Shown piece after piece: positions 1 to 64,000 of a stretch of DNA of 64,000 nucleotides. The translations under genes and the position numbers were made by a program. The DNA comes from Escherichia coli (lineage in GTDB: Bacteria; Pseudomonadota; Gammaproteobacteria; Enterobacterales; Enterobacteriaceae), in the NCBI RefSeq assembly GCF_044324875.1, contig NZ_CP172185.1; one strand, written 5' to 3'. The notes beneath the pieces were generated by a model that made no database searches, was not told where the DNA came from, and worked only from the letters and a program-made list of their open reading frames with translations. Positions within the stretch are counted from its first letter, which is position 1. Every line of letters begins with the position of its first letter.

Positions 1-305
1 GTTAACCGAGGAAACCGGTGGCCAGTCGAGGCGAGACACCGTGGCCAGCCAGATGCCACGCATCGGTTGTGACGATTGTTGCGTCGTGGCTGGTGGCTTT
101 GAACCCGCTGGTGGTGTCACCATGGACTCTGGAGGCGTGTTTTTACAACTACACAGTAAAAGTGCCAGTGCAACCAGTATCGCTGGTCTTCTAATCGCTA
201 ATTTCTCGTTTCGGGAGCAGATATCCATATGTGCTGGTTTCCGGTAAACAGATGTGCGCTCATTCTCGTACTTATCCCGGTTAAGTCAATACGACAGCAA
301 GCACG

Positions 306-333
306 AAAAAGGGAGCGATGAATTATCGCTCCC
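306..333 (-). terminator. intrinsic terminator downstream of gadC
   Basis: Perfect 9-bp stem (gggagcgat / atcgctccc, 311-319 and 325-333) with 5-nt loop; A-run 306-310 on plus strand gives the U-tract on the minus-strand transcript; lies just 3' of the gadC stop. Confidence 0.65.
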
Positions 334-358
334 TTATCTTATAACCATTCAGACATGG

Positions 359-1894
359 TTAGTGTTTCTTGTCATTCATCACAATATAGTGTGGTGAACG
401 TGCACGCGGGTGCAGGAAGAAGTGACCTTTTGGTGCGTTCTGACTGTTGATTGGCTCCAGAGTGACGCCGGTATTCCCTTTGCCTTTACGATCATGAACA
501 GCATAGAGAATAAAGGGCAGGGCAAGTACCACCAGGAAACTAACGACCAGTAATTCAACATACATATCGGTAGAGTCACCCTGGATGTTATCCGGCGGCA
601 GGAAGGAAACAATAAACGCCATAATTGAAGTCAGCAGACCGACAACAGCCACGACCAGTTTCACCCCTTTACCACCAGGGATATTAAATGTGCGTTTTAA
701 GTCAGGATGTTTAAGAACCAACACAATGTAGCCAATAAACAGCATGAAATAAGCACACAGATAAATCACCACCGTCAGCGCCAGTGCGATCAGGAAGGAC
801 ATGTTGTTACCGCCACCGGTATTGGTGAGGATGATCAACGCGATAGAAGTAATCACCAGCTGCGAAATGACCAGCGTTACCGGTACGCCATTTTTGTTCA
901 TTTTAGCGAATGCTGCTGGCAGCAGGTTTTTCTGCGCTGTGACATACATCCCGCGAGAAGGACCAACAATCCAGGAGGCGATTTCCGCCAGAACACCCAG
1001 CAACAGCAGTGCGGAGATCACGCGAACCGTCCACTCAATTTCCGGTGCCACATGGGACATCAGAACGGTAAAGGTTTGCATTACACCTGCGGAGAGGTTG
1101 ATTTCATTACCCGGAATGACCATCGCAATAGACAAACCGCCAACAGAGCTTAAGCAGATTGCCGCCACCATCAGCAGTAACATAGCCAGTGGATAGTCGC
1201 GCCCTGGATTGCTCATTTCATTGACGTGGGTTGCGGAAGCTTCAACGCCCATATAACTCAAAATGAAGGCAACAAATACAACCAGGGTGCCCACTTTAGA
1301 GAAGTCAGGGAAGAAGGTCTTCGAATCCATTTCGATAGCAACGGGGGCACCGGAGTGCAGATAAATAGCCGCTAATGCGATCAAAATAAATGCAGGTAAC
1401 AGGATACCGGCGAAGAAGCCAACTTTAGCAATTCGCGCCGTGTATTTCGTGCCACCAAACTGCGTTAATGCCAGCGCCCAAAGAATGATGAGTGCTGCAA
1501 TAGTTTTGGTAATGGGGTCTTCATTCAGCGCTGGCCATTTCAGGATGTAGGAGAGTGCCCCTAACACGAAATAGAGCATCGGAATAAAACCAATGGCGAT
1601 TTGCAGATAGCCAAATGAGATCGCTGCAAATCCCCACCTCGGCCCCAGAGTATTTGATACCCAGGCGAAGACACCACCTTCTTCCCAGCCGTCGACGGTG
1701 GCCATTTCCGCAGCACAAAGTCCCACGGGAATAAACCATAAAATCCCGCCTAATAGCAGGAAGAAGACTAATGAAAAGCCCGATGTTGCGAAGGTAGGGT
1801 ATTCATAAACAGCCATTACCATCGATGCCGTTATGGCAAAGAATCCGAGTAATGTGAGCTGCTTAGCTTTACCTGTCTGTACTGATGTAGCCAT
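359..1894 (-). CDS. gadC: glutamate:GABA antiporter GadC (APC family)
   Basis: 511-aa ORF, polytopic membrane protein recognised as GadC ([22 protein letters not shown]...); located immediately downstream of gadB as in the gadBC operon. Confidence 0.95.
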
Positions 1895-2003
1895 ATTATC
1901 CCCCTAAAACGGTATTCCTGTCGGAACCGCACCTGTTTTGTTCTGAAGCGTATTCAGAACAATATTTTCCGTTGCTAATGCCAGTGAACAGACTTTGGAA
2001 ATT

Positions 2004-2029
2004 GTCCCGAAACGGGTTCGTTTCGGGAC
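2004..2029 (-). other. perfect 11-bp inverted repeat (stem-loop) in the gadB-gadC intergenic region
   Basis: gtcccgaaacg-ggtt-cgtttcgggac; no clean U-tract follows on the minus strand, so more likely an intra-operon RNA structure or partial terminator than a full terminator. Confidence 0.4.
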
Positions 2030-2049
2030 ACCGTTACCGTTAAACGTTA

Positions 2050-3450
2050 TCAGGTATGTTTAAAGCTGTTCTGCTGGGCAATACCCTGCAGTTTCGGGTG
2101 GTCGCTGAGATATTTCAGGGAGGCTTTGTAGTCTTCCAGCAACAGTTCAGCAAAGTCCATTTCGAAGCCGCGACGACACATAATGCGCATCACCACGATG
2201 TCGGTGGCTTCACCGCCAAGAGTGAAGGCCGGAACCTGCCAGCCGCGCAGACGCAGACGTTCAGAGAGGTCGTACAGGGTGTATCCCGGATCTTCACCAT
2301 CTTTCAGTTTGAAGCAAACCGCCGGGATGCCTTCGTCCGGGCGACCGGTACAGATGAACTCATACGGCCCCAGTTTGGCGATTTCATCCGCCAGATAAGC
2401 GGCAACCTGGTAAGAGGCGTTCTGTACTTTGGTATAGCCTTCACGACCGAGGCGCAGGAATTCATAGTACTGTGCAATTACCTGACCCGCCGGGCGGGAG
2501 AAGTTGATGGCGAAAGTCCCAATCTGACCACCGAGGTAGTCAACGTTGAACACCAGTTCCTGCGGCAGCGCTTCTTCATCACGCCAGATAACCCAGCCGC
2601 AGCCCAGCGGAGCCAGACCGAATTTATGGCCTGAAGCACTGATCGATTTCACACGCGGCAGGCGGAAGTCCCAGACGATATCCGGGGCGACGAACGGTGC
2701 CAGGAAGCCACCGCTGGCGGCGTCGATGTGCATGTCGATGTCGATACCGGTGTCGGCCTGGAATTTATCCAGCGCATCGTGCAGCGGTTGCGGGAACTCA
2801 TAGTTACCGGTGTAGGTCACGCCGAAAGTCGGCACCACGCCGATGGTGTTTTCGTCGCAGGCTTCAATCATGCGTTTCGGGTCCATAAACAACTGACCGG
2901 GGCGCATAGGGATCTCACGCAGCTCCACATCCCAGTAGCGGGCGAATTTATGCCAGCAGATTTGCACCGGACCGCACACCAGGTTTGGTTTATCCGTTGG
3001 TTTGCCTGCAGCTTCCATACGCTTGCGCCAACGCCATTTCATCGCCATCCCGCCGAGCATACAGGCCTCGGAAGAACCAATGGTGTTGGTGCCAACGGCC
3101 TGACCATTTTTCGGCGCAGGCGCATGCCACAGATCGGCAACCATGTTTACGCAACGCAGGTCGATGGCTGCAGATTGCGGATATTCTTCTTTGTCGATCC
3201 AGTTTTTGTTAATGGATAAATCCATCAACTTGTGGACATTTTCGTCGTCCCAGGTCTGGCAGAAAGTGGCCAGGTTCTGACGAGCGTTGCCATCAAGATA
3301 TAATTCGTCATTGATAATCTGAAATGCGACATCGTCGCGCATTTCGTGCAGCGGAAAACGTTTTGATTCTGCGATAGTGGAAATAGACTTCGCACCAAAA
3401 CGTGAATCGAGTAGTTCCGACCTTAAATCCGTTACTAGCTTCTTATCCAT
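2050..3450 (-). CDS. gadB: glutamate decarboxylase beta (PLP-dependent)
   Basis: ORF track gives 489 aa from 3519; the recognised GadB N-terminus [19 protein letters not shown] starts at 3450 (466 aa) and is preceded by an AGGAG Shine-Dalgarno. Confidence 0.93.
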
Positions 3451-3529
3451 TTTAAACTCCTTAAAATGATTGGATCGCATTAAAAAAGTAGGATTTATCG
3501 ATAAAGTAAGCAAGTGCAAAGGACTCGTG

Positions 3530-3549
3530 TTTAAATAACAAAATCCTAA
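3530..3549 (-). promoter_or_regulatory. GAD box (GadE/GadX-GadW binding site) upstream of gadB
   Basis: Minus-strand sequence TTAGGATTTTGTTATTTAAA matches the 20-bp GAD box consensus, about 80 bp upstream of the gadB start codon. Confidence 0.75.
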
Positions 3550-3775
3550 TGTTATTTATCGTGAGATATTATGCGAATAATATTTTTTCATTGAAAATCA
3601 ATACATTATTGAATTATTGGGTGGTAGCAAGGTGTTTTGTGTTGTTATTTTTATGCACTTTCTACGCCTCCTGAATTATCACGTAAAAATCAGACCTTAA
3701 AATATCACTATTAGTACTTGGTTATTATTTTGAACGCATTTATAAAATTATTACATAAAAATAGCGAATATTGAT

Positions 3776-3806
3776 AAAATCCCCGCCAACGATGTGTTGA
3801 CGGGGC
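3776..3806 (-). terminator. intrinsic terminator downstream of pqqL
   Basis: On the minus-strand transcript a 10-bp stem (ccccgucaac / guuggcgggg, one G-U pair) with 5-nt loop followed by auuuu; directly 3' of the pqqL stop at 3812. Confidence 0.6.
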
Positions 3807-3811
3807 TGTTA

Positions 3812-6607
3812 TTATTTTGGCAATAATACTCCGGTATAGGTATTCACCGGATGAGAAAGATATTGTTTAACGGCAGTGTTAACATTCTCTACCGTCATTT
3901 GTTTCAATAATTGCTCCTGCTCAGTCCATGCTGCAGGATCGTCATATTGAATAAGACTATTTACAATGGTGTTCGCTAATTGTTGAACGCTACGCTGTTG
4001 GATATCGAGGCTGCGCTGAACGTTTTGCTGGTATTCGTTCAGTTCTTGCTCACTGATCCCTTTAGCCAGACGCTTAACCATCACTTCATTCGCTAACGTT
4101 AACAGTTCATCATGTCGTTCCGGTTGACAAGTAAAAGCCAGCAAATGACTGATATCTTTGGCCTGAGGATCAACCGAGAGGCGAGAAGAAACGCTGTATG
4201 CCCCAGAGGCCTGTTCACGAATATTAACGCGTAGATCTTTTGCCAGTGCGACGTTAAAAGCATCGAGCGCCATACGCGTCTCCAGATTAACCGGTGTCCG
4301 GGAATCATAACGCTTCCACTGTGAAACCTGTGCCACAGGTTCATTTTGTTCTTTTACAGTAACCGATGCGTTGTCCGTCGCGCGAGTTAATGGTTTACCT
4401 GCGGCTAATGGCGAATCAGAGTGTTTGATTGATCCTAAGTAAAGCGTAATTAACGGCAGGAGTTTGTCTTCTGCGACATTACCGACAATGACAAACGTGA
4501 TATCCGCTGGAGATGAAAACAACTGGCGATCGGCAGCCAGCGCATCTGCGGCAGTAAACTGTGCAATCTGATTTTCTTGCAGTAATTTCGTGCGGTCATC
4601 AGCATAGCGCGTCTCATACATCTGCTGGGCGAATTTCTCCGCTGGACGCTGGTCGAGCGTTTTCAACGCCTGAATTTGAGCATTTTGTAGCGATGCCCAA
4701 ATATTATCGTTAATCGTGCTGTGGGTGATTCGCTGGTTAATCAACTGGAAACCAGGTTCAGGGTTATTAGTCCGCGCGCTAACAGAGAGCAATGTATTCA
4801 TGCCACTGACTTTACTGCTCAAGGTTACCGAGTTTTCCGCACTCCAGCGTTTCAGGCTGGAAGAGGAGAGTTCACCAACGCCGCTTCCGCTTACTGCTTT
4901 ATTTGCCAGCGCGATAAGTGATTTTTGCTGCGCAGGGAAACTTAAATCGCCTTTATAAGATACGGCAGTAATTTGTAGCTTTTGCTCTTCACCCGCGGAT
5001 TTTGCCAGAATAACCCTGGCACCATTGGAAAGTGTTAATGATGTCAGATTCTCAGCCAGCGTTTCTTTGCTGCTAATTTCCGCCTGTGGGTCAGCGTCTA
5101 CTGTTAACGATAAATTTCTGCCTGGGAAGATGTAAGCCGCCAGCTTTTTGTTGGCGTACTCTTTTTCCAGCGCCAGGATAGCCGCAGGAGACAATGCTTT
5201 TTTGGCAGCAACCTCATTGTTTACCATTTGCTCCCAAAATGCATCCTGGTTCTTTCTTAACTGCTGCCATTTTTCCGCCAGACTTTGCACGGTAATTTGC
5301 TGCCACAGACGTTTCGAAAGTTGATATGTCTCTTCCGGCGACAAGAACGGCGTATTATTTAATGAGCTGGATGCCAGGCGACTGGTCAGCATACGTAAAT
5401 CACGTTCAGCTTGCTGATCAACCGCATTTTTCAGCCAGGTGAGGCGGGTAGATTTGACATCATCGAGTTCTTCAGCAGAAAAACCATGCTGATCAATAGT
5501 TGCCAACTCTGCCATTAATGCATTCGCAGCATCCTGCATATTATCGTCTCGTGCATTTACACGGAAAAACAGCGACTGATAATCGGGTGCAATTTTAACG
5601 CTGCGCGCAGTGCCGCCAGAAATAGTCTTCAACTCGCCCGACTGTATGCGTTCCTGCAGACGCTGATTGAACAGCTGAACCAACATGCTCCATTCAGCTT
5701 GTTCGATAAAGCTTTGCTCATCGCTCACTTGCACCATTGGCAGGCGATAATAGAGTGCGATGCCGTTCACCCGGTTTTCTTTATCATTAATGATATTAAA
5801 GCGCAGGTGGTTTTCGGCTTTTGTCGGCCAGACGCGATTTTCAGCTGCTTTGTTAGCCGGAAGCTTACTTAAATTATCCTTAATCAGCGCCAGCGCTTCT
5901 TTACTGTCGATATCGCCGACCACGATAAAGGTCATATTATTTGGTTGATACCAGCGTTGATAAAATTGGCGCAATTGTGCCGGTGTGACCGTAGCGACAG
6001 TATCCATCACGCCGATAGGTTCACGGTCTAAATTACGGGTATTTGCCAGCAGGAAAGGGCGGCGCGCCTGAGAGGTGCGCCATTTCGCATCCTGATGGGC
6101 ACGCCATTCCTCAGTAATTACGCCGCGTTCAGCGTCTACTTCGAGTTTTTCAAAGCTTGCGGCATTACTCCATTCACTAAAGATTGCCATCACTTGTTGC
6201 AGATTTTGTTTCTGCGTAGTCGGCAAACTCACCTGATACACCGTTTCGTCATAGCTGGTATAGGCATTAACATCGCGACCAAAACGCAGGCCCATTGACT
6301 CAAATGTTTCGATGACTTTATTACCCGGCCATGTTTTTGTGCCGTTAAACATCATATGTTCTACAAAATGAGCCACGCCGCGCTCATTGTCCTCTTCCTG
6401 CAATGAACCGGTATGAATTTGCAGCCATAAATTTACCTGATCCTTTGGTTGAGCATGCGGATAAATCATATATCGCAAGCCATTGTCCAGTTGCCCGGTA
6501 ATTAACTTTTCATCCTGCGGTAAGGCGGCGGCAATCAGTCGCCCGGGGAGCAACAGAGTTGCCACTAACGTCAGTAAGAAACAGAGGTTTCTCATAATTA
6601 TCTCCAT
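3812..6607 (-). CDS. pqqL: periplasmic M16-family zinc metallopeptidase PqqL
   Basis: 936-aa ORF with signal peptide and HFVEHMMF (HxxEH inverzincin) motif; start placed at MEIIMRNL (931 aa) from memory of the K-12 protein; the start is uncertain by a few codons. Confidence 0.9.
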   Translation of the reverse strand: MEIIMRNLCFLLTLVATLLLPGRLIAAALPQDEKLITGQLDNGLRYMIYPHAQPKDQVNLWLQIHTGSLQEEDNERGVAHFVEHMMFNGTKTWPGNKVIETFESMGLRFGRDVNAYTSYDETVYQVSLPTTQKQNLQQVMAIFSEWSNAASFEKLEVDAERGVITEEWRAHQDAKWRTSQARRPFLLANTRNLDREPIGVMDTVATVTPAQLRQFYQRWYQPNNMTFIVVGDIDSKEALALIKDNLSKLPANKAAENRVWPTKAENHLRFNIINDKENRVNGIALYYRLPMVQVSDEQSFIEQAEWSMLVQLFNQRLQERIQSGELKTISGGTARSVKIAPDYQSLFFRVNARDDNMQDAANALMAELATIDQHGFSAEELDDVKSTRLTWLKNAVDQQAERDLRMLTSRLASSSLNNTPFLSPEETYQLSKRLWQQITVQSLAEKWQQLRKNQDAFWEQMVNNEVAAKKALSPAAILALEKEYANKKLAAYIFPGRNLSLTVDADPQAEISSKETLAENLTSLTLSNGARVILAKSAGEEQKLQITAVSYKGDLSFPAQQKSLIALANKAVSGSGVGELSSSSLKRWSAENSVTLSSKVSGMNTLLSVSARTNNPEPGFQLINQRITHSTINDNIWASLQNAQIQALKTLDQRPAEKFAQQMYETRYADDRTKLLQENQIAQFTAADALAADRQLFSSPADITFVIVGNVAEDKLLPLITLYLGSIKHSDSPLAAGKPLTRATDNASVTVKEQNEPVAQVSQWKRYDSRTPVNLETRMALDAFNVALAKDLRVNIREQASGAYSVSSRLSVDPQAKDISHLLAFTCQPERHDELLTLANEVMVKRLAKGISEQELNEYQQNVQRSLDIQQRSVQQLANTIVNSLIQYDDPAAWTEQEQLLKQMTVENVNTAVKQYLSHPVNTYTGVLLPK

Positions 6608-6651
6608 GCGAAAACCGGGCAAATTTACCCGGTTAAGTAAAATCCGAACTA

Positions 6652-9024
6652 TTAAAATTTCATGCTGACATCAAGCCAGAAAGTACGGCCACTGGCGTAG
6701 GTCGCCACACCGGTATTCGTTGTATCAACCGCGGTTTTGCTATCCAGTACATTGAGAATATCGGCACTGATCGTCAGGTTTTGTTGTTTCAGAAATTGTG
6801 GCGTCCAGGACAAGCGGGTGTCCCAGGTCAGGCTGCTATCCAGTTTTTCGTCAACATACTGCTTGTAATCTGAATATTCGCTGATGTATTGCGCATTCGT
6901 CTTACCCAGGATAATGCGAGCTTTACGCGCTTCTTGCCAGGTCAGCGTATTCGCCCACACCAACCCGCTCGGTTGATGCGTGAAATCCATGTTTAAGGAG
7001 ATCTTTAGTGGATTATTAAAATCCGCCACTGGAACGCTATCGTAAGAGACCAGATTACCGTTATAAACCACCCGGTTATCACCGGTATTGCTCTCCTCAT
7101 AACCATTGTTTAACGACAAGTTGCCCTTGCTCTTGATATAGCTAAAGACAATTTGCGGGTTAATATCTACCTGGCTGATATGCAGGGGTTCGGCCAGTTC
7201 AAAACTGAGGTTGAACGAATGCGTTTTGGTTTTGCCGTCGTTGTTATATTCAGTAATGGTGGTTTTAGTCGCGCTGTCGGTACGACTGCTTTTACTGATT
7301 TGATCATGCGCTTCACGATAAACATAGTTTGCACGCGCAATAACGTTCTTACCGATTTTCTGCTGCAACCCCATTGCCAGTTCATCGTTATAAGGCGTTT
7401 TCAAATCCTGATAACGCGTCAGGGTTTTATTGCCTGATACCGATTCCGTCCAGCTATTGCGGATATCACGTAATCCCATATCAAGAATATTCCCGCCATA
7501 GTAACGGTTATAACCTGCGGTAATCATTGAGGTTTGATCAGCAAAAATATCCCATTCCGTCATAAATCGCGGGGAGATATTGTGGTTTGACAGATAGTTG
7601 TCATAGTCATACCGCACACCGGGCATTAACGACACATTCCGCCAGCTAATGCGATCCGCCATATACAGCGTGTAGTTGTCAATTCCCAGACTGCCTTTAC
7701 CTTTATGGTAAATGGTATGGTTAGTTTTCTTTCCTGCAGCATTAATCACATAGGATTCAGACTGGTTATGGCGTTCAGTCCAAGCATCGGAATAGATGTA
7801 TTCCGCGCCGAAGTAGGGTTGATGCGAAACATTACCCACGGTGAATTTTTGCCAGTCCAGGCGTGTTTTGAAGGTGTAATTATCTACAGCCTGGGAAATG
7901 TGTCCTAATCCGCCACGGGTGCAACGCCCTGTAATATCACCATATGTACATGAAAGTTCGGTGTACCAGATGTCATGATCGTGACGGGTATAATCACTAA
8001 TATGATCCCGACCAACGGTGGTACGTAGTTTGGCCCTTGCGAGCTGCGTATCCATATCCCATGCCAGACCGTAGGATTTATTACCCATTTCACGATCAGA
8101 CTGCGGGAAGGTGCTGGTATTATAATCACGACTGGAGCCGGTATATTTTAATGTTAAATCGTGGGTAAAGCGGTCGCTGGCAAACCAGGTAAATTTGCTC
8201 ACTGCGGTATCGATAACGTTTTTATACTGTGCCCGACCGGCGACAATGCCGTCATTCGAAACATAATCCGCGCGGGTGATATCAGACTGGCGGCGCGATA
8301 AACCGGCGGTAACGCCGAAGTTATCAGCCAGTTCCTGATTAAACGACAAGGTATAAAAGTTCTTTTTAAAATCTGGAGAGTAATAAGTACTTCCTGAAGA
8401 ACCTTGATTAAATGCGCTCTTGTTATTCTCATCGATATGCGATGTTAACCAGTCCGAACGCGTAGTGCGATAACCCAGTTTCACGCTGCTATCATCAGCA
8501 TTGAAGCGTTTGATCTTTGCATCAATTACCCCGCCATTGAAGCGACCAAATTCAACCGGCACAAAACTGTCATAAAGCGTCACATTGTCAAGTAAGCTGA
8601 CATCTAGATAATACCCCTGTGACATCCCGCTAATATTGGTTGCACTACTGGCATCGGACTCATTCGCTGGGTTCAGGTTATTAGTTGCACTAATACCATC
8701 AATCAAATAGGCATTCTGGTAGGGCGACGCACCGTGAATAGAGATTTTCTCAGGGCGAATATCTCCCTGGTTCAATGAGGTACTTTGCGTTGAATCCATG
8801 CGTACCGCAGGGTTGGTTCTCAGCAGATCGCTGATATTGCCATTCCCGGTCGGTAAACGCTCGATGCTTTCACTGGTGTAATGCGTGTTGCCGTTTACGG
8901 GTACAGGGACAGGAGCATAGACCGTCATCTCTTCAAAAACATGCATGTACATGTTTTTGTCATCGACGGCCTGCGCCACATCAGCGCCACATAAAATGAC
9001 GCCAGGAATAAGAACTCGCTTCAT
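6652..9024 (-). CDS. yddB: TonB-dependent outer-membrane receptor YddB
   Basis: 790-aa ORF with signal peptide, N-terminal plug region and C-terminal beta-barrel ending in a terminal aromatic residue (MKF); sits between yddA and pqqL as in K-12. Confidence 0.9.
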   Translation of the reverse strand: MKRVLIPGVILCGADVAQAVDDKNMYMHVFEEMTVYAPVPVPVNGNTHYTSESIERLPTGNGNISDLLRTNPAVRMDSTQSTSLNQGDIRPEKISIHGASPYQNAYLIDGISATNNLNPANESDASSATNISGMSQGYYLDVSLLDNVTLYDSFVPVEFGRFNGGVIDAKIKRFNADDSSVKLGYRTTRSDWLTSHIDENNKSAFNQGSSGSTYYSPDFKKNFYTLSFNQELADNFGVTAGLSRRQSDITRADYVSNDGIVAGRAQYKNVIDTAVSKFTWFASDRFTHDLTLKYTGSSRDYNTSTFPQSDREMGNKSYGLAWDMDTQLARAKLRTTVGRDHISDYTRHDHDIWYTELSCTYGDITGRCTRGGLGHISQAVDNYTFKTRLDWQKFTVGNVSHQPYFGAEYIYSDAWTERHNQSESYVINAAGKKTNHTIYHKGKGSLGIDNYTLYMADRISWRNVSLMPGVRYDYDNYLSNHNISPRFMTEWDIFADQTSMITAGYNRYYGGNILDMGLRDIRNSWTESVSGNKTLTRYQDLKTPYNDELAMGLQQKIGKNVIARANYVYREAHDQISKSSRTDSATKTTITEYNNDGKTKTHSFNLSFELAEPLHISQVDINPQIVFSYIKSKGNLSLNNGYEESNTGDNRVVYNGNLVSYDSVPVADFNNPLKISLNMDFTHQPSGLVWANTLTWQEARKARIILGKTNAQYISEYSDYKQYVDEKLDSSLTWDTRLSWTPQFLKQQNLTISADILNVLDSKTAVDTTNTGVATYASGRTFWLDVSMKF

Positions 9025-9061
9025 TTATTTTTATCTCCGTACAGCAGGGCTTTTATTGTTT

Positions 9062-10747
9062 TTATAAAACCGCGCTAATGTCACAAATATCATCAGCCAG
9101 GTTCCAGACACCGGGTTGATGTGTAACCATAATGACGCCGCTTGTGGGTAGTTTTTCACGCACTAAACGCAGTAAGCGGATAGCCTCTTGTTCCTCAAGA
9201 TGAGAGGTAGTTTCGTCAAGAAATATCCATTTCGGACGTCGTAAAATTAATCGTGCCAGGGCGATACGTTGTTTTTCGCCGCTGGAAAGAATATCTCCCC
9301 AGCGATCGTGGTCATGAATACGCGCAGCCAATTTCCCCAGACCAACCTGATGCAGTATTTCGCTCAACGATTTATCGTCTACGGGCAGGGGAAGTGCTTT
9401 ACAAATAATCTCTTTCAGTAAGCCGGTTTTGATTAACGGTGTTTGTGACACATACCAACTGTCAGCAGGAGAAGAAATATCACCTTTGAACCACGGCCAG
9501 CAGTGGGATAATGTTTTAAGCAGTGTGGTTTTTCCCGCACCAGAGTAACCTTTCAGTAATAGCCATTTGCCTGGCGAAACATGAAAGTTCAGGTTCTCTA
9601 ATATGATCTTATTATCAGGAGTACGAATACTCGCGTCAGCCACTTGTACCGCATGTTGGCAATTTTTAGGCTTATTCGTAGGGCGCTGTTCGGTGAGTTG
9701 ATGGAACTCATACAAACGATCGATAACAGCAGCCAGTTCAGCAAGTTCGTCATATTTATAAATAAACCAGCTTAAATTGTTCGATACCAGCATAAATGCC
9801 TGGCGCGATTTCATCAGTCCGCCCAGATTGATCTGTCCGCTAATAAACTGTGGCAATAACAGAAAGTAGGGAAGAACGCTAAGCGAGCGCGAATAAATAT
9901 TCTGCCAGTAATCAAGCCAGCGCTGACGATTCATTAAACGATGCCAGTTCTCTTTAATGGTATGAAAATTGTCGCTCAACTCCTGGCGTTGTAAAGACTC
10001 AGCATTGCTTAGCGCAATCAGTTCTGCCTGCTTATTATGCTGCACAAGATTAGTTCGAAATGTCGCTTCGCTACGTTGTTTTTCCACATTAAGCGGACGA
10101 ATACGTTTACCAACCTTATGAGTAAATAAAGTTCCACCGATCACAATGAGCACAACGGTATAGACCATATACCCCTGGATATTCCATTCTGTTCCACCAA
10201 CAGTGAATGAGAGCGTACCCGCGCTTTGCCAAAGAATAACGGTAAAGGTGATCAACATGCTAAGTGACTGGATGAAGCCAAATGAAAGACTGAGCGTTTT
10301 GCTGATCAGTAAGAGAATGTCTTCAGCGATACGTTGGTCAGGGTTATCTGTATTTTTATGCTCACCGTAGATCTGCGTGAAGTAGTAGTTTTTATCTGCA
10401 AACCAGCGATTAAGGTAGTAATCTGTTAACCATTCGCGCCAGCGAATAGTCAGTAGTTTAATTAACCATGTTTTGTTTACGGATATTAATACAAAGATCC
10501 CCAGCAGGGCAGGGAACCAAAGAACAAGCTGCCAAAGCTTATCGGTTTCTTTCTGGCTTAGCGCATTGAAAAAATCATTATTCCAGTCGTTTAACCAGAC
10601 CTGAATTTTAACCACGCCAAGGATCATGGCGAGGATAATAATGATTAACAACACTGAAGTTTTATTATTCTTACGCAGCCAAAAGGGCTTCAGCAGACAG
10701 AGATACTTTGCTATCAACATACGAAACGTAATGGGAATGGTTATCAT
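9062..10747 (-). CDS. yddA: fused permease-ATPase ABC transporter YddA
   Basis: 561-aa ORF; N-terminal transmembrane domain, Walker A GYSGAGKTT and ABC signature LSSGEKQR in the C-terminal half. Confidence 0.9.
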   Translation of the reverse strand: MITIPITFRMLIAKYLCLLKPFWLRKNNKTSVLLIIIILAMILGVVKIQVWLNDWNNDFFNALSQKETDKLWQLVLWFPALLGIFVLISVNKTWLIKLLTIRWREWLTDYYLNRWFADKNYYFTQIYGEHKNTDNPDQRIAEDILLLISKTLSLSFGFIQSLSMLITFTVILWQSAGTLSFTVGGTEWNIQGYMVYTVVLIVIGGTLFTHKVGKRIRPLNVEKQRSEATFRTNLVQHNKQAELIALSNAESLQRQELSDNFHTIKENWHRLMNRQRWLDYWQNIYSRSLSVLPYFLLLPQFISGQINLGGLMKSRQAFMLVSNNLSWFIYKYDELAELAAVIDRLYEFHQLTEQRPTNKPKNCQHAVQVADASIRTPDNKIILENLNFHVSPGKWLLLKGYSGAGKTTLLKTLSHCWPWFKGDISSPADSWYVSQTPLIKTGLLKEIICKALPLPVDDKSLSEILHQVGLGKLAARIHDHDRWGDILSSGEKQRIALARLILRRPKWIFLDETTSHLEEQEAIRLLRLVREKLPTSGVIMVTHQPGVWNLADDICDISAVL

Positions 10748-11037
10748 TAGCGAAAATTGATTGTGCCATCCAATGATTATCTATGGCAATGATTTACTGA
10801 TGAAATTTATTTAAGTATCCTTTAACAATATGAAATATAAAGGAATATTTCATTTTCAGTGGTTATGGTTATGCTATTGATAATCAAGGATATTGCTAAT
10901 GCCCTGACGCATACCACGTAAGCCAGGATTTTCGCAAGGGAAGATGATGATGACGAAACACCCGACAGGAATATGTGTCGGGTGCATTGTTAAGGTCATA
11001 AGAAGGAGGCTAAGACTGGAGCTAAGAGGGAGCGTTA

Positions 11038-12195
11038 TTAATTATTCTCCATTTGTTTTGCAACATCCATGATGTGGTAAAGCGGTACTCTGTTCTTAGC
11101 TAACTCCACCATGGCGTTCATATAAGGTACCATGGTTGAAAAAAGGATTTTATAACCTTCGCAAAAATAAGAAACAGTCTCATTGTTTACTTTAGTAATA
11201 CGATGCTTAGGACAACCGCCATTGCAGATAGGTTTATATGCACATTGCTGACATTTCGCTGAAATCCGTTTTTTTTGCGCTGTCAGTTGTACACTGTTCA
11301 TTGTTTTGAGTTCAGATTTATTAATGTTTCCAATTTTGTACTGTGGATAGACAAAATGGTCGCATTCGTAAATGTCTCCATTACTTTCAACAACCAGATT
11401 ATCCTTGCAGGACTCCTGGAAAATACAACTGGTATGCCCATTCCCCAAAAAACGGCTGACAAAGCTTTCAAACTGACGGATGAAAATTTCACCCACATCG
11501 TTTTTAACCCATTGCATAAAAATGGTTGACATAAACTTGCCATAAGCCGTAGGAGGCACAGAAAAATCAATGATACGGAATGTGTTCTCACTATGACCAC
11601 TGAAATCAATATTCGGCGTCCCGGTTTCGAGCAATTCGATAAATTGCATATGTTTACTGCCGATAGATTTTAAAAAATGATAAACCTCAAGAGGGTAATG
11701 GACATTAATGTTATTAATGACGGTTAACGTATTAAACTCTACTTGATATGATTTCAGACGCTCGATGGCTGCTATCACTTTTGCAAAAGTACCGTTACCA
11801 GAATTACTGCGTCTGTAACGGTCATGTAGCTCCTGGGGTCCATCGATCGAGATACCAACCAGAAACTCATGTTCTTTGAGAAAGGCACACCATTCATTAT
11901 TCAATAAAATGCCATTCGTTTGTAATGCATTAAAAATACGTTTTTGGCCTGCATAGCGTTGTTGATAGTGAATAACTTTACGGAAAAAATCCAGACCAGC
12001 CAGAGTGGGTTCACCGCCTTGCCACGTAAAATAGACCTGATTGCCAGACGCTGCGATATATTGTTTGATGAACTCTTTCAGAGTGCTGTCATCCATCCAT
12101 TTTTCATGAGTAAACTGCGACTCTTTTTCAAGGTAAAAACAGTAATCACATTTGAGATTACATTGAAAACTGGAGGGCTTGGCTGTAACGTGCAT
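11038..12195 (-). CDS. ydeM: radical-SAM anaerobic sulfatase-maturating enzyme homolog YdeM
   Basis: [10 protein letters not shown] (CxxxCxxC radical SAM cluster motif) near the N-terminus plus C-terminal Cys-rich region; ORF track start 12210, start MHVTAKPSS at 12195 preferred (385 aa). Confidence 0.88.
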
Positions 12196-12246
12196 CGCTA
12201 TCTCGCTCAATAAGGCGGCGGAAAAATCCGCCGCATGAAGGTTTAG

Positions 12247-13929
12247 TTATTTCGCTTCGCTTAGTGCTTTCTTGATATTGTTAAACTTCTCCTGATTTAC
12301 CTCGCTAAGCGGTGGCTGGCTGCTGTCGATAAACTCTCTTACCACGCCTTGCATCTCTTTAACGACCTGTGGATTGGCGGCGGCAAGGTTATCTTTTTGC
12401 TGTAGATCCGTCAGTTTGTATAGACCTAACTGATTGTTTTCTACTGTATAGACAAGCGAATAATCGTTATTTCTCACCGTATAAGAGAATTGGCTTAAGT
12501 CCTCGGTATTGGGGTTATGCGGGTAATCGTCTGACTGATGGCGGACAAATTTGTGGTAATTATCCCAGAATGGAATATTTTCCTCGTCAAACCAGTGAGA
12601 ATAAGAGGTTATCCAGGTCAGATTTTTATGTGGCTCGCCTTGTTTCTTATCTTGCAACCACGGCAGCAAGGAAACGCCATCCAGCTTAAGGTCTTTTGGA
12701 ATGCTGATATCGGCTGCATCAAGAGCTGTCGGGTAGAAATCCATTGCGGAAATCAGCTTGTCATAATTACCTGGTTGAAGTTTTCCTTTCCACCACATAA
12801 ACATTGGGGTGTGAGTACCGCCAGGATAAGTCTGACTCTTATAGCCTTTTTGCGCCCCGTTCAGCGGCAGAGGACCATCGATAACCGCACCATTATCGGA
12901 GGTAAAGAGAATAATAGTATTGTCATACTGTCCGTTTTTCTTCAGTTGTTCGAGAATGCGTTTTACACCCTGATCAACAGAATAAACGGAAGCGTAGTAG
13001 TTATCTGCTGTTTGACTACCGGTATTAAATTGCTTCTGATATTGCTCCGGTGCAGGATTATCATTTGGCAGGTGCGGAGCATTATAAGCCAGGTAAAGCA
13101 TAAAAGGCTGGTCAAGTGTTTTGGCACGATCAACAACGCCAATTGCCTCATCGGTTAACTGATCGCTGATATAACCTTTTGCGGGGACGCGTTCACGATT
13201 TTTGAACAGTGAAGGGGAGTTGTAATATGCCGTTCCTGCAGCGTGGAATCCCATAAAGTAATCAAAGCCACGGTTTTGAGGTTGCCATTCTTCCGCAGAA
13301 AATGTGGTGAAGTTGTCATGATAGTCACGCGTTTGTTTATCTTCCGGTACTGGCACATTACTGATTTTTGACAAGTGCCATTTACCTACTGCTGCAGTGT
13401 AATAACCATGATTCTGGAATAATTCAGGCAAGAAAGTTTCTGTTAGCGGAATACCATCCTGAGCATCGGTATTGGAATAGACACCAAAGCGGGCGGGCGC
13501 TCGACCGGTCATTATTGCGGCGCGGGAGGGGCCGGAAACACCGTGCGCCACATAGCCGTTAGTAAAACGTACGCCTTCATCCATTAATGAAAGGAGCGTC
13601 GGCGTTGATTTTTGCGCAGCTTCAATGGCTTTATCTATCCCTATTTTGTAGGTATCGACAACTTCACGATTTTCCATTGTTTTTGGGTCAAAAGATTCCT
13701 TATCAAAAGGAAGTTGTCCATAACCAAGATCATCCATGGTCAGTACGATAATATTTGGCTTTCCTTTGGTACTGTATTCAGTCGGCGTAAAGTCTGAGAA
13801 AGCAACGTTTGTTTTGGTTGCTTTCAGCTTTACATCATCTGCCGCATGAGCAGCAAATGCAGCCATACCAGATGCCAGTATCAAAGATATCGAGGTACTT
13901 ACGACACTTTTCTTTAATGCAGACTTCAT
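12247..13929 (-). CDS. ydeN: Ser-type sulfatase YdeN (periplasmic)
   Basis: Signal peptide, sulfatase signature with SGPSR (S-x-P-x-R) active-site motif; ORF track start 13962, start MKSALKKS at 13929 preferred (560 aa); directly upstream of its putative maturase ydeM. Confidence 0.88.
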   Translation of the reverse strand: MKSALKKSVVSTSISLILASGMAAFAAHAADDVKLKATKTNVAFSDFTPTEYSTKGKPNIIVLTMDDLGYGQLPFDKESFDPKTMENREVVDTYKIGIDKAIEAAQKSTPTLLSLMDEGVRFTNGYVAHGVSGPSRAAIMTGRAPARFGVYSNTDAQDGIPLTETFLPELFQNHGYYTAAVGKWHLSKISNVPVPEDKQTRDYHDNFTTFSAEEWQPQNRGFDYFMGFHAAGTAYYNSPSLFKNRERVPAKGYISDQLTDEAIGVVDRAKTLDQPFMLYLAYNAPHLPNDNPAPEQYQKQFNTGSQTADNYYASVYSVDQGVKRILEQLKKNGQYDNTIILFTSDNGAVIDGPLPLNGAQKGYKSQTYPGGTHTPMFMWWKGKLQPGNYDKLISAMDFYPTALDAADISIPKDLKLDGVSLLPWLQDKKQGEPHKNLTWITSYSHWFDEENIPFWDNYHKFVRHQSDDYPHNPNTEDLSQFSYTVRNNDYSLVYTVENNQLGLYKLTDLQQKDNLAAANPQVVKEMQGVVREFIDSSQPPLSEVNQEKFNNIKKALSEAK

Positions 13930-14249
13930 AAATGTTCCTCTTCTTATTGTACTTAATTCCAAAGTAATTTTACGAAGAGAAATAAGTGAATGTAAGTGAA
14001 GTTAGTCACATAAAGAGATAGCAGATTTAGCTAAAAAAGGGAAATAACAGTCCATGAAGCGTTGACATTACTTTCTATTCTACTAAGTAATTTCTCGACG
14101 ATAAACAACTAATCTATTGATATTTAATAAATTATTGTATTTTACTGACAAAATGCCGAATTGAGATCATAAATAATCATGCAACAGGTTATGCAAATGC
14201 ATAAATATGTGATGAATGTCACTTATTTATTTCAATAAATATATCGCCT

Positions 14250-14281
14250 AAAAACAACGCGGGGCAGGGAATGGCTGCCCC
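14250..14281 (-). terminator. intrinsic terminator downstream of ydeO
   Basis: Stem ggggcag / ctgcccc (14261-14267, 14275-14281) with 7-nt loop; T-rich tract on both sides (possibly bidirectional). Confidence 0.55.
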
Positions 14282-14330
14282 ATTTTAATTTTTACGTAGG
14301 GTGCGTGGTTGACTACTCGTTAGCAAATAA

Positions 14331-15092
14331 TCAAATAGCTAAAGCATTCATCGTGTTGCCCTTATTCATACCCGTGTGCCTTTGACAACGGTACTCCTTA
14401 GAAACTCTCTTTGGACTGTTGCCAAAATGTTTGCGGAACGCATAAATAAAATAAGATGTACTCGCATAACCACATTGTTCGGCAATTTTATTGACTGAAC
14501 CTTCTACGCGTATCAAATTTTTTGCGTGCTGCATTCTGGCATCTAAAAGAATCTGTGAGAATGTCGTTTGCTCTTGCTTTAGTTTTTTCTTCAACAGGCT
14601 TTCACTGATGTACAGGCAGTCACAAATATCTTTCAGCTTCCATGGGTGCGCCAGCTTCATGTTGACAATATTTCTCACTTTCCCGGAAACGGATAGCACA
14701 CCGTTAGTTAATAGTGTAATGAAACCTTTGCATGTGGCAAAAATAGACAGGCAAGAAAAAAGCAAAAGTTCTGAAAAATTATGATGATTGCGTTCTTCCG
14801 AGTTGAGATAAGCAATCATTTCATTAAGCAATCCAGTCGGTACATTTGAAGCACGTAAAAACTTCGCAGGAACAGGCACCGTCACTGTCTGGATGTTAGT
14901 GCATTGTAGATATTTTTTAATGGTATTTTCATTAAATCCGATTTCTTTGAAATGCCGCTCATAAGGTTCAAAATGCGTACGAACAGCGTTATCTACCATC
15001 AGGATCTCGCCGTCAGAGAAGGCGTAATCTTTATCTAAAATGTTAGCGTTGAAGGCATGATGAATAAATATAACAGAACAAACGAGCGACAT
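14331..15092 (-). CDS. ydeO: AraC-family acid-resistance regulator YdeO
   Basis: 253-aa ORF with C-terminal AraC-type helix-turn-helix; downstream of safA as in the safA-ydeO operon. Confidence 0.92.
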   Translation of the reverse strand: MSLVCSVIFIHHAFNANILDKDYAFSDGEILMVDNAVRTHFEPYERHFKEIGFNENTIKKYLQCTNIQTVTVPVPAKFLRASNVPTGLLNEMIAYLNSEERNHHNFSELLLFSCLSIFATCKGFITLLTNGVLSVSGKVRNIVNMKLAHPWKLKDICDCLYISESLLKKKLKQEQTTFSQILLDARMQHAKNLIRVEGSVNKIAEQCGYASTSYFIYAFRKHFGNSPKRVSKEYRCQRHTGMNKGNTMNALAI

Positions 15093-15166
15093 TTTATCTC
15101 CTTAAAACAATAAAGTTTTTATCGATACTTTTTTAACATTTCATATTTATAATTTGCTGTTTATTT

Positions 15167-15364
15167 TCAGTCTTGCAAACTATTGATAATGAAATGTGTA
15201 AGATCCCTTGCAATGCGCCCCATTTCTGAAATACCCAGCTGATCAATTGCCGAAAAAATGGCTATCAATGTAAGGGTCAGTAATAAGACAACCACAATTA
15301 CAGACATGATCCCTTTATAGTTGTCTCTTTGCGTGATTTTATTTTTCACTATGGTCGCATGCAT
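15167..15364 (-). CDS. safA: small membrane protein SafA (EvgS/EvgA to PhoQ connector)
   Basis: 65-aa ORF with a single hydrophobic transmembrane segment, immediately upstream of ydeO. Confidence 0.85.
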   Translation of the reverse strand: MHATIVKNKITQRDNYKGIMSVIVVVLLLTLTLIAIFSAIDQLGISEMGRIARDLTHFIINSLQD

Positions 15365-15465
15365 TTCAAATGTGTTTATTAAACGAATGACGTTAATCAG
15401 TATGCTTAATATAACAGGCTGGAGAATAGAGGAAATAGGACTGGCGCTTCAGTACTGAGCGGAGT

Positions 15466-15483
15466 TTCTTACAGCTGTAGGCG
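15466..15483 (-). promoter_or_regulatory. EvgA box upstream of safA
   Basis: TTCTTACA-GC-TGTAGGCG, an 18-bp inverted repeat of the TTCYTACA half-site type, about 100 bp upstream of the safA start; a near-identical copy is upstream of ydeP. Confidence 0.7.
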
Positions 15484-15601
15484 GAGGTATATATCTTATA
15501 ACGAGCAGTTTAATTTAGCACATGTGAGTAAATTGCGCGACAATGGTCAATGAGGAATTCTTCTGCTGTGCGGATGACAGCAGAAGAAATGAGGAGGCGA
15601 A

Positions 15602-17881
15602 TTAATTTGATGGTTCTAATTCAACCGGAATACTTTTATAGCCAGGAATGCCACTTAATGGATCGTGGTTATCAAGTGTTAGCATGTGATTCGATTCTGG
15701 AAAATAGGTCACCAGTGAGCGGTCAGCCATAGGGTAAATGACCACTTTTAATCTATCCATGCGGCGTGAGCTTCGCTTACCGTCTGGCGTAAGCGCAATA
15801 AGATTAACTCTTTCGCCGTTTTTTACACGGCAAATTTTAGCTTGTTTAGCACTCATAAAGACCACATCTCGTTGACCGAATACCCCTCGATAGCGATCAT
15901 CCATACCATAAATCGTCGTGTTGTACTGATCGTGACTGCGTACTGTCGCCATGACTAGCTTACTGTTAAACGCTGAAGAGGGATCTTCTAACAGCCCTTT
16001 ACTGGTAATGAAATTAGCCTTACCTGACGGCGTCATCCAGCGCCTTTCAGCAGCTGCGTTTATCAGGTGAAAACCTCCAGGATGTCGGATGCGCTGGTTA
16101 TAGTCGGCGAACTCTGGCAGCACAGCTTCAATGTCATTGCGAATGCGATCATAATCTTCCACCAGATACTCCCAGGCTACCACGCTCTGGGGTAGTGCCG
16201 CCTGCGCGATACCCGCGACCACTGCACACTCTGATTTCAGCATTACACCGGCGGGTTTTAACACGCCACGCGAGGCATGAATCATCGACATTGAATCCTC
16301 AACGGTTACCGCCTGCGCACCGCTTTTTTGCATGTCAATCTCGCTACGTCCCAGAACCGGCAGAATATAGCTATGCCGTGCGGTCAGCAGATGAGAGCGG
16401 TTAAGCTTAGTGGCTACGTGTACCGTCAGATCTAATTGTGTTAACGGTACAGCGCTTGCTTCCCGATCTGGCATTGCCAGTGCAAAGTTGCCCCCCATGC
16501 AGATCAATGCTCGAGCCTGCCTCGTACATATTGCTTGCATGCTGGCAATTGCTGCATGTCCAGGTGCATGAGGTGGGGTGAAACCATAGCGCTCACCCAG
16601 GCGAGCCAGAAACTCTGCAGACGGTTTCTCGGTGATACCGACGGTTCGGTCGCCCTGTACATTAGAGTGACCTCGTAGTGGGCAGATACCCGCACCAGGC
16701 TTGCCAATGTTACCTTTCATCAACAGCAGATTGACCAGTTGCTGTACATTCTGGGTACCATGTTCGTGCTGAGTGATCCCCATTCCGTAACAGATAATGG
16801 TGCGTTCGGCAGCGGCATATGCATCAGCCAGTTCGGCGATTTGAGTCTGACTTAGTCCAGAAATACGCTCGATATCTTTCCACTCGGAATTGAGAACGTC
16901 ACGGCGTAGCTCGTCAAAGCCGACGGTATGCGTTTGAATAAATTCGTCATCCAGCAATGAGGGCCGACCTGCGGCGCTTGCAGCATCATCGCGCTCAATT
17001 AACAGGCGCATCATCCCCTTGAGCAACGCCATATCACCACCAATGCGCACGTTGTAGTAGGCACTGGCCAACTGAGTCTCAGAGTTCGTCAGCATTTCAA
17101 ACGGGTTTTGCGGTGCGGTAAATCGCTCCAGGCCACGTTCCTGTAGAGGATTGATGGCGATCATTTTCGCTCCCCGTTTCACTAAAGCGCGCAACGAAGT
17201 CAACATGCGAGGGTGGTTTGTACCAGGGTTATGCCCAATGCAAATGACTAAATCGCATTTCTCAAAGTCTTCCAGCAACACGGTCCCTTTACCTACACCG
17301 ATACTCGCTGCCAAACCCACACTGGTCGGTTCATGGCACATGTTGGAGCAGTCGGGGAAGTTATTGCTCCCGTATTCACGAGCAAAAAGCTGATAAAGAA
17401 AGGCAGCTTCATTGGAAGTGCGGCCCGAAGTATAGAATTCAACCTGATTGGGATCACTATAGCTTTGAAGGCGTTCGCCAATTTCGTCGAAAGCTTGTTG
17501 CCAGCTTAATGGCTTGTAACAGTCGCTGACGGCATCATATTTCAAAGGCTGGGTGAGACGCCCCGCAGCCTCAAGCTCGTGATCTCCCCAGTTAAGTAAT
17601 GATTGAACCGTATTCTCAGCAAAGAAAGAGGCATTTACCTGCTTATCCGTGACTTCCCAGGCGATTGCTTTTGCGCCGTTTTCACAAATGTCGAATGACG
17701 CACTGTGCTTAGGATCTGGCCATGCACATCCCGGACAGTCAAAGCCCTCTGGCTTATTCATGTCAAACATGGCAATAACATCCTGGCGTATATCCATCTG
17801 CTTACGTACTGCATTCGCTACGGATTTAACAGCACCCCAACCACCGGCAGCTCCCTGGTAGGATTCAATTTTTTTCTTCAT
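15602..17881 (-). CDS. ydeP: molybdopterin oxidoreductase YdeP (formate-dehydrogenase-like, acid resistance)
   Basis: 759-aa ORF with N-terminal Cys cluster ([11 protein letters not shown]) and molybdopterin-binding domains. Confidence 0.92.
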
Positions 17882-18124
17882 TTGCTTATCCTGTGTGGAA
17901 ATGAATTATTAGGATTTGTAATAGCGATGATGCACAGTATATACAAAGGGATTATCGTCAACATGGATATATAAGAGTAGGGGACTACTCTCTTTCTATT
18001 TTAATCTATTATCGTTAAACAAAAGATTAAATACGATAAATTAAGCATCATCTCTCATAGTGTTTAAATTAACATATTTTTCAATATAAAAAATAAGACT
18101 CTGGCTTCAATTGTGCGCGGATTT

Positions 18125-18142
18125 TCTTACAGATGTAGGATA
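18125..18142 (-). promoter_or_regulatory. EvgA box upstream of ydeP
   Basis: TTCTTACA-GA-TGTAGGAT; shares 16 of 18 positions with the safA copy at 15466-15483. Confidence 0.7.
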
Positions 18143-18213
18143 ATAGCCTTCACAAAATAATTATCCGCGCAATCTTCGTGAATGGAGCGCATAGACCAAT
18201 GTCAAAATCACAA

Positions 18214-19128
18214 TTATTCATAGATAAAAGTGACACCAATGACTGACTGGACGGTTCCGGCTGCAACCTTGTTTCCTGTTTGTCCATAGGTTGCGCTTAA
18301 ACCCAGAGGTACTTTGCTTTTATTTACTGTCCCCAGGGAGACGTTTTCTCCCGTAGCCAGTATTTTTCCATTACGCATCAGAGAGACACCCACTCCCGAT
18401 GCTTTTGTTGCATCTGGTGCTGTGTTAGCAAACACTTGTCTGGCACTGTCAGTGGTAGCACCCGAAAGATAAAATGAGAGCTTTTGTTCACTTGAGCAAT
18501 ATACGCCAAGGGGTATTTCTGCGCTTCCAGGAAAGTCCGGGAGATTCACGTTGACATTACGACTATCAACGGTGCAGCCGCCTGTTGGCATAACAACACT
18601 GTTATTTGAAATAATATTCCACGTAAAATTACGCGGATTTCCACTTCCTAACGTGGCAATTTTATACATATGAATACGGGCAATAACTTCCCCGGCTTTT
18701 ATGACAACTCCACCGGCCGCACCGACTGGGGTAATATAGAGTTTTAACGGTAATGGCATCGGTGTCTTATCACCAATATCTAATACATTAGTATTTGTCG
18801 TCAACGGGAAGGGGTAGGTCACATTATTCCAGTACAGCGATCCTTTATATGACTGTAGAGAGCCTGCGAAAGCTGAGCCTTGTACCAGGTTTATATGATC
18901 AGTGTCGTACCAGCCGCCGTAATCATTCCAGCAACTTATATGCTGAGACAAGTCTACAACCAGATTCTGGCCCGGTTGTATTACAGGGTCGAGATTAACA
19001 TAAACAGAGGTTGTACCTGCTCCAATACTTGACCCGCCATCGACATTACAACTGAAGGCAAAAACTTTGCCTGCCATTAATAGAAGATAAATACCGAACA
19101 GAAGCTTCATACTTATTGTTTTACCCAT
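18214..19128 (-). CDS. ydeQ: fimbrial tip adhesin-like protein (FimH-like)
   Basis: 304-aa ORF with signal peptide and C-terminal pilin domain; last gene of the chaperone-usher operon. Confidence 0.85.
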
Positions 19129-19186
19129 GATATATCCTAAGGTTAAAAAATTGATTTAAAAAGAGGCTAAGAAAATCGAATCGACG

Positions 19187-19690
19187 TTATTGCCAGGTGT
19201 AGATCACATTGATTAGCGCCTCGATCGTTCCCTGGCTTGCGTTTCCATTCACCGTGATAGCTCTTGCCTTAAGTGGAAACTGTGCATTACGAGTGATCTC
19301 ATCAACAATAACCGTTTTGCTATCGCCATTTTTTAACGTCGCATCCTGGTCATCCCTTAGCTCTATCTGAATATTTTCGGCAGTACCTTCATTTTTGTAA
19401 TAACCCGTATTGTCAGTTGAACCTGTCACGATTGCCGTCACTGCACTTGTTTCAACCGGACAATCGGTTAATGACAAAGTAATATTGTGCCAGCCTGATG
19501 CAGAACCAGGTTGTTGCAGATTGCGCGTATAAAGATCCCCGAGATTAACGTTAGCTTCTTTGGTTTGAATAGTGCAGGGTTTAGCGACTACCCGACCATT
19601 AACAGTGATAGTGACATCGGCGGCCTGGAGAGTTGCTGTGAATAACGCGCAAAACGTAGCTAACAGGAACCTCTTGTGAAGTCTTTTCAT
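19187..19690 (-). CDS. ydeR: minor fimbrial subunit (FimG-like)
   Basis: 167-aa ORF with signal peptide, Cys pair and conserved C-terminal pilin strand. Confidence 0.85.
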   Translation of the reverse strand: MKRLHKRFLLATFCALFTATLQAADVTITVNGRVVAKPCTIQTKEANVNLGDLYTRNLQQPGSASGWHNITLSLTDCPVETSAVTAIVTGSTDNTGYYKNEGTAENIQIELRDDQDATLKNGDSKTVIVDEITRNAQFPLKARAITVNGNASQGTIEALINVIYTWQ

Positions 19691-19702
19691 ATCTGACTCT
19701 GA

Positions 19703-20233
19703 TTATTGAAATTCAAGGGTAAAGGTTGCCGAAGCCCTCACCAGTCCCGGATTGACGGACTTCTGAGTTGACTTCAGACGAGCGGAGTAAGGCAAAATAT
19801 TGTTCTGTTCTGGTACCAGTGGGATCCACTGCATCCCGGCATGAAGGTCATTCAATTTCACCGGACGCATATTTCCGTCCAGTATTTCTATACCCAAACC
19901 GGAGGCCGTATTGCTTCCTTCATCCAGTTTCAACAGAGTATTATTTTCTGCATCCTCAATCCCGTTAAATGCAACCCGAACCCCCGTTGTCCCTTTACTG
20001 CATTCACTTAACGTAATCTGAAAAGGGACGGCTGGACTTGTGCTACCGGTCGTTGGAAATTGTCTGGCACTGTATTTTTGGAGATCTACGGTAAAATTAA
20101 GCGAATCCGATGAGACTGTGCAGCCATAATCGAGGACGCGCCCGCTAATTTTAATAACGCTATCTGCGGATAAAGCAGAATAGGTGGTTAACCCCAGACA
20201 TAAACCGAGGAAAATAATGTTATTGTATTTCAT
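19703..20233 (-). CDS. ydeS: minor fimbrial subunit (FimF-like)
   Basis: 176-aa ORF with signal peptide and pilin fold features. Confidence 0.85.
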   Translation of the reverse strand: MKYNNIIFLGLCLGLTTYSALSADSVIKISGRVLDYGCTVSSDSLNFTVDLQKYSARQFPTTGSTSPAVPFQITLSECSKGTTGVRVAFNGIEDAENNTLLKLDEGSNTASGLGIEILDGNMRPVKLNDLHAGMQWIPLVPEQNNILPYSARLKSTQKSVNPGLVRASATFTLEFQ

Positions 20234-20246
20234 AATCTATTGTTCC

Positions 20247-22898
20247 TTAGCGACAGATTGCTGTCTGCTGGTTCAGTAAGGTACCAGGAGAAACTTCAGG
20301 AAGCTTGTACTCGACAATACAGTTTGAGTTTTTATCTTTGCCCCATGAAACCTGTAATTTCCCTGACTGTGGAAGTCCAGTCAGATAAACCTGACCGTTT
20401 TCCGCGACAATGCTGCCATTTTTATTCTTTCCGTGAGTGACAATTGCACCGAATGGAACGCTCTTATTACCGTACTTCAACGTCATTAATACTTTCCCGC
20501 CGATTTGTGCATTAAATGTTGCTCTGGCAATAGCACCGTGAGTTGGGATGACAGTGACCACGGTTTCATCCAGTTCAACATTATCTGCAAGGGAATTCGC
20601 GTTAAGAGCGACACGATTTTCTCTATATTCTGTCGCAAATGGTAATATGGCATAGCCACGCCAGTCGGTATGAATACCGGTCTGGTTCTCTATTTTGACA
20701 TTATCAGCGCCAGGAGCCTTAACCAGAACCATTGTGTCGCCCAGCGGCTGTCCAAAGGTGATGCCATCAGCATGAGCAATAATGCCACCACTCATTCCGT
20801 AATAAATCTGGCTGCTGTCACCACTCCGACTGTAACCGACATTCGTATTACCGTAAGCTCCACGATAATTAAGAGAACTGTAACCACTGGTGCCAGACGA
20901 TGTATTACCCCCGTGGGTGTTACCGACCTGAACACTATAATTCAGGTTATTATCCGGCAGCAGAGTGCCATAAACTCCCGATAGATTGGTCATGCCGCCT
21001 TTCAAATCGTTTGACTTACTGTAACTGGCGTTTGAATTACGAAATGCCGACTGACTGTCTGTACGCATCCAATGACTGAAGGGAACATTAAGCGTAAAAG
21101 CAAGTAAATGATCCCGATCGTTTTGCCATATATTATTGGAATAGCTGTAATTCAGCGAAGTCGTAATATCACCAAACGGCACATTTAATCCAAATGATAT
21201 TTGCTGGTCGCTGCGTGACGTGTTCCAGTAACTTTGGCGACTGGCACTAAAAAATGTCGTACCGTAATTTCCAAGCTGCTGAGAGATGCTTATTTGTTCC
21301 TGACCACGCTTACTGTAGAACAGATTAAAATAATCAATAAATTGTGTCTGCTCGTTGCTGTCTCCGGTAGGAGGCTTGACGGTGTAACCACTCATTCGAC
21401 TGTAGGCACTGTCGGATAAGTTATAAAAACCTTGCGTAGAATAGCGATATCCTGCGACCTGGATATTGGTTCCCGTCTGGTAGAAGGATTTGCTGTAGAC
21501 GGATTTAATCGATTGCCCGCTGTGACGGGTGCCATCTGCAAGTGTCGTATTGGCCTGCGTGATATCGAAAGAAAAGGCACCAAAAAGTCCTAAATCTTTA
21601 CCAATACCAAGGTTGAAGGCCTGATAATCTTCTGCAATTTGCATTCCGCCATAAGGTGTCCAGTTTCCTTCCAGTCCATGCATCAAGCTACCTTGTATGA
21701 ACTTGGGGGAGCTTTGCAGGTTATTTCCACTACGATATTCCCCCATGGCAAGCGCATAACGCGTATATCCAGCACGTTGGAGAACCGGAACAGACGAATA
21801 AGGAACATATAATGTCTGAATACTGCCGTCTGCCTCTTTTATGGTTACTTGCAGATCACCACCATTGGCCGCAGAGTTGATATCATCAATAGTAAAAGGG
21901 CCGGGTGGGACAGTAGTCTGATAAACATCGTATCCATTCTGTTTTACACTCACTTGTGCGGTGCCGCGGGCAATACCATGAATCACCGGAGCGAAACCAT
22001 GTTGGCTATCGGGCAACATCGCTTCTGTTGAATTTATTTTGAGGCCACGAAAGTTCACACTATCAAAAATATCGCCATCGGTATAACTATCACCTACCGT
22101 TAAGCGTGAGCGTAAGGGAATAATGTCACGTTCAGCCGACGTATTGATATGCTGCCATTTATTGCTGTCAGATGAATTGCTACTCCCACTGTTATAACTC
22201 CACGTTGAGTTATCGCGCAGTCGCCAACTACCAATGTTGATGCCACTCTGTAAATTCAAATATGCATAGTTGGATTTTCCTGCATTATGGTTACTACGAT
22301 TATTAATAGAATTACCATTAAAACTATAGTTTAGAAGCCCAGCATTTATTCCTTCTTCCCACAGATCAGGAGAAACATAGCCGCGAGCCATTCTGCCAAC
22401 ATAAATTTGCGGAACGGAGAGTGACAGATGTTGCTGACCAACATCAAACTCAGTTGATGCGTCGGCCAAACGATCCTGAAGTGGTGTGCATGCGCTGTTG
22501 TCCGGCACATGTTTTTCTGCCGAATGTTCTTTATTGTCTAATAACGCTGATTTTTTTATGCCAAGACTGACTAGAAGATCTGTACTCAGGCATGGGATGA
22601 GATCTGCGTTATTATCATCTGCAATAAAAGTAATATCCCGACTAGTAATAAATTCGTCGTTCAAATAAATGTCGACCCGATATGTACCAGGTGGTGCCTC
22701 GCGTCCCTTAGTAAAGGCGGATAAATCGACAGATTCAGCAAGATCATTGCTTAAAAACCGTGGATTAAAATAATACTCTGCGTCAACGGGAAATACCGCA
22801 GTTGCTAAGCCAAGGGCAATGGTAAGCCGTGCAAAGCGAGGCAGTAGTAACACCTGATGCATACGATATGCCTTAAATGCGGCACGAAAGGCTGTCAT
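20247..22898 (-). CDS. ydeT: fimbrial outer-membrane usher, full length (FimD-like)
   Basis: 883-aa uninterrupted ORF of typical usher length; start may be at the internal MHQVLLL. The K-12 counterpart ydeT is remembered as a truncated pseudogene. Confidence 0.85.
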   Translation of the reverse strand: MTAFRAAFKAYRMHQVLLLPRFARLTIALGLATAVFPVDAEYYFNPRFLSNDLAESVDLSAFTKGREAPPGTYRVDIYLNDEFITSRDITFIADDNNADLIPCLSTDLLVSLGIKKSALLDNKEHSAEKHVPDNSACTPLQDRLADASTEFDVGQQHLSLSVPQIYVGRMARGYVSPDLWEEGINAGLLNYSFNGNSINNRSNHNAGKSNYAYLNLQSGINIGSWRLRDNSTWSYNSGSSNSSDSNKWQHINTSAERDIIPLRSRLTVGDSYTDGDIFDSVNFRGLKINSTEAMLPDSQHGFAPVIHGIARGTAQVSVKQNGYDVYQTTVPPGPFTIDDINSAANGGDLQVTIKEADGSIQTLYVPYSSVPVLQRAGYTRYALAMGEYRSGNNLQSSPKFIQGSLMHGLEGNWTPYGGMQIAEDYQAFNLGIGKDLGLFGAFSFDITQANTTLADGTRHSGQSIKSVYSKSFYQTGTNIQVAGYRYSTQGFYNLSDSAYSRMSGYTVKPPTGDSNEQTQFIDYFNLFYSKRGQEQISISQQLGNYGTTFFSASRQSYWNTSRSDQQISFGLNVPFGDITTSLNYSYSNNIWQNDRDHLLAFTLNVPFSHWMRTDSQSAFRNSNASYSKSNDLKGGMTNLSGVYGTLLPDNNLNYSVQVGNTHGGNTSSGTSGYSSLNYRGAYGNTNVGYSRSGDSSQIYYGMSGGIIAHADGITFGQPLGDTMVLVKAPGADNVKIENQTGIHTDWRGYAILPFATEYRENRVALNANSLADNVELDETVVTVIPTHGAIARATFNAQIGGKVLMTLKYGNKSVPFGAIVTHGKNKNGSIVAENGQVYLTGLPQSGKLQVSWGKDKNSNCIVEYKLPEVSPGTLLNQQTAICR

Positions 22899-22939
22899 TA
22901 TTAATTCCGATTGAGTTTATTATTAATTAGGTCACTGGC

Positions 22940-23659
22940 TTACTGCATGGTTGCCTTAATACGCGGAGTTAATGCACCGTAATCATTGATCGTCTGAAAA
23001 CTGATATCCCCGGTTGCAGCATGCGGGATATCCACCGATACTTCACCTTTTGGCGGCACCATGGTGTTTGGGAGATTGCTATTTCCTGCTTTCAAATTTG
23101 TTACGGTAATGAAGTAGGGCGTTGGATTAATAAGAGTGAGTTTGCTGCCGCTGCGACGAAACCGAAGCATTGCAGGCGCTTCTTCAGGTGCCATTGCCAG
23201 GTTCGTGGGGCGATAAAACATTTTTATGCGGCTAATAATTGCCAGCTGTAATGTATTCTCATTCTTCTGATCTTTTTCCATAGCAGGAATAGCTTTAACA
23301 TTAACCCAGAACAGGCTTTCACGGTCGCCTGGTAACTGATGATTAGTGGCGTTGATTATCCGCAGCGTATTCTCTTTTTTACCTTGCATGGAAAAAAGCG
23401 GTGGCGTAATGACAAACTGGGTGTCTTTTTGGTCACCTGCATTTTCTATCCATGACTGAATGAGATAGACACTGGCAGGATCATTATTCGTGACAGGCAA
23501 TAAAACCTGTTTCTGGTTTGCCGGATAAATTACCCGCGTCGCACCCAGTGCGACAGCTGCGTTGGCAATGGTGCTATGGCAAGCAAAGAGCAATAAAAGT
23601 AACACTGTCGCCATAAAGGAAATAGAGTAGGGGGTACGCGTAGTTTGCATCTGATGCAT
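22940..23659 (-). CDS. periplasmic fimbrial chaperone (FimC-like)
   Basis: 239-aa ORF with signal peptide and PapD-like chaperone features; start codon uncertain. Confidence 0.85.
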   Translation of the reverse strand: MHQMQTTRTPYSISFMATVLLLLLFACHSTIANAAVALGATRVIYPANQKQVLLPVTNNDPASVYLIQSWIENAGDQKDTQFVITPPLFSMQGKKENTLRIINATNHQLPGDRESLFWVNVKAIPAMEKDQKNENTLQLAIISRIKMFYRPTNLAMAPEEAPAMLRFRRSGSKLTLINPTPYFITVTNLKAGNSNLPNTMVPPKGEVSVDIPHAATGDISFQTINDYGALTPRIKATMQ

Positions 23660-24012
23660 TCTCCATGTGTTAAGAGGATAAGCGGGAAAACCGTTACATC
23701 AGACAATCAGTAAATATTGCTAATACATTGGCGACTCGCCGGGTTTCCAGACTTAATGCGTTTGTAATAAATGTTGGTTCTCTTTTAATAGGAAAACCTT
23801 GCTACAAAGTAAATATTTTAAATAACAGTAAGTTTAACTACTGTTGTTTATTGATCGTTTAGATATTATGTGATTTTTTCATACCGCTCCAAAACACAAA
23901 CTATTCCTCATTAATAATGAGATGAACATTGGTGAATTGCTCGGGTGTGCGTAGCCATGCTACACACACCCTGTTTCAATTTCAGATGACGTATAGCCAC
24001 CTTAAGATTGAA

Positions 24013-24576
24013 TTATAGATATTGAACTTTGAAGGTCGCATCAGCGTTTGCAGTACCAGCTACTGACTGCCCGAGAGCAATATATCGAGCCTGGAACGGC
24101 AATATATTCGTGCCATCAATCAAGTCAGTTTTAGCACTAAAAGTGGCACCATCAAGTATTAATACCTCACCCGTACGGTCCAAAATTTGAATACCGACAT
24201 TTTGGGCAGAGCCTGCCGCTGAACTCTGAAGCGCTAATGTGTCGTCATTACTGGTGACAGTAGTACCCAGGAATGCAACAGCTGCATTACTGGAAACATT
24301 GGTATCACAATCATTCAGCTTGATATTGAAGCCAACGGCGGAGCTGAGGTCACCCGCTTTAGCCAGACGAGAAGAACGGACCTGACCCAGCTCAACCGTT
24401 TGGTTCATTGATTCTGAATCAATCGCACAAGCGGCATTTACCACTTCACCTTTAAAATGAATAACACCGCCATTAACAGTGGTCGTTACTGATTCATCAC
24501 CCTCGGCTGCGCTTACCGCAGCAGACGACATCGCCAACACAGAAACGACAATCATACCGACATGTTTGAGTTTCAT
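24013..24576 (-). CDS. major fimbrial subunit (FimA-like, F9-type)
   Basis: ORF track start 24624; start [23 protein letters not shown] at 24576 preferred (signal peptide, GGAG RBS upstream); C-terminal ...TFKVQYL pilin strand. Confidence 0.85.
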
Positions 24577-25009
24577 AATTCTCCAAAATTTATATTTAAG
24601 TAGCTGAATAAAGAAAGTTAACAATTAAGTCATTCTGTTATTGCTTATAAAACAAGAATCATTCTTGATGGGATATTGCCCTGAGAATATAGTTTCCAGG
24701 GTTATTACATTTCACGAAGAACGATAATATCTTTAAATTACAAGGACACCTAATCACAACAAGTTTATTGCAGCACTTGTTGTAGAGAGTATTTGCAAAG
24801 ACATTTTATGTCGCTAAATAACATTACGATTTCATTATGCATGTTATTTATAAACAGCGACTAAACAGAATATTATTGCGAACAAGGGAAGTGTCAGGAA
24901 AGGTCAAGAGCGGCCAATGGTTTATATGGCTATAAAACATTAGCTATGGTTAATGTTTGCCTGGTGTAACTAACACGGAATTGCTCTAAACAGATAAGTG
25001 CAGGGTTTA

Positions 25010-25264
25010 TTAAAGCTGACCGACAGACTTTCTTAACCTGGTAATATCTCTCTTAGGTGACTCTCCAAACATCCGCGAATATTCCCGACTGAAATGGGAT
25101 AAGCTTTCGTAACCGACAGCATAGGCTGCAGTGGTGACATCGTAATGTTCATTCAGCATCAGTCGCCTGGCTTCATTGAGGCGTAGCCATTTCTGATACC
25201 GGAGTGGACTCATTCCCGCAAGCTGTCTGAATTGTTGATGGAAAGAGGGGGTGTTCATTTGCAC
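25010..25264 (-). pseudogene. yneL: AraC-family regulator remnant (C-terminal HTH only, yneL-like)
   Basis: 84-aa ORF containing only the second AraC HTH region (…GMSPLRYQKWLRLNEARRLM…); no N-terminal domain is encoded upstream in frame. Confidence 0.7.
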
Positions 25265-25544
25265 GCGGTTTGCCAGCCTGACTCTTCAACGCAGGGAAGA
25301 TGCGGCAAACGGCAAACCTGCATACCAGCCAGCCTATATCAGGTATGCACAGGCCAATCATGAAAGAGGAGAGGCTTTATGTTCTGGAACCCTGAAGTAA
25401 TAACGACGACCGTAAAATCGCTTCGCATCACTCAAATTCCATTTAACTATTCTGGGTTTGAGGGATATACATAATTGACTTCAGCACCAGAAACAGCATA
25501 ACAAACTGTTTTAAATGGATATTAATCAAATGACGATTCAAACT

Positions 25545-25579
25545 CACAGTTATGAACTCAGTTTTGGTTCATAACTGTG
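25545..25579. repeat. perfect 13-bp inverted repeat with 9-bp spacer
   Basis: cacagttatgaac-tcagttttg-gttcataactgtg; a related palindrome gttcatgaac lies at 25619-25628. Located between the AraC remnant and the accessory cluster. Confidence 0.6.
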
Positions 25580-25678
25580 TTAAACGCTGTCCATAAATCA
25601 CTCGATGTCACGTCTGTTGGTTCATGAACTGATCGTTCTAATTTTGTGATGTGCGTCAGGTTTTAGTGTTCAGTAATG

Positions 25679-26482
25679 TTACCTTTTACTCGATGATCGA
25701 TTGTTTAGCACCTCTCCCACAACCGGAGCAGCGGTAAATGCGTTTGGCCAGCCAGCATAGAAGGCGGCCTGGGTAACGATCTCACCAGCTTCCTCAACAG
25801 AAAGTCCATTATCCATTGCTCTATTGAGGTGATAGCCAATCTGCGCGCTCTGTCCGGATGCGATTAAGGCGCTGACCGTAATCAGGCTTCTGTCGCGGGG
25901 TTTCAGCGCGGGTCTTTGCCAGAGATCCAGGAAGAGTGGATCAGCAGTGAATTTAACCAGGCCTGGAGATATTGGGCCAACATTTTTTTCCACTGTCTCT
26001 GAACGCTGCTTTTCTGCTTCCTGATTGAGAGGAAGCAGGCCCGGAGAAGCTTCAGGAAGTGCATCTGCCGTGACGCCACGAGTTTCAAATACTGCTTTGA
26101 TCACGCTGACGGCTGACATTGCATTTGGCCAACCTGAGTAGAACGCCAGATGGGTAATGATTTCTGATAATTCCGCTGGCGTCACGCCGCTATCGAGAGC
26201 GACGTCAATATAGTGCTTAAGCTCGGCAGGCTGGTTGCGGGCAATCAGCATGGCGACGGTCACCACACTACGATCCCTCGGTGAGAGGGCGTCGCGTGTC
26301 CACAGATCTTCAGTAATAGCTTCGCGACCAAAGCGCGCGAGAGCCGGTGAGACGGAACGAATATCAGCTTCCGAAATCGCTGACGGTTCTATTTTCATCA
26401 TAGCTTTACCTCTTGTTTCCTCAGCATTGGCAAAATCAGAAATAACAAGCGACATAGCCGCTGCTGCAAGTACGCTTTTCAT
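25679..26482 (-). CDS. secreted tandem carboxymuconolactone-decarboxylase (CMD/AhpD-like) domain protein
   Basis: 267-aa ORF; signal peptide MKSVLAAAAMSLVISDFANA; two internally repeated ~100-aa CMD-like domains (DLWTRDALSPRDRS… and DLWQRPALKPRDRS…). Confidence 0.8.
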   Translation of the reverse strand: MKSVLAAAAMSLVISDFANAEETRGKAMMKIEPSAISEADIRSVSPALARFGREAITEDLWTRDALSPRDRSVVTVAMLIARNQPAELKHYIDVALDSGVTPAELSEIITHLAFYSGWPNAMSAVSVIKAVFETRGVTADALPEASPGLLPLNQEAEKQRSETVEKNVGPISPGLVKFTADPLFLDLWQRPALKPRDRSLITVSALIASGQSAQIGYHLNRAMDNGLSVEEAGEIVTQAAFYAGWPNAFTAAPVVGEVLNNRSSSKR

Positions 26483-26497
26483 GTTAATCCTTACTGG

Positions 26498-27223
26498 TCA
26501 ACGTTGCGGCTCCTGTTTGATTCCGCCTTTGTTACGAAGAAATACCGGTTTTACCGGGATTGCGTCCTTCCTGGCGCTCATATGCGCCGTTTGCCTGAGG
26601 TAATCCAGGATGTGCAGCGTTTGTCGGTGCAGTTGATAATCCTCCTCACTGGCGTAAATCTCATAGAAATACCAGCGTTTTGGAGTCTCTGAATCTGTAC
26701 CGGCATACATGGCTAACACGCCTTTCTCTACTTTGAGCGACTCGACCATTTCAGGAAGGACGATGTTTCTAAATTCGCTCTGAAATTCAGGCTTTACTTC
26801 GACGATCACCAGATTATTGATAGTTCGTTCATTCGGTATGATGTGTTTGTCGCCCAGAAACTGTGGCTCCAGGGTAATTTTCTTCTTCCTGTCAATAATG
26901 TCAGGTGCACGAGCAGCGAATGCTTTGTATGGGGCGGCATTGAGATGTTTGCGATAAGCACGCTCATTTTCATAGAGTTCGAACATGAATGCCTGACCTG
27001 AATTGTCGCTGCGTTGCAGGGCATACATCGCCAGTGTACCTGCTTCATGATCAACCGAAGCGGAAATCGTCTGTCTGGCCACGTCTGCAAAGTCGTTGTC
27101 CCGATCGGGTCTGATGCCGAGCTCGAAGATATTCATCTCCGACTTATTCGGCGCGTCCGGTTTTGTTGCAAAGACAGGGCTGCTTATTAGCATGCAAATT
27201 AAAAGCATAAAAGTCTTTTTCAC
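26498..27223 (-). CDS. secreted tandem ABM (antibiotic-biosynthesis-monooxygenase / quinol-monooxygenase-like) domain protein
   Basis: 241-aa ORF; signal peptide MKKTFMLLICMLISSPVFA; two ABM-like halves (LAMYALQ…FELYENERAYRKH and LAMYAGT…YEIYASEEDYQLH). Start is GTG at 27223 or ATG at 27208. Confidence 0.75.
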   Translation of the reverse strand: MKKTFMLLICMLISSPVFATKPDAPNKSEMNIFELGIRPDRDNDFADVARQTISASVDHEAGTLAMYALQRSDNSGQAFMFELYENERAYRKHLNAAPYKAFAARAPDIIDRKKKITLEPQFLGDKHIIPNERTINNLVIVEVKPEFQSEFRNIVLPEMVESLKVEKGVLAMYAGTDSETPKRWYFYEIYASEEDYQLHRQTLHILDYLRQTAHMSARKDAIPVKPVFLRNKGGIKQEPQR

Positions 27224-27338
27224 GATGATCTTTTTACTGACGTTACTGTTTAAGACGTTCGATCAACTGGTGCTGGTAAGAACGTAACCGACCGCTACTG
27301 GCGCTCTCAAAGACGAGAGGAGGAAAAGTGAATAAGGG

Positions 27339-30317
<2,979 letters not shown>

Positions 30318-30319
30318 TG

Positions 30320-30892
30320 TTATTCTCCCTCTGGATTATTCACGACGGAATTGAGCAGTTCGACAAGCCTTGAAGCGTGTTCCCGGGCAAGCGTTTTTTG
30401 CTGCGCGATTTTGTCGGCATCCCGGTCGGCATAGCTGATACCGCAGGTATAAACCGGCGTCAGCAGCTCAAGATTGCACAGCCTTGCCGTGGTTTCGAAC
30501 GGAATAAGATACTCTTCAATGGTATGGCCAAAGAAACTGTCGACGGTATAGAGCTCCTCTGGCGCTCCCGTTGTAAAGGAGAGGATCAGCTTTTTACCGC
30601 CCAGTTTCGCCGTTGAGCCATGCGCGAAGCCGTGAACAAAGACCTCGTCCAGCCATTTTTTCATTAATCCTGGCAGCCCATACCAGGAAAAAGGGAACTG
30701 CCAGACAATCACATCGGCCCTGAGCAGGCTTTCCTGCTCCGCCGCGATGTTGAATTTGCCATCCGGATAGAGCCTGTCCAGACGACGAATCTCAACATCA
30801 GGAAGGGCGGTCTCCACTTCATCAAGAATAGTGGCATTGGCGACGGAATGGGTAAGCTCAGGATGACCTGAAATAACAAGGATATTTTTCAT
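30320..30892 (-). CDS. flavodoxin-like NAD(P)H:quinone oxidoreductase (KefG/KefF/MdaB-like)
   Basis: 190-aa ORF MKNILVISGHPE…; resembles KefG-type quinone reductases; stop is 2 bp upstream of the disrupted AKR start (same operon). Confidence 0.75.
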   Translation of the reverse strand: MKNILVISGHPELTHSVANATILDEVETALPDVEIRRLDRLYPDGKFNIAAEQESLLRADVIVWQFPFSWYGLPGLMKKWLDEVFVHGFAHGSTAKLGGKKLILSFTTGAPEELYTVDSFFGHTIEEYLIPFETTARLCNLELLTPVYTCGISYADRDADKIAQQKTLAREHASRLVELLNSVVNNPEGE

Positions 30893-31041
30893 TTCAATCA
30901 GTTAAACATCTTTGGTGAATATTAAATCCAGTATAGAGTGACAACATTATTTTTTTAGAGCAGTAAAGACTCATTCACTTTTAGACAAAAACTAATAATG
31001 GTCAACTGTTCTCATTGTACCGGTCATCACGAACCCGTGAA

Positions 31042-31718
31042 CTACGCCGTGATGCCCAGTAAACGTTCTGCATTGCGAAATGCGATGGCCTCTTTTTCAG
31101 CCTTGTTGACGGGCAGACTGTCTATAAAGGTTTTTACACCGTCCAGGGTCTGATAGGGATAATCGACGGAGAACAGGATCCTTTCAGCACCCATTAACGC
31201 GTAGATAAACTGGAAGTGCGGCAGTGTTAGCATATGGCGGGGTAACGTAAACGTGTTCCTGGAAGGTTCTCGTTAGCGTGCGTGACAGACCCGTTGCAGC
31301 CAGTGGTAGGCTGTCATCAAGACGCTGGAGCCAGAAGGGTAACATCTCCCCCCAGTGGCCACTGATTACCTGCAGGTTGGGATATTTATCAAATGCGCCC
31401 GATAACATCAGCCGCAACAAATGGATCCCCGCTTCGTGATGCCAGCCCCAGGCAAACATAGAAAGCCTGGCGTTGACCTCTGCGCTGAAGCCCGTGAAGT
31501 AGGCCTGCTGTACGCTTTTAAGCGGTAACCCGGGATGAAGATAGAGTGGCACATTCAGTTTATTAAAGCGGGAAAGCAGGGAGTCGGTCAGGATTATGAC
31601 CATCAGCGACGGTTTTCCCCCAGTCGCCAAGGAAAGGTGCCTGCTCAAGCGCAACAGGCATACACGCTCGCCCTAACTCGCTGTCGAGATAATGTTCTTC
31701 GAGGCAAATGATTTTCAT
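31042..31718 (-). pseudogene. amidohydrolase-2 family (ACMSD / gamma-resorcylate decarboxylase-like) gene remnant
   Basis: Three consecutive frames carry pieces of one protein: MKIICLEEHYLD… (from 31718), …LYLHPGLP…GWHHEAGIHLLRLMLSGAFDKYPNLQVISGHWGEMLPFWLQR…, …ERILFSVDYPYQ…; at least two frameshifts and an apparently shortened N-terminal region. Confidence 0.7.
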
Positions 31719-31820
31719 ATTCTCACCATTCATACAAAGCAGTAAAAGTGATACAGATTAGAATCACCCGGAACAGCCCGTTCGTGTGTGTCATTCATGA
31801 CAGTCTGTTCCGGACGGGCT

Positions 31821-32768
31821 TTACACCATCGGTTTTTCCCAGGCGCCTCGTGTATCCACTCTGGTCTCTGCGGCGAGTTGTTCCAGCAGGATGATTTCCT
31901 CATCGCGTAACTGGATGTCTGAAGCGCAGGCGGCGTCCAGAACGTGATGGACTTTAGTCGCACCAACGAGGGGAAGGGTACCTTTCGCAATAGCCCATGC
32001 GATGGCTATCTGTGCCACGCTGGCATTCCTTTCGGCTCCCATTTTTTTCATGGCGGCGGTTAGTCTTTCTATCTGCGGCAGTACTGCGTTATAACTTTCG
32101 GCCCGGCCACTCCCGGCAGGCATGGGATGATTTGAATCATAACGACCACTGAGCGCGCCTTGCTCCAGGACCATGTAAGCAAAGAACGTGATGTTATTTT
32201 GTCGGCAATAATCAAGGATCCCGGCCTCTTCAGAAGCGCGATAGAGCAGGCTGTAGTGATTTTGTACTGCACTGAGGGAATAACCGGAAGCGTTAAGGAT
32301 TTCATTGGCGCGTCTGATTTGTGCCAGATTGTGGTTGGAAACACCTACGCGTTTTACCTTACCGCTTTGTAAAAGTGGGATCAATCCTGGCGTCCATTTT
32401 TCGACGTCGAGGGGATTATGGATCCAGTAGATATCAATCGCGTCCACGCCCAAGCGCCCAAGGCTGGCCTCAAGCATATCGCTGACAGGCTGCGCAGACT
32501 GCTTGTCCGCAATCTGCGGCGTGAATTTGGTGGATAAAATTATGTTCTCGCGAGGAAACTGACGGACTAATGCTCCCAGCGCAGTCTCGGAACTCCCCAT
32601 ACCATATACTGCTGCGGTATCCCAGAGATTGAGGCCCTTACTCATGGCCGCAGTGAACACTTCTGCCATCTGAGTATCAGAAAGATGATTACCAAAGACG
32701 GTGTCGCCGCCGGCAAAGCCTGTGCCCCAGGACCATGTACCTAGTGCGACTGGAGGTAGTGTTTTCAT
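31821..32768 (-). CDS. aldo-keto reductase (intact)
   Basis: 315-aa ORF MKTLPPVALGTWSWG… with AKR family features throughout. Confidence 0.85.
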   Translation of the reverse strand: MKTLPPVALGTWSWGTGFAGGDTVFGNHLSDTQMAEVFTAAMSKGLNLWDTAAVYGMGSSETALGALVRQFPRENIILSTKFTPQIADKQSAQPVSDMLEASLGRLGVDAIDIYWIHNPLDVEKWTPGLIPLLQSGKVKRVGVSNHNLAQIRRANEILNASGYSLSAVQNHYSLLYRASEEAGILDYCRQNNITFFAYMVLEQGALSGRYDSNHPMPAGSGRAESYNAVLPQIERLTAAMKKMGAERNASVAQIAIAWAIAKGTLPLVGATKVHHVLDAACASDIQLRDEEIILLEQLAAETRVDTRGAWEKPMV

Positions 32769-32829
32769 ATTCAGCTCCTGAAAAAAGGCCGGATCGTGGC
32801 TGACTTAAACCGGCCAAGTAAGGAATTAA

Positions 32830-33531
32830 TTAAGCTGTCCGGCGGAGTGCATTTAACAGCGCCACACCAACCCCATGTGCTGAAGCGGGATTCTGCCCCG
32901 TGATAAGGCGATCGTCGGTAACCACGTTTTCAGACCAGTTTGGAGCTTCATGATAAAGCGCACCATGCTCGCGAAGTGCGGTTTCAAGCAGGAAGGGAAC
33001 CACATCTGTTGTGTGAACTTCTTCCTCTTCCTTGTTGGTAAAGGCCGCCACATTTTTCCCTTTTATCAGGTATTCGCCGCTACTGAGTTTTGCGTCAACC
33101 AATGCCGCAGGCCCGTGGCAGACGGCTGAGACAATCCCATCACTTTCATACACTTCGCGGATAATACGCTGGGCATCCTGATTATCACGGAAATCCCACA
33201 TGGTCCCATGACCACCTGCAAAGAAAACTGCGCTGTAATCGGCACCTTTCAGCTCGGATAACGCAGGTGTTGTTGCCAGGCGCTGCTGAAAATCGGTTTC
33301 GTTCCAGTACCAGGCGTTAACAGGGTCGCTGAGGTTAAATCCATCCACCGGTGGCTGCCCCCCGCGAATACTGGCTATTGTTGTTTTTATTCCGGCATCT
33401 TCCAGTACTTTCAGCGGATGAGTCAGCTCGGCCAGGAAAAAACCGGTTGGTACACCGGATGCGCCTTTAATCGGATGGCTGGAAACGACACATAGCACTG
33501 GTTTATATGCAGGTTTCATATCGGTCCTCAC
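32830..33531 (-). CDS. DJ-1/PfpI family protein (class I glutamine amidotransferase-like; glyoxalase/deglycase candidate)
   Basis: 233-aa ORF with the nucleophile elbow …SAVCHGP… typical of DJ-1/PfpI proteins. Confidence 0.8.
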   Translation of the reverse strand: MRTDMKPAYKPVLCVVSSHPIKGASGVPTGFFLAELTHPLKVLEDAGIKTTIASIRGGQPPVDGFNLSDPVNAWYWNETDFQQRLATTPALSELKGADYSAVFFAGGHGTMWDFRDNQDAQRIIREVYESDGIVSAVCHGPAALVDAKLSSGEYLIKGKNVAAFTNKEEEEVHTTDVVPFLLETALREHGALYHEAPNWSENVVTDDRLITGQNPASAHGVGVALLNALRRTA

Positions 33532-33839
33532 TCTTTATTTTTAAATTCATCGGCGAAGAGATTTTCCCAGTTAATAAAGGAGCCAAGCGGTATACACTCG
33601 AAGCTTAGTAAGCCTGCTTTTGCCAACGGGAATTCGGCCATAACGTTCATCGCTTCATCGACAGAGTCACATTCAAGAAAAATAGCGACGCCAGGTCTGT
33701 CCTGACGGAAGTAGATGTCGCGGATGAAGCCTGATTTATACAATCCCCAGGCGTGCAGAGCTTCAGCGTTGAGGTGCGGAGCATATTTCTCCAGCGATGC
33801 TACAGGGGCAGGGATATCCAGACATAAAATTCGCATCAT
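33528..33839 (-). CDS. small Dabb-fold protein (muconolactone-isomerase-like / YciI-like)
   Basis: 103-aa ORF; stop overlaps the DJ-1 start by 4 bp (translational coupling); AGGAG RBS upstream; family call is by pattern and is approximate. Confidence 0.6.
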   Translation of the reverse strand: MMRILCLDIPAPVASLEKYAPHLNAEALHAWGLYKSGFIRDIYFRQDRPGVAIFLECDSVDEAMNVMAEFPLAKAGLLSFECIPLGSFINWENLFADEFKNKE

Positions 33840-33975
33840 AGTCTCCTGAACTCAGGTCGTAGTAGAAAGAGACTAAAGTATAAGAGGCGTATTTCAGGAA
33901 GATTAGAGGGTCATTGACTTAAGCATTTTTAGACTGTACTTAATAATCAGGCGAGAATTGCTTTAGGAAAACATT

Positions 33976-34875
33976 ATGAATAACGCTCTTTATAACCAGA
34001 TTCGCATCTTCCAGAGCATTGCGCGGGAGGGCAATATTTCGGCAGCCGCAAGGAAACTGGAAATTACGCCTCCCTCCGTCAGCAATGCACTAAAGCTGCT
34101 GGAAGAGTATATCGGTCATCCGCTTTTTGTGCGTACGACCCGCCGTATAGAGCTGACGGAAACCGGTCAATTATTGCTGGAACAGACCGCTGCGGCGGTG
34201 GAGTCGCTGGAAAACTCACTTGAAAGCATTCGCGACCAGCATCAGGAGCCCTCAGGGATGGTGCGAATTACGCTCTCGCGTTTTGCCTACCTGTTAATTC
34301 TTAAGCCTGCGATGGCAGAATTCTGTCAGCAATATCCGGGTATACAGTTAGAAATTTCGGTCTACGACGGTACCGTGAATATCATCAAAGAGCGTTTTGA
34401 TCTGGGGATCCGTTTTGGCGATATTCTTGAGGGAGGGGTGGTGGCCCGACCGTTAATGAAACCGTTTCGTGAAGGATTATATGCATCCTCAGCGTATCTC
34501 TCCCGACATGGAACGCCTGAAGTGCCGGCAGATCTCTGTCATCACCAGCTGATTGGTTACCGTTTTATCACCAACAACCGCATCCTTCCGCTGCTCCTGA
34601 ACGATCGCGGTGAGCAGTTGACCGTTGAGATGCCGGGGCAGTTAATCAGCAACGATATTGACGTTATGGCAGACGGGATCCGTAACGGGCTGGGAATTGG
34701 GCGCTTGTTTGAGCCTGTCTGGCAGTTACAGCCGGACAGGGAGCGCTTTATTCCGGTGATGGAGAGCTACTGGAAAACCTACCCGCCAGTGTATCTCTAT
34801 TACCCCAAAAACGCGGGTAAAACGAAAAGAGTGAAGGCCCTGATTGATTTTCTGATATCCACTACGGGGCGATAA
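33976..34875 (+). CDS. LysR-family transcriptional regulator
   Basis: 299-aa ORF with N-terminal LysR HTH (…IFQSIAREGNISAAARKLEITPPSVSNALKLLEEYIGHPLFVR…); divergent from the minus-strand enzyme cluster across a 136-bp intergenic region. Confidence 0.88.
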   Translation: MNNALYNQIRIFQSIAREGNISAAARKLEITPPSVSNALKLLEEYIGHPLFVRTTRRIELTETGQLLLEQTAAAVESLENSLESIRDQHQEPSGMVRITLSRFAYLLILKPAMAEFCQQYPGIQLEISVYDGTVNIIKERFDLGIRFGDILEGGVVARPLMKPFREGLYASSAYLSRHGTPEVPADLCHHQLIGYRFITNNRILPLLLNDRGEQLTVEMPGQLISNDIDVMADGIRNGLGIGRLFEPVWQLQPDRERFIPVMESYWKTYPPVYLYYPKNAGKTKRVKALIDFLISTTGR

Positions 34876-35166
34876 AGACGATAACGCCTCGTTCGGTATG
34901 GAGATGCATCGAATGGCATTGTGAGTTTTTTTTCACAGATGGGCGTAATCGTCAGTGGATTTTACATACAAGGATAGCGCCCACATACTGACATCATTAA
35001 TTAACGTTGGGTGAGGTTTACCGGGGGGAGGGGAAAGCGAACCAGGAGATGGAGGTGGCCAATCTGGTACGAACCGCCGCGTAGCTTGCACGGCAAAAGC
35101 TGCTGACTGATTCATCAGTTAAGCTACTGAAAGAGCGGAACACATGAACTTAAGAACAAACCCACC

Positions 35167-35197
<31 letters not shown>

Positions 35198-35273
35198 ATA
35201 TAAACCAAGGGAGAATCCAGTCGTTGGCGGTCATGATTGTCCTGCTCATTAACAACGACCAAAACCCCATATC

Positions 35274-36458
35274 TTACTTAATACCGTATTCTCGGCTTAA
35301 CCGGCCGTGCAACCTCAACACATTGGTTTCAACTGCCGTCACCACGTTCTCCGGAAAATCTGTCGGTAATGAAGTCTTCACGTTATCCAGTGCTGCCGGA
35401 ATCATTCTGGCAAAGTCACTCAGGATTTCATGCATCTGCACTTCCGGAAATTTCAGCAACTTTGCTGTCGCCAGAAAATGTCGCGGATAAATTTTATCGA
35501 TTGCCGTTTTTTTGCCTTTGGATGCGTTAAGCCCCATTGCCAGTTTGAACCACTGGAACACCTGAAACTTCATAAAATCATAGCGATCTTTCAGCGCCTC
35601 GCTGGACCCCATCAAAAAAGCCATGATCCGCGCGATGCCTGGGCCTCCATCTGATTCATATTTCACCGATGAAGTTAAACCGAATGTCTGACACATATCC
35701 TCCTGTGGCAAGCGAAGTAAAACCGTTCGCTCAGCATTCCAACGCCTGTCAAAACGTTCGACCGCTAACGCGCGCACATTCCCCGCTTTAATGATTTCTG
35801 CGTCCGGCACATTCAACCCAAGTTCTTTCGCCAGCAGCAGACAGTAATACTCATTATCAACGCTTTGGCTGAGATCGAGCGTCGCATTGGGCTGCCTGAT
35901 TTCGCCAATCGGTAATTTAATGATGTGCGTCGTCGGCGTTATTCCTTTCGGAATGCACCAGTCATTGCCTATTCTGAGCAGCGCTGTCTTCTCCTGCGCG
36001 CCAGCAACCGAGATGCGAAAGTCATTTTCTTCTCTAATCATGCCCAGAGGGATATCTGCTTTATAAGCCGTTAATACTTCTTCAAGTCTGGCTTCAGTAA
36101 GCTTTTCCCATGCCATTATCGGATGCGTTACGGTTTCGTCTTCGGGTATTAACGTCACGGCACCAACGCTGTCTCGCCCTATTTCTGACAATAAATCAAA
36201 CGGTTGTCTGGATTTGGCATGATAACGTTTAACGATCCGGTCACGTACAATCGGGCTATCGGGTAACAGATTATCGAAGAAGTTAAATACGGCATCAGAG
36301 GTGATATTCCCCCTCTGCAATGGCAGCGAAAGTGACAACGGTCTGGCATAACGGCTGGCTAACCACTCCGGTGCATACTTAAAGGTGTGCGCGCCGTTGG
36401 CTAACTTCGTTAACTCGCCTACCCGCTGGTTGTTCATCCAAGTGACAAGTTTAGGCAT
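35274..36458 (-). CDS. hipA: HipA serine/threonine kinase toxin, internally deleted allele (394 aa)
   Basis: Starts MPKLVTWMNNQRVGEL… at 36458, overlapping the hipB stop by 1 nt. Sequence reads …DFMKFQVFQW-FK-LAMGLNASKGKK…; the segment containing the GATDGHAKNF catalytic motif is absent. ORF track start 36515 is upstream of the hipB stop and is rejected. Confidence 0.85.
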   Translation of the reverse strand: MPKLVTWMNNQRVGELTKLANGAHTFKYAPEWLASRYARPLSLSLPLQRGNITSDAVFNFFDNLLPDSPIVRDRIVKRYHAKSRQPFDLLSEIGRDSVGAVTLIPEDETVTHPIMAWEKLTEARLEEVLTAYKADIPLGMIREENDFRISVAGAQEKTALLRIGNDWCIPKGITPTTHIIKLPIGEIRQPNATLDLSQSVDNEYYCLLLAKELGLNVPDAEIIKAGNVRALAVERFDRRWNAERTVLLRLPQEDMCQTFGLTSSVKYESDGGPGIARIMAFLMGSSEALKDRYDFMKFQVFQWFKLAMGLNASKGKKTAIDKIYPRHFLATAKLLKFPEVQMHEILSDFARMIPAALDNVKTSLPTDFPENVVTAVETNVLRLHGRLSREYGIK

Positions 36459-36724
36459 TACCACTCCAGATCTTGCTGTTCTGTTGATTCTGGCGAGGCA
36501 TTTTTCGCGTCGCATAGCGTCATTGAGAGTTCAAGCGACTGTAAAATCTTAAAAAATGTCGTGAGCGTGGTATTGTCAGGGTTGTTTTCGAAATTGGAAA
36601 TTGTCGCCTGCTTAATACCGATTTTTTTCGCCAGCTCGCTCTGCGTCCAGCCATTTTGCTGACGAACCAGTTTCATTGCATTCGCTAATTGCGTTGGGTT
36701 ATAGATCTTCTGAAAGCTCATCAT
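36458..36724 (-). CDS. hipB: HipB antitoxin (Cro/C1-type HTH)
   Basis: MMSFQKIYNPTQLANAMKLVRQQNGWTQSELAKKIGIKQATISNFE…, 88 aa; ORF track start at 36742 would lie inside the operator region. Confidence 0.92.
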   Translation of the reverse strand: MMSFQKIYNPTQLANAMKLVRQQNGWTQSELAKKIGIKQATISNFENNPDNTTLTTFFKILQSLELSMTLCDAKNASPESTEQQDLEW

Positions 36725-36745
36725 GTCATACGTCCACAGCATATT

Positions 36746-36859
36746 TATCCGCTCAAGGGGATATTATCAGTTTTATCCTTTAGTGGGGATAAAGTCAATC
36801 AGGAAACACATCTTATCCGCTGTACGGGATAAACGCTGCGATATCCTCGATCGCGGATA
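36746..36859 (-). promoter_or_regulatory. hipBA promoter with four HipB operators (TATCC-N8-GGATA)
   Basis: Four exact TATCC-N8-GGATA palindromes at 36746-36763, 36774-36791, 36814-36831 and 36842-36859. Confidence 0.85.
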
Positions 36860-36871
36860 AAAGGAAGGCTT

Positions 36872-36900
36872 AAGCCGCATGCCATCTCGACATGCGGCTT
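36872..36900 (-). terminator. stem-loop downstream of the autotransporter gene
   Basis: Perfect 10-bp inverted repeat aagccgcatg / catgcggctt with 9-nt loop, 8 bp 3' of the autotransporter stop; the following U-tract is weak. Confidence 0.45.
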
Positions 36901-36907
36901 ATACGGT

Positions 36908-39900
36908 TTACCAGCTATATTTCACTCCCAGCATGCCCTGAGTATCGCTATAGCCTTTATCACCTAGTTGCACACCGACATTCCCCCACAGGCTAAGGTT
37001 GTTATTTACTTTCGCCTCAACCCCGGTACGTACTTCACCGAGATTACGCGCACCATCACGGCTTACGGTTTGACCATTCATCTTCACTGCGTAGACTTTG
37101 CTGTTGTTGATCCAGTTCGCTTCAATGTAAGGCTGGAACTCACGCTGTTTACCATCGTCACGCTGGTGATGGCTGTTCAGGTAGGTTTTCACCCCAAGTC
37201 GCGTTTGCACGTTTCCGTCGCCTTCCGTTTCAATGCGTGTTCCGTCTTTCCGGGTATGGTCAGAATCTTTCACACCCATCCAGGTGATTTGTACCTGTGG
37301 CTGGACGTACCAGGTATTCAGCGTCCCTTCGCTGCCGCTAAAAGTTCCCGCTTCAAAGGTATACCCACCCTCAACAGAGGCCGTCACACCGCGAGAATCA
37401 TAGTCGTCAGCAGAACGGTTATCGGAACTGACGCTGTTATCAAACCAGTTATACAGCGCCCAGCTGTCAACATAAGCGCCGGTCTTATTCGCATCGTTCT
37501 GATACCAGGTCGCGTACAGTCCTGCGCTGTAACCGCTGATGCGCCCATCCGATTTATAACCCACACGATTACTCTGAGTATTACTGTGCTGATTGGCGTA
37601 GCCTGCCATCACGCCAAGATGCCAGCGATCCTGCGCGTTGCTACTCCACTGCGCCAAATCGCCTCCTAGCTGCAATACATAGCGGTTAGCCTGAGTATTT
37701 AGCTGGCCGTCACCGGTCCTGAAACGTTCGTGCCCCCCGACATGACGCATCCACATACTGCTTGCCGAACCCTGAGAATGCAGTGAATCTGTATACTGCG
37801 GCTCACCCAGACGGTCGTGTAAGCGATGGCTAAACAGCGAGTTGGCTGCGGCAATGTTGCTGATATAGCTTCCGGCCTCCGGGCGATAAACTGATGGGCC
37901 TTCCGGATCCACAACAGGGGGATTATTGATGGGATCGGGTGTATCCGGTGGCGTTACGCCTTCCCATTTACTGGTCAGATACCAGTTTTTCTCGTCATTC
38001 CCCTTCCCTTTAGCCAGCGTGTAGACGTAAGCCCCAGCTTCGACAGTTCCGGTGGTCAGCGCGAAGTTACCTGCAGAATTACCGCCAACCTCAATGAGTT
38101 CAATACCGTTGACCGTTTGTGCACCGACGCCGCCAATGTTATCAACCCGAACGCGAGTGTTCCCTTGGGTATCGCCTTTCACGTTCATCTTATCGGTGGG
38201 CGAATTATCGCCGCCCAGCGTCGCGTTGAACGTCATCAGGCCATTGTTTCCATTATAGTTACCGTTAACGGTCAGTACATTCCCCGGTTTCCCCCCTTCG
38301 CTGTTCATTTGAACCGTGCCACCATTCTCCAGGTTACCGCCGACAGTGGTTTTAGCGACACGCAGTGTCCCCCCTGGCATAACGTTCACATCACCTGCAG
38401 TGGTGACATTTCCCGACATCACACCGCTGTTATGGATATTAATGTGCTGACTTGCCATATTAATGGCAGAGTCGGAACCGAAAGCAATTTCACCACCCAC
38501 GATATCCGTCGTACCCTGATACGCCGCGGAATCGTTGTTAAGAGTCAGGATCCCGGTACCCAGTTTTGTCACATCACCGCTACCGCTGATACTGTGCGTC
38601 ATCGCCCAGCTACGCTCAGTGGAGATGGTGAGCAGGCCATTATTGATAACGGAAGCATCACCCAGGTTTTTCTGATCGTTGACGCTGAGCGCGCTGCCTG
38701 TATCAATGTTGAATTGCCCCACAAAGCGGCTATTATCGCCATCCAGCTCTACATCTGTCCTGGCGGTTGCGCTCACGATACCCTTCCCGCTTATGCTATT
38801 ACGCAGTTCTCCAGTCACGTTTTTTAGCGTTAACAGACCGTCATTGGCAATATTTCCTCTGCCTAACCCCTGCGTATTATCGAGGCTGACTTCCGCATTT
38901 GGGCTAATGCTGGTTAACGCATTGTAGCGTGCATTAAGCCCCTCGATAGCCAGTGTTCCCCCTGTAACATTCAGGTTTCCGCCACCTGTCAGTTCACCCT
39001 GACTGATCCCACCTTTATTTACCGTGAGCGCCCCCTCTTTGAACAAAACAGTCGAACCCATCTGCCCGGTGAATGTCTCTACCGTCTGCGTCGATCCATT
39101 AAGATCGACGATGGCCGCGTTGCTGATGTTCAGTTCCCGGGTGTTGCCAAGTGCACCATCCGCATCGGTACGTAATGTCCCCATCTGAACGTAGGTTGCC
39201 CCCTGATAGTCGTTCTGACCGTTGGAAAGCGAAACCTGTCGTACCGTATTGATTGCCAGATCCCCTTCACCACCGATTTTTGCCGACATATCGGCTGTTG
39301 CGCCATAGGCTCCGCCATGTTCGGCTAACGTCAGCTTTTGCCCACCATGGATGTTCAGCGCTTTCAGCCCATAGTTAACGTACAAACCATCACCTGGTGC
39401 GGTCGTGAGGCGGAATCCATAATCACCCTCGGCGACCACTGTTCCGTTTTGTGCAATGTGTAACTTTTTGTCCGCTTCCACCGCGTCGCCCTGTAAATCA
39501 CGTAACGTTAATGAGCCACCCGATCCAATAACCGTTTGCGCCTTCACCAGTTGAACGCCGACATGGCTATCATCGTGTTCCAGCAAATTGAGCGTCGTCA
39601 GAGGGTTATTCGCCATGGGATCATTCCACGGTTTAGGCACGTCGATAAGCACGTCGCCCATCCCGTTTACCTGATAGTTACGGCCTTTCCAGGTGTAGTC
39701 ACCCGTGCCGACAACCAGCGTATCGACGCTGATATATCCCTCCGCAAGCGTCGCAGCAGGTATATCCGTATCGAAAGTGAGCGTACCGCCATTCATGGCT
39801 AGTCCACCAATGGATTGCTCTCCCACTTTTACCGATGTGGTATTTTCACTGTCAGACTGAAGCATCGCGTGAGTAAGCGCAGCGGTGTTGTCGCGTTCCA

Positions 39901-41723
39901 GTGTGAAGGTACTGTCTTTCAGTTGGGCAACACCGGCGAATTCAGTTCCTGTTGCATGGGTAAAGCCAAACATTTTGTCGGAGGATGACAGCTGCACTCG
40001 CATCAAGCCATCGCCTTTGAGCGCATTGGTCAGCGTGTAATCTCCTGCACTGTTCGTTGATGCGAGAATGTCGAGCGTACCGGGGCTTGCAATGGTTACT
40101 TCACTCGAACCCATGCCTGTTACCCCATCTGCCGTATGTGACGCAATAGTCAGGAGGCCGTCATTGACCAGCGTTTTACCACTATAAGTATTCCCTGCAT
40201 TGAACACCGTATGGCCTGCATCATGCATCACTTTTCCGTCTTTATCGTCACCCGTAATCAGCATATCGACCTGGTAGCCGGCATCACTGTTATTAGTATG
40301 ATTAAAGACAAAAACGCCTTCGCCAAGACCAAACTCCACTTTCGTCGCATTGGTGATAAACCCGGCATCTGCCGCCGCCTCACCGTGAGCAGCACCAATG
40401 TTTAGCGTTCCTACAGCAGGTTCAAAAACACCTAAGTAAACTTCTCCACCTTCGACATTCAACGTGCCGTTATTCGTCAGGGTTAACGTACCCGTGCCTG
40501 TCGTCCCTACGTTCATATTGAATGTTTCAAGAAGAGAGTTCTGCCCATCCACCCGCACGTCGCCCTTACTTTTGTCATTGAGAGCTATTTGTGTATCACG
40601 CGCTTTAACTATACCTCCGGTGGTAATATTCAGTTCACCCGTGCCTAATACACCGACCTGTAGCAATTGGGCGTTAGTAGATGACGTTTTTAAATTCCAG
40701 AGACTATCCGTTGAAATATTAACTATCCCCTTACCGGAGGCATTTCCTCCGATAAATCCATAGCCCGTTGAATTAAGAGTGGCACCATTACTGACATTTA
40801 CGATGCCGCTACCAAAATTACCGACATTGATACCTACAGTATCGAACGATGATGTCGCATCCATCAGGTTCAGTGTGCCGATACCGCTTGCTTTATCGCC
40901 CAAAAAAGTAATATTTTGCGATACGAACTTACCGCCATCGCTGATATTGAGGTTTCCGACACCCGCAACACCAATGGTGGTATAGACATTCTTATTGACC
41001 TCCCACATCCCCCCCGTGGTGATGCTGACATTCCCGACGCCGGTTTCTCCATAACCGAGTGAGCTTCCTCCGTTGCTGACAACAAGCCCCTCATTACTGA
41101 TATTCATTTCGCCGTGGCCGTCATAACCAAGATTAGTTCCGAGATTAGTGATAACGGAGTTCTTATCCTTAATAGTAATGTTGCCTGTGCCTGTTTCTTT
41201 CATCCCCGCAGTGATAATTCCCGAATCTACTTTTCCTTCACTCGAGACATTAAGTTCACCGTCGCCAGCATCACCGATATAGATATAGCGGAAAGCTTCG
41301 CCCGTTCCGAGGAAATTCCAATGCCCTTTATCGGTCACGTTGACGACACCGTGGGACCCGTCCTGAACGCCCACAAATGAATATTCTTTGTTATTAATCA
41401 GTCCATTATTGGAAATATTGACTTTGCCATTACCGAAATATCCATTATAGAGTCTGCGTACCGTGATAACAGAGTCTTGATCCTGCACATTCAGGGTTCC
41501 GATACCGGTGGCATTGCCACCGATAATCGTATTTTCAGCCGTAATCAGCCCCCCCTCGCGAATAGTCGCTTCCCCCGTGCCTTGATTGCCAATTTGAAAT
41601 TCAATTGAGGAATCATTATTTTTTATTAGCCACTCGCCACCCTTTTCAACGACAACCTTACCATTGCTGTTCGCCTGATATCCTACAATGGCGACGATTG
41701 AACTCGTGACGTAACCCTTATCC
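36908..41723 (-). pseudogene. AIDA-type autotransporter adhesin, 5' end truncated by IS1 (ydeK/yneO-like)
   Basis: About 1600 codons of uninterrupted frame: long Gly/Thr/Asn-rich repetitive passenger and C-terminal beta-barrel ending …LGVKYSW. The frame runs directly into IS1 at 41724; the first 5 codons of the listed ORF are IS1 sequence and no signal peptide is present. Confidence 0.8.
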
Positions 41724-41778
41724 GGTGATGCTGCCAACTTACTGATTTAGTGTATGATGGTGTTTTTGAGGTGCTCCA

Positions 41779-42054
41779 GTGGCTTCTGTTTCTATCAGCT
41801 GTCCCTCCTGTTCAGCTACTGACGGGGTGGTGCGTAACGGCAAAAGCACCGCCGGACATCAGCGCTATCTCTGCTCTCACTGCCGTAAAACATGGCAACT
41901 GCAGTTCACTTACACCGCTTCTCAACCCGGTACGCACCAGAAAATCATTGATATGGCCATGAATGGCGTTGGATGCCGGGCAACTGCCCGCATTATGGGC
42001 GTTGGCCTCAACACGATTTTACGTCACTTAAAAAACTCAGGCCGCAGTCGGTAA
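41779..42054 (+). CDS. insA: IS1 InsA
   Basis: 91-aa [46 protein letters not shown]… (zinc-finger and HTH). Confidence 0.93.
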
Positions 42055-42476
42055 CCTCGCGCATACAGCCGGGCAGTGACGTCATCGTCTGCGCGGAAAT
42101 GGACGAACAGTGGGGCTATGTCGGGGCTAAATCGCGCCAGCGCTGGCTGTTTTACGCGTATGACAGGCTCCGGAAGACGGTTGTTGCGCACGTATTCGGT
42201 GAACGCACTATGGCGACGCTGGGGCGTCTTATGAGCCTGCTGTCACCCTTTGACGTGGTGATATGGATGACGGATGGCTGGCCACTGTATGAATCCCGCC
42301 TGAAGGGAAAGCTGCACGTAATCAGCAAGCGATATACGCAGCGAATTGAGCGGCATAACCTGAATCTGAGGCAGCACCTGGCACGGCTGGGACGGAAGTC
42401 GCTGTCGTTCTCAAAATCGGTGGAGCTGCATGACAAAGTCATCGGGCATTATCTGAACATAAAACACTATCAATAA
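41973..42476 (+). CDS. insB: IS1 InsB frame (expressed as InsAB' transposase by -1 frameshift)
   Basis: 167-aa ORF in the -1 frame relative to insA, overlapping it across the A6C slippery site. Confidence 0.9.
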
Positions 42477-42771
42477 GTTGGAGTCATTACCGAAAATTAC
42501 CATCATCATATTTAACAAAGAATAGCACTAATTGCTAAAAAAAGAAGTTTATTAAACCCCTTTTTCATCCATTAATGCCTTTAGGAATATTCGATATAAA
42601 ATAAGGGTTATGCTTAATGCTTTAAGAAAAATAGCAATTTCCCCTTGAATATATTACGGGCGATGGAACGATGAATCTGCAAGCTGGCATTTAACAAACC
42701 AGCTCTAAAAGAAGGGAAATAAGAATACTCAAAAAACAGCCACGGTCATCATGATGTGGCTGTCAATGAAA

Positions 42772-44364
42772 CTATAACCCAGGCGCTTTCCATAACGACG
42801 TCGTCAGTCCATGATCAACCAGCCCCAGCTGATCCTGATAAACTGCCTGCCACTTATCCCGTGAATCCTGATAAAGTTCATGCTTTTCCGGGTCTGGTGT
42901 GTGCGTCCGTTCCCAGCGAACCAGGCGTTCTCCGGTTTCTGCCATTGATGAAAAAATTCCGGCACCGACGCCAGCTGCAATGGCACATCCTAATGCGGTG
43001 GCTTCTTTGACCACCGGAATATTGACGGGTAATCCCGAGACATCAGCGAGAATTTGACTCCATAATTTCCCTTTTGAACCTCCGCCTGCAAAGACTAACG
43101 ATGAAGGATGAATATTCGAGAAATCAGCGATTTGTTGCAAATTACACGCTGATACAATCGCCGCATTTTCTTCCAGCGCACGGAACAACGTCGCTTTGTT
43201 ACATTTATCCGGATCAATAGACAAATTAATAAAGGAAGGCGCAGCGTGATACCAGGTTTTAAAGCGCATTCTGTCGGAGAATATCGGCATTACGCCCCAC
43301 GACCCAGGCGGCACCCGACTTGCCATCTCTTCCAGCAGCGTATAGGTGTCGATGCCTAAACGTTCGGCAATCAGTTTTTCTTCGGCACAGAAAGCATCGC
43401 GGAACCAGCGCATGGTGAGTCCGGTAAAAAAGCTTATAGATTCAGCTTGTACCATGCCAGGAATAACATGAGGATTAACGCGCACGTTCATTTCTGGGTC
43501 TGTCACCGGCGCGGCTAAGTTTACAACTTGCTGCCAGAATGTGCCGCCAAGAACAGCGGTTTGTGCCGGACGCACAACGCCTAACCCCAGGCAACCAAGT
43601 TGCACGTCGCCTCCTCCAACGACCACCGGAGTGCCCGCCTTCAGACCGCAGAGTTCCGCCGCTTGTGAACTTACCACGCCCAGCAATGTGCCGGTTTCTT
43701 TGACAGGAGAAAGAATATCGGCCCGCAGTCCGGCCATATCCAGCAATGCAGGTTTCCAGTCACGGGTGGTTAGGTCAAGAAGTCCCGTGGTGCCAGCGTT
43801 AGAGGGATCCACCGCCAGTTCGCCGCTGAGCATATAGGCCAGCCAGTCGCTGATCATGGTGATGGTCGACGCCTGTCGGTAGATATCAGAACGATGGTGC
43901 GCCAGCCAAAGTAATCTGGGAATAGCGCTTAAAGCCAGCGTTTGTCCGGTGGCGCGATAAACTTCGTTTTCAAAGGTATTGTTGTGCAGTTCTTTAAGTT
44001 CGCTAACTTCGCGCGCCGCTCTGGCATCCACATTGGCGCAGGCCCAGATCGGTGTTCCTTCATTGTTATATAAAACAATGCCTTCGCGCATCGAACATGC
44101 CGAAACGGCAGCGATATACTCCGGGGCTATGCCGGCGTTGTGCAGCGCCTGGCGCATACACTCACACGCCAGTTGCCAGTTTTTGTTGAGATCAAATTCC
44201 ATAGAACCAGGAACGTCCGGTACTGCCAGATGCCGCCACTCCGCCTGTCCCACTGCTATTTGATTGCCTTCCAGGTCGAATATCACAGCCCGAATACTTC
44301 CGGTGCCTGCATCCAGCGCCATCAGGTAGTACTTTGATTCTGAAGGGGTAAAGAGTCGAGCCAT
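42772..44364 (-). CDS. lsrK: autoinducer-2 kinase LsrK
   Basis: 530-aa FGGY-family carbohydrate kinase ORF, downstream of lsrR. Confidence 0.93.
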
Positions 44365-44442
44365 TAGATTATCCTCGGCTTATGCGTTCTGTCTGTTCCT
44401 CTATACGTTCTCCATCATTCCCGGTAATAAGGTCATGCAAAT

Positions 44443-45396
44443 TTAAATACGTAAAATCGCCGCTGCTGTGTCCTGATCGGTAACCAGTGCGTTGATATAG
44501 CCGCCTTTCATTGCAGCGGCAATGGCTTCGGCTTTATTTTCTCCCCCTGCCACACCAACCCGGACGGGAATGGTCTTCAGCGCGCTTAAAGGTAAGCCAA
44601 TCAGTTCGTTATGTATTTTAATATCCGTGACAACGTCACCTTTTGCATCAAAAAAGTAGCCTAAAATGTCGCCAACCGCCCCTTTTCGACCAATCATTAA
44701 CTGTTCGCCCTGGCTGATATAGCCGGAGCGAATGATTGTTGCGTCGTCTTGTTGACTCACAGCCCCAATGCCGACAATCGCCACATCCGCTGCTTGCGCG
44801 GCTAGCAGAACGTCTTTGACGCAATTTTCATTTTTTAGCGTACGGGCAATGTCAGCGGAGGATGCCCGCAACGGAGCCGGAATAATATTCACACTGCACG
44901 CCGCGTTAAGCTGCCCGATACCCGTCATATAAGAACCGACGCCACCGGAGAGCGTGACCAGGCGAATTTGCTGTGACGAAATAAAACCACTTAAGCGTTG
45001 CAGCGTATTCATGGTTGCCTCGCCAAAACCAATCGCCAGCATCTGTTGTGGTTGAAGTAAACTCATCAACATATGCGCCGCGCCTATCCCCAGTCGCCCG
45101 CCGACATCAGCATCCGCAAGCCCAGGGATCACCCGGACATGTTGTAGCGAAAACTGACGACGTAATTGTGTTTCATATTCCAGACAGCCTTCAAAGCGAG
45201 AATTAATCTGCACGCGAATAATGCCGGACTGATGCCCTTTCTCCAGTAATCGCGACACTTTCAAACGGGTCAGCCCGAGACGATCGCTGATCTCGCTCTG
45301 GGTCAGCCCGTCGTGGTAGTAAAACCACGCGATCCGCGCGACCTGTTCTTCTTCACACATTCCCTGTTCTGAAATTGCCGAATCGTTGATTGTCAT
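44443..45396 (-). CDS. lsrR: lsr operon repressor LsrR (SorC family)
   Basis: 317-aa ORF with N-terminal HTH and SorC-type sugar-phosphate-binding domain; divergent from lsrA. Confidence 0.93.
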
Positions 45397-45464
45397 AATT
45401 CATTCTTCACTTTGAACATATTTAAATCTTTAATGCAATTGTTCAGTTCTTGCGCATTTATATC

Positions 45465-45480
45465 TGTGATAGCAACCACA
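45465..45480. promoter_or_regulatory. candidate CRP site in the lsrR-lsrA divergent promoter region
   Basis: TGTGA-tagcaa-CCACA, one mismatch from TGTGA-N6-TCACA; a weaker half-site copy sits at 45536-45551. Confidence 0.5.
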
Positions 45481-45644
45481 GTTTGACTCTACGAGCATGA
45501 ACAAACGCAACCGTGAAAATCAAAATAGCATAAATTGTGATCTATTCGTCGGAAATATATGCAATGCCCGCCTAAGGTTATGAACAAATTAAAAGCAAAA
45601 ATACATTTGTTCAAAACTCACCTGCAAAACTGAACGGGGGAAAT

Positions 45645-47180
45645 ATGCAAACGAGTGATACCCGCGCGTTACCGCTACTTTGCGCCCGCTCGGTTTATAA
45701 ACAGTATTCAGGGGTTAATGTCCTGAAAGGCATCGATTTTACGTTGCACCAGGGGGAGGTCCACGCCCTGCTCGGCGGCAATGGTGCCGGTAAATCGACG
45801 TTAATGAAGATTATTGCCGGTATTACCCCTGCTGATAGCGGTACGCTTGAGATTGGGGGCAACAACTACACCAGATTAACGCCAGTTCATGCTCATCAGC
45901 TGGGCATTTATCTCGTTCCCCAGGAACCGCTGCTTTTTCCAAGCCTGTCGATAAAAGAAAACATCCTGTTTGGTCTGGCAAAAAAACAACTCTCCATACA
46001 GAAAATGAATAACTTGCTGGTGGCGCTGGGCTGCCAGTTTGATCTGCATAGTCTGGCAGGATCGCTGGATGTCGCCGATCGCCAAATGGTGGAAATCCTC
46101 CGTGGGCTGATGCGCGACTCGCAGATTCTGATCCTCGATGAACCTACCGCCTCGCTTACCCCTGCGGAAACCGAACGCTTGTTTAGTCGCTTGCGGGAGC
46201 TGCTTGCTACTGGCGTGGGTATTGTTTTTATCTCGCATAAGCTGCCGGAAATTCGCCAGATTGCCGATCGGATTAGCGTGATGCGCGACGGAACTATCGC
46301 CTTAAGCGGCAAAACCATCGAACTGTCTACCGACGACATTATTCAGGCCATCACGCCAGCGTTACGGGAAAAATCGCTCTCTGCCAGCCAAAAATTATGG
46401 CTGGAGTTACCTGGCAACCGCCCACAACATGCCGCCGGAACGCCGGTGCTGACACTGGAAAACCTGACCGGCGAAGGTTTTATGAATGTCAGCCTGACGC
46501 TTAATGCCGGAGAAATTCTGGGGCTGGCTGGGCTGGTGGGGGCCGGACGCACAGAACTGGCCGAGACGCTCTATGGTCTGCGTACTTTGCGTGGCGGACG
46601 CATTATGCTGAATGGTAAAGAGATCAATAAATTATCCACTGGAGAACGTTTACTGCGCGGTCTGGTTTATCTGCCGGAAGATCGCCAGTCATCCGGACTG
46701 AATCTCGATGCTTCGCTGGCCTGGAATGTCTGCGCCCTTACTCATAACCTTCGTGGATTCTGGGCGAAAACCGCGAAAGATAACGCCACACTGGAACGTT
46801 ATCGTCGGGCGCTGAATATTAAATTTAACCAACCGGAACAAGCTGCGCGGACCTTATCCGGCGGCAACCAGCAAAAAATCCTGATTGCCAAATGTCTGGA
46901 AGCCTCGCCGCAAGTATTGATTGTCGATGAGCCGACGCGCGGCGTGGATGTCTCAGCCCGTAATGATATCTACCAGCTGTTGCGCAGCATCGCCGCACAG
47001 AATGTGGCAGTGCTGCTTATCTCCTCTGATCTGGAAGAGATCGAACTGATGGCAGATCGCGTATATGTGATGCATCAGGGCGAAATTGCCCACTCTGCAC
47101 TGACCGGACGCGATATTAATGTCGAGACCATTATGTGCGTTGCCTTCGGCGATAGTCAGCGTCAGGAGGCGTCATGCTGA
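45645..47180 (+). CDS. lsrA: AI-2 ABC transporter ATP-binding protein LsrA
   Basis: 511-aa ORF with duplicated ABC cassette (GGNGAGKST Walker A, LSGGNQQK signature). Confidence 0.93.
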
Positions 47181-48202
47181 AATTTATTCAGAACAACCGT
47201 GAAATCACGGCACTGCTGGCGGTGGTGCTGCTGTTTGTATTACCCGGTTTTCTCGACCGCCAGTATTTAAGTGTGCAAACGCTGACCATGGTTTATAGCA
47301 GCGCGCAAATCCTGATCCTGCTGGCAATGGGCGCGACGCTGGTAATGCTTACGCGCAATATTGATGTATCAGTGGGTTCGATTACCGGAATGTGCGCGGT
47401 GCTGTTGGGGATGTTACTGAACGCAGGATATTCACTACCTGTTGCCTGTGTCGCGACTTTACTGCTTGGTTTGCTCGCGGGATTTTTCAACGGTGTCCTG
47501 GTCGCGTGGCTAAAGATCCCTGCCATTGTTGCCACCCTTGGCACGTTAGGGTTGTACAGAGGCATCATGTTGCTGTGGACTGGCGGCAAATGGATTGAAG
47601 GGTTACCCGCCGAACTGAAACAGCTCTCCGCACCGCTGCTGTTTGGCGTTTCCGCGATTGGTTGGTTGACGATAATTCTGGTGGCATTTATGGCCTGGCT
47701 GCTGGCAAAGACGGCGTTTGGACGCAGTTTTTATGTCACGGGCGATAATTTACAGGGCGCTCGTCAACTGGGCGTTCGTACGGAAGCCATTCGCATTGTG
47801 GCATTTTCGTTGAACGGCTGCATGGCGGCACTGGCGGGAATTGTGTTTGCTTCGCAGATTGGTTTTATCCCCAACCAGACCGGTACCGGGCTGGAGATGA
47901 AAGCAATTGCAGCCTGCGTGCTGGGCGGCATTAGTTTGCTCGGCGGTTCCGGCGCGATCATCGGTGCGGTATTAGGCGCATGGTTCCTGACGCAGATCGA
48001 TAGCGTACTGGTGCTGTTGCGCATTCCGGCATGGTGGAACGATTTTATCGCGGGCCTCGTGCTGCTGGCGGTGCTGGTGTTTGATGGACGCCTGCGTTGT
48101 GCGCTGGAACGTAATCTGCGGCGGCAAAAATATGCCCGCTTTATGATGCCACCGCCATCCGTTAAACCCGCTTCGTTAGGTAAAAAACGGGAGGCCGCAT
48201 AA
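47174..48202 (+). CDS. lsrC: AI-2 ABC transporter permease LsrC
   Basis: 342-aa polytopic membrane ORF; overlaps the lsrA stop. Confidence 0.92.
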
Positions 48203-49194
48203 TGCGTATTCGCTACGGTTGGGAACTGGCTCTTGCCGCACTGCTCGTTATTGAGATTGTCGCATTTGGTGCAATTAACCCGCGGATGTTAGATCTCAAT
48301 ATGTTGCTGTTCAGCACCAGTGACTTTATCTGCATTGGCATTGTCGCCCTACCGCTGACGATGGTGATTGTCAGTGGCGGGATCGATATTTCGTTTGGTT
48401 CGACCATCGGCCTCTGCGCCATTGCATTGGGCGTACTGTTTCAAAGTGGTGTGCCGATGCCGCTGGCGATTCTCCTGACCTTACTGCTCGGCGCATTGTG
48501 CGGGCTGATCAACGCCGGATTAATTATCTATACCAAAGTTAACCCGCTGGTGATTACGCTTGGCACGCTGTATCTGTTTGCCGGAAGCGCCCTGCTGCTT
48601 TCCGGGATGGCCGGAGCGACGGGGTACGAAGGTATTGGTGGATTCCCGATGGCGTTTACAGATTTCGCTAACCTGGATGTGCTGGGACTCCCTGTTCCGC
48701 TGATTATCTTCCTGATATGTCTCCTCGTTTTCTGGCTCTGGCTGCATAAAACCCATGCCGGACGTAACGTGTTTTTAATTGGGCAAAGCCCGCGTGTGGC
48801 GGTTTATAGCGCGATTCCAGTTAACCGCACCTTGTGTGCGCTCTATGCCATGACGGGGCTGGCGTCTGCGGTCGCCGCTGTGCTGCTGGTATCGTATTTT
48901 GGTTCAGCACGTTCCGATCTCGGTGCGTCGTTTCTGATGCCCGCCATCACCGCCGTAGTGCTCGGCGGTGCCAATATTTATGGTGGTTCTGGTTCCATTA
49001 TCGGCACCGCCATTGCGGTTTTATTAGTGGGATATTTGCAACAAGGTTTGCAAATGGCAGGAGTGCCAAATCAGGTGTCCAGCGCCCTTTCCGGTGCGCT
49101 ACTTATCGTCGTTGTCGTAGGTCGTTCCGTTAGCCTGCATCGCCAGCAAATTAAAGAGTGGCTGGCGCGTCGGGCCAATAACCCATTGCCATAA
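48202..49194 (+). CDS. lsrD: AI-2 ABC transporter permease LsrD
   Basis: 330-aa polytopic membrane ORF; start overlaps the lsrC stop. Confidence 0.92.
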
Positions 49195-49205
49195 AGGATA
49201 TCTTC

Positions 49206-50228
49206 ATGACACTTCATCGCTTTAAGAAAATCGCCTTACTTAGCGCGCTTGGCATTGCCGTAATCTCTATGAATGTGCAGGCGGCAGAGCGTATTGCATT
49301 TATTCCCAAACTGGTTGGCGTAGGATTTTTTACCAGCGGTGGCAACGGCGCACAACAAGCGGGTAAAGAGCTGGGCGTTGATGTGACCTACGACGGGCCG
49401 ACAGAACCCAGTGTTTCTGGTCAGGTACAGTTGATTAATAACTTCGTCAATCAGGGGTATAACGCCATTATCGTTTCTGCGGTTTCGCCTGATGGCTTGT
49501 GTCCGGCACTGAAACGCGCCATGCAACGTGGTGTGAGAGTGCTGACCTGGGACTCTGATACCAAACCGGAGTGCCGCTCTTACTACATTAATCAGGGAAC
49601 GCCCGCCCAGTTGGGAGGTATGTTGGTGGATATGGCGGCGCGTCAGGTGAATAAAGACAAAGCCAAAGTCGCGTTTTTCTACTCAAGCCCCACCGTTACG
49701 GACCAAAACCAGTGGGTGAAAGAAGCGAAAGCGAAAATCGCCAAAGAGCATCCTGGCTGGGAAATTGTCACTACGCAGTTTGGCTATAACGATGCCACTA
49801 AATCGTTACAAACCGCAGAAGGAATATTAAAAGCGTATAGCGATCTCGACGCCATTATCGCCCCCGATGCCAACGCCCTGCCCGCTGCCGCACAAGCCGC
49901 AGAAAACCTGAAAAATGACAAAGTTGCGATTGTCGGATTCAGTACGCCAAATGTGATGCGCCCGTATGTAGAGCGCGGCACGGTGAAAGAATTTGGCCTG
50001 TGGGATGTGGTTCAGCAAGGCAAAATTTCAGTTTATGTCGCGGATGCATTATTGAAAAAAGGATCAATGAAAACGGGCGACAAGCTGGATATTCAGGGCG
50101 TAGGTCAGGTGGAAGTCTCGCCAAACAGCGTTCAGGGCTATGACTACGAAGCGGATGGTAATGGCATCGTACTGTTACCGGAGCGCGTGATATTCAACAA
50201 AGAGAATATCGGCAAATACGATTTCTGA
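49206..50228 (+). CDS. lsrB: periplasmic AI-2-binding protein LsrB
   Basis: 340-aa ORF with signal peptide and periplasmic sugar-binding fold. Confidence 0.92.
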
Positions 50229-50254
50229 TGTGCATTACTTAACCGGAGTACGTT

Positions 50255-51130
50255 ATGGCAGATTTAGACGATATTAAAGATGGTAAAGATTTTCGTACCG
50301 ATCAACCGCAACAAAATATCCCTTTTACCCTGAAAGGTTGCGGTGCACTGGATTGGGGAATGCAGTCACGCTTATCGCGGATATTTAATCCGAAAACGGG
50401 TAAAACCGTGATGCTGGCCTTTGATCATGGTTATTTTCAGGGGCCGACTACCGGACTTGAACGCATTGATATAAATATCGCCCCGCTGTTTGAACATGCC
50501 GATGTATTAATGTGTACGCGCGGCATTTTGCGCAGCGTAGTCCCCCCGGCGACCAATAAGCCGGTGGTACTACGGGCGTCAGGTGCAAACTCTATTCTGG
50601 CGGAATTAAGTAATGAAGCCGTGGCGTTATCGATGGATGATGCCGTGCGCCTGAACAGTTGCGCGGTGGCGGCGCAGGTTTATATCGGCAGCGAATATGA
50701 ACATCAGTCGATCAAAAATATTATTCAGCTGGTCGATGCCGGAATGAAAGTGGGAATGCCGACCATGGCCGTGACAGGCGTGGGCAAAGATATGGTGCGC
50801 GATCAGCGCTATTTCTCGCTCGCGACTCGAATCGCCGCTGAAATGGGGGCGCAAATTATCAAAACCTATTATGTCGATAAAGGTTTTGAACGGATTGTTG
50901 CCGGATGTCCGGTACCCATTGTTATTGCTGGCGGTAAAAAGTTACCGGAGCGCGAAGCGCTGGAAATGTGCTGGCAGGCTATCGATCAGGGCGCTTCTGG
51001 TGTGGATATGGGGCGTAATATTTTCCAGTCTGAACATCCGGTGGCGATGATGAAAGCCGTACAGGCGGTGGTACACCATAACGAAACGGCTGATCGGGCA
51101 TATGAACTCTATCTGAGTGAAAAACAGTAA
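50255..51130 (+). CDS. lsrF: LsrF (class I aldolase-like thiolase acting on phospho-AI-2 products)
   Basis: 291-aa ORF of DeoC/FbaB-like aldolase family, in lsr operon position. Confidence 0.9.
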
Positions 51131-51153
51131 CTGCGGATTTAAGGAGAAGAATT

Positions 51154-51444
51154 ATGCACGTCACACTGGTTGAAATTAACGTTCATGAAGACAAAGTTGA
51201 CGAGTTTATCGAGGTCTTTCGCCAGAACCACCTGGGCTCGGTACAGGAAGAAGGCAATTTGCGCTTCGATGTCTTACAGGACCCTGAAGTGAATTCGCGC
51301 TTTTATATCTACGAAGCCTATAAAGATGAAGACGCAGTGGCATTCCATAAAACCACGCCCCATTACAAAACCTGTGTCGCGAAACTGGAATCTTTAATGA
51401 CCGGGCCGCGTAAAAAACGTCTGTTCAATGGGTTGATGCCGTGA
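51154..51444 (+). CDS. lsrG: LsrG (phospho-AI-2 isomerase, ABM-fold)
   Basis: 96-aa [29 protein letters not shown]…, last gene of the lsr operon. Confidence 0.9.
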
Positions 51445-51500
51445 GGCGAATTTATCAGTTTTATCTACACTAGGGGTAACGCGCTGACGGGAGTAAATAA

Positions 51501-52259
51501 ATGTCTGACTGGAACCCCTCTTTATATCTGCACTTTGCCGCTGAACGATCGCGTCCGGCGGTGGAGCTGCTTGCCAGAGTGCCGCTGGAGAATATCAAAT
51601 ACGTTGCCGATCTTGGCTGTGGCCCAGGTATCAGCACCGCCCTGCTGCATCAACGTTGGCCTGCGGCCAGGATAACAGGCATCGACTCGTCTCCGGCGAT
51701 GATTGCCGAAGCGCGCAGTGCTTTGCCAGACTGCCAGTTTGTGGAAGCAGATATCCGCAACTGGCAACCGGAACAGACACTGGATCTGATTTTCGCTAAT
51801 GCCTCACTGCAATGGCTGCCCGACCACTACGAATTGTTCCCTCATCTGGTTTCTTTACTTAATTCGCATGGTGTGTTGGCAGTACAGATGCCAGATAACT
51901 GGCTAGAGCCAACCCATGTGCTCATGCGCGAAGTCGCCTGGGAACAAAATTATCCGGATCGCGGGCGTGAGCCGCTGGCTGGCGTTCATGCTTACTACGA
52001 TATTTTGAGCGAAGCCGGATGTGAGGTCGATATCTGGCGAACCACCTACTATCACCAGATGCCGTCGCACCAGGCGATTATCGATTGGGTGACCGCCACT
52101 GGATTACGTCCGTGGTTACAGGATCTGACCGAGAGCGAACAGCAGCATTTTCTTACGCGCTACCATCAGATGCTGGAAGAGCAGTATCCACTGCAAGAGA
52201 ACGGACAGATACTGCTGGCATTTCCGCGTCTGTTTATTGTTGCCCGGCGTACGGAGTAA
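51501..52259 (+). CDS. tam: trans-aconitate 2-methyltransferase
   Basis: 252-aa ORF with SAM-binding motif VADLGCGPG. Confidence 0.9.
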
Positions 52260-52262
52260 ATA

Positions 52263-53177
52263 TTACCTCAGCTGGTAATGACGATCGGGAAGAATTTTTG
52301 CCGGAATTTCTGCTTCATCGTTCATCTGTAACAGGTCAATTTCAATAGCGTTGCAGATAGCATCCAGCGGTAAATCATTGTTTTCAGTACCGAAGGGATC
52401 TTCCAGTTCTTCCGCCAGACAATCCAGCGAAATAAAAGTGTAGGAAATCAGCACAGAGATAAAAGGCGTCATGTAATGCAGATCCACGACCAGCGCGAAC
52501 GGCAGCATGATACAAAACAGATAAACGGTACGATGCAAAATCAGGGTGTAGGCAAAGGGAATTGGCGTATAGGCAATGCGCTCGCAGCCTGCCAGAACCG
52601 CTGAAATATCATTAAGCCGATCGTTGAGGCTAATAAACAGGATATCTGAAAGCTGTCCATTGCGTCGCTGAACCGCCAACCACTCCCCCATTATCAACAA
52701 AATACGGTTAGCTGGAGTGTTTGAAGCCAGTACACGCTGAAGATCTTCAGTCTTGAGATAATGTGCCAGCACTTCCGCCTGTGGTTGTTTGCGTAATGTC
52801 ATGCGTAAACAGTGGGCGAAGGCGATTTGCAGCCGGGCAAACTCCCTTACACTTGCCGAATCCGGCAATGTCGTTTTTACCTCGCGCAGTAACGACCGTG
52901 AGGCAATCATCAACTGCCCCCAAAGTTTTCGCGCTTCAACGTAACGGGCGTACCCGGCATTATTACGAAAACCAAGAAAAATGGCGATGGCGACACCGAG
53001 AATGCTGAAAGGTGCGAGGGTGAATTTAATGCCCAAATGCGTGTACCAGGGCAGCATGAAAATAACAGCGATAGAAAAGAGAAAATTGAGTAGTAAGCGC
53101 GAGGATATCTTGGATAATACTGAACCGTGCCAGACAAAAATACGGCGCAGCCAGTGTTGTTGTGGACGAACAATCAT
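52263..53177 (-). CDS. yneE: bestrophin-family membrane protein YneE
   Basis: ORF track start 53228; start MIVRPQQHWLRR at 53177 preferred (304 aa, from memory of K-12); convergent with tam with a 3-bp gap. Confidence 0.85.
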   Translation of the reverse strand: MIVRPQQHWLRRIFVWHGSVLSKISSRLLLNFLFSIAVIFMLPWYTHLGIKFTLAPFSILGVAIAIFLGFRNNAGYARYVEARKLWGQLMIASRSLLREVKTTLPDSASVREFARLQIAFAHCLRMTLRKQPQAEVLAHYLKTEDLQRVLASNTPANRILLIMGEWLAVQRRNGQLSDILFISLNDRLNDISAVLAGCERIAYTPIPFAYTLILHRTVYLFCIMLPFALVVDLHYMTPFISVLISYTFISLDCLAEELEDPFGTENNDLPLDAICNAIEIDLLQMNDEAEIPAKILPDRHYQLR

Positions 53178-53330
53178 GGTTATCTTCAGGCGTGGAAAAG
53201 TCGCCCTATTAAACGTGATTACGATCACATTCTCAAGACGCTACGTACAAATTATCTACAAGCTTACAACATTTACAGGTGTGGCATATGGCACCCGTTA
53301 ATGATAAAGGCACATAGGATGTTGTAACTA

Positions 53331-53366
53331 ATATAGTGAAATAAGAAACCCGGTCGAAACCGGGTT
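53331..53366 (-). terminator. intrinsic terminator downstream of uxaB
   Basis: Stem aacccgg / ccgggtt (53347-53353, 53360-53366) with 6-nt loop, followed on the minus-strand transcript by ucuuauuuc. Confidence 0.6.
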
Positions 53367-53373
53367 CAGAGTA

Positions 53374-54825
53374 TTAGCACAACGGACGTACAGCTTCGCG
53401 CATTCCTTTTTCGAGAATCACATCCAGGTCATTAGCCACCTGCTCGACCAGACCAGGCACTTGCGTCAGGTCCTGCTCCCAGTGGTCTTTTTCTGCCAAC
53501 ACAATCGCTACCAGTTCCTGGGTACCGATAACACGGTCACGATGCTGGCTCCAGAGTTGCTGATAACGTTCCAGCCAGTGTGCATCGTCCTGTACCGGAT
53601 ATGTTTCTCCATTACGCTCACCGCGATAAAACGCAATCAATGCCGCTAATGCGAAAGTCAGGCGCGCCGGAAGTGTGCCGTTTGCCTTCTGCCCTGCCAG
53701 CAGCTGCGGCAGGATACGGGTGCGGAACTTGGTCATACCGTTAAGCGCGATAGACAGCAGCTGATGCTTGATGTACGGATTACGGAAACGTCCGGTGACT
53801 GCACTGGCGAAAGATTCCAGTTCATCACGAGGCAAATCCAGTACCGGAATAATCTCTTCGTAGATGGCTTTTTCAACGAATGCACAAATTTCAGCATCGT
53901 TCATCGCTTCACCTACAGTATCCAGCCCTGCCTGGAACGCCACCGGCACCAGCGCCGTGTGTGCACCGTTGAGGATTGCCACTTTGCGCTCTTTATACGG
54001 TTTAATATCGTCAACAATCAGCACGTTGAGCGGATATTTGTCCAGACGCAGCTCAGTCGCTAAGGATTTCGGCCCCTGAATCACAAACAGGTAAAAGTGT
54101 TCAGCGGTGTCGAGGAAACCATCGTGATAACCCAGTTCTTCTTCCAGTTTAGCCACTTCATCACGCGGATAGCCGGTAACGATACGGTCCACCAGCGTAG
54201 AACAGAAGCTGTTAGCCTGATCCAGCCATTGAATAAATGCTTCTGGTAGTGCCCACTCTTGCGCGTAGCGCAGCACCAGTTCACGCAGTGCATCGCCGTT
54301 ATAGTCGATCAGTTCACATGGGATGATGATCCAACCTTTATCCTGCGCTCCGTTGAAATGGCTAAAACGTTCGAACAGCAGACGGGTCAGTTTTGCCGGA
54401 TAACTTACCGCTGGCGCGTCATCGAATTTATCGCCCGCATGGTAGCTGATACCCGCTTCGGTGGTGTTAGAGAAAACAAAGCGCATTTCCGGGTTGTGCG
54501 CCAGTTTCAGGAATTCATCGTATTCACTGTAGACGCTGATTTCACGATTAACAGAGCGAATCAGACGCGCGTCGCTGACCGCTTCCCCCTTCTCGTTCAG
54601 ACCACGGATAATGGTGGTGTACAGACCATCCTGCGTGCTCAGTGACGGCGGGAATGAAGTTTCAATCGGACGAACAACGACCACGCCAGAATTCAGATCG
54701 GTGTGCTCATTCAGGAGATCGATTTGCCAGTCAACAAAGGCGCGCAGGAAGTTACCTTCACCAAACTGAATGATACGTTCTGGATACTTTGCACCGGGAA
54801 AATCGCGACGATTTAGTGTTTTCAC
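53374..54825 (-). CDS. uxaB: altronate oxidoreductase (tagaturonate reductase)
   Basis: 483-aa ORF with N-terminal NAD-binding Rossmann region, mannitol-dehydrogenase family. Confidence 0.93.
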
Positions 54826-55051
54826 AATGGGTTCCCTTCTGATTAGTCATACAACCTGTTTGAATTGGTACGACAGGTTAGCAAACTTTAATACGCCGAA
54901 CCCCTGTTTTGATCAACTCCTGATGATTAATGAGCAGTTTTATGAGAAAAGTGTGGCGCGGATCATGGTTTAATCGAGGAAACAGGCCTTTTCTTGGATC
55001 ATAAAGTGGTAGAACACATTGCATTTAAATCGCTCTGAGTAAATAAAGATG

Positions 55052-56470
55052 TCAGACAACTTCCTCACCGTAACGCATAGTGCTGGTACGGTTGCGCCCA
55101 TCTTTCTTCGAGCGATACAGACACGTATCGGCTTCGACCATCAATTTATTAAAGTCATCGGTCAGCGTTCGGTACGATGCGCATCCACTACCGACGCCAA
55201 TACTTACCGTGAGATAAAGCGTTTTTTGTTGCCAGGTGAACGGTTGCAATTCAACGCCTTTACGGATTTTTTCCGCCATTAGCAAACCATCGACAGGATT
55301 CACCGACGGCACTGCAACAGCAAATTCTTCGCCGCCCATTCGCGCCACCAGCCCCTTATCACCGACAATCTTCTGAATATGCTGGGCAAACACGCTTAAC
55401 ACTTTATCGCCACATTCATGTCCATAGTTATCGTTAATGCTTTTGAAATAGTCGATATCAAGCAGCATGACAGTCAGATGTTGTGTCTGTTTCAGCGATG
55501 GACTTTTCAGCGCCTCATAAAGACCGGACCGTGAGTAAACCTGAGTCAGAAAATCAAAGTCGGCTCGCAGCGCAACTTGCTTCATTAGCGAATTGATCGC
55601 TGCCACGCTAAAAGAAACCATAATTGGGCATATCGCCATCGTGGCAATACCGAGACGTGCGGAGAACATTTGCGGAATGGAGAACGGCGAACCGACCGAG
55701 ATATCAATCACTGAATTTGCCACCAGTACGATTTCCACCGCACCGGTGACAAAGGTCAACAGACATGTTACCTGCGGCGTATAGCGCACTGCACACCAGA
55801 TTAATGCAGGCAGCGGGAACGCCAGACTCCCCGCTCCGCCAATGACTACCGAGGCAATAACCGACACAATAAGCGCGATAGCGGGCATCATCTGTTCTGC
55901 TTTAAAGCGCGGCAGCACTCCAGGAATTGCCAACGTCAGCATACAAGGCACGATCAACACGCCCGTTGAGAATTGCTCACTGAACCAGTCGGCAAGCAAA
56001 GGCCAGAAATCCAGACTATCAATACTGACCGAACCAATCGCCCCGACAATAGCGCATAATAATGCGGCAATCAGACAGTAATTAAATAGCCGTAAGGCAC
56101 TTACTGGCTCATACTTATTTTTCCCCAGACGCTTATCCCGCGCGACCAGTAAGGCGACGGTAACAATAAACATCATATTGGAGAAATTGATAGCCAGTGA
56201 AACCAGCCCCCATTCGGTGGTTATGGCATCATAAACCAGCATTGCCACATAACTGATCGCATAGTAATGCAGTCGATTAAGCCAGACATAGCGGGCAAAC
56301 ACCCCCGCCATTACGCCATTCAGCGGCCAGAAAAGAGAAAGTTCGTGAACCAGCCGTAACTCTGCACCAATAAAATAGAACAGCGTGGTTAGCGCAAAAA
56401 TAGCGATGCTATTACGTAGCAGATGACCTTCCTGGAACAAACGGAAAGTTGAAATGGGCTGTACATGCAT
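55052..56470 (-). CDS. dgcF: membrane-anchored diguanylate cyclase (GGDEF) DgcF/YneF
   Basis: 472-aa ORF: multi-helix membrane N-domain followed by a GGDEF domain with RMGGEEF active-site motif; start codon uncertain. Confidence 0.85.
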   Translation of the reverse strand: MHVQPISTFRLFQEGHLLRNSIAIFALTTLFYFIGAELRLVHELSLFWPLNGVMAGVFARYVWLNRLHYYAISYVAMLVYDAITTEWGLVSLAINFSNMMFIVTVALLVARDKRLGKNKYEPVSALRLFNYCLIAALLCAIVGAIGSVSIDSLDFWPLLADWFSEQFSTGVLIVPCMLTLAIPGVLPRFKAEQMMPAIALIVSVIASVVIGGAGSLAFPLPALIWCAVRYTPQVTCLLTFVTGAVEIVLVANSVIDISVGSPFSIPQMFSARLGIATMAICPIMVSFSVAAINSLMKQVALRADFDFLTQVYSRSGLYEALKSPSLKQTQHLTVMLLDIDYFKSINDNYGHECGDKVLSVFAQHIQKIVGDKGLVARMGGEEFAVAVPSVNPVDGLLMAEKIRKGVELQPFTWQQKTLYLTVSIGVGSGCASYRTLTDDFNKLMVEADTCLYRSKKDGRNRTSTMRYGEEVV

Positions 56471-56608
56471 TAATTATCTGTCCATACAATTGCGGGTGGC
56501 AATTATCTCAACGTAATAAGTAAATTCTTATAAAGGATAGCATGTTCGCTGACAGCGGCGGCAAATAAAGATATCCTGGGAATGCTATTTTATCGTTTTC
56601 CGCGATTA

Positions 56609-56968
56609 TCATGGCTGATTCATCTGTATAACCAACCAGTGATAGATTACCGCCACGATATAACGTTGTTGTTCCTCGCTTAACGAAACACCCTGCGGAA
56701 TGTTATGCCACTTAGCCAGACAACCGCGACAACAGGTTGCAGTGGCGTGCTGAGCGATAAACACCGGATGCCCGCGCATGGGGGTTTGCTTACCGTCGTT
56801 AGCCGGTAATGCCGGAGCAAGACGTTTAGCGACAAAATCCGCCGCATGTTGTTCGATGACTGGCGCGCCTTTCTCCAGACAATACTGACGCTCTTTCACA
56901 CCCAAACGAAAGCGAGAGCGAAATTTTGAACGGGATAAACGCGCGAAGAGTGGATCGAGAGACTGCAT
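56609..56968 (-). CDS. yneG: DUF4186-like conserved protein YneG
   Basis: 119-aa ORF immediately downstream of glsB, position conserved with K-12. Confidence 0.8.
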   Translation of the reverse strand: MQSLDPLFARLSRSKFRSRFRLGVKERQYCLEKGAPVIEQHAADFVAKRLAPALPANDGKQTPMRGHPVFIAQHATATCCRGCLAKWHNIPQGVSLSEEQQRYIVAVIYHWLVIQMNQP

Positions 56969-57894
56969 TAATAAACCGAACGCCCTAATTGTTTCGTCAA
57001 TTGTTCAAGGACAGCAATGCCCGCAAGCGAGTTACCGGCATCATCCAGTTCCGGGCTCCAGACTGCGATGGCCATTTCATGCGGAACAATCGCCACAATA
57101 CCGCCACCAACGCCAGATTTTGCCGGTAGTCCCACCCGCCAGGCAAACTCCCCCGCGTTCTGGTACATACCACTGGTCGCCATCAGCGCATTAATTTGCC
57201 GCGCCTGCATCGGCGTCACCACGGGTTCATCAATATGAATAGCTTTCCCCTGATTAGCCAGAAAGACAAACGTCCGGGCCAGCTCTACACAGCTCATTTT
57301 CAGAGCGCAGTAATGAAAGTAGTTTTGCAGAACGGTTGTCACATCATGATGGAAATTGCCAAACGACTTCATCAGCCAGGCGATAGCCGCATTTCGCGCG
57401 GAATGTTCAAATTCGGAACGCGCTACCACCGTATCGTATGAAATATCAGACACACCGCTTAAGCCGCGCACGACTTCCAGCATACGTTGCCGAGGAGCGC
57501 TTAATCGCCCTTGCAACATATCGCAGACCACCAGCGCACCGGCATTAATAAACGGATTACGCGGAATACCCTGCTCCATTTCCAGTTGCACTAAAGAATT
57601 GAACGGTGATCCAGACGGATCTTTGCCGACGCGTTGCCAGATTTCCTCTTCGGAGTAATGACGCATGGCGACAACGAGACTCAGCACTTTGGAAATAGAC
57701 TGAATGGAAAAACGTTCTTGTGCATCTCCGGCCTGAAAAAGCTGTCCGTCAACTGTACAGATAGCAATGCCCAGCCGGGAACCGTCTACCGTAGCCAGCG
57801 CCGGAATATAATCCGCGACTTTACCCTGACCAATGAGCGGCCGCACTTGCCGCAAGATGTTTTCTAAAATTGCATTATCCATGGCGACTGCCAC
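56968..57894 (-). CDS. glsB: glutaminase 2
   Basis: 308-aa ORF of the serine-dependent glutaminase (beta-lactamase-like) family (…SISKVLSLV…). Confidence 0.92.
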
Positions 57895-57957
57895 TTTCTA
57901 CTCCTGGACCGCAGGTCTGAAAAGACCTGCGAGTATATCAGAGCTGAATATGTAGCG

Positions 57958-59346
57958 TCAGATCCGGTCTTTCCACACCGTCTGGATATTACAGAATTCG
58001 TGTAAGCCGAAATGGGAAAGCTCACGACCAAAGCCACTCTTCTTCACGCCACCAAAGGCCACTCGCGCGTCGCTGGCACAATAACCATTGATAAACACCC
58101 CACCGCATTCCAGACGTGCCGCCATCTGTCTGGCCTGTGTTTCGTCGGTGGTGAAAATGGTCGCTGAAAGGCCGAACTCACTATCATTAGCCAGTTCCAG
58201 CGCATGTTCTGCATCTTTCGCAATGGTGATTGCCGCAACGGGGCCAAACATTTCTTCCCGAAACGCGGTCATTTCTGGGGTAACATTCGCCAGAACCGTT
58301 GGCGGATAGTAGTTACCTGCCCCAGCCATCTTTTCCCCGCCCAGTAACAAACGCGCACCCTGCGCCAGGGTTTTCTCCACCTGATGATGCAGCTCATCAC
58401 GTAAATCAAAACGAGCCATTGGTCCGAGAGTGTTCTCTTCGTCACGGGGATCGCCCATTTTCAAGGCTGCCGCAGCTGCCACAAAACGTTCGGTAAATGC
58501 CGAAGCAATTCCCTCTTCGATAATAAAGCGTTTTGCAGCTGCACAAACCTGTCCGGTATTCTGATAACGTCCGGCTACCGCCGCTTTAACCGCCAGTTCC
58601 AGATCGGCATCGTTAAGCACAATAAATGGATCCGAACCGCCCAGTTCCAGTACGCATTTTTTCAGTGCCGCTCCAGCCTGTGCGCCAATAGCCGCTCCCG
58701 CACGAACACTTCCGGTCACCGTGACAGCAGCAATGCGCGAGTCTTTAATCATCTGACTGACGCCGTCGTTGTCGGCATTCAGCCAGCCATATACGCCTTG
58801 TGGGATACCCGCATCTTTAAACACCTGGGCAATGAGCTGTGCACAGCCCATCACATTCGGCGCATGTTTAAGTAAGTAGCCGTTACCTGCAAGAATGATG
58901 GGAACCGCGCCACGCATCACCTGCCATAACGGAAAATTCCACGGCATAATCGCCAGAATTGTCCCCAACGGTCGATACTCAATAACTGCCTGCTGATTTT
59001 CCACCAGCGTAGGTTCCGCCTTCAGCATTGCCGGACCATGTTCTGCATACCAGTCACACAAATTCGCCGATTTCGCCACTTCAGCGCGCGCTTGGTTGAT
59101 TGGTTTGCCCATTTCACGGGTGATCATTTGCGCCATTTCTTCGCTACGGACACGCAGAGCCTTACCGATATCACGCAGTTTTTCAGCACGATAATCTATA
59201 TTTGTCTCGCGCCAGTCGCGAAAGCCTGCTGCCGCCAGCTGAAGTGCGTTTTCGATATCATCAGCGCCAGCCCACGGCAGCACAGAAAGTTGTTCACCGG
59301 TGGCAGGATTTATCGAAATTGCATGAGTTTCCGGAGTAATGGTCAT
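57958..59346 (-). CDS. sad: NAD+-dependent succinate-semialdehyde dehydrogenase Sad (YneI)
   Basis: Aldehyde dehydrogenase family ORF; ORF track start 59370, start [19 protein letters not shown] at 59346 preferred (462 aa). Confidence 0.9.
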
Positions 59347-59446
59347 CGGGGTATCTCCTTTATGAGTCATTGTATGAAGATACGCAGATTTACTCTTGCT
59401 TTAAAATGAATAATATTAAGCCACTTATTCACGAATCGAGAATATT

Positions 59447-60322
59447 ATGGATCTGACCCAACTGGAGATGTTCAACGCGGTTGCCGAAGCTGGCAGCATA
59501 ACCCAGGCTGCAGCAAAAGTGCATCGCGTGCCGTCGAATCTCACTACCCGTCTACGCCAGCTGGAAACAGAACTGGGGGTTGATCTGTTTATTCGCGAGA
59601 ATCAGCGTTTACGTCTCTCTCCTGCCGGGCATAACTTTTTACGCTATAGCCAACAAATTCTCGCGTTAGTGGATGAAGCGCGGAGCGTTGTCGCTGGCGA
59701 TGAGCCGCAAGGTTTATTTTCTCTTGGTTCGCTGGAAAGCACCGCTGCAGTGCGCATTCCGGCCACGCTGGCGGAATTTAACCGTCGTTATCCCAAAATT
59801 CAGTTTTCACTTTCCACCGGCCCTTCCGGCACTATGCTGGAAGGTGTGCTGGAGGGAAAACTGAATGCAGCGTTTATTGATGGGCCCATTAACCATACTG
59901 CCATTGACGGGATACCGGTGTACCGCGAGGAGCTGATGATCGTCACGCCACAAGGACATGCGCCAGTAACCCGCGCCAGTCAGGTTAATGGCAGTAACAT
60001 TTATGCCTTCCGCGCCAATTGTTCGTATCGTCGCCACTTCGAGAGCTGGTTTCATGCTGACGGTGCCGCTCCGGGAACTATCCATGAGATGGAGTCTTAT
60101 CACGGAATGTTGGCCTGTGTGGTCGCAGGAGCAGGTATTGCGCTTATTCCGCGCTCTATGCTGGAAAGTATGCCGGGGCATCACCAGGTTGAAGCGTGGC
60201 CGTTAGCTGAGCAATGGCGTTGGTTAACAACCTGGCTGGTCTGGCGTCGCGGTGCGAAAACGCGTCCGCTTGAGGCATTTATTCAACTACTGGATGTGTC
60301 TGACTCGGCAAAACAGAGTTAG
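59447..60322 (+). CDS. yneJ: LysR-family transcriptional regulator YneJ
   Basis: 291-aa ORF with N-terminal LysR HTH; divergent from sad; the true start may be a few codons upstream. Confidence 0.88.
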
Positions 60323-60405
60323 CAATGAGCTATTTTTGATAGTTCTTGCGGCTAATATGCTCTATATAGTGATGCTCCGATGACTTATGACTATATGGGG
60401 CAAAT

Positions 60406-61521
60406 ATGGTTACGCCAGTAAGCATCAGCAATTACATATCTCTTCCTTATGATTTTCCCGTTCGTAATATTGCACCTCAGGTAAAAGAAGTTTTAAAGGA
60501 TTTTATTGATGCGCTAAGTACAATAATATGTGATGAAGAGTGGCGTACGTCTTTAAACATCAGCTCAGCCACAAAAAAGATATTTAATAACCTTGATAAC
60601 TTATCATATATTCAGAGAACCTCTTTCCGGGGTAACGACACGCTATACAATGAAAAAGTTCAATTTAAACTCACTTATCCTGCCAGGAATGGAAGACACA
60701 AAGAAAATATTGAATTTCAGGTAGTAATAAATTTAAGCCCTATTTATTTAGATAATTTCCGCCATGATGGGGAAATTAATATTTTTTGCGCTCCCAACCC
60801 AAAGCCTGTCACTATGGGGCGCGTATTTCAGACTGGCGTCGAGCGTGTGCTCTTTCTGTTTCTGAATGACTTTATAGAACAATTTCCAATGATCAACCCT
60901 GGCGTTCCTATCAAAAGAGCGCATACGCCACATATTGAACCCCTGCATCCGGATCACCATACCGCTGCAGATTACTTACGCCAGTTTGATTTGCTTGTCC
61001 TGAATTTTATCTCTCGCGGTAATTTTGTCATACTCCCCCGATTATGGAATAACTCTGAGGTTCACAGATGGTTCGGGAATAAAGAACCTAACTTGCTCAC
61101 CGCTATTCTCGACATAACGGACAGCGAATTAAAAGAGGATTTATTGCAAAGCCTGATGGATTCACTAGGTTCTAACAAACATGTACTACCCGAAGTCTGC
61201 ATCTGCTTTTTATCCCTTTTAACAGAACAAGATTTTCCACATTTTCAGGACTTGTTTTTATTTTTCGCCAATATGTTATTGCACTATCACCAATTTATGA
61301 ATCCCAATGAAAGTGATTTGATTGACGTGTTGATGCCAGCATCATTAAGTGATGATAAAATTATCAAACATATGGCGCGCAGGACCCTCAAACTTTTTGT
61401 AAAAAATGAAACGCCGCCAAAAGTTACTCACGAAGACCTGGTGAAAAACAGGCCTCGCTCCCCTGTCAGATCACCTATACCCGCAACCGCCAAAACGCCA
61501 GACCTCCCTGAACGTCATTAA
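60406..61521 (+). CDS. yneK: uncharacterised protein YneK
   Basis: 371-aa ORF, no recognisable domain; position between yneJ and ydeA as in K-12. Confidence 0.8.
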   Translation: MVTPVSISNYISLPYDFPVRNIAPQVKEVLKDFIDALSTIICDEEWRTSLNISSATKKIFNNLDNLSYIQRTSFRGNDTLYNEKVQFKLTYPARNGRHKENIEFQVVINLSPIYLDNFRHDGEINIFCAPNPKPVTMGRVFQTGVERVLFLFLNDFIEQFPMINPGVPIKRAHTPHIEPLHPDHHTAADYLRQFDLLVLNFISRGNFVILPRLWNNSEVHRWFGNKEPNLLTAILDITDSELKEDLLQSLMDSLGSNKHVLPEVCICFLSLLTEQDFPHFQDLFLFFANMLLHYHQFMNPNESDLIDVLMPASLSDDKIIKHMARRTLKLFVKNETPPKVTHEDLVKNRPRSPVRSPIPATAKTPDLPERH

Positions 61522-61670
61522 ACCGTGATGTTACCGACTCTCTGACGCGGAACAGAATCAGCGTCAGAGAAACGGAAAACGCGATCCAGATCACAAATGC
61601 ATTGTATTCACATCATTAACCGTTTTAAGATCATTTCATCACTTTTTCGCAACTCACCCGATAATCTGTT

Positions 61671-62861
61671 ATGACAACAAACACTGTTTCCCGCAAAGTG
61701 GCGTGGCTACGGGTCGTTACGCTGGCAGTCGCCGCCTTCATCTTCAACACCACCGAATTTGTCCCTGTTGGCCTGCTCTCTGACATTGCGCAAAGTTTTC
61801 ACATGCAAACCGCTCAGGTCGGCATCATGTTGACGATTTATGCATGGGTAGTGGCGCTAATGTCATTGCCTTTTATGTTAATGACCAGTCAGGTTGAACG
61901 GCGCAAATTACTGATCTGCCTGTTTGTGGTGTTTATTGCCAGCCACGTACTGTCGTTTTTGTCGTGGAGCTTTACCGTTCTGGTGATCAGTCGCATTGGT
62001 GTGGCTTTTGCACATGCGATTTTCTGGTCGATTACGGCGTCTCTGGCGATCCGTATGGCTCCGGCCGGGAAGCGAGCGCAGGCATTGAGTTTAATTGCCA
62101 CCGGTACAGCACTGGCAATGGTATTAGGTTTACCTCTCGGGCGCATTGTGGGGCAGTATTTTGGCTGGCGAATGACCTTCTTCGCGATTGGTATCGGGGC
62201 GTTTATTACCCTTTTGTGCCTGATTAAGTTACTTCCCTTACTGCCCAGTGAGCATTCCGGTTCGCTGAAAAGCCTACCGCTATTATTCCGCCGCCCGGCA
62301 TTGATGAGCATTTATTTGTTAACTGTGGTGGTTGTCACCGCCCATTACACGGCATACAGCTATATCGAGCCTTTTGTGCAAAACATTGCGGGATTCAGCG
62401 CCAACTTTGCCACGGCATTACTGTTATTACTCGGTGGTGCGGGCATTATTGGCAGCGTGATTTTCGGTAAACTGGGTAATCAGTATGCGTCTGCGTTGGT
62501 AAGTACGGCGATTGCGCTGTTGCTGGTGTGCCTGGCACTGCTGCTACCTGCGGCGAACAGTGAAATACACCTCGGGGTGCTGAGTATTTTCTGGGGGATA
62601 GCGATGATGATCATCGGGCTTGGTATGCAGGTTAAAGTGCTGGCGCTGGCACCAGATGCTACCGACGTCGCGATGGCGCTATTCTCTGGGATATTTAATA
62701 TTGGAATCGGCGCGGGTGCGTTGGTAGGTAATCAGGTCAGTCTGCACTGGTCAATGTCGATGATTGGTTATGTGGGCGCGGTGCCTGCTTTTGCCGCGTT
62801 AATATGGTCAATCATCATTTTCCGCCGCTGGCCAGTGACACTCGAAGAACAGACGCAATAG
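61671..62861 (+). CDS. ydeA: MFS sugar (arabinose) efflux transporter YdeA
   Basis: 396-aa ORF with 12 predicted transmembrane segments, MFS family. Confidence 0.9.
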
Positions 62862-62865
62862 TTGA

Positions 62866-62887
62866 AAGGCCCATTCGGGCCTTTTTT
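62866..62887. terminator. bidirectional intrinsic terminator between ydeA and marC
   Basis: Stem aaggccc / gggcctt with 4-nt loop followed by TTTTTT on the plus strand; overlaps the marC stop codon. Confidence 0.7.
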
Positions 62888-63551
62888 AGTGGTACGTTTT
62901 AATGATTTCCAGGATGCCGTTAATAATAAACTGCACCCCCATACATACCAGCAGGAATCCCATCAGACGGGAGATCGCTTCAATGCCCCCCTTACCCACC
63001 AGCCGCATAATTGCGCCAGAGCTGCGTAGACTTCCCCACAAAATAACCGCCACCAGGAAAAAGATCAGCGGCGGCGCAACCATCAGTACCCAATCAGCAA
63101 AGGTTGAACTCTGACGCACTGTGGACGCCGAGCTAATAATCATCGCTATGGTTCCCGGACCGGCGGTACTTGGCATTGCCAGTGGTACAAAAGCAATATT
63201 GGCGCTGGGTTCATCTTCCAGCTCTTCCGACTTGCTTTTCGCTTCCGGTGAATCAATTGCTTTCTGTTGCGGAAAGAGCATTCGAAAACCGATAAACGCG
63301 ACGATTAAGCCGCCTGCAATTCGCAGACCGGGAATCGAAATGCCAAATGTATCCATCACCAGTTGCCCGGCGTAATACGCCACCATCATGATGGCAAAGA
63401 CGTACACCGAGGCCATCAACGACTGACGATTACGTTCGGCACTGTTCATGTTGCCTGCCAGGCCAAGAAATAACGCGACAGTTGTTAATGGGTTAGCTAA
63501 CGGTAGTAACACCACCAGCCCCAGGCCAATTGCTTTAAATAAATCTAACAT
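62886..63551 (-). CDS. marC: MarC-family inner-membrane protein
   Basis: 221-aa membrane ORF transcribed divergently from marO/marR. Confidence 0.92.
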
Positions 63552-63664
63552 TGGTGGTTGTTATCCTGTGTATCTGGGTTATCAGCGAAAAGTATAAGGG
63601 GTAAACAACGATAAAGTGTCACTCTTTAGCTAGCCTTGCATCGCACTGACCAAAACTTGAACCG

Positions 63665-63760
63665 ATTTAGCAAAACGTGGCATCGGTCAATTCATTCATT
63701 TGACTTATACTTGCCTGGGCAATATTATCCCCTGCAACTAATTACTTGCCAGGGCAACTA
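63665..63760 (+). promoter_or_regulatory. marO: marbox, marRAB promoter and the two MarR operator sites
   Basis: Marbox-like GATTTAGCAAAACGTGGCATCGG (63665-63687); -35 TTGACT (63700-63705), 17-bp spacer, -10 TATTAT (63723-63728); MarR site I TACTTGCCTGGGCAATA overlapping the promoter and site II TACTTGCCAGGGCAACTA (63743-63760). Confidence 0.85.
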
Positions 63761-63762
63761 AT

Positions 63763-64000
63763 GTGAAAAGTACCAGCGATCTGTTCAATGAAATTATTCC
63801 ATTGGGTCGCTTAATCCATATGGTTAATCAGAAGAAAGATCGCCTGCTTAACGAGTATCTGTCTCCGCTGGATATTACCGCGGCACAGTTTAAGGTGCTC
63901 TGCTCTATCCGCTGCGCGGCGTGTATTACTCCGGTTGAACTGAAAAAAGTGTTATCGGTCGACCTGGGGGCGCTGACCCGTATGCTGGATCGCCTGGTCT
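63763..64000 (+). CDS. marR: MarR repressor, 5' partial (runs off window end)
   Basis: GTG start; translation MKSTSDLFNEIIPLGRLIHMVNQKKDRLLNEYLSPLDITAAQFKVLCSIRCAACITPVELKKVLSVDLGALTRMLDRLV. Confidence 0.92.
   Translation, partial: MKSTSDLFNEIIPLGRLIHMVNQKKDRLLNEYLSPLDITAAQFKVLCSIRCAACITPVELKKVLSVDLGALTRMLDRLV

Follow-up and report, generated by a model that had tools for sequence, protein, structure and literature searches.

Placement of the Fur operator of the Escherichia coli yddA-yddB-pqqL operon relative to a direct repeat in the yddA leader

Described import systems and Fur control of the operon

Fus ferredoxin uptake belongs to a family of protease-associated import systems defined by Grinter 2019 (PMC6793856), and the yddA-yddB-pqqL operon of E. 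coli has been described as a member of the same family. Both possess a FusA-like TonB-dependent receptor (YddB in E. coli), a FusC-like M16 protease (PqqL), an inner-membrane transporter, and iron/Fur regulation. A difference from Fus is that the E. coli transporter, YddA, is a type IV ABC protein related to SbmA/BacA. The fold of YddA is of the exporter type (type IV), but the protein belongs to a functionally unassigned clade related to SbmA, BacA, and BclA, and relatives of that clade import peptides (PMC13316013); the name “ABC exporter” given to it in an earlier, sequence-only reading of the locus is therefore not established. The yddAB-pqqL operon contributes to fitness in uropathogenic E. 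coli and putatively encodes a system for protein import, and deletion of yddB or pqqL leaves growth unimpaired under iron limitation in LB (Grinter 2019, PMC6793856).

The window analyzed here, a 64-kb stretch of DNA, is E. coli chromosome, and the locus within it is 100% identical to that of strain TUM1886 and is carried by ~5,350 of 5,426 complete genomes. Gene order is ydeN-ydeM followed by yddA-yddB-pqqL, all on the minus strand. As annotated, yddA (9062-10747; 561 amino acids; the A of the annotated ATG is 10747) encodes an SbmA/BacA-like transmembrane domain and an ABC ATPase (Pfam ABC_membrane_2/SbmA_BacA and ABC_tran), yddB (6652-9024) the FusA-like TonB-dependent receptor (Pfam Plug), and pqqL (3812-6622) the FusC-like periplasmic M16 protease (Pfam Peptidase_M16 and M16_C). 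The listed pqqL open reading frame begins with TTG, and the start codon may be internal to it. Pfam thus agrees with the gene content proposed from the letters alone, and genes for receptor, protease, and inner-membrane transporter are adjacent, in keeping with the protease-associated arrangement that the sequence-only reading had pointed to. The small-protein gene yneP (10950-11072, plus strand) lies within the ydeM-yddA spacer and overlaps the end of ydeM; yddA and yneP are divergent, and the leader at 10748-10949 is therefore a divergent promoter region. A hairpin after ydeM (CACCCGACA-8 nt-TGTCGGGTG; 10959-10984, minus strand), read directly from the sequence, may terminate ydeM transcription and would then insulate the yddA promoter; it was missed by the terminator scan because its T-run is short. 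Separately, a contig labeled as a “Candidatus Nanosynbacter sp.” metagenome-assembled genome (JARKOR010000108.1) includes a ydeM-yddA region with 99% identity to that of E. coli and is almost certainly a binning contaminant.

The operon is an established direct Fur target, and its regulation is well documented and already known. ChIP and expression data support direct Fur repression, and the operon RNA level is raised by RyhB (Beauchene 2015, PMC4676285). Derepression is ~52-fold in a CFT073 fur mutant (Banerjee 2020, PMC7157518) and spans log2 values of 1.9 to 6.9 across eight strains (Gao 2023, PMC10164565), and PqqL protein increases under iron chelation (Grinter 2019, PMC6793856). In CFT073 the operon is more than 30-fold up in urine and is derepressed in a fur mutant, but dipyridyl alone gives no induction (Subashchandrabose 2013), and regulation is therefore not purely iron. 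These reports (Beauchene 2015; Banerjee 2020; Gao 2023; Subashchandrabose 2013) bear out iron and Fur control of the operon, as proposed earlier; the direct repeat to which that control was assigned, at 10771-10795, scores 5.8 bits and lies away from the Fur positions found by ChIP. The regulatory idea is right for the locus and was attached to the wrong sequence.

Classical Fur boxes (fhuA, entC, fepA-fes, sodA, ryhB, and fecI, all among the 20 training sites used below) share their 19-bp architecture, overlapping sites 6 bp apart, and score range with the yddA operator. Whereas the classical boxes lie over promoters, the strong yddA box follows the sequence that most resembles a promoter, at a predicted position of about +0 to +24. 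The cluster at 10730-10754 is already published as the yddA Fur box, and the matrix used here reproduces a known site. ChIP-exo work by Seo from 2014 is reportedly also among the sources for this site. Chen 2007 (NAR) described at yddA a 25-bp cluster of two walkers with 19.6 bits, whose centre is at “+8” and which overlaps the start of translation; it was grouped with fepD-entS and fecA as lying downstream of a predicted sigma-70 promoter and ahead of the start codon. Subashchandrabose 2013 (PLoS Pathog) printed the yddA Fur box as GGGAATGGTTATCATTAG (plus strand), and a Fur box at yddA was likewise found by Huja 2014. The locus, regulator, and operon of the published box (Chen 2007; Subashchandrabose 2013; ChIP-exo of Gao 2023) are the same as those considered here, but the 25-mer singled out by the sequence-only reading differs, as it lies outside the published box, the 25-bp predicted cluster, and the ChIP-exo-protected interval. 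What is added here is the precise placement of the operator at 10730-10754 and not in the upstream repeat, evidence that the first nine annotated codons of yddA are probably noncoding (in which case the operator moves into the 5' leader), and a link between a second ChIP-exo peak and an intragenic Fur-like box. These points are of use for promoter-fusion design and for reannotation of yddA, and leave the understanding of the system unchanged.

The Fur operator at the annotated start codon

A symmetrised 19-bp Fur matrix was built from 20 established MG1655 operators, with yddA left out. Operator centres were taken from Table 4 of Chen 2007 and reconciled base-for-base with the gene starts of NC_000913.3, and leave-one-out scores of the training sites ranged from 15.1 to 27.1 bits. 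Matches were also counted against the classical 19-bp Fur consensus (GATAATGATAATCATTATC; a 7-1-7 inverted repeat). The top matrix site of the 64 kb is centred at 10739 (AATGATAACCATTCCCATT on the yddA strand), with 19.6 bits, a score found in 0.15% of shuffles (P = 0.0015), and with 15/19 consensus matches, the joint best of the window. With an overlapping site centred at 10745 (7.4 bits), it forms two 19-mers 6 bp apart at 10730-10754 on the minus strand, over the annotated start codon and ~45 bp downstream of the flagged repeat.

Occupancy in vivo was taken from the ChIP-exo peaks in the supplement of Gao 2023 (PMC10164565), the box being located in the RefSeq record of each strain. The midpoints of the 13-bp peaks of W3110, CFT073, 042, ATCC 8739, and BL21(DE3) fall 3 to 5 bp from the centre of the 10739 box; the middle of the flagged repeat is 47 to 49 bp away from them. 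The MG1655 peak P47 corresponds to window positions 10728-10755 and agrees with the predicted cluster within 2 bp; this protected interval stops 16 bp short of the repeat. The published data thus place Fur on the cluster and not on the repeat, and the comparison with ChIP data that the sequence-only reading had proposed goes against the repeat; at ChIP-exo resolution, weak or transient contacts with the repeat could be missed. A second MG1655 peak assigned to yddA, P46, corresponds to 10614-10648. In CFT073, a Fur ChIP-seq peak was placed 1 bp from the yddA ATG (Banerjee 2020, PMC7157518). The Sakai ChIP-exo peak was excluded: in NC_002695.2 its coordinates fall at +141 to +153, and the paper apparently used an older version of that record.

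The MG1655 sheet of Dataset 2 of Gao 2023 (PMC10164565) has gene and transcription unit labels one row off from about P37 onward, such that a peak at 1309 kb is labeled acnA and the yddA rows are labeled adhP/yddA. The labels being displaced, coordinates were used instead.

Conservation was followed in an alignment of 14 Escherichia sequences, three cryptic-clade genomes among them. Across the 14 sequences, the 10739 box keeps 19.2 to 19.6 bits, with 19.6 bits in every E. coli; Escherichia sp. E1V33 retains 19.2 bits despite three substitutions at the centre. The cluster at 10730-10754 therefore combines sequence match, occupancy in vivo, conservation, and Fur-dependent expression downstream, and this 25-bp cluster, not the flagged repeat, is the yddA Fur operator.

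The direct repeat at 10771-10795 and the predicted yddA promoter

The plus strand at 10771-10795 reads CAATGATTATCTATGGCAATGATTT (AAATCATTGCCATAGATAATCATTG on the yddA-sense strand) and contains two exact copies of CAATGATT, at 10771-10778 and 10787-10794, with a start-to-start distance of 16 bp. The 25-mer occupies positions -24 to -48 relative to the annotated yddA ATG. Both copies, and their placement 24 to 48 bp upstream of yddA, are exactly as the sequence-only reading gave them; the likeness to a hexamer array is not, since copies spaced by 16 bp do not fall into the 6-bp phase of Fur hexamers. Fur-like words in the repeat comprise two AATCATT cores and one perfect GATAAT (10781-10776), whose neighbors match 2/6 as GATAAT and at most 4/6 as inverted ATTATC, leaving the repeat short of three NATWAT-type hexamers in 6-bp register. 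Such words are what AT-rich promoter DNA often contains. The 213-nt leader holds one 8-mer direct repeat versus 0.19 expected in dinucleotide shuffles, and CAATGATT occurs six times in the 64-kb window versus 4.1 ± 2.1 expected. The repeat is real as sequence and statistically unremarkable, no more than chance.

When the repeat is scored with the Fur matrix, as had been suggested with the original claim, its best 19-mer (10772-10790, centre 10781) reaches 5.8 bits, versus at least 15 bits for each of the 20 training sites, and ranks 24th in the window. When the proximal 61 nt are shuffled, a site of at least 5.8 bits turns up in 18% of cases, and when the whole 213-nt leader is shuffled, in 35%; the 12/19 consensus matches of the repeat are a level reached by ~170 site-strand matches within the window. 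An RNA element in the leader was considered and rejected: an Rfam scan of the leader returned just one sub-threshold chance match (27 bits versus a gathering score of 60).

The flagged stretch coincides with promoter-like sequence. On the yddA strand, two scans gave as top promoter-like match TTGCCA-18-TGgCACAAT (10789-10760), with 9/12 hexamer matches plus TG and a spacing within the 16 to 18 nt of sigma-70 promoters. Its -35-like hexamer TTGCCA (10784-10789, minus strand) lies inside the repeat, and its TG-extended -10-like element TGgCACAAT occupies 10760-10768 on the same strand (CACAAT, 10765-10760). Both are invariant in the 14 Escherichia sequences, while the spacer drifts, with changes at 10780, 10779, and 10771-10769. 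Promoter-like matches in the region number two versus 2.3 expected in shuffles, and weaker alternatives are TTCATC-17-GATAAT (8/12) and TTGGAT-16-GCTAAT (read by eye). The Cappable-seq supplements (Ettwiller 2016), searched for a mapped transcription start site, gave no coordinate near the yddA locus. From its position and conserved hexamers, the flagged stretch most probably carries the -35 hexamer of the yddA promoter together with the greater part of its 18-nt spacer, with a transcription start predicted near 10753. This promoter assignment is the weak step of the whole explanation. A role of the repeat itself as -10 element, through its GATAAT with TTCATC 17 nt away, was set aside and is kept as an alternative only, since its 8/12 falls short of the TTGCCA/CACAAT match and sister clades have lost the hexamer.

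Given iron, Fe2+-Fur dimers fill 10730-10754 and repress yddA-yddB-pqqL; derepression in a fur mutant and the rise of PqqL under chelation are both shown in the literature. The TTGCCA/CACAAT core promoter, of which the flagged 25-mer would form part, would be under the control of the adjoining operator. With transcription starting near 10753, bound Fur would cover about +0 to +24, inside the footprint of RNA polymerase, and would block open-complex formation or promoter escape. Taken as a whole, operator and promoter together, this explanation is moderately probable.

All 14 Escherichia sequences have the 25-mer, which shows substitutions at 10794, 10780, 10779, and 10771 and belongs to a block from about 10727 to 10815 that is far better conserved than the spacer upstream: within 10755-10815, ~10 of 61 columns vary, versus ~60% of columns farther upstream. 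Conservation of this block would fit a promoter, an extended operator, or both. Extended Fur operators are known, for example at the aerobactin promoter. One alternative is accordingly that the repeat is an auxiliary low-affinity Fur site, in which Fur would first load onto 10730-10754 and, when Fur-Fe2+ is abundant, spread upstream over the repeat in steps of 6 bp, occluding the -35 and deepening repression. The same combination of a strong nucleating site with weaker, in-register AT-rich hexamers is found at the aerobactin iucA promoter and in the fhuF low-affinity region. The arrangement of the leader agrees with this in part. Centre 10781, with its positive score, is separated from 10739 by 42 bp (7 x 6, ~4 helical turns), the perfect GATAAT shares the 6-bp register of the operator hexamers and lies 30 bp upstream of them, ATTTTC at 10757-10752 matches ATTATC at 5/6, and the leader holds three sites of at least 4.5 bits, as do 3% of shuffles; the repeat is within the conserved proximal block, and repression is very deep (50-fold or more). 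However, a register match has a 1-in-6 prior and was noticed post hoc, the score of 5.8 bits is readily equaled in shuffles, and hexamers between 10775 and 10758 are poor (0 to 2 of 6). Extension at iucA and fhuF was shown by footprinting, whereas ChIP-exo at yddA shows none, the MG1655 interval ending at 10755 and the midpoints of the five other strains lying on the main box. In addition, MOD1-EC7003 has GACAAT in place of GATAAT, which brings the site at the repeat down to 2.0 bits, and E1V33 has GTCAAT, with -2.4 bits, so that the motif is not maintained in two Escherichia clades in which the main box keeps its score. An auxiliary site is unlikely on this balance.

The repeat could instead be a chance AT-rich feature of no specific role, conserved merely through the close kinship of Escherichia strains. 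Its copy number and matrix score are within chance expectation, and neither an Rfam family nor another signal was found there, but kinship alone sits poorly with the contrast in variability between 10755-10815 and the upstream spacer and with the invariance of the promoter-like hexamers, which makes this reading improbable. It is more improbable still, indeed very much so, that the repeat is bound by some other regulator, acting on yddA or on yneP in the opposite direction. The response of CFT073 to urine and to fur deletion and not to dipyridyl alone (Subashchandrabose 2013), the effect of RyhB (Beauchene 2015, PMC4676285), and the conservation of a direct repeat within divergently oriented promoter DNA would be in line with such a factor; the repeat matched no known motif, however, and an 8-mer direct repeat at 16 bp is within chance. 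As the primary Fur site, finally, the repeat is already effectively refuted: the operon is Fur-repressed and the repeat does include GATAATCATT, ten contiguous consensus bases, but it is outscored by the adjoining box (5.8 versus 19.6 bits; 12/19 versus 15/19), its 16-bp spacing is incompatible with a 6-bp hexamer array, Fur maps 47 to 49 bp away, the motif is lost in sister clades, and the published Fur box is another sequence.

The yddA start codon, orthologs, and other Fur-like sites

Codons 1 to 9 of annotated yddA (10721-10747), which overlap the operator, contain no synonymous and four nonsynonymous variable codons in 13 Escherichia sequences, versus 20 synonymous and two nonsynonymous in codons 10 to 64 (Fisher p = 0.001). 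The protein of a 52%-identical ortholog begins at the equivalent of Met10, and in the Sakai RefSeq record yddA is annotated from Met10. On this evidence the true start of yddA is probably Met10 (ATG at 10720-10718), and the first nine annotated codons would not be coding. A start at Met10 would place the main Fur box at -28 to -10, in the leader, and the flagged repeat at -51 to -75.

Material for cross-genus footprinting consisted of five Escherichia-level loci, the 52% ortholog, from an Enterobacteriaceae metagenome-assembled genome, and a 30% relative from Neisseria. The ortholog operon has the same three genes, and its upstream DNA is unalignable with the yddA leader; yddA is narrowly distributed, and a base-by-base footprint of the repeat is therefore confined to Escherichia. 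Unlike E. coli yddA, the ortholog has the classical arrangement, with a Fur cluster (22.8 and 14.3 bits) over the -35 and spacer of its own best promoter-like match, 52 bp upstream of the ATG.

In the Neisseria wadsworthii relative (4330-8554 of the stretch examined), a TonB-dependent receptor gene (4411-6630) has a 20.8-bit Fur site 72 bp ahead of it and a YddA-like SbmA/BacA-type ABC gene (6722-8554) directly after it. A distant genus thus shows the same pairing of receptor and transporter downstream of a Fur-type box, with no adjacent M16 protease gene in that stretch.

Within yddA, a secondary Fur-like box at 10634-10652 (centre 10643) scores 7.3 bits, with 14/19 consensus matches in the 10631-10649 register. 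It overlaps the MG1655 ChIP-exo peak P46 and scores 10.7 to 13.3 bits in cryptic-clade Escherichia. A start at Met10, the operator at about +0 to +24 of a promoter with its -35 and spacer in the repeat, a low-affinity extension of GATAAT and AATCATT words over the -35, and the box at 10634-10652 would together make a three-part Fur operator of ~160 bp; that all of these hold jointly is rather unlikely. Farther upstream, a weak Fur-like pair at 10870-10894 has centres at 10879 (5.8 bits) and 10885 (4.5 bits), with no ChIP peak reported.

The divergent spacer has further features. A plus-strand promoter-like match, TTAACA-16-AATATT, is located at 10822-10849, and the weak Fur-like centres at 10879 and 10885 lie between it and yneP. 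A 12-nt inverted repeat with a 6-nt gap, AATATGAAATAT / ATATTTCATTTT, occupies 10827-10838 and 10845-10856; it was set aside as a candidate regulator site, its left arm not being conserved in E1V33.

Elsewhere in the window, high matrix scores inside coding regions occur at centres 11175 (15.1 bits; ydeM) and 35852 (12.3 bits; a 413-amino-acid open reading frame), for which no ChIP peak is listed and which are therefore possibly chance matches. A 14.4-bit Fur site centred at 24660 (19-mer at 24651-24669) lies ~36 bp upstream of a fimA-like fimbrial major-subunit gene (24013-24624, minus strand), and its 13.9-kb offset from the yddA peak is that of the ChIP-exo peaks labeled “fimA, intergenic” in strains W and Sakai.

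Follow-up and report, generated by a model that had tools for sequence, protein, structure and literature searches.

Two near-identical EvgA boxes with conserved half-sites in the safA-ydeO and ydeP promoters of an Escherichia coli strain

The DNA analysed here, in the following called the window, is a stretch of 64,000 nt from Escherichia coli which harbors the genes ydeO, safA and ydeP in the same orientation (Table 1). Annotated E. coli chromosomes on which ydeO, safA and ydeP (minus strand) as well as ydeQ are named match the locus at 99.7% identity, and among 5,426 complete genomes of E. coli, 5,314 contain it. This identity, together with the Pfam domains of the gene products, bears out the gene names assigned in a preliminary description of this DNA. 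The genes safA and ydeO form an operon and are co-transcribed (PMC9496106). The evgAS genes, in K-12 about 0.9 Mb away from the locus, would be located outside the 64-kb window. In the interval separating ydeP from the safA promoter, a stable 12-bp hairpin is found 14 nt past the ydeP stop. It resembles a terminator without a U-run (-19.6 kcal/mol, z = -5.1), and both of its arms are kept in 12/12 of the Escherichia genomes compared below, including the divergent genome L013.

Table 1. Coordinates of the genes, boxes, promoter elements and leaders at the safA-ydeO and ydeP locus, numbered from the first position of the window
Feature	Position	Strand	Remarks
ydeO CDS	14331..15092	-	253 aa, AraC-family regulator; Pfam AraC-type HTH
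safA CDS	15167..15364	-	65 aa, two-component connector; Pfam SafA E = 2e-46
safA 5' leader, predicted	15365..15401	-	~37 nt; length depends on the inferred TSS
safA core promoter	15401..15465	-	between box and predicted TSS
safA extended -10	TG 15416-15415, TATATT 15413-15408	-	TGtTATATT, 15416-15408
EvgA box, safA-ydeO promoter	15466..15483	-	gene strand CGCCTACA-GC-TGTAAGAA
Hairpin downstream of ydeP	15558..15588	-	
ydeP CDS	15602..17881	-	759 aa; Pfam molybdopterin oxidoreductase
ydeP 5' leader	17882..18058	-	177 nt, 30.5% G+C, predicted structure
ydeP core promoter	18058..18123	-	same box-to-(-10) register as the safA promoter
ydeP extended -10	TG 18074-18073, TAATTT 18071-18066	-	TGtTAATTT, 18074-18066
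EvgA box, ydeP promoter	18124..18141	-	gene strand ATCCTACA-TC-TGTAAGAA

Given the positions of the minus-strand open reading frames, each of the two boxes lies upstream of its gene. By exact pattern search and direct reading of positions 14400-18400, TTCTTACAGCTGTAGGCG was located at 15466-15483 and TTCTTACAGATGTAGGAT at 18124-18141 of the plus strand. The two sequences are identical at 15 of 18 positions, with the mismatches at position 10 in the spacer and at the outer positions 17 and 18. On the gene strand, both boxes take the form (N2)CCTACA-N2-TGTAAGAA, in which the perfect half-site adjoins the promoter and the distal half-site is imperfect (5/8 and 6/8 matches to TTCTTACA). Measured against the 18-bp inverted repeat TTCYTACA-N2-TGTARGAA, the ydeP box shows one mismatch and the safA box two. 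Half-site mutations reportedly abolish EvgA-dependent induction. The promoter-side edge of the box is separated from the A of the start codon by 102 bp in the case of safA (15466 to 15364) and by 243 bp in the case of ydeP (18124 to 17881). The preliminary description had quoted two near-identical boxes in the same orientation relative to their genes, with the ydeP copy about 240 bp from the start codon, and all of this holds. Its coordinates were correct for the safA box, whereas the ydeP box, which it had placed at 18125-18142, lies one base lower. The common orientation is meaningful despite the near-palindromic sequence, because the perfect half-site faces the gene in both promoters and ungapped similarity is found on that side only. 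In the safA-ydeO spacer, a consensus scan allowing up to three mismatches found no EvgA box.

The 16-mer common to both boxes, TTCTTACAGNTGTAGG, is found at two places in the window but in 0/100 dinucleotide-preserving shuffles. A search of the window with the degenerate consensus TTCYTACANNTGTARGAA and up to three mismatches likewise yielded two matches, namely both boxes, against 0.58 expected. This number is reached in 11/100 shuffles, so the consensus is a weak test which is not significant on its own in the window, and a test by weight matrix was therefore needed. In the evgAS region of K-12, a consensus scan gave four matches against 0.2 expected, and no shuffle reached four. One of these sites is located in the emrK/evgA intergenic region, one upstream of frc and two in the upstream region of yfdX; a consensus of the TTCYTACA type could be re-derived independently from them. 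At emrK and at the proximal yfdX site, the better half-site is likewise the one on the promoter side. The weight matrix was created from these four K-12 boxes, all outside the safA/ydeP locus (emrK, frc and yfdX twice), and the test does not depend on any consensus stated beforehand. In a scan of the complete 64-kb window, the ydeP box ranked first with 21.4 bits and the safA box second with 17.2 bits, followed by the next best site with 9.0 bits; 0/30 shuffled windows reached 17.2 bits. Each of the two promoters thus contains a single high-scoring box in the matrix scan. Upstream of gadE in K-12, no box was found at up to three mismatches, so that the strict consensus misses some reported EvgA targets.

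The copies at the homologous positions of K-12 are TGCCTACAGCTGTAAGAA (safA) and AGCCTACACCTGTAAGAA (ydeP). Around the boxes, the alignments of the window with K-12 are 93% (safA) and 98% (ydeP) identical, and within the boxes only the spacer and the two outermost bases differ. In detail, the spacer of the ydeP box reads TC in the window and CC in K-12, and the outer distal bases also differ. According to Masuda and Church (2003), EvgA is said to recognize the consensus TTCPyTACA in an 18-bp inverted repeat, and in that study and the one by Itou et al. (2009) EvgA boxes were reportedly placed at the ydeP, b1500/safA, emrK, yfdX and frc promoters of K-12. The exact pattern CCTACANNTGTAAGAAANTCCGC, searched in one genome per species, was detected in three contigs only, all of them Escherichia DNA; this narrow distribution is that of the exact pattern, diverged copies being outside the reach of such a scan.

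The intergenic regions upstream of safA and upstream of ydeP were aligned across 12 genomes, comprising the window, K-12, strain 118UI, eight further E. coli genomes spanning the identity range, and L013, a divergent Escherichia genome only 84% identical over the locus. The half-site columns (CCTACA and TGTAAGAA) are variable at 0/14 positions in the safA box and 1/14 in the ydeP box, and those of the 2-bp spacer at 1/2 and 2/2 positions, respectively. In the 63 bp between box and start site, 17/63 columns are variable for safA and 15/63 for ydeP; in the 63 bp beyond the box, away from the promoter, the corresponding values are 39/63 and 26/63. For both boxes pooled, variation thus affects 1/28 half-site columns as opposed to 3/4 columns in the spacers and 41-62% of those in the distal flank. 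As variation is also seen in the two bases at the distal end of the 18-mer, the constrained unit comprises 6+2+8 bp. Half-sites that remain invariant around a drifting spacer are, judged from the alignment, the signature expected of a dimer operator.

Between box and gene, both promoters carry an extended -10 element, TGnTATATT for safA and TGnTAATTT for ydeP, which is kept in 12/12 genomes. Only the position n varies, and only in L013, where it has changed from T to C in the safA element. At emrK, frc and the proximal yfdX site as well as at safA and ydeP, 51-53 bp separate a hexamer resembling a -10 region from the edge of the box that faces the promoter, and the safA and ydeP promoters are without a good -35 region. 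From the position of the -10 element, transcription of safA is predicted to start near A15401, which would center the box at about -73.5. For ydeP, the predicted start is A18058 with the box centered at about -74.5, and this position is supported by a published leader boundary (PMC11210196). A geometry of about -74 would be compatible with activation of the class I type, that is by contact with RNA polymerase.

With respect to the regulator, the preliminary description had proposed that EvgA controls safA-ydeO and ydeP. This proposal is sustained both by the recurrence of the motif at other promoters of the regulon and by reviews reporting direct action. EvgA contains a Response_reg and a GerE (LuxR-type HTH) domain according to Pfam, and its nearest solved relative, EvgA itself aside, is NarL. 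In the NarL family, a phosphorylated dimer binds inverted half-sites. Direct binding of EvgA has been described for the safA-ydeO promoter (PMC9496106), and EvgA directly controls ydeP as well as emrKY (PMC8174306; PMC7174508); these three papers also document that the induction of safA-ydeO and ydeP depends on EvgA. Of the genes switched on when EvgS is constitutively active, every direct target of EvgA carries an EvgA site, and the remainder lack one (PMC4283999). The two boxes are therefore very probably EvgA operators at the safA-ydeO and ydeP promoters, where the identification of the 18-bp boxes with the published EvgA footprints draws on reviews and on the TTCPyTACA consensus.

A different occupant of the boxes, or of the conserved AANTCCGC found directly on the promoter side of both, would be RcsB, alone or as a heterodimer with EvgA, instead of the EvgA homodimer alone. 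RcsB and EvgA are related in sequence (E = 6e-14), the loss of RcsB abolishes the acid induction of ydeP (PMC7174508), and safA is under RcsB control independently of GadE (PMC5651002). A passage in PMC5651002 attributes the speculation about an RcsB-EvgA heterodimer to Johnson et al. 2011. Further space for a second protein would be offered by the conserved blocks TCCGC, TGAAG and AGTCYTATTT between box and -10 element, of which AGTCYT also occurs at emrK in the same register. However, the motif goes specifically with the EvgA regulon, direct binding of EvgA is stated in the reviews, and the symmetric conservation of the two half-sites fits a homodimer. Furthermore, no match to the 14-bp RcsAB box (TAAGAATATTCCTA-like) was found at up to three mismatches within 15365-15601 or 17882-18213, and an RcsAB-box reading of the safA and ydeP promoters was dropped for lack of a pattern match; the eight matches in the whole window are not above chance. 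We thus consider it unlikely that RcsB takes the place of the EvgA homodimer. Since RcsB is needed for the acid induction of ydeP and safA, EvgA may nevertheless not act alone, and RcsB or a heterodimer may contribute in addition to the EvgA homodimer, though not in its place.

A promoter scan gave a sole sigma-70-like match upstream of ydeP, TTGAAG-16-TATATT at 18110-18083 (9/12 positions), which would shift the box to a position near -56 and extend the leader to about 195 nt; the elements TTGAAG and CTGAAG occur in the same register in the two promoters. Yet the scan delivered fewer promoter-like sites than shuffled sequences (4 vs 6.0), the extended -10 elements are those kept throughout the alignment, and the published leader boundary at -178 fits the downstream -10 (PMC11210196). 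This promoter was rejected as very unlikely because its safA counterpart has a poor -10 (TCTATT, or TCTTTT in K-12) which is variable among E. coli and lost in L013 (TCCTGT).

From box to start site, the safA and ydeP promoters are identical at 41/63 positions in an ungapped comparison (65%; binomial P ~8e-11), a value reached by 0/100,000 shuffles, whereas other promoter pairs of the regulon show 12-27/63 identical positions in the same comparison. The identity amounts to 70% in the first 30 bp from the box and 60% in the next 30 bp, compared to 20% on the distal side. It is this shared stretch that leads down to the extended -10 element in both promoters and so places each box near -74. A similarity extending so far past 18 bp is what a promoter duplication would give, but it is hardly credible that the boxes are a mere relic of such an event, or chance, without binding function: the matrix from unlinked promoters without flanking similarity scores both far above the rest of the window, their half-sites are conserved while the spacers drift, and their common 16-mer is absent from all shuffles.

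The distance between the ydeP box and its gene had been taken to imply a long leader, and this agrees with a 2024 study, according to which the K-12 ydeP leader spans -178 to +10 (PMC11210196). The boundary at -178 corresponds to A18058 in the window, and the leader comprises 177 nt instead of 178 nt because this strain is without one leader base. For safA, the predicted leader of the window is 10 nt shorter than that of the ten remaining E. coli genomes in the alignment. The predicted fold of the ydeP leader has a minimum free energy of -35.5 kcal/mol (z = -2.94); the pairings predicted for this leader include a GAGAUGAUGC/GCAUCAUC helix as well as an AUCCU/AGGAU pairing which would mask the Shine-Dalgarno sequence. 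A consensus fold of eight distinct ydeP leaders contains a long-range helix, invariant even across diverged intervening sequence, and a hairpin with one compensatory pair. A scan of 14000-18400 with the Rfam covariance models at E up to 1 gave no match, the ydeP leader included. As covariation is minimal, the evidence for a functional RNA is weak. The combined proposal that the blocks between box and start are contacts for RcsB or the alpha subunit of RNA polymerase and that the ydeP leader is a functional RNA appears rather doubtful. The blocks concerned are AANTCCGC, TGAAG and AGTCYTATTT in the 63-bp module of safA and ydeP, which may be undescribed; if the proposal were true, the structured leader might gate ydeP translation.

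Taken together with the binding of H-NS to ydeO and ydeP promoter fragments (PMC2984483), the following course of events is the most likely. At mildly acidic pH (about pH 5.5), EvgS would phosphorylate EvgA, and an EvgA dimer would occupy the inverted repeat CCTACA-N2-TGTAAGAA at about -74 with one subunit per half-site. EvgA would then recruit or stabilise sigma-70 RNA polymerase at an extended -10 promoter without a usable -35 region, by which H-NS silencing of the AT-rich region would be overcome. Three products would result: SafA as the link to PhoQ/PhoP, YdeO as an activator of gadE, and YdeP, which serves in acid resistance.

The EvgA boxes at safA and ydeP are real, were correctly interpreted, and are already known; being textbook-level knowledge of E. 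coli acid resistance, they add no new biology. The value of the analysis lies in the annotation of a non-K-12 strain, in which both promoters with their probable transcription starts, as well as the leader of ydeP, can be positioned to the base. The strain keeps the cis-elements linking EvgS/EvgA to SafA with its PhoQ/PhoP cross-talk, to YdeO with the gadE cascade, and to YdeP. In addition, the invariant half-sites around a drifting spacer provide an operator footprint at the population level, and a real operator proved recognisable from sequence alone.

In comparison with known systems, the closest counterparts are the EvgA boxes of K-12, which have the same sequence, the same genes and the same side of the gene, although relative to K-12 the window has lost 10 bp of the safA leader and 1 bp of the ydeP leader. 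Operators of the NarL/FixJ type, such as the 7-2-7 heptamers of NarL, share with the EvgA boxes the inverted half-sites, the 2-bp spacing and a dimer with a GerE/LuxR-type HTH. The NarL half-site, TACYYMT, differs in sequence from that of EvgA, and NarL arrangements are varied, in contrast to the fixed position near -74 predicted for EvgA. The RcsB/RcsAB box and the GAD box of GadE-RcsB are likewise bound by proteins of the superfamily to which EvgA belongs and are part of one acid-resistance network with the EvgA boxes; TAAGAA in the promoter-side half-site of EvgA is similar to the RcsAB box in its left half. The EvgA box is set apart from the RcsAB box by its 2-bp spacer and its TACA/TGTA core, and a full RcsAB match is present in neither promoter. 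Finally, BvgAS of Bordetella is a homologue of EvgAS, and BvgA sites, too, are inverted repeats, of a heptad-like type and placed upstream of the core promoter, from which a phosphorylated dimer of the NarL family activates sigma-70 RNA polymerase. BvgA promoters usually contain several cooperative sites reaching the -35 region, whereas safA and ydeP have one high-scoring box each.

The ydeP leader (177 nt from the start site A18058, taken from the published K-12 leader boundary) is predicted to fold with -35.5 kcal/mol and is more stable than shuffled sequences (z = -2.94). In the predicted structure, a long-range helix joins GAGAUGAUGC, close to the 5′ end, to GCAUCAUC.C, some 120 nt further along the leader, and the Shine-Dalgarno sequence AGGAU of ydeP is paired with AUCCU. 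Neither arm of this helix varies among eight distinct leaders, including that of a lineage with 84% identity, in which the sequence between the arms has diverged while the arms themselves are unchanged. In addition, one compensatory AU-to-CG change, common to the two strains L011 and L012, occurs in a hairpin that spans approximately +30 to +55. A match to the ydeP leader was not found in Rfam.

Two further elements were observed within the leader. A mini-ORF of five codons (ATG AGA GAT GAT GCT TAA) begins with the +1 base of the inferred ydeP transcript, and the divergent genome L013 shows 100% conservation of it. The mini-ORF may be coincidental, since the identical bases constitute one arm of the long-range helix. 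The hairpin AGAGUAG-UCCC-CUACUCU resembles a terminator when read on the plus strand, with CTTTCTATTT directly after it, but no plus-strand gene ends at this position.

Positions of the features within the window
Feature	Position	Strand
Segment missing from L013	11062-14205	
Deletion in the safA leader	15396/15397	
safA core promoter	15401-15465	
safA EvgA box	15466-15483	
Equivalent of the GMM076 IS5 site	15515-15518	
Hairpin 3′ of ydeP	15558-15588	minus
ydeP leader	17882-18058	minus
Terminator-like hairpin	17974-17991	plus
Mini-ORF	18041-18058	minus
ydeP core promoter	18058-18123	
ydeP EvgA box	18124-18141	
Segment missing from L013	about 18250-35150	

Some papers describe ydeP-safA-ydeO as a single operon. 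A perfect 12-bp stem, UUCUUCUGCUGU/ACAGCAGAAGAA, is located 3′ of the ydeP stop codon (-19.6 kcal/mol, z = -5.1), and its arms are kept in all 12 genomes; the hairpin lacks a U-run and is therefore not a canonical intrinsic terminator. In E. coli GMM076 (locus L016), an IS5 element lies 32 bp distal of the safA EvgA box, which is intact despite the insertion, and strain ET776 also carries IS5 in the ydeP-safA region. The safA leader of the window strain lacks 10 bp that are present in all ten other E. coli compared, including the 99.7%-identical strain 118UI. At this site K-12 has TTAACGATTT flanked by two TTAACG repeats. Since the predicted start site lies upstream of the deletion, the leader is reduced to about 37 nt, compared with about 47 nt when the 10 bp are present.

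The genome L013 (NZ_JAATUR010000028.1) is labelled E. coli but shows just 84% identity over ydeO-safA-ydeP. It encodes a divergent SafA of 63 aa, has CCTACG as the distal half-site of its ydeP box, and lacks two segments of the window which include the ydeQ-side fimbrial genes. A contig from a MAG designated ‘Candidatus Nanosynbacter sp.’ (L014, JARKOR010000108.1) matches 12.8 kb of the window, both EvgA boxes included, with 97.7% identity, and a contig of the ‘uncultured bacterium UMGS1713’ assembly (L015) matches with 96.9%; the two contigs are apparently E. coli DNA that was assigned to other genomes during binning.

Comparison of the two core promoters with the K-12 loci L002 and L003 revealed a fixed register common to the EvgA-regulon promoters. 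Positions +9/+10 past the EvgA box are CA in five of five promoters, and a hexamer resembling a -10 element is located 51-53 bp past the box. At +24 to +29, safA, ydeP and emrK share AGTCYT, whereas frc and yfdX have CTCTCTGATT in its place.

Follow-up and report, generated by a model that had tools for sequence, protein, structure and literature searches.

The F9 chaperone-usher operon of Escherichia coli is described under several names, as Z2200-Z2206 in O157:H7, f9 in CFT073 and fml in UTI89, where the adhesin is FmlH. The literature already describes its six genes, the variable region on the 5' side and the disrupted form found in phylogroup A, and the intact operon has been published as the majority state (Wurpel 2014). 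In CFT073 the f9 promoter has been mapped by 5' RACE, with an 18-bp spacing and a transcription start 251 nt before the ATG (PMC3966885), and the F9 lectin binds Gal/GalNAc, not mannose, with the residues of its ligand pocket named (PMC5866590). The K-12 type 1 operon, fimAICDFGH, belongs to the same class, with the shared gene order A-C-D-F-G-H and a two-domain adhesin of the FimH type. K-12 also carries an orthologous remnant of the F9 operon, ydeQRST-yneL. Here, we analysed a window of 64,000 nucleotides of E. coli contig NZ_CP172185.1, in which six chaperone-usher open reading frames, all on the minus strand and each with a single terminal stop, occupy positions 18214-24576. We read this region, with a probability of roughly 95%, as an intact chromosomal F9 (Fml/Yde) operon, a paralogue of type 1 fim that has neither fimI nor a fimB/fimE switch. 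No sequence evidence contradicted the F9 identity. The features are as follows.

18214-19128, minus strand: tip adhesin FmlH (YdeQ), 304 aa, N-terminal lectin and C-terminal pilin domain (Pfam FimH_man-bind and Fimbrial)
19187-19690, minus strand: minor subunit YdeR (FimG-like), 167 aa (Pfam Fimbrial)
19703-20233, minus strand: minor or adaptor subunit YdeS (FimF-like), 176 aa (Pfam Fimbrial, 4e-23)
20247-22898, minus strand: outer-membrane usher, full-length, 883 aa (Pfam PapC_N, Usher and PapC_C)
21474-24754, no strand: segment missing from K-12, 3281 bp (blastn breakpoints)
22940-23650, minus strand: periplasmic chaperone, 236 aa (Pfam PapD_N and PapD_C)
23651-24012, minus strand: non-coding spacer, AT-rich (36% GC), 362 bp, at the fimI position of fim operons
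23943-23971, minus strand: 13-bp stem-loop in the major-subunit 3' UTR, 42 nt past the stop
24013-24576, minus strand: major subunit (F9 pilin), 187 aa (Pfam Fimbrial, 8e-31)
24577-24863, minus strand: f9 promoter and 251-nt 5' UTR (sequence compared with the CFT073 map)
25010-25276, minus strand: AraC-family remnant yneL, 88 codons (Pfam HTH_18/HTH_AraC only)

A reading made earlier from the sequence alone had proposed six intact, co-directional genes including an 883-aa usher, and the open reading frames, the Pfam domains and the lengths in reference strains all agree with it. The six proteins equal their counterparts in O157 180-PT54, UM146 and strain 300033 in length, with 0-24 substitutions, and alignment revealed no frameshift in any of the six, the usher and the chaperone included. 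At the DNA level the operon is 97.6% identical to that of O157 and 97-99.9% identical to thousands of E. coli chromosomes; it has the six genes, the gene order and the ydeP site of F9/Fml/Yde, and nothing sets it structurally apart from that system. Its surroundings are those of F9: ydeP lies on the 3' side (ydeO, safA and ydeP at 14331-17881, syntenic in the annotation of three strains), and on the 5' side a variable region precedes hipBA, with hipA homology from 35166, beyond a 9.7-kb island. In O157 and K-12 hipA follows directly, whereas in this strain an oxidoreductase island comes between, with an insertion of the IS21 family. The island fits the published variable 5' region. The 5' junction takes four forms across genomes: at 24989, 25219 or 25447, or continuous.

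The encoded machinery is that of a classical chaperone-usher system (fim-like, gamma-type), with a two-domain PapD-like chaperone and an usher that has N-terminal, barrel/plug and C-terminal domains. The usher covers its Pfam models end to end (PapC_N 1-146 of 146, Usher 1-549 of 549, PapC_C 1-66 of 66), is 57% identical to FimD and measures 883 aa in each of the three strains used for reference; K-12 ydeT matches its C-terminal part only. The chaperone is 60% identical to FimC, and its R39 and K143 align with the subunit-binding R8 and K112 of FimC, so the Arg/Lys pair is conserved. Among the subunits, YdeR is 58% identical to FimG, is as long as in O157 and UM146 and is named ydeR in annotations, and YdeS is 44% identical to FimF and equals the reference strains in length. 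The major subunit is 70% identical to FimA and its protein is identical to the O157 copy; its start is likelier at 24576 (PGAP, three strains) within a full open reading frame of 24013-24624. Cysteine pairs and C-terminal motifs of pilins are conserved in the F9 subunits. The adhesin scores 6e-78 against FimH_man-bind and is 47% identical to FimH, but residues 25-184 (160 residues) are 100% identical to the lectin domain of crystallised FmlH (PDB 6AOW), and the pocket residues F1, Y46, D53, K132, N140 and R142 are all conserved. The tip adhesin is FmlH, with a pocket predicted from its sequence to bind Gal/GalNAc.

These comparisons leave next to no probability that the locus is a mere copy of the type 1 operon, as automatic naming would have it: PGAP calls the first gene 'fimA: type 1 fimbrial major subunit FimA', and its product exceeds the NCBIfam FimA equivalog cut-off (174 against 140 bits). 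Its proteins are only 44-70% identical to their K-12 Fim counterparts, the adhesin matches the lectin domain of FmlH and not FimH, and the locus lies by ydeP instead of gntP. Moreover, the features that mark type 1, namely fimI, the recombinase genes fimB and fimE, the invertible element fimS and a mannose-specific FimH, are all absent from it. The low Fim identity and the FmlH-identical adhesin refute the copy and leave the F9 operon as the reading.

Upstream of the major subunit, the promoter elements can be placed base by base: a -35 element TAGTCG at 24863-24858, a -10 element CATAAT at 24839-24834, a transcription start G at 24827 and the ATG at 24576. Both elements, the 18-bp spacing and the distance of 251 nt agree with the f9 map of CFT073. 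The upstream DNA is AT-rich (33% GC), which is consistent with H-NS repression and low-temperature expression. Invertible fimS measures 314 bp, similar in size to a 300-nt interval found here between the arms of a 15-nt inverted repeat (24820-24834 and 25135-25149, 14 of 15 positions matching) that flanks the -10 and -35 elements. It is nevertheless highly improbable that the f9 promoter sits on such a switch. The inverted junction occurs in none of 5426 complete genomes, on which ground we reject the idea; the right arm lies inside the coding sequence of the AraC remnant and is missing in B2 strains, where homology ends at 24989; no recombinase gene adjoins the promoter; and one such repeat is near the chance expectation for 2 kb of AT-rich DNA. 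A pap-like Dam/Lrp switch was also rejected, with zero GATC sites in 23857-25630.

The AraC-family gene beyond the promoter had been described as reduced to its C-terminal helix-turn-helix (HTH), and Pfam and PGAP bear this out. The remnant, whose open reading frame spans 25010-25264, covers part of the first HTH and the whole of the second (HTH_18 positions 6-76 of 80), and PGAP flags it as a pseudogene 'missing N-terminus'. A protein search for a full-length version gave only short or partial relatives, some of which bear the AraC_N domain PF06719. Homology begins abruptly at 25276, and the DNA upstream of this position has no similarity to fuller AraC relatives; hence the N-terminal part was removed and did not decay in place.

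The interval between the major-subunit and chaperone genes had been given as a 353-bp gap without an open reading frame of at least 60 aa. No such frame exists, as stated, but the length becomes 362 bp (23651-24012) because the chaperone more likely starts at its second in-frame ATG, 23650 (PGAP, the same in three strains), than at the first, 23659. Small open reading frames in the spacer were rejected; they are non-ATG, 22-44 aa long and have 1-nt indels between strains. Spacer divergence is 5.2-5.8%, against 5.1-7.3% at 4-fold sites, about the synonymous rate, and therefore gives no sign of constraint apart from a hairpin. Rfam identified no known RNA family in 17900-25700 at E up to 1.

A fimI-like pilin gene once present in the F9 lineage and since decayed is an unlikely origin for the spacer. 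Its place is that of fimI in fimAICDFGH, a clear fimI homologue stands between the A and C genes in 47 loci of other genera found with the F9 chaperone, and a near-neutral rate of evolution is what a decayed gene would leave. Nevertheless, the degraded pilin gene suggested for 23660-24012 did not materialise, as translated, profile and DNA searches returned only noise. With 13 Fim and F9 proteins as queries, tblastn found no pilin similarity in the spacer at E up to 100 (best E 0.08). A FimI profile built from 48 sequences (K-12 FimI and 47 homologues) scored at best -1.7 bits over the six frames, within the range of 200 shuffles (mean -2.5, maximum 7.1), and blastn-short against the fimA-fimC interval found no DNA similarity past 11-mers. 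The spacer is also shorter than a pilin gene, 362 against 540 bp.

What does stand out in the spacer is the 13-bp stem-loop. For the 88-nt 3' UTR of the major subunit the folding energy is -35.5 kcal/mol (z = -6.0), a stability that none of 200 shuffles reached, and the sole variable stem position (A/G) pairs with T in each of the four strains. F9 and type 1 fim both have a hairpin after the major-subunit gene, longer and unrelated in sequence in F9, and a smaller one stands at the corresponding place in fim-type operons from other genera. Judged by its stability, by conservation across four strains and by the analogy with fim-type operons, the hairpin probably stabilises the upstream mRNA or acts as a partial terminator for it. 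The K-12 annotation places FimR2 between fimA and fimI; that the spacer and its hairpin together form a hitherto undescribed F9 intercistronic control element, for instance a processing site giving a stable 3'-UTR RNA like FimR2 or an internal promoter that serves the assembly genes, is speculative and quite unlikely.

Comparison with K-12 explains the remnant. The annotation of MG1655 lists ydeQ, ydeR, ydeS, a 382-aa ydeT and a yneL pseudogene, in line with the sequence-only reading; chaperone and major subunit are absent and the usher is reduced to its C-terminal part, so the claim that K-12 does not share the intact genes stands. Retained parts are 97.5% identical and the yneL remnant is the same. 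The alignment with K-12 stops at 21473 and resumes at 24755, which maps an internal K-12 deletion of 3281 bp (21474-24754). Usher codons 1-475, the chaperone, the spacer, the major subunit and 178 bp before its ATG are missing, while the promoter is kept. Read base by base, the junction is clean, with a 1-bp (C) microhomology and no IS.

In 3532 of 5426 complete E. coli genomes (65%) at least 80% of the region is present, a figure that measures coverage of the region, and the K-12 junction is found in 1375 (25%); the intact operon is thus what most genomes have. That this strain gained the operon recently by horizontal transfer, in place of a loss by K-12, is very improbable. The operon has a GC content of 39-47%, under the E. 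coli average, and no close orthologue appeared in other species in a scan of genome contigs. However, K-12 keeps an in-register usher fragment and the promoter at a clean junction, the whole region sits at the same chromosomal site in 65% of the complete genomes, and phylogroups differ at 4-fold sites by 5-7%, the level of core DNA passed on vertically. Outside E. coli the contig scan, which used exact peptide patterns and may miss relatives, gave one 99% match, whose contig bears the label Candidatus Nanosynbacter. Identity in the remaining genera was 37-70%, almost always with fim nearer than F9; a small number of distant loci, Proteus mirabilis L051 among them, were roughly equidistant from the two, and the scan revealed no ancestral state of the spacer.

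How the intact F9 operon would work can be drawn from what is established for chaperone-usher systems and published on F9. A sigma-70 promoter 251 nt before the major-subunit gene would give a single polycistronic transcript, repressed by H-NS and expressed mainly at low temperature. Sec would export the subunits, the periplasmic chaperone would capture them by donor-strand complementation, and the usher would polymerise them, first the adhesin, then the FimG-like and after it the FimF-like subunit, and last the major-subunit rod. The FmlH lectin at the tip would then bind terminal Gal/GalNAc glycans, for example Gal(beta1-3)GalNAc, and the hairpin after the major-subunit gene may keep the rod subunit in excess. 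In K-12 and the strains with the same junction, a single 3281-bp deletion took the first 475 usher codons, the chaperone and the major subunit and left the promoter fused to what remains of the usher, its C-terminal part.

Published work already covers the F9/Fml operon, from its prevalence and promoter to the adhesin structure and the disrupted state in K-12 and phylogroup A. Hence the finding is correct but ordinary, given that this well-studied operon is carried by most E. coli. The analysis adds some exact figures: the endpoints of the K-12 deletion, the frequencies in 5426 genomes and the failure of the searches for remains of a pilin gene in the spacer. The absence of a FimI-type subunit bears on how the F9 rod is terminated and anchored. 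As read from its genes, this strain would encode a complete Gal/GalNAc-binding pilus system.

Six structural open reading frames (ORFs), all uninterrupted, make up the fimbrial operon, with a fragment of an AraC-family gene upstream of them.

Features of the fimbrial operon and its upstream region (genes from the ORF listing and Pfam)
18214-19128, minus strand: adhesin with FimH-type lectin and pilin domains, 304 aa
19187-19690, minus strand: pilin, 167 aa
19703-20233, minus strand: pilin, 176 aa
20247-22898, minus strand: usher, 883 aa; PapC_N, Usher and PapC_C each matched end to end
22940-23659, minus strand: chaperone, PapD_N and PapD_C, 239 aa (236 aa from the second ATG at 23650)
23943-23971: 13-bp stem-loop, 42 nt past the major-subunit stop
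24013-24624, minus strand: major subunit, pilin, 203 aa from TTG (187 aa from the ATG at 24576)
25010-25264, minus strand: AraC-type HTH_18 only, no domain N-terminal to it, 84-aa ORF

A sequence-only reading had described six intact, co-directional genes, and this is accurate because the ORFs, Pfam domains and protein lengths match: the six proteins are exactly as long as their counterparts in strains O157 180-PT54, UM146 and 300033, with 0-24 substitutions. Its gene limits hold for the ORFs, but the likelier start codons, taken as those annotated by PGAP in the three strains, give a 362-bp spacer between the major-subunit and chaperone genes (23651-24012). Its claim that the AraC gene survives only as a C-terminal HTH also stands, with the extent corrected to 25010-25276.

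Judged from its sequence, the operon is F9 (Fml/Yde), a paralogue of type 1 fimbriae. The fimbrial genes are directly preceded by ydeO, safA and ydeP, the last three are labelled ydeS, ydeR and ydeQ by RefSeq, and across its 7.8 kb the region is 97-99.9% identical to E. coli chromosomes. Over residues 25-184 the adhesin shows 100% identity to the lectin domain of FmlH (PDB 6AOW and related entries), and all six ligand-contacting residues named by Kalas et al. 2018 (PMC5866590), F1, Y46, D53, K132, N140 and R142, are found in the adhesin. Identity to FimA, C, D, F, G and H of the K-12 type 1 fimbriae is 70, 60, 57, 44, 58 and 47%, respectively; residues equivalent to FimC R8 and K112 are kept in the chaperone, as are the Cys pairs and C-terminal motifs in the pilins. 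The major subunit (24013-24576) carries the RefSeq/PGAP name ‘fimA: type 1 fimbrial major subunit FimA’ since its score of 174 bits passes the NF011741 equivalog cut-off of 140, despite only 70% identity to FimA; the names fimF and fimG are also given to the minor subunits in some genomes. The fimA name is an annotation over-call, which could mislead automated fimbrial typing.

Published work restricts f9 to E. coli and Shigella, and our scan with the F9 chaperone, which covered one genome per species and, being pattern-based, can miss relatives, agrees with this. A single near-identical copy was found outside E. coli, on a 25-kb contig of a Candidatus Nanosynbacter metagenome bin (locus L006, JARKOR010000214.1); its F9 genes are 98-99% identical to those of E. 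coli and are most simply explained as E. coli contamination of the bin. All other matches are 37-70% identical and nearly all are nearer fim than F9, with a few distant loci, such as Proteus mirabilis locus L051, about equidistant from the two.

In K-12 MG1655 the locus comprises ydeQ, ydeR, ydeS, a ydeT of 382 aa and the pseudogene yneL, with hipA next. Its alignment to the window runs to 21473 and resumes from 24755, bearing out the earlier claim that K-12 holds only remnants and placing the deletion endpoints at window 21474-24754 (3281 bp). Read base by base, the junction is clean: it contains no insertion sequence, and its microhomology amounts to a single shared C. K-12 has lost codons 1-475 of the usher gene, the chaperone and major-subunit genes with the spacer between them, and the 178 bp preceding the major-subunit ATG; it keeps the promoter and first 73 nt of the 5' UTR, now joined to the usher's C-terminal part. 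Of 5426 complete genomes, 1375 contain the K-12 junction unbroken (301-bp probe across it), while at least 80% of the 7.8-kb region is present in one piece in 3532; other genomes show independent disruptions, for example an IS1203 insertion or shorter retained segments. These prevalence and loss figures agree with the literature, in which the finding, correct here, is already published. In the search of E. coli genomes with window 17900-25700, 14 of 5526 matching places sit on plasmid-classed records.

The f9 promoter mapped in CFT073 by 5' RACE (Wurpel et al. 2014, PMC3966885) is directly readable in the window.

Elements of the f9 promoter
24863-24858, minus strand: -35 TAGTCG
24839-24834, minus strand: -10 CATAAT, after an 18-bp spacer
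24827, minus strand: transcription start G, exactly 251 nt before the ATG at 24576

An inverted repeat (14/15; 24820-24834 and 25135-25149) flanks the promoter on both sides and resembles fimS in size. We reject a fimS-like invertible promoter: the inverted junction occurs in 0 of 5426 genomes, no recombinase lies nearby, and the right arm, which falls within the AraC remnant, is missing from B2 strains. A pap-type Dam switch is excluded by the lack of any GATC site between 23857 and 25630. This 1.77-kb stretch spans the major-subunit gene, promoter and AraC remnant; on average the window has a site roughly every 275 bp, and the absence here is probably due in part to low GC. Regulation of f9 is still best accounted for by the published H-NS and temperature control, which the 33% GC of the upstream region fits.

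Homology of the AraC remnant (yneL) to longer relatives, among them a Klebsiella protein of 128 aa (90% identity), starts abruptly at 25276 and covers the part from helix 2 of the first HTH on, with no similarity to them upstream. This indicates that the N-terminal two-thirds were cut away rather than decayed in place; some relatives carry a PF06719 AraC_N domain. The truncation is identical in O157 and 300033, and the K-12 remnant is slightly shorter. Upstream of the promoter, homology ends at 24989 (B2), 25219 (K-12-like) or 25447 (O157) and is continuous in 300033, which is the published variable 5' region.

Between yneL and hipA sits a 9.7-kb island (25448-35168; 7.8 kb without its IS), missing in K-12 and in O157 (clean junction 25447/35169). 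It encodes a CMD-family protein, a quinol monooxygenase-like ABM protein, two AKRs, a KefF-like NAD(P)H oxidoreductase, a DJ-1/PfpI protein and a divergent LysR regulator. An IS21-family element (28173-30126, 1954 bp; istA 28259-29281, istB 29278-30060; terminal inverted repeats TGTCA..GTGATCCAC) splits an aldo/keto reductase gene, of which the near-identical strain 300033 has an intact copy. The hipA homologue (35274-36515) is 138 bp (46 aa, in frame) shorter than K-12 hipA, with an alignment break at 35548 shared by O157; the HipA N-terminal domain is the only domain model matched, and the homologue may be an inactive or variant toxin.

Whether the spacer at 23660-24012 holds a degraded pilin gene had been raised as a question; similarity reveals none. 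Searching the spacer by tblastn with seven K-12 Fim and six F9 proteins gave a best E of 0.08; a FimI profile (K-12 FimI plus 47 homologues) scored -1.7 bits over six frames, inside the spread given by 200 shuffles (mean -2.5, maximum 7.1); and neither the fimA-fimC interval, compared as DNA, nor Rfam gave a match. ORFs in the spacer are non-ATG only (22-44 aa), and single-base indels separate strains. The spacer has diverged by 5.8% from O157 and 5.2% from UM146, as much as the operon's 4-fold degenerate sites (5.1% and 7.3%), so it looks unconstrained overall. F9 is genuinely unusual in lacking fimI, because in 47 of the scanned loci a clear fimI separates the A gene from the C gene; derivation of the spacer from a lost fimI is improbable.

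The exception to this lack of constraint is the stem-loop. The 88-nt 3' UTR of the major-subunit gene folds at -35.5 kcal/mol (z = -6.0), and the single variable stem position pairs with the opposite T either way, being A in the window and G in each of the three comparison strains. Fim-type operons of other genera have a smaller GGGCC-loop-GGCCC hairpin in the same relative place, where K-12 fim has the annotated sRNA FimR2. By analogy, the F9 hairpin would be the usual post-major-subunit stabiliser or attenuator setting subunit stoichiometry. The observation of a complete F9-type operon with remnants in K-12 is thus confirmed and its interpretation supported, for a system that is already known; any novelty is confined to a possible function of the conserved hairpin and of the spacer that lacks fimI.

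Follow-up and report, generated by a model that had tools for sequence, protein, structure and literature searches.

A perfect inverted repeat in the leader of the Escherichia coli F9 fimbrial operon: probably an ordinary, weakly constrained stem-loop

The closest described systems to the inverted repeat reported here are the fimS element of type 1 fimbriae, with its 9-bp inverted repeats and FimB/FimE, the leader stem-loops of the H-NS-silenced csgD, pap and fim operons, the H-NS downstream elements typified by the proU DRE, and the RNA thermosensors of the ROSE/fourU and cspA leader types. F9 fimbriae are the closest paralogue family of type 1 fimbriae (PMC7766294). These F9/Fml fimbriae play a part in chronic colonisation of the urinary tract, in colonisation of the bovine gut and in attachment to plants. 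Their operon is reported to be better expressed at about 20 C (PMC3966885; PMC7766294), and this temperature control is only partly explained: repression by H-NS has been shown and a translational component has been claimed.

The F9 dyad resembles each of these systems in part. Like fimS, it is built of 9-bp arms and is found between promoter and major-subunit gene; unlike in fimS, the arms are 10 nt apart, sit downstream of the transcription start site and do not flank the promoter. It shares with the csgD, pap and fim leaders a transcribed dyad, a long, AT-rich and structured leader and a sigma-70 promoter, but it has no known sRNA, RNase or protein partner, shows no covariation and is disrupted several times within the species without compensation. 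As at the proU DRE, AT-rich DNA just past the start site of an H-NS-repressed operon is involved, except that H-NS binding at the position of the F9 dyad is predicted, that the dyad is less AT-rich than its surroundings and that its symmetry is irrelevant to H-NS. The thermosensor leaders are comparable in their length and structure and in the reported temperature control. Unlike the ROSE/fourU elements, however, the F9 hairpin lies 165 nt from the Shine-Dalgarno (SD) sequence, is predicted to stay folded between 18 and 42 C and goes with a change in SD accessibility in the opposite direction.

We analysed a stretch of 64,000 nucleotides of E. coli DNA (contig NZ_CP172185.1), called the window below; the features discussed are collected in Table 1. 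For the gene order we used the RefSeq annotation of a strain with 100% identity across the region. This annotation and the flanking ydeQRS and ydeP genes identify the operon as F9 (Yde/Fml), of the chaperone-usher type. Of three 5'RACE primers that were published for F9 in CFT073, two (4236 and 4237, at 24432-52 and 24490-508) fit the major-subunit gene exactly and the third in 14 of 16 bases. The identification as the F9 major-subunit gene in the first-pass annotation, which was made from the sequence alone, is thereby confirmed. The AraC-type fragment on the other side of the promoter has been described as the cryptic ECs2114/Z2199 (PMC7766294).

Table 1. Positions of the F9 genes, promoter elements and repeats in the window
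Feature	Position	Strand	Basis or remark
-35 hexamer TAGTCG (18-bp spacer)	24858-24863	-	identity to CFT073
-10 hexamer CATAAT	24834-24839	-	identity to CFT073
Putative transcription start site (G), 251 nt from ATG	24827	-	transferred from CFT073 5'RACE
F9 operon mRNA 5'UTR, 251 nt, 29.5% GC	24577-24827	-	start site transferred from CFT073
Dyad, right arm ACTTGTTGT (plus-strand letters)	24775-24783	-	5' arm of RNA hairpin, +45 to +53
Dyad, spacer TTATTGCAGC, 10 nt (RNA loop GCUGCAAUAA)	24765-24774	-	
Dyad, left arm ACAACAAGT (plus-strand letters)	24756-24764	-	3' arm of RNA hairpin, +64 to +72 of f9 mRNA
GCAATAAACT, 7/10 match to H-NS motif TCGATAAATT	24762-24771	-	motif scan; putative '+57' site
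Second perfect inverted repeat, 10 bp, TAAATAACAT-N16-ATGTTATTTA	24815-24850		straddles -10 hexamer and start site
F9 major-subunit gene (fmlA / c1936 orthologue; annotated 'FimA')	24013-24576	-	RefSeq annotation
Chaperone gene	22940-23659	-	RefSeq annotation
Usher gene, 883 aa	20247-22898	-	RefSeq annotation
ydeS, ydeR, ydeQ, then ydeP	past usher, left side	-	RefSeq annotation
AraC-family HTH pseudogene fragment, yneL-like	25010-25276	-	upstream of F9 promoter

The dyad at 24756-24783 reads ACAACAAGT-TTATTGCAGC-ACTTGTTGT, with perfect 9-bp arms around a 10-nt spacer, exactly as first annotated. Its arms cannot be extended by Watson-Crick pairs in the DNA (c24755 / a24784). Measured from the ATG of the major-subunit gene (A at 24576, minus strand), it lies 180-207 nt upstream, in good agreement with the earlier estimate of about 180-205 bp. 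The long AT-rich upstream region noted at the time is also found: the intergenic region 24577-25009 comprises 433 bp at 32.6% GC, compared to 47.7% for the whole window. The dyad itself is less AT-rich, at 35.7% GC versus 29.5% for the surrounding leader.

The window contains 21 perfect dyads with arms of 9 bp or more and loops of 3-20 nt, versus 4.0 +/- 2.1 in dinucleotide shuffles; genomes are rich in them, and the class as a whole is therefore not random. Two such dyads are seen in the 433-bp intergenic region, where 0.058 are expected (P = 0.056 for at least one and 0.0012 for at least two). For comparison, among 49 regions upstream of fimA-like genes in other Enterobacterales, 16 carry a perfect dyad of at least 9 bp, and these 16 represent only a few distinct orthologous elements. 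The F9 dyad is real and, in what is a post hoc test, mildly unlikely by chance.

In strain CFT073, 5'RACE placed the f9 start site at a G located 251 nt upstream of the ATG, behind a promoter with the -10 element CATAAT, the -35 element TAGTCG and an 18-bp spacer (Wurpel et al. 2014, PMC3966885). These promoter elements and the start base are found letter for letter on the minus strand of the window, so that the start site maps to position 24827; the window strain would be expected to use the same one. With transcription starting there, the dyad occupies +45 to +72 of the 5'UTR and is not promoter DNA. Consequently, only part of the region that had been annotated as leader deserves the name: 24577-24827 is transcribed 5'UTR, while 24828-25009 is promoter and upstream DNA.

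The second perfect inverted repeat of the intergenic region has its arms at -23 to -14 and +4 to +13, overlapping the published H-NS motif predictions at +8 and +14. None of the 10 alleles examined varies in these arms, but such invariance is not significant (expected P ~0.15). This repeat may be a better operator candidate than the dyad at +45 to +72.

Since the dyad is transcribed in a mapped 5'UTR and is predicted to fold, the suggestion that it represents an RNA structure is a reasonable one. On the minus-strand RNA, the predicted hairpin has 9 Watson-Crick pairs, a closing U-G pair and a 10-nt loop, with a free energy of -11.2 kcal/mol (z = -3.6; a fold as stable is reached by 1 of 200 shuffles). 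The 254-nt leader as a whole folds at -51.9 kcal/mol (z = -2.88 against shuffles) and contains the hairpin in both its minimum free energy and centroid structures. The hairpin is the most stable local structure predicted in the leader, with a pair probability of about 1.0 throughout 18-42 C and no temperature-dependent change. Over the same range, the predicted accessibility of the SD, located at about +240 and thus some 165 nt from the hairpin, goes up slightly with temperature. No predicted fold pairs the dyad with the SD.

Several specific RNA functions were examined and rejected. An intrinsic terminator or attenuator is ruled out: the terminator scan returned nothing at the dyad, only 3 of the 9 stem pairs are G-C and the 3' flank GAUUAGGUGUCC contains no U-tract. 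An SD-occluding RNA thermometer is at odds with the distance, the stability and the direction of the accessibility trend described above. In these models, the hairpin is neither a terminator nor an SD-occluding thermometer nor a 5'-terminal stabiliser. Two upstream ORFs run across the hairpin, one from an AUG at +4 (19 codons) and one from an AUG at +24 (16 codons, ending just 3' of the stem). Both were rejected because they have no SD and because a 1-nt loop deletion present in 827 genomes shifts their frame. A search of 24400-25700 against Rfam (E <= 10) gave no meaningful match, only two noise matches outside the dyad.

Elsewhere in the leader, most alleles carry a CUCUC about 30 nt upstream of the SD that is predicted to pair with the SD GGAGA (alignment columns 212-216 / 244-248, about 24580-24584 and 24612-24616 of the window). 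The window allele has UUUCU in its place, and its predicted SD accessibility at 37 C is 0.46 versus 0.23.

We then compared the region among 5,426 complete E. coli genomes, 4,874 of which contain it, always at 90% identity or more. Allele counts are records of exact-allele BLAST matches, with one place per genome. The perfect dyad is found in two alleles: A1, the window allele with the loop gcAgc (630 records, plus 99 with one mismatch), and A4, with the loop gcTgc (435 records). Together these amount to about 1,065 of some 4,700 genomes, or about 23% of the region carriers. The commonest change is T24783A, which removes the outer pair in about 3,160 genomes, either alone (A2, 2,337 records) or together with the 1-nt loop deletion (A3, 827 records), and leaves a stem of 8 pairs in most E. 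coli. The substitution G24763T breaks an inner G-C pair (A5, 380 records), A24756T breaks a pair in one further sequence (L072), and a 10-bp deletion in strain EC12 trims the right arm to 6 bp. The loop is polymorphic too: apart from the deletion of 1 nt, most lineages carry A24772T. The core is predicted to be paired with a probability of about 1.0 in the window allele and about 0.95 in the majority alleles; G24763T brings it down to about 0.38. These natural alleles, whose predicted stems range from 10 pairs to mostly open, provide a ready allelic series for studying leader regulation.

One or the other arm is changed in about 77% of the genomes with the region, and the partner arm does not match the change. 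All four kinds of arm change weaken the stem, none is compensated, and RNAalifold on the ten alleles found 0 compensatory pairs. Variable sites make up 4 of 28 positions in the dyad (0.14) and 19 of 223 in the rest of the leader (0.085; Fisher p = 0.30), against 2 of 43 in the core promoter and 8 of 100 third codon positions in the adjacent gene. The dyad thus evolves no more slowly than putatively neutral sites, at an overall identity of 95% or more that gives such a test low power both ways. An 8-bp core of the dyad is kept in about 90% of genomes; because overall identity is at least 95%, its persistence carries no weight.

Outside E. coli, a scan for the major-subunit protein in one genome per species (GTDB) retrieved one E. 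coli-derived contig, followed by a Citrobacter protein at 76% identity. Comparison of the upstream region of Citrobacter sp. JGM124 with the F9 leader, by blastn and by global and local alignments, was no better than with shuffles (z = 0.4). There is thus no orthologous leader outside E. coli for a deeper comparison of the hairpin. Conservation in orthologous F9 promoters, which the first-pass annotation had named as the test of the dyad, comes out largely negative within the species, the perfect dyad being restricted to the minority given above. The Citrobacter region has an unrelated perfect 9-bp dyad of its own, TCTGAATAA-TCG-TTATTCAGA (L014, 1305-1325), located 196-176 nt upstream of the ATG, at nearly the same distance as the F9 dyad.

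Phase-variable control had been raised as a possibility for this operon, along with the statement that no longer inverted repeats flank the promoter as in a fimS-like switch. That statement overlooked an imperfect 15-nt inverted repeat (14/15), AACATTACGATTTCA at 24820-24834 and TGACATCGTAATGTT at 25135-25149, with 300 nt between its arms. It encloses both promoter hexamers (-10 and -35), a geometry similar to that of fimS. In other lineages the match falls to 13/15, because all other sampled alleles carry G at 24825, and the right arm lies in DNA that is replaced, and thus missing, in B2-type loci. A synthetic query for the inverted junction was covered to 80% or more in 0 of 4,186 genomes; the inversion directly tested in this way is only the one bounded by the 15-nt repeat. 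With a 601-bp query, all the matches listed were single collinear pieces. That assemblies do capture such inversions is demonstrated by a control: the E. coli E69 assembly contains fimS in the inverted state.

The RefSeq annotation of the 100%-identical strain has no recombinase gene within 9 kb on each side, where only fimbrial genes, the AraC-type pseudogene and oxidoreductase genes are present. Neither arm nor spacer has a second copy in either orientation within 1.2 kb on each side, and blastn and global and local alignments detected no similarity between the F9 leader and fimS. A fimS-like inversion is thus ruled out by the missing inverted junctions, recombinase gene and second site. A Pap-type Dam/Lrp methylation switch is ruled out as well, since 24400-25300 is devoid of GATC, a site that the rate in the window would predict about 1.6 times per 433 bp. 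The same is true of slipped-strand phase variation: in 24577-25009, runs of A/T stay below 7 and runs of G/C below 6, and no unit of 2-6 nt is repeated 4 times or more, so that homopolymer and short tandem repeat tracts are absent. Phase variation of F9 by inversion, methylation or repeat tracts is consequently not borne out, and the absence of a fimS-like switch stands despite the overlooked repeat. Of the polymorphisms that the comparison of isolates might have revealed, the inversion bounded by the 15-nt repeat was absent from these 4,186 genomes and indels were present, namely the 1-nt loop deletion in 827 genomes and the 10-bp deletion in EC12.

In the type 1 loci of Klebsiella, Raoultella and Enterobacter, a perfect 9-bp dyad, ATGAGTCAA-N11-TTGACTCAT, encloses the fimS IRR core TGGCCCCAA about 224 nt upstream of the matched region (L033, L037, L044-L047, L049 and L061). 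We take the ATGAGTCAA/TTGACTCAT arms in these loci to be putative FimB/E half-sites. One of the sequences, L033, carries a compensatory arm variant (ATGAGACAA/TTGTCTCAT).

At the DNA level, f9 is under repression by H-NS, which in vitro retards a 251-bp fragment of the promoter region that may not include +45 to +72 (PMC3966885). H-NS motifs have been predicted at -111, -103, +8, +14, +57 and +89 (Wurpel et al. 2014, PMC3966885). Our motif scan found nine matches of at least 7/10 to TCGATAAATT in 24577-24900, and the putative '+57' site spans the loop together with three neighbouring bases of one arm. The AT-rich DNA that contains the dyad plausibly contributes to an H-NS filament downstream of the start site. 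The dyad does not stand out within it, and H-NS needs no dyad symmetry. The fmlA gene is also listed as a direct Fur target in CFT073 from Fur ChIP/RNA-seq (PMC7157518). A Fur box at the dyad is ruled out, the best Fur-like match (12/19) being located away from it at 24648-24666; this match is weak and one of 123 of that quality in the window. It falls on a perfect 15-bp palindrome, CAAGAATCATTCTTG, at 24654-24668 (about +160 to +174).

The dyad is also touched by a deletion. The K-12-type F9 deletion takes out 3,282 bp, from the 5' part of the usher gene through the chaperone to the major subunit, with junctions at 21473|21474 and 24755|24756 of the window (L002, 3990-4010). One endpoint coincides exactly with the outer edge of the left arm and is outside the dyad, so that K-12 keeps the promoter, +1 to +72 and the 8-bp hairpin, fused to ydeT'. 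In about 1,444 genomes the leader query is only partly covered, and 17 of 18 sampled partial matches start at this junction. The junction also occurs with the 1-nt loop-deletion allele (L071). Its microhomology is only 1 nt (c), and the other endpoint adjoins a weak 6-bp inverted repeat, CCGTCT..AGACGG, at 21473-21502. The position of the endpoint at the dyad edge could be a coincidence or could result from hairpin-associated illegitimate recombination.

Another deletion was seen in E. coli O157:H7 NE122 (L012, 600-610). It spans 260 bp between AACAT direct repeats, at about 24564-24823 of the window, and removes the whole 5'UTR including the dyad as well as the first 13 nt of the major-subunit coding sequence. 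The -10 region is left adjoining the truncated major-subunit gene.

Because the dyad varies freely among strains and there is no phase switch, it is most likely an ordinary, weakly constrained leader structure, and we favour, with some reservation, the view that it is an incidental or weakly selected stem-loop at +45 to +72 of the F9 leader. The dyad would be transcribed as part of the 251-nt leader, 44 nt past the mapped sigma-70 start site, and would fold in the mRNA into a local stem-loop, of 9 Watson-Crick pairs and a U-G pair here and of 8 pairs in most E. coli, which would be one of several local structures in the AT-rich leader. As DNA, it would belong to a promoter-downstream stretch with predicted H-NS motifs. 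Such a hairpin would neither flip nor terminate transcription nor occlude the ribosome-binding site, and the dyad would not be a sequence-specific operator. The hairpin probably forms in vivo, with little regulatory consequence. Some observations speak against an incidental origin: the chance probability is about 0.06 for one dyad and about 0.001 for two, the 8-bp core is present in about 90% of genomes, the leader fold has a z of -2.88, and a difference of at least 6-fold between 18 C and 37 C in a reporter fusion leaves room for a functional RNA (PMC7766294). The main result is nonetheless that a candidate has been removed. The F9 promoter has no invertible, methylation- or repeat-based phase switch, and no sign of selection is seen in the dyad; the proposal of a conserved regulator site is not supported, given that arm changes are uncompensated and that conservation of the dyad does not exceed that of the remaining leader.

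The reporter in question is a translational fusion of the fmlA leader and five codons; its expression at 18 C exceeds that at 37 C by a factor of 6 or more (Holmes et al. 2020, PMC7766294). Temperature-dependent translational control was proposed on this basis, from two fusions that used different GFP variants (Holmes et al. 2020, PMC7766294). A 2025 transcriptome of CFT073 found F9 mRNA to be low and not thermoregulated, which leaves room for a post-transcriptional step. The hairpin might accordingly be a functional leader RNA element that serves cold-favoured translation of fmlA, mRNA stability or Rho access, for example by fixing the overall leader fold or by binding an RNA chaperone or an sRNA. 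Its rank as the most stable local structure, paired with a probability of about 1 from 18 to 42 C, and the excess structure of the leader over shuffles are in line with this proposal. We nevertheless rate it as unlikely, because the predicted folding shows no temperature change and SD accessibility rises with temperature, the opposite of the reported phenotype. The lack of covariation or of an Rfam match, the distance from the SD without any predicted pairing to it, and the difference in GFP variant between the fusions also weigh against it, as do the three independent arm substitutions and one deletion that weaken the stem without compensation, among them G24763T, with its pair probability of about 0.38 in 380 genomes. 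A more specific version, in which the hairpin is a required module of a cspA-like conformational sensor through which the leader exerts cold-favoured, post-transcriptional control of F9, seems very doubtful; were it true, T24783A and G24763T would tune F9 differently in phylogroups A/B1/E and in one B2 sublineage.

Alternatively, the dyad could act as a protein site in the DNA, either as an H-NS nucleation or bridging element or as a roadblock operator for an unnamed dimeric regulator. Its two-fold symmetry is perfect, +45 to +72 is a typical position for downstream silencing elements, and H-NS repression, fragment binding, the predicted 7/10 motif overlapping the loop and the 29.5% GC of the region all fit. 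However, the H-NS motif is weak and one of nine, the dyad is richer in GC than the leader around it and H-NS does not depend on symmetry. The half-site centres are 19 bp apart, a spacing unusual for dimeric helix-turn-helix operators. There is no second copy of arm or spacer within 1.2 kb on each side, and BLAST locates the sequence only once per genome. Half-sites are altered in about 77% of genomes without a matching change in the partner arm, which makes a specific dimeric regulator unlikely, and a palindromic operator whose half-sites are both conserved is rejected on the same ground. Overall, a role as a protein site is improbable. It is harder still to see the dyad as a site-specific recombination site or its relic, with recombinase half-sites around a crossover core and phase variation of F9 as the outcome. 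Arms of 9 bp around a 10-nt core just downstream of an outward-reading promoter, which resemble ATGAGTCAA-N11-TTGACTCAT of Klebsiella and Raoultella, the 14/15 repeat flanking the promoter with 300 nt between its arms, and the K-12 deletion ending exactly at the dyad edge could be read in this way. Against this, there is no partner copy of core or arm, no recombinase gene and no similarity to fimS, and the inverted junction is absent from all 4,186 genomes, although assemblies capture fimS both ways. The flanking repeat decays to 13/15 in other lineages and loses its right arm in B2-type loci, and the K-12 junction falls outside the dyad and not in its core. This recombination scenario is already largely refuted and we consider it extremely improbable.

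Further upstream, an oxidoreductase/LysR island of about 8 kb, absent from K-12, lies between the F9 operon and hipA in the window strain. A perfect 13-bp inverted repeat, CACAGTTATGAAC-N9-GTTCATAACTGTG, is located at the edge of this island (25545-25579). It has no U-tract after it; its neighbours are the AraC-type pseudogene on one side and, on the other, a carboxymuconolactone decarboxylase-family gene, whose 3' end faces it.

Follow-up and report, generated by a model that had tools for sequence, protein, structure and literature searches.

The window analysed here, a 64,000-nucleotide (64-kb) stretch of an Escherichia coli genome, carries in order ydeP, the fimbrial operon ydeQRS–usher–chaperone–fimA, an AraC-type yneL pseudogene, an accessory cluster, hipA–hipB, an autotransporter gene and lsr. 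The genes of the accessory cluster (25,679–35,099), hereafter its cargo, comprise a LysR regulator (33,976–34,875, + strand) and a divergent oxidoreductase operon encoding an NAD(P)H oxidoreductase, an aldo/keto reductase, a quinol monooxygenase and, last, a carboxymuconolactone decarboxylase (CMD; 25,679–26,482, − strand). An IS21-family element (istAB, 28,259–30,060) interrupts them. A group of short palindromes lies 3' of this operon, in non-coding DNA between the CMD stop codon (at 25,679) and the yneL remnant, as an earlier note on this DNA had placed it.

Palindromes downstream of the CMD gene

Two 13-nt arms, CACAGTTATGAAC (25,545–25,557) and GTTCATAACTGTG (25,567–25,579), are 100% complementary and separated by a 9-nt spacer, and 40 nt past the right arm stands the self-complementary 10-mer GTTCATGAAC (25,620–25,629). 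Both features are just as the earlier note had described them. The core GTTCAT(A/G)AAC that it ascribed to all of the sites is one base off: the arms contain the 9-nt GTTCATAAC rather than GTTCATAAAC, and the pattern GTTCATRAAC matches within the palindrome region only at 25,620–25,629. Common to the arms and the third site are TTGGTTCAT and AACTG, with one additional G in the third site.

The palindromes are unlikely to have arisen by chance, because the 13-mer has no further copy in the 64-kb window, the hairpin folds better than shuffled sequence and the 234 nt around it are the only stretch in the window with four GTTCAT/ATGAAC hexamers (background 0.69 per kb). Folded as RNA, the 13-bp hairpin reaches −18.8 kcal/mol on the + strand and −21.4 kcal/mol on the − strand (z about −5; −5.1 on the − strand), and 0 of 200 shuffles folded as well. 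By itself, the third site does not fold (z = +0.3).

A stable hairpin on the transcribed strand, 100–134 nt beyond the stop codon of the CMD gene, might act at the RNA level, as a terminator lacking a U-tract, as a 3' stabiliser or as an insulator that blocks read-through from the cargo operon into the chromosome. The sequence around it offers little for such a role. Only 5 of 13 pairs in the stem are G–C, no U-tract or T-run follows the palindromes on either strand, and a scan of 25,200–25,900 returned no terminator-like site, so the 13-bp inverted repeat is not the G+C-rich stem-loop with U-tract of an intrinsic terminator and the earlier doubt about a simple terminator was justified. Nor did the segment match any Rfam family at E ≤ 1. 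The same scan returned no promoter-like site, and a search of phage genomes gave no match. In an informal comparison with the operator consensus of LexA, CRP, ArgR, ArcA and Cra, we know of none that fits these sites in spacing or sequence.

Junctions of the island with dif

Comparison of occupied and empty sites delimits the inserted DNA. In strain 2014C-3075, dif is followed directly by GTAATTTGAGTG, and the hipA–yneL interval of a cluster-less strain reads GGTGCGCATAATGTATATTATGTTAAAT and then GTAATTTGAGTG; the 28-mer GGTGCGCATAATGTATATTATGTTAAAT is the experimentally defined E. coli dif site (PMC3025954). In the window, the XerC/XerD dimer-resolution site dif (AGTGCGCATAATGTATATTATGTTAAAT; 35,169–35,196, − strand) is intact, is the same site as in the cluster-less strain with A as its first base, and abuts the inserted DNA directly: it is followed at once by ATGGTGGGTTTG, and the occupied site as a whole reads dif|ATGGTGGGTTTG ... 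CCCAGAATA|GTTAAAT|GGAATTTGAGTG. Since the last 7 bp of the XerD arm (GTTAAAT on the − strand, ATTTAAC on the + strand) are repeated directly at 25,441–25,447, at the distal junction on the attR side, the inserted DNA spans 25,448–35,168 and follows directly on the last base of the XerD arm. The same GTTAAAT repeat is present at insertions in plasmids.

The earlier note had suspected a junction between conserved backbone and accessory DNA at the palindromes. A junction does lie nearby, but at 25,447/25,448, 98 bp to their left, and the match between the window and strains that lack the cluster runs only up to 25,447. The palindromes thus sit 98–184 bp inside the distal end of the element. At that end, the terminal inverted repeat TATTCTGGGTTTG (25,448–25,460, + strand) pairs with ATGGTGGGTTTG at the other (35,157–35,168, − strand); in the Chimaeribacter copy (L131), the corresponding termini are TATTCTGGGTTTGA (proximal) and TATTCTGGGCTTAA (distal).

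Seven distinct targets were compared: E. coli dif, four enterobacterial plasmid sites, an Aliivibrio plasmid site and an Acinetobacter pdif-type site. Their XerC arms and central regions vary, TTATGTTAAAT is invariant, and the element is joined after its last T in all seven (7/7). What the element targets, in dif and plasmid Xer sites alike, is the outer edge of the XerD arm, and dif is left intact. Strand exchange by XerC and XerD takes place at either border of dif's 6-bp central region. The distal junction, ATATCCCTCAAACCCAGAATAGTTAAAT, agrees with the XerC arm at 4/11 and with the XerD arm at 7/11 positions, and has AATAGTTAAAT in the place that the chromosomal TTATGTTAAAT would occupy in a Xer product. 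With neither a XerC arm nor a regenerated chromosomal XerD arm at the distal junction, strand exchange is therefore placed within or after GTTAAAT and, judged from the junction sequences, the joint is not a Xer joint. The flanking direct repeat comprises 7 perfect bp; stretched to 10 nt, it matches at 7/10 positions in elements with the window's kind of end (type 1) and at 9/10 in a second family (type 2, described below). An alternative offered by the earlier note, that the palindromes are a recombination site, was close to the mark, but the crossover falls at the GTTAAAT repeat (25,441–25,447) and the edge of dif, not at the palindromes.

These junctions also bear on whether the palindromes could be accessory sequences for host XerC/XerD acting at dif, the island being a mobile integrative element that exploits Xer (IMEX) of the sort proposed for EludIMEX/EcloIMEX in Enterobacter. 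The island is at dif, TTCATAA includes CATAA, the inner pentamer of Xer arms, and Enterobacter islands at dif are described as Xer-dependent. IMEX (CTX-phi, TLC-phi, the gonococcal island and EludIMEX-1/EcloIMEX) likewise insert at dif and regenerate a functional site. They have no recombinase of their own, however, and use a dif-like attachment site that XerC/XerD recombine in the central region, whereas the present joint lies after the outermost base of the XerD arm, its distal junction does not resemble dif, and recombinases are encoded by the intact relatives themselves, the window copy having lost them by deletion. When integrated, moreover, the palindromes are about 9.6 kb from dif. We regard a Xer accessory role as highly improbable.

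Conservation of the distal end

The AT-rich distal ('3-prime') end comprises 234 bp (25,448–25,681; 35.5% G+C, compared with 47.7% for the window), and homology among lineages with different cargo ends at the CMD stop codon. This end recurs at about 75% identity beside at least five unrelated cargoes: the CMD/LysR genes of the window, a restriction enzyme with Hachiman and others (L005, L133), AVAST (L131), unknown genes (L007) and a HEPN/Toprim island (L004). It was found on 51 plasmids of nine genera, and its hosts include E. coli, Klebsiella, Enterobacter and Chimaeribacter as well as metagenomes. A metagenome scan with the terminal 23 nt yielded 39 contigs or loci, and all sources together gave 25 distinct ends from about seven lineages. 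Because type-1 distal ends were fetched by a pattern in these terminal 23 nt, they sample a single family.

Among E. coli genomes, 553 of 5426 carry the distal end (526 at coverage ≥80%), at a median of one place per genome and a maximum of two, which is not the distribution of an interspersed repeat of the REP, ERIC or MITE kind. The search for further copies of the 13-mer that the earlier note had proposed thus shows it to be single-copy per E. coli genome and not scattered, and its distance from the junction is unchanged in all lineages that carry the end.

Within the distal end, four copies of a short motif are better conserved than their surroundings. Numbered from the terminus, these are D1 (+20 to +27; 25,467–25,474, + strand), a degenerate copy reading ATACATAA in the window and ATTCATAA in L131; D2 (+98 to +110; 25,545–25,557), the left arm, with GTTCATAACTGTG on the − strand; D3 (+120 to +132; 25,567–25,579, + strand), the right arm; and D4 (+170 to +184; 25,617–25,631), TTGGTTCATGAACTG with the self-complementary core. 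Mean pairwise identity among representatives of six lineages was 0.92, 0.91, 0.95 and 0.84 for D1 to D4, respectively, compared with 0.71 for the spacer and 0.60–0.68 for the stretches in between; D1 lies outside the pattern used to fetch the ends. The three motif cores together reach 0.95 versus 0.64 for the rest of the end, and random blocks of the same size were rarely as conserved (P = 5e-5).

The stem itself shows no sign of selection for pairing. Across seven distinct versions, 8 of 15 pairs never vary and a change in both partners is seen in none (0/15). Mismatches confined to single lineages disrupt four pairs (GTACATAAC in L004, CTGCG in L131 and the outer left arm in L005), and a fifth change, GTTCATGAC in L146, turns a U–A pair into a U–G wobble. 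In the commonest E. coli variant (the L004 type, 250 genomes), the palindrome is already broken by mutation. Because no base-pair change is compensated, it is the sequence of the stem rather than its structure that appears to be kept, and with neither covariation nor an Rfam match the stem does not behave as a structured RNA family.

These patterns weaken the case for an RNA-level hairpin. Besides the uncompensated substitutions, the segment is kept in L005 and L133, where transcription of the adjacent cargo gene nevertheless runs away from the end, and the third site is equally conserved although it does not fold. The type-2 family has merely a 10-bp palindrome at the equivalent place, and at the other end of the element the same motif takes the form of direct repeats (see below). 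Overall, a role in RNA seems unlikely. A DNA hairpin on a single-stranded intermediate, serving complementary-strand priming or as an origin-of-transfer-like site for hitch-hiking on conjugative plasmids, would account for the perfect 13-bp stem and for a 9-nt spacer length that most lineages keep; many copies are on conjugative plasmids, and a single-stranded circle has been proposed for SEs, integrative elements that circularize with a strand bias (PMC10214605). Here too, covariation is absent and uncompensated mismatches break four pairs in single lineages. What is conserved across families is the motif and its distance from the terminus, not the potential to form a hairpin, and neither a relaxase nor a recognisable nick-site context was seen. 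We consider this explanation improbable as well.

Recombination module, proximal ends and related elements

The window copy has intact relatives. A 33-kb element in strain no107 occupies the same site with the same ends as the window island and is also found on plasmid pPEC389_1; a further copy is on an E. hormaechei plasmid, and the plasmid copies are at Xer-type sites. All three intact copies have a module encoding proteins of 473, 555, 845 and 167 aa adjoining the Xer site, annotated in no107 as a site-specific integrase (473 aa), an integrase (555 aa) and hypothetical proteins (845 and 167 aa). The no107 genes occupy 2,503,556–2,509,640 of NZ_CP075374.1. Modules of four overlapping or adjacent genes (about 470, 555, 790–845 and 145–167 aa) likewise occur in L008, L009, L133, L132, L173 and L174. 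The first protein displays the tyrosine-recombinase pattern R..HxxR..W..Y, and the second has R, K, RH and Y together with a Cys cluster. Sequence searches of Pfam, NCBIfam and PDB gave weak recombinase matches for these two and no match for the third and fourth. In the third protein, GFRxxE, HxPRH, MGR and HY are invariant among four homologues, and hhalign set these residues opposite box II and the tyrosine of the second protein, an alignment that is weak (E = 0.08). Candidate active-site residues of the 845-aa protein are R252, H509, R512 and Y544. The model of the small fourth protein (pLDDT 78) is all-helical, with three short N-terminal helices and a 40-residue helix; it has no significant structural neighbours and is compatible with a dimeric DNA-binding accessory factor.

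In the window, this recombinase operon, which is the next feature in intact relatives, is absent, and the cargo directly follows about 66–70 nt of the operon-proximal end (35,100–35,168, − strand). The window copy is a deletion derivative of a mobile element. Near-complete modules of this lineage were found in 61 of 5426 E. coli genomes compared with 526 for the distal end, indicating that most E. coli copies are deletion derivatives, and the deletion end-points differ by lineage (49, about 70, 88 and 95 nt of the proximal end left). The suggestion in the earlier note that the palindromes might be a relic of a mobile-element end is thereby borne out: they belong to the conserved distal end of an element that integrates site-specifically and has here lost its recombinase genes by deletion.

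The motif is not confined to the distal end. [GC]TTCAT[AG] recurs in the E. coli and Aliivibrio proximal ends at +20, +97 and +129 to +131, always in one orientation (shuffle P about 1e-4 per end). The third proteins of these elements are 65% identical, and the surroundings of the motif have diverged beyond recognition. Three more proximal ends, from elements whose third protein is just 29–34% identical, abut TTATGTTAAAT and carry the motif at exactly +20; two are type-2 copies, on Salmonella IncHI2 and E. coli IncF plasmids, and one belongs to an element on an Acinetobacter pittii plasmid. A second motif copy lies near +110 in both type-2 copies and in the A. pittii element. At its distal end, type 2 has GTTCAC at +21 and a palindrome, CTTCATGAAC, at +97; for the Aliivibrio element, a distal end was sought in L132 and not located. 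In the window, the sole surviving proximal copy is P1, TAAGTTCATGT (35,142–35,152, − strand), with the motif at +20, a position that D1 mirrors at the distal end. A sub-terminal motif, [GC]TTCAT[AG], extended to TGGTTCAT(G)AACTG, is thus repeated in both ends of the element.

Because its distances from both termini are fixed from the E. coli to the Acinetobacter families, the motif is tied to the core of the element and not to a cargo gene. This bears on the proposal in the earlier note of an operator, bound by a host or cargo-borne transcription factor and controlling a promoter that faces outward or inward at the boundary of the element. Operators typically show dyad symmetry, and the cargo includes LysR and helix-turn-helix regulators. 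The absence of a promoter-like site in 25,200–25,900 speaks against it, and it is further disfavoured because the end is kept next to unrelated cargoes, in either orientation and sharing no regulator, and because the same motif recurs at fixed distances in the other end. We therefore think an operator quite improbable.

Instead, the palindromes are probably sub-terminal binding sites for the recombination or accessory proteins of the element itself. We infer such docking because the motif is distinct from the terminal repeat, stands at fixed distances from both termini and is arranged differently in each end, and because it is conserved by sequence, independently of cargo, and common to families that share only the module and the target. 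An element of this kind carries four recombination genes at one end, for two clear tyrosine recombinases, a large third protein related to them and a small helical one; its cargo is variable, and its far end is short and AT-rich. The present lineage inserts just beyond the XerD arm, at dif or at plasmid Xer sites, exchanging strands within GTTAAAT and leaving dif intact. The repeats would serve as arm-type sites at which recombination and accessory proteins dock, shaping a nucleoprotein complex that joins the core junction with the XerD arm; one dimer would be accommodated by D2 and D3 together, inverted and 22 bp apart from centre to centre, and another by the 10-bp palindrome of D4. The predicted junction of the excised circle is CAAACCCAGAATA-GTTAAAT-ATGGTGGGTTTG, and excision of a window-type island would leave an empty dif|GTAATTTG site. 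With the recombination module deleted, the sites in the window are relics, and could function solely with proteins provided in trans by a related intact element.

Multiple short motif copies inside the ends are familiar from the arm sites of lambda attP, the ArgR/PepA accessory sequences of cer and the sub-terminal transposase sites of Tn7 and Mu. The likeness of the present ends to these systems is architectural only: a short motif distinct from the core or terminal repeat stands at fixed distances, as direct repeats in one end and as an inverted pair plus palindrome in the other. Two observations sit less easily with docking sites, namely that the motif is short and that two adjacent protein sites have no need of a perfect 13-bp stem with a stable hairpin.

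Based on its layout and the published description, the element is best read as belonging to the GInt type, with the module at one end, variable cargo and an AT-rich far end. GInts are genomic islands with three integrases, also called Tn6571-family elements (Bardaji et al. 2017, PMC5385486), and their layout has also been described by Idola et al. (PMC10214605). They resemble the present element in the four-gene module at one end, which encodes three integrase-like proteins and a small helical one, in their variable cargo, in a far end that is short and AT-rich, and in site-specific insertion between short imperfect direct repeats, which in GInts are 10–17 nt long; the module is present in intact relatives here and missing from the window copy. 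The differences concern target, far end and third protein. Published GInt targets are an ABC-transporter gene, ssb and a ribonucleotide reductase gene, as opposed to the outer edge of the XerD arm at dif and plasmid Xer sites. The GInt far end is described as 'poorly conserved' and without defined repeats, whereas the present one has four positioned motif copies. GinC of GInts has a recombinase-like fold without the catalytic RHRY (PMC10214605), and the third protein here keeps candidate catalytic residues. RefSeq protein ids of the element are absent from the supplements of PMC10214605. SEs and Tn554 (PMC10214605) likewise combine two tyrosine recombinases and auxiliary proteins with target specificity, and SEs have terminal imperfect inverted repeats of 13–19 bp and a 6-bp flanking 'footprint' (PMC10214605). 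In SEs, however, a fold-only protein lies between the two recombinases, while the present order (recombinase, recombinase, large, small) is that of GInts, and targeting of dif has not been reported for SEs.

GInts and their presence in E. coli defence hotspots are already known. In the literature searched, we found no description of a GInt-type element that targets dif, of defined sub-terminal repeats in GInt-type elements, or of a dif/Xer-targeting clade of elements with a recombinase trio. The hipA/ydeT interval is hotspot #20 of Hochhauser et al., for which the accessible part of that paper gives no integration feature; the coordinates given there for ETEC H10407 differ from RefSeq coordinates. 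The presence of dif within the hipA–ydeT interval explains why this interval is a variable hotspot in E. coli.

The accessory cluster, anonymous until now, is thereby defined as a mobile element for which both ends and the target are mapped and a set of putative protein-binding sites can be put to the test. Anti-phage systems (Hachiman, AVAST, restriction enzymes, a Gabija-like pair) and a fluoride-resistance cluster travel with this element family between chromosomes and large conjugative plasmids of clinical Enterobacterales. What has been known of GInt recombination is the need for four genes; the TTCAT sites, positioned at +20, at about +97 to +130 and in the distal palindromes, would be the first concrete DNA substrates to offer for footprinting and mutagenesis. 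Insertion that spares dif and is always against the XerD arm also makes it worth asking whether host XerD contributes to the choice of target.

More tentatively, the TTCAT repeats and the invariant joint may be the signature of a large clade of elements with a recombinase trio, occurring in Enterobacterales, Vibrionaceae and Acinetobacter, for which the XerD arm would be a universal safe harbour, perhaps recognised while bound by XerD; such elements could pile up in tandem, and islands left without recombinases, that of the window among them, could be moved in trans by way of the sub-terminal sites. If so, recombinase-trio elements would explain hotspot #20 and possibly, in place of Xer catalysis, also the Enterobacter carbapenemase islands called 'Xer-dependent'. 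Tandem arrays are possible for IMEX, too. One array of the present elements came from a contig scan with the pattern TTATGAACN{7,11}GTTCATAA, whose 16 specified bases are AT-rich and too unspecific: the matches listed were spread over unrelated phyla and were taken as chance, the informative one being L019 on an E. cloacae chromosome, where a type-1 distal end abuts a type-2 proximal end.

Distal-end variants and multiple Xer sites

Between the cargo and the third site of the distal end (D4, 25617-25631), an additional conserved stretch was seen at 25632-25678 of the window (TTCTAATTTTGTGATG..GTCAGGTTTTAGTGTTCAGTAAT); compared with the matching columns of other lineages it has an identity of 0.68 and contains short blocks of conservation. 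In E. coli the most frequent variant, a class of 250 genomes represented by strain H9Ecoli (L004, 2900-6111), retains only the distal end and 96 bp of the carboxymuconolactone decarboxylase (CMD) gene, beyond which lie genes for a HEPN/Toprim-associated protein, a hypothetical protein and a tyrosine recombinase. The palindrome formed by the 13-bp inverted repeat is broken in this variant because its right arm reads GTACATAAC.

On the chromosome of E. cloacae DSM 26481 (L019, about 4380-4460), the type-1 distal end and a CMD remnant are followed by GTTAAAT and then by a proximal end that belongs to another, distantly related family of elements (TTAGTCCGTCGTTCATTTAGTTCATAACC). This arrangement looks like a tandem array of elements at a single Xer site. 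Two or three dif-like sites were found on one K. pneumoniae plasmid, pKpN01-CTX (L130; at 10836, 18428 and 46417), with the sequence ..TTATGTTAAAT except for ..TTATGTTAAAA at 18428, and a truncated type-1 element lies ~900 bp away from one of them.

dif and the motif

The dif site of the window strain (35169-35196, minus strand) reads AGTGCGCATAATGTATATTATGTTAAAT. Its first base, on the outer side of the XerC arm, is A rather than G; L135 and L169, both metagenome loci, share this variant. The TTCATAA of all motif copies includes CATAA, which is also the pentamer on the inner side of the two Xer-binding arms of dif (GCGCATAA, and TTATGTT when reverse-complemented). This overlap could be a coincidence, or it could be a hint of DNA-recognition features common to the element's proteins and the Xer recombinases.

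Third protein of the recombination module

Alignment of the 845-aa third protein (L008, 10608-13145) with its homologues revealed invariant GFRxxE, HxPRH, MGR and HY motifs, which hhalign placed opposite catalytic box II and the tyrosine of the second recombinase in a weak match (E = 0.08). The protein may be catalytically competent, possibly differing in this respect from GinC, the third GInt protein, which was published as lacking the catalytic RHRY residues (PMC10214605).

Cargo of the window element and its relatives

The aldo/keto reductase gene of the window's cargo operon is split by an IS21-family element (istA/istB ORFs at 28259-30060, flanking stretch at 27339-28202) and is unbroken (1020 nt) in strain CFSAN018748. 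In a type-2 element on the Salmonella IncHI2 plasmid pN1566-2 (L177, 22073-39000, and L173), genes for crcB, enolase, a P-type ATPase and a ClC channel make up a fluoride-resistance-like cluster, and two paired genes are MutS-like; the element's plasmid Xer site is the one occupied by the type-1 element on pPEC389_1. In the Aliivibrio wodanis plasmid pAWOD_1 (L132, 3105-6877), where the element's distal end was looked for and not found, the cargo adjoining the recombination module consists of an AAA ATPase/TOPRIM protein and a UvrD-type helicase, which are a Gabija-like pair.

Follow-up and report, generated by a model that had tools for sequence, protein, structure and literature searches.

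Two tandem-domain proteins with predicted export signals at the end of a LysR-linked accessory operon in Escherichia coli

Two adjacent genes in a 64,000-nucleotide stretch of Escherichia coli DNA (the window; contig NZ_CP172185.1) each encode a protein with two domains of one family behind a putative signal peptide. The locus raises the question of whether the two products, CMD-CMD and ABM-ABM, form a periplasmic two-protein unit, and on what kind of compound they might act. Both open reading frames were found where a preliminary description had placed them, and they lie on the minus strand, which it had left unstated. The gap is exactly 15 nt (26483-26497); ABM-ABM is transcribed first and CMD-CMD second. 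The features of the pair are as follows.

26498-27223, minus strand: ABM-ABM gene, an open reading frame of 241 aa with a GTG start and two PF03992 domains
27167-27223, minus strand: predicted ABM-ABM signal peptide, codons 1-19, MKKTFMLLICMLISSPVFA then TKPD, with n/h/c anatomy
26912-27130, minus strand: ABM domain 1, residues 32-104 (Pfam i-E 4.7e-11)
26597-26803, minus strand: ABM domain 2, residues 141-209 (Pfam i-E 5.5e-11)
26483-26497, minus strand: 15-nt intergenic spacer, with a TAAGGA Shine-Dalgarno sequence 5 nt before the CMD-CMD ATG (duplex energy -5.9 kcal/mol)
25679-26482, minus strand: CMD-CMD gene, an open reading frame of 267 aa with an ATG start and two PF02627 domains
26423-26482, minus strand: predicted CMD-CMD signal peptide, codons 1-20, MKSVLAAAAMSLVISDFANA then EETRG
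26096-26323, minus strand: CMD domain 1, residues 54-129 (Pfam i-E 1.5e-16)
25718-25957, minus strand: CMD domain 2, residues 176-255 (Pfam i-E 2.9e-17)

The CMD-CMD protein is a member of the tandem-CMD subfamily (PF02627) typified by the crystal structure 4g9q. Its two halves share 43% identity in an internal repeat alignment (E 3e-32), and 4g9q matches residues 25-262 with 50% identity (E 1e-73). The AlphaFold (AF2) model has a pLDDT of 90.9, with residues 1-27 below 50; Foldseek superposed 4g9q on it with a TM of 0.95 and an rmsd of 1.7 A. Like CMD-CMD, 4g9q has two CMD domains in a single chain. However, it comes from another lineage and is a structural genomics entry giving no mechanism; no functional paper on it was found. 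CMD-CMD is thus modelled as a single-chain pseudo-dimeric CMD protein of PcaC type, with export predicted.

The catalytic cysteine considered earlier for the CMD halves does not exist. The 267-aa sequence contains zero cysteines, and a conserved Cys column is absent across 85 aligned CMD-CMD homologues. Because there is no cysteine, AhpD-type thiol peroxide chemistry is excluded for CMD-CMD. AhpD, the alkylhydroperoxidase of M. tuberculosis, shares the CMD/AhpD-like helical fold as a weak Foldseek match, but its superposition is poor (TM about 0.4) and its catalytic CxxC is absent in CMD-CMD. A Sinorhizobium ECF41-linked CMD protein from the literature is of the CxxC type and was set aside as an unrelated member. 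The residues conserved in the family (RDR, E104, and H111) do not point to any one reaction.

Going by PDB and JGI names, CMD-CMD would be PcaC proper, the 4-carboxymuconolactone decarboxylase of the protocatechuate pathway. The 4g9q deposition carries the name '4-carboxymuconolactone decarboxylase', and the best-named match of CMD-CMD is NCBIfam PcaC (TIGR02425, E 7.9e-33). However, the TIGR02425 score of 113.2 bits, which is summed over two domains, lies below the equivalog cut-off of 155.7, and pca genes (PcaB, PcaD, PcaIJ) were not found near the pair or in the related loci inspected. PcaC itself has one domain and works in the cytoplasm; CMD-CMD is predicted to be exported. It is very improbable that CMD-CMD is the pathway enzyme.

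The ABM-ABM protein belongs to the tandem-ABM subfamily (PF03992) typified by 3f44 (Lactobacillus acidophilus) and 3mcs (Fusobacterium nucleatum FN1347), both deposited as 'putative monooxygenases'. Its halves share 25% identity (E 3e-12). Pfam and internal alignments bear out two repeated domains in each protein, in the families named at first. The sequence itself matched 3mcs (E 7e-25), and a profile of the family matched 3f44 (E 1e-65) and 3mcs (E 1e-43) in the PDB. The AF2 model (pLDDT 93.6) is disordered to about residue 28 and has the secondary structure of two ferredoxin-like repeats; Foldseek matched it to 3f44 (TM 0.96) and 3mcs (TM 0.93). These structures show the same tandem-ABM pseudo-dimer, although they are only about 25% identical to ABM-ABM, and 3f44 is of a shorter signal-less type (about 220 aa). 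The suggestion that the tandem domains of both proteins form pseudo-dimers agrees with the single-chain models. By these models, both are cofactor-independent enzyme folds, and ABM-ABM is a single-chain pseudo-dimeric ABM protein with predicted export.

The PGAP label of the ABM protein, 'putative quinol monooxygenase', is a generic name. In a PDB search at E<=1e-3, the ABM-ABM profile reached no YgiN chain; it did match ArqI (8.5e-11) and LsrG (1.3e-10), which by profile are the closest characterised ABM relatives. An LsrG identity was rejected, as the NF007791 equivalog scores 54.6 bits and its cut-off is 135. A related strain has lsrK ~11 kb from the operon that holds the pair, past hipBA and an autotransporter and outside the operon. 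An IsdG-like haem-degrading reading, suggested by N/Y/H positions, was also rejected, as Asn31 is not family-conserved. The residues conserved across the tandem-ABM family are E60, G62, E82, Y84, and H93, and they do not point to any one reaction either.

Both N-termini have the features of a Sec (SPase I) export signal, as had been claimed, and export is predicted from them. CMD-CMD begins with MK, an 11-residue uncharged hydrophobic core, and then ANA|EE; ABM-ABM begins with MKK, a 15-residue core, and then VFA|TK. This n/h/c anatomy is like that of the window's fimbrial proteins, used as positive controls, and unlike that of the operon's cytoplasmic enzymes, used as negative controls. The pattern is kept in Klebsiella, Serratia, Pantoea, Dickeya, Pectobacterium, and Aeromonas orthologues, where the variation is conservative and synonymous; two comparison rows that were out of register (L093, and L013 for ABM) were left out. 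Neither N-terminus has a twin-arginine motif, and neither window protein has a lipobox ([LVI][ASTVI][GAS]C). LLIC in the ABM signal peptide could suggest a lipoprotein (SPase II), a reading that was rejected since this Cys is not conserved in orthologues. In other clades of the CMD family, lipoboxes are present at the same place.

Periplasmic, duplicated versions of these folds had been called unusual, which overstates the case. Tandem crystal structures exist for both families. Export signals are the norm in tandem-CMD genes (about 65 of 80 species, in Alpha-, Beta-, and Gammaproteobacteria and Acidobacteria), including close 4g9q relatives in Pseudomonas orientalis (L069) and Methylobacterium (L067), and they are common among representative tandem-ABM clusters (24/60, ~40%). 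The tandem CMD (4g9q type) and tandem ABM (3f44/3mcs type) families might be described as two large 'structural-genomics orphan' families that are largely periplasmic or lipoprotein by prediction. The pair are ordinary members of these widespread, structurally solved families, and their assignment is a correct but unremarkable annotation refinement.

The annotated starts differ between the two genes. In the window strain the ABM-ABM start is a GTG with a weak Shine-Dalgarno sequence (-0.9 kcal/mol); orthologues have AAAGG with ATG or GTG, and the AAAGG is lost in the window strain. RefSeq usually starts the ABM protein at Met11 or Met6 (231 or 236 aa) and thereby truncates the signal peptide. 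The RefSeq start call is probably a systematic error that hides it. In CMD-CMD, a second start was noticed just past the signal peptide.

26396-26414, minus strand: candidate internal start, AAGAGGT (26408-26414), a 6-nt spacer, and ATG ATG for Met28 and Met29 (26396-26401)

The duplex energy at this site is -7.2 kcal/mol, compared with -5.9 kcal/mol at the annotated start. The product would be a signal-less protein of 240 aa, and Met28/29 lies exactly where the folded domain starts. Among 66 tandem-CMD genes with a signal peptide, which span Enterobacterales, Rhizobiales, Burkholderiales, Pseudomonas, and Acidobacteria, 34 have an ATG in the short linker. Anti-SD pairing before it averages -6.9 kcal/mol, which equals that of true starts; other linker codons average -2.9 kcal/mol, and genes without a linker ATG -2.7 kcal/mol. 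Two independent natural CMD-CMD alleles have a stop between the signal peptide and the internal ATG with the downstream open reading frame intact, and several lineages begin the tandem CMD at the internal Met, without a signal peptide. These sequence patterns raise the tentative possibility, somewhat short of even odds, that the gene has two in-frame starts, which would give a Sec-exported precursor and a signal-less cytoplasmic isoform, one enzyme for both compartments. Internal starts that remove signal sequences are known for speA, bamA, ivy, and yghG (Meydan et al., bioRxiv 10.1101/520783). The CMD-CMD site resembles them in being an in-frame start just past a signal peptide that would yield a cytoplasmic isoform of an exported protein, but it is a candidate drawn from comparative data, namely Shine-Dalgarno and ATG statistics and natural nonsense alleles. 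Should it prove real, a single bacterial gene would serve both cytoplasm and periplasm across a broad phylogenetic range, and this conserved candidate start is a more interesting lead than the pair itself. A similar start at Met30 of ABM-ABM was rejected, with Shine-Dalgarno energies of only -2.6 to -4.3 kcal/mol.

The same observations bear on the reading that the hydrophobic N-termini are unused and that the true products begin at downstream Met codons and stay in the cytoplasm. The RefSeq ABM starts, some CMD protein calls of 240 aa, the strong internal Shine-Dalgarno sequence with ATG in CMD-CMD, and the loss of the signal peptide in some lineages would fit it. However, orthologues from different genera keep the whole n/h/c pattern while differing by synonymous and conservative changes, and the Shine-Dalgarno sequences at the upstream CMD starts are as strong as any (mean -6.9 kcal/mol). 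The lipoboxes at the same position in other clades and the absence of an internal Shine-Dalgarno sequence in ABM also argue against it. Purely cytoplasmic products are quite improbable, and predicted export is retained for both proteins.

Upstream of the pair, the window contains further genes of one operon and a divergent regulator.

33976-34875, plus strand: LysR-family regulator, divergent, in the same arrangement in Pectobacterium and Serratia
33528-33839, minus strand: first operon gene, 103 aa, with its place beside DJ-1 conserved in loci L013, L015, L043, and L059
32830-33531, minus strand: DJ-1/PfpI family protein
31821-32768, minus strand: second aldo-keto reductase
31042-31718, minus strand: amidohydrolase (Amidohydro_2) pseudogene, found by tblastn with the Serratia plymuthica orthologue, in three-frame pieces with residues 46-163 missing
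30320-30892, minus strand: KefF-like NAD(P)H-dependent oxidoreductase (Flavodoxin_2), a RefSeq name; NCBIfam KefF 149 bits, below the cut-off of 210
27339-30317, minus strand: aldo-keto reductase directly upstream of ABM-ABM, split by IS100 into 27339-28172 and 30127-30317

The order of the eight genes is the 103-aa protein (no Pfam, NCBIfam, or PDB match), DJ-1/PfpI, aldo-keto reductase, amidohydrolase, KefF-like NAD(P)H oxidoreductase, aldo-keto reductase, ABM-ABM, and CMD-CMD. The same order is found in E. coli CFSAN018748, Pectobacterium peruviense, Serratia plymuthica, and Aeromonas caviae. From gene order, ABM-ABM and CMD-CMD are predicted to be the two final cistrons in an accessory operon of E. 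coli under divergent LysR control. Promoter and terminator scans around the pair stayed at chance level, and no convincing LysR box emerged when the intergenic region 33840-33975 was searched for inverted repeats.

Comparison of related loci showed that the two genes are not bound to each other. ABM-ABM occurs without CMD-CMD in some operons that retain LysR, Flavodoxin_2, YCII, and AKR, and CMD-CMD occurs without ABM-ABM in others, beside LysR and Flavodoxin_2 or beside DJ-1 and AKR. Of 80 tandem-CMD loci, only 2 have a tandem ABM gene within 6 kb, so that an operon including ABM-ABM is rare for the 4g9q-type family. The same distance takes in a LysR homologue at 65 of the 80, a weak association without a background rate, since LysR genes are common generally. 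The ABM-ABM gene context covers four independent lineages; the contigs of three further distant relatives were too short or uninformative. In the loci compared, each family recurs at the distal end of LysR operons with a flavodoxin-like reductase and aldo-keto reductases. This tie indicates where substrates might be sought, namely among quinones, hydroquinones, and alpha-dicarbonyls.

The preliminary description had proposed a two-protein unit, possibly a redox pair acting on periplasmic quinols or peroxides. The genes are indeed co-oriented, adjacent, and closely spaced (15 nt), both with signal peptides, and E. coli, Pectobacterium, Serratia, and Aeromonas retain the two side by side; the PGAP name of the ABM protein also fits. 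However, they stand at the tail of an eight-gene operon, and the pairing is not obligate, as each protein is found alone in related operons. In the PDB at E<=1e-3, the ABM profile matches LsrG and ArqI and not YgiN. A quinone link is plausible from the operon context, but the peroxide role falls with the missing cysteine. An obligate two-protein redox pair is improbable.

The preferred explanation is that the pair is the tail of a LysR-controlled electrophile-detoxification operon with two exported cofactor-free enzymes, to which a probability of roughly 0.55 is assigned. The operon context (DJ-1/PfpI, AKRs, KefF-like oxidoreductase, and amidohydrolase) suggests quinone or dicarbonyl detoxification. 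The reactive electrophile might be a quinone/hydroquinone or an alpha-dicarbonyl, and the NAD(P)H-dependent enzymes of the operon would work in the cytoplasm. In the periplasm, ABM-ABM may carry out an O2-dependent oxidation or isomerisation, as LsrG/ArqI-like ABM proteins do, and CMD-CMD may catalyze a PcaC-type decarboxylation or tautomerisation with no thiol chemistry. Their substrate would be one shared compound or what is formed from it, in a compartment where no nucleotide cofactor is available. Alternatively, both proteins could have a binding or chaperone-like role instead of a catalytic one.

Known systems share parts of this arrangement. The E. coli MdaB-YgiN quinone redox cycle, reportedly described by Adams and Jia in 2005, combines an NADPH quinone reductase with a single-domain ABM quinol monooxygenase. 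The operon is similar in encoding a flavodoxin-like NAD(P)H quinone reductase together with an ABM protein, but YgiN is a cytoplasmic homodimer of about 104 aa, whereas ABM-ABM is duplicated and predicted to be exported. LsrG is the P-DPD isomerase. ArqI is an ABM protein that responds to glyoxal in P. aeruginosa (PDB 8ECX; PMC12274486). Both are linked to small dicarbonyls; both are also single-domain and cytoplasmic, unlike ABM-ABM. ArqI is co-operonic with a glyoxalase, and the ABM-ABM operon contains DJ-1/PfpI and methylglyoxal-reductase-like AKRs. Literature searches by RefSeq accessions, PDB codes, periplasmic CMD, tandem or periplasmic ABM, and the operon gene combination found nothing on these proteins; a periplasmic proteome paper contained only an unrelated ABM protein.

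In the window strain, the operon is probably crippled, judging from three lesions: the split reductase gene, the amidohydrolase pseudogene, and the weak ABM-ABM start.

28173-30126, plus strand: IS100 (IS21 family, istA and istB), 1954 bp, with a 5-bp target duplication (28168-28172 / 30127-30131)

When aligned with the unbroken copy in strain CFSAN018748, the reductase gene proved to be split by IS100 in the opposite orientation. In this strain the pair might be what is left, without function, of an accessory operon in decay. The fresh duplication directly upstream, the other two lesions, and further deletions of the operon in other E. coli strains are consistent with this. The island is also of limited spread, being found in 952 of 5426 complete genomes, with at least 80% query coverage in only 461 of those. 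However, the insertion is recent, because its flanks are 100% identical to the strain with the intact reductase gene. A remnant is considered rather unlikely; both open reading frames of the pair are intact in the window and 98-99% identical to their counterparts in many other E. coli.

The ABM-ABM and CMD-CMD genes form a genuine tandem-domain gene pair, well above chance:

27223..26498, minus strand: ABM-ABM gene, 241 aa, GTG start
26482..25679, minus strand: CMD-CMD gene, 267 aa

Pfam searches assigned two ABM domains (about 5e-11 each) to the first product and two CMD domains (about 1e-17 each) to the second. Internal alignment of the two halves gave 25% identity (E 3e-12) for ABM-ABM and 43% identity (E 3e-32) for CMD-CMD. 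The duplications noted in the preliminary description are therefore real, and the distance of 15 bp was also recovered, as a 15-nt spacer containing TAAGGA. CMD-CMD is 50% identical to the tandem-CMD crystal structure 4g9q (E 1e-73), with the same tandem architecture; its AlphaFold model (pLDDT 90.9) is disordered in residues 1-27 and superposes onto 4g9q with a TM of 0.95. ABM-ABM matches the tandem-ABM structures 3mcs and 3f44. Its model (pLDDT 93.6) is ordered from residue 29 onwards and shows two ferredoxin-like repeats; TM values are 0.93 on 3mcs and 0.96 on 3f44. Both folds are thus modelled as single-chain pseudo-dimers; this had been guessed correctly, but was already known from structural-genomics entries.

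Both proteins are probably exported. The signal peptides were judged by their n/h/c anatomy and their conservation in orthologues. CMD-CMD begins with MK, an uncharged hydrophobic core of 11 residues, and ANA|EE; ABM-ABM begins with MKK, a core of 15 residues, and VFA|TK. The fimbrial subunits and chaperone of the window, used as positive controls, score like both N-termini, whereas the cytoplasmic operon enzymes, used as negative controls, have hydrophobic runs of at most 8 residues. The pattern is retained in orthologues from many genera, and the changes are conservative and synonymous, as expected for a translated signal peptide. Neither N-terminus contains a twin-arginine motif or a conserved lipobox. 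These features agree with the Sec signal peptides proposed earlier for both proteins. The ABM gene start in RefSeq/PGAP is commonly placed at Met11 or Met6 (231 or 236 aa), and the n-region is lost. The long form (signal peptide at 27167-27223, minus strand) is the correct one, because orthologues have AAAGG as Shine-Dalgarno and a start codon, ATG or GTG, aligned with the window's GTG. In the window strain this Shine-Dalgarno has decayed (-0.9 kcal/mol at the GTG start).

Neither the architecture nor the export is as unusual as first described, since the tandem folds are in the PDB and export is common. At least 595 tandem-CMD loci were found with one genome per species, and the best 80 were examined (Alpha-, Beta-, and Gammaproteobacteria, Acidobacteria, and one cyanobacterial MAG). 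After a few wrongly scored rows were corrected by hand, a Sec or lipoprotein signal was assigned to about 65 of these 80 and none to about 13; two others are cupin-CMD fusions. The tandem-ABM family is small (431 clusters at E<=1e-3 in an exhaustive HMMER search). Among its 150 best matches, the N-termini of 60 tandem-length representatives are signal-like in 24 and not in 36. ABM-ABM and CMD-CMD are new members of known, structurally solved, functionally unstudied families. Fusions of a signal peptide, an N-terminal region (cupin-like by eye only), and a tandem CMD were seen in Duganella guangzhouensis (L033:5470-6729) and an Acidobacteria MAG (L076:2450-3954).

A candidate internal start directly follows the CMD-CMD signal peptide:

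26396-26414, minus strand: AAGAGGT, 6 nt, and ATG ATG (Met28/29)

Met28/29 coincides exactly with the onset of the ordered domain in the model. In AAGAGGT, Arg is encoded by the rare codon AGA in all five genes inspected (the window and four homologous loci, L003, L008, L010, and L011; enterobacterial and Aeromonas). A linker ATG occurs in 34 of 66 signal-bearing tandem-CMD genes, and Met makes up 4.0% of linker residues in these 66 genes versus 1.6% elsewhere in the protein. The mean anti-SD duplex energy upstream of the linker ATG is -6.9 kcal/mol, equal to that of true starts (-6.9). Pairing is weaker at the remaining codons of the linker in these genes (-2.9; Mann-Whitney p about 3e-12) and in genes lacking a linker ATG (-2.7; p about 5e-15); the sequences compared are not phylogenetically independent. 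Within genes, the ATG position ranks above 95% of the remaining linker codons. Stop codons separate the signal peptide from the internal ATG in two natural alleles of independent origin, both of which keep the 240 codons downstream intact: a TAA in Aeromonas caviae (L010:6920-7010), and a TAG at codon 21 (L093:2920-3010) in a lineage of at least 46 member sequences. Mapped internal starts strip the signal sequences of E. coli speA, bamA, ivy, and yghG (bioRxiv 10.1101/520783). In Erwinia mallotivora and others, CMD-CMD has no signal peptide and begins at the Met28/29 equivalent; the motif may in part be left over from ancestors that had no signal peptide. A functional second start, producing a signal-less cytoplasmic isoform, might exist, and we place it somewhat below even odds. 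No comparable internal start was found in ABM-ABM by Shine-Dalgarno energy. Experiments would be best spent on the possible dual start; the gene pair itself is of modest interest.

The two genes form the distal end of a minus-strand operon divergent from a LysR gene:

33976-34875, divergent from the operon: LysR gene
33528-33839, minus strand: 103-aa protein gene, first in the operon, 4-nt overlap with the DJ-1/PfpI gene

The order is 103-aa protein, DJ-1/PfpI, aldo-keto reductase, amidohydrolase, KefF-like NAD(P)H oxidoreductase, second aldo-keto reductase, ABM-ABM, and CMD-CMD, and is identical in Pectobacterium and Serratia. All NCBIfam matches of the operon enzymes and regulator are under equivalog cut-offs, so the gene names are family-level only. 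Quinone reductases and glyoxalase-III-like and methylglyoxal-reductase-like enzymes are typical of reactive-electrophile defence, and the operon composition is the usual set of this kind. The 103-aa protein had no match in Pfam, NCBIfam, or PDB searches; its gene adjoins a DJ-1 homologue in Serratia, a Rhizobiales isolate, Rhizobium rhizogenes, and Pseudomonas asturiensis. The proposed two-protein unit holds only locally. ABM-ABM and CMD-CMD occur together in E. coli, Pectobacterium, Serratia, and Aeromonas, but a tandem ABM lies within 6 kb in only 2 of the 80 tandem-CMD loci, and each occurs alone elsewhere. ABM-ABM without CMD-CMD is found in operons of LysR, Flavodoxin_2, YCII, and AKR; CMD-CMD without ABM-ABM is found with LysR and Flavodoxin_2 in Klebsiella, and with LysR, flavodoxin, ADH, DJ-1, and AKR in Dickeya. 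The constant feature is the gene neighbours of each, not the partnership of the two.

Peroxides had been named as a possible substrate. CMD-CMD contains zero cysteines and no conserved Cys column is present among 85 homologues; AhpD-type peroxide reduction is therefore excluded. CMD-CMD is PcaC-like but not PcaC, since its score is 113 bits against a cut-off of 155.7 and no pca genes are among its neighbours. The ABM and CMD folds catalyze reactions without nucleotide cofactors, so a periplasmic location fits. The ABM-ABM profile matched the dicarbonyl-related LsrG and ArqI at about 1e-10, and did not match YgiN at E<=1e-3. ArqI, similarly an ABM protein, is glyoxal-induced and encoded together with a glyoxalase (PMC12274486). 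On the cytoplasmic side, the NAD(P)H-dependent operon enzymes would act on one electrophile; the exported, cofactor-free ABM-ABM and CMD-CMD would act on it too, or on products of its reduction or ring opening. That both enzyme sets act on a common electrophile or its products, on either side of the inner membrane, is given a probability of about 0.55. Compartment and operon membership are predicted from sequence evidence, and we infer the substrate class and reactions. The initial observation holds, and its interpretation is supported in part.

The putative electrophile-defence operon is damaged in the window strain:

31042-31718, minus strand: amidohydrolase (Amidohydro_2) pseudogene
28173-30126, opposite to the split gene: IS100 (IS21 family), 1954 bp, 5-bp target duplication at 28168-28172 and 30127-30131

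IS100 interrupts the aldo-keto reductase gene immediately upstream of ABM-ABM, and a search of 5426 complete E. coli genomes found this junction in none of them. The amidohydrolase pieces lie in three reading frames, with residues 46-163 lost relative to the Serratia orthologue. The ABM-ABM and CMD-CMD ORFs are intact despite this damage, and may no longer be under the LysR-controlled promoter.

The window consists of accessory DNA of E. coli. A 2.1-kb segment around the gene pair has matches in 952 of the 5426 complete genomes, covering at least 80% of its length in 461. The region is flanked by a ydeQRS-type fimbrial operon and an AraC-family fragment on one side, and by hipBA on the other. 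The AraC-family regulator remnant, an 84-aa C-terminal piece directly downstream of CMD-CMD (25010-25264, minus strand), is an incomplete pseudogene in the RefSeq annotation of a related strain. An autotransporter ORF (36908-41737, 1609 aa, TTG start) is directly followed by IS1-like insA and insB ORFs at 41779-42476, which suggests that its 5' end was lost by IS1 insertion. Its homologue in another strain is annotated as frameshifted (ECSE_1600-family).
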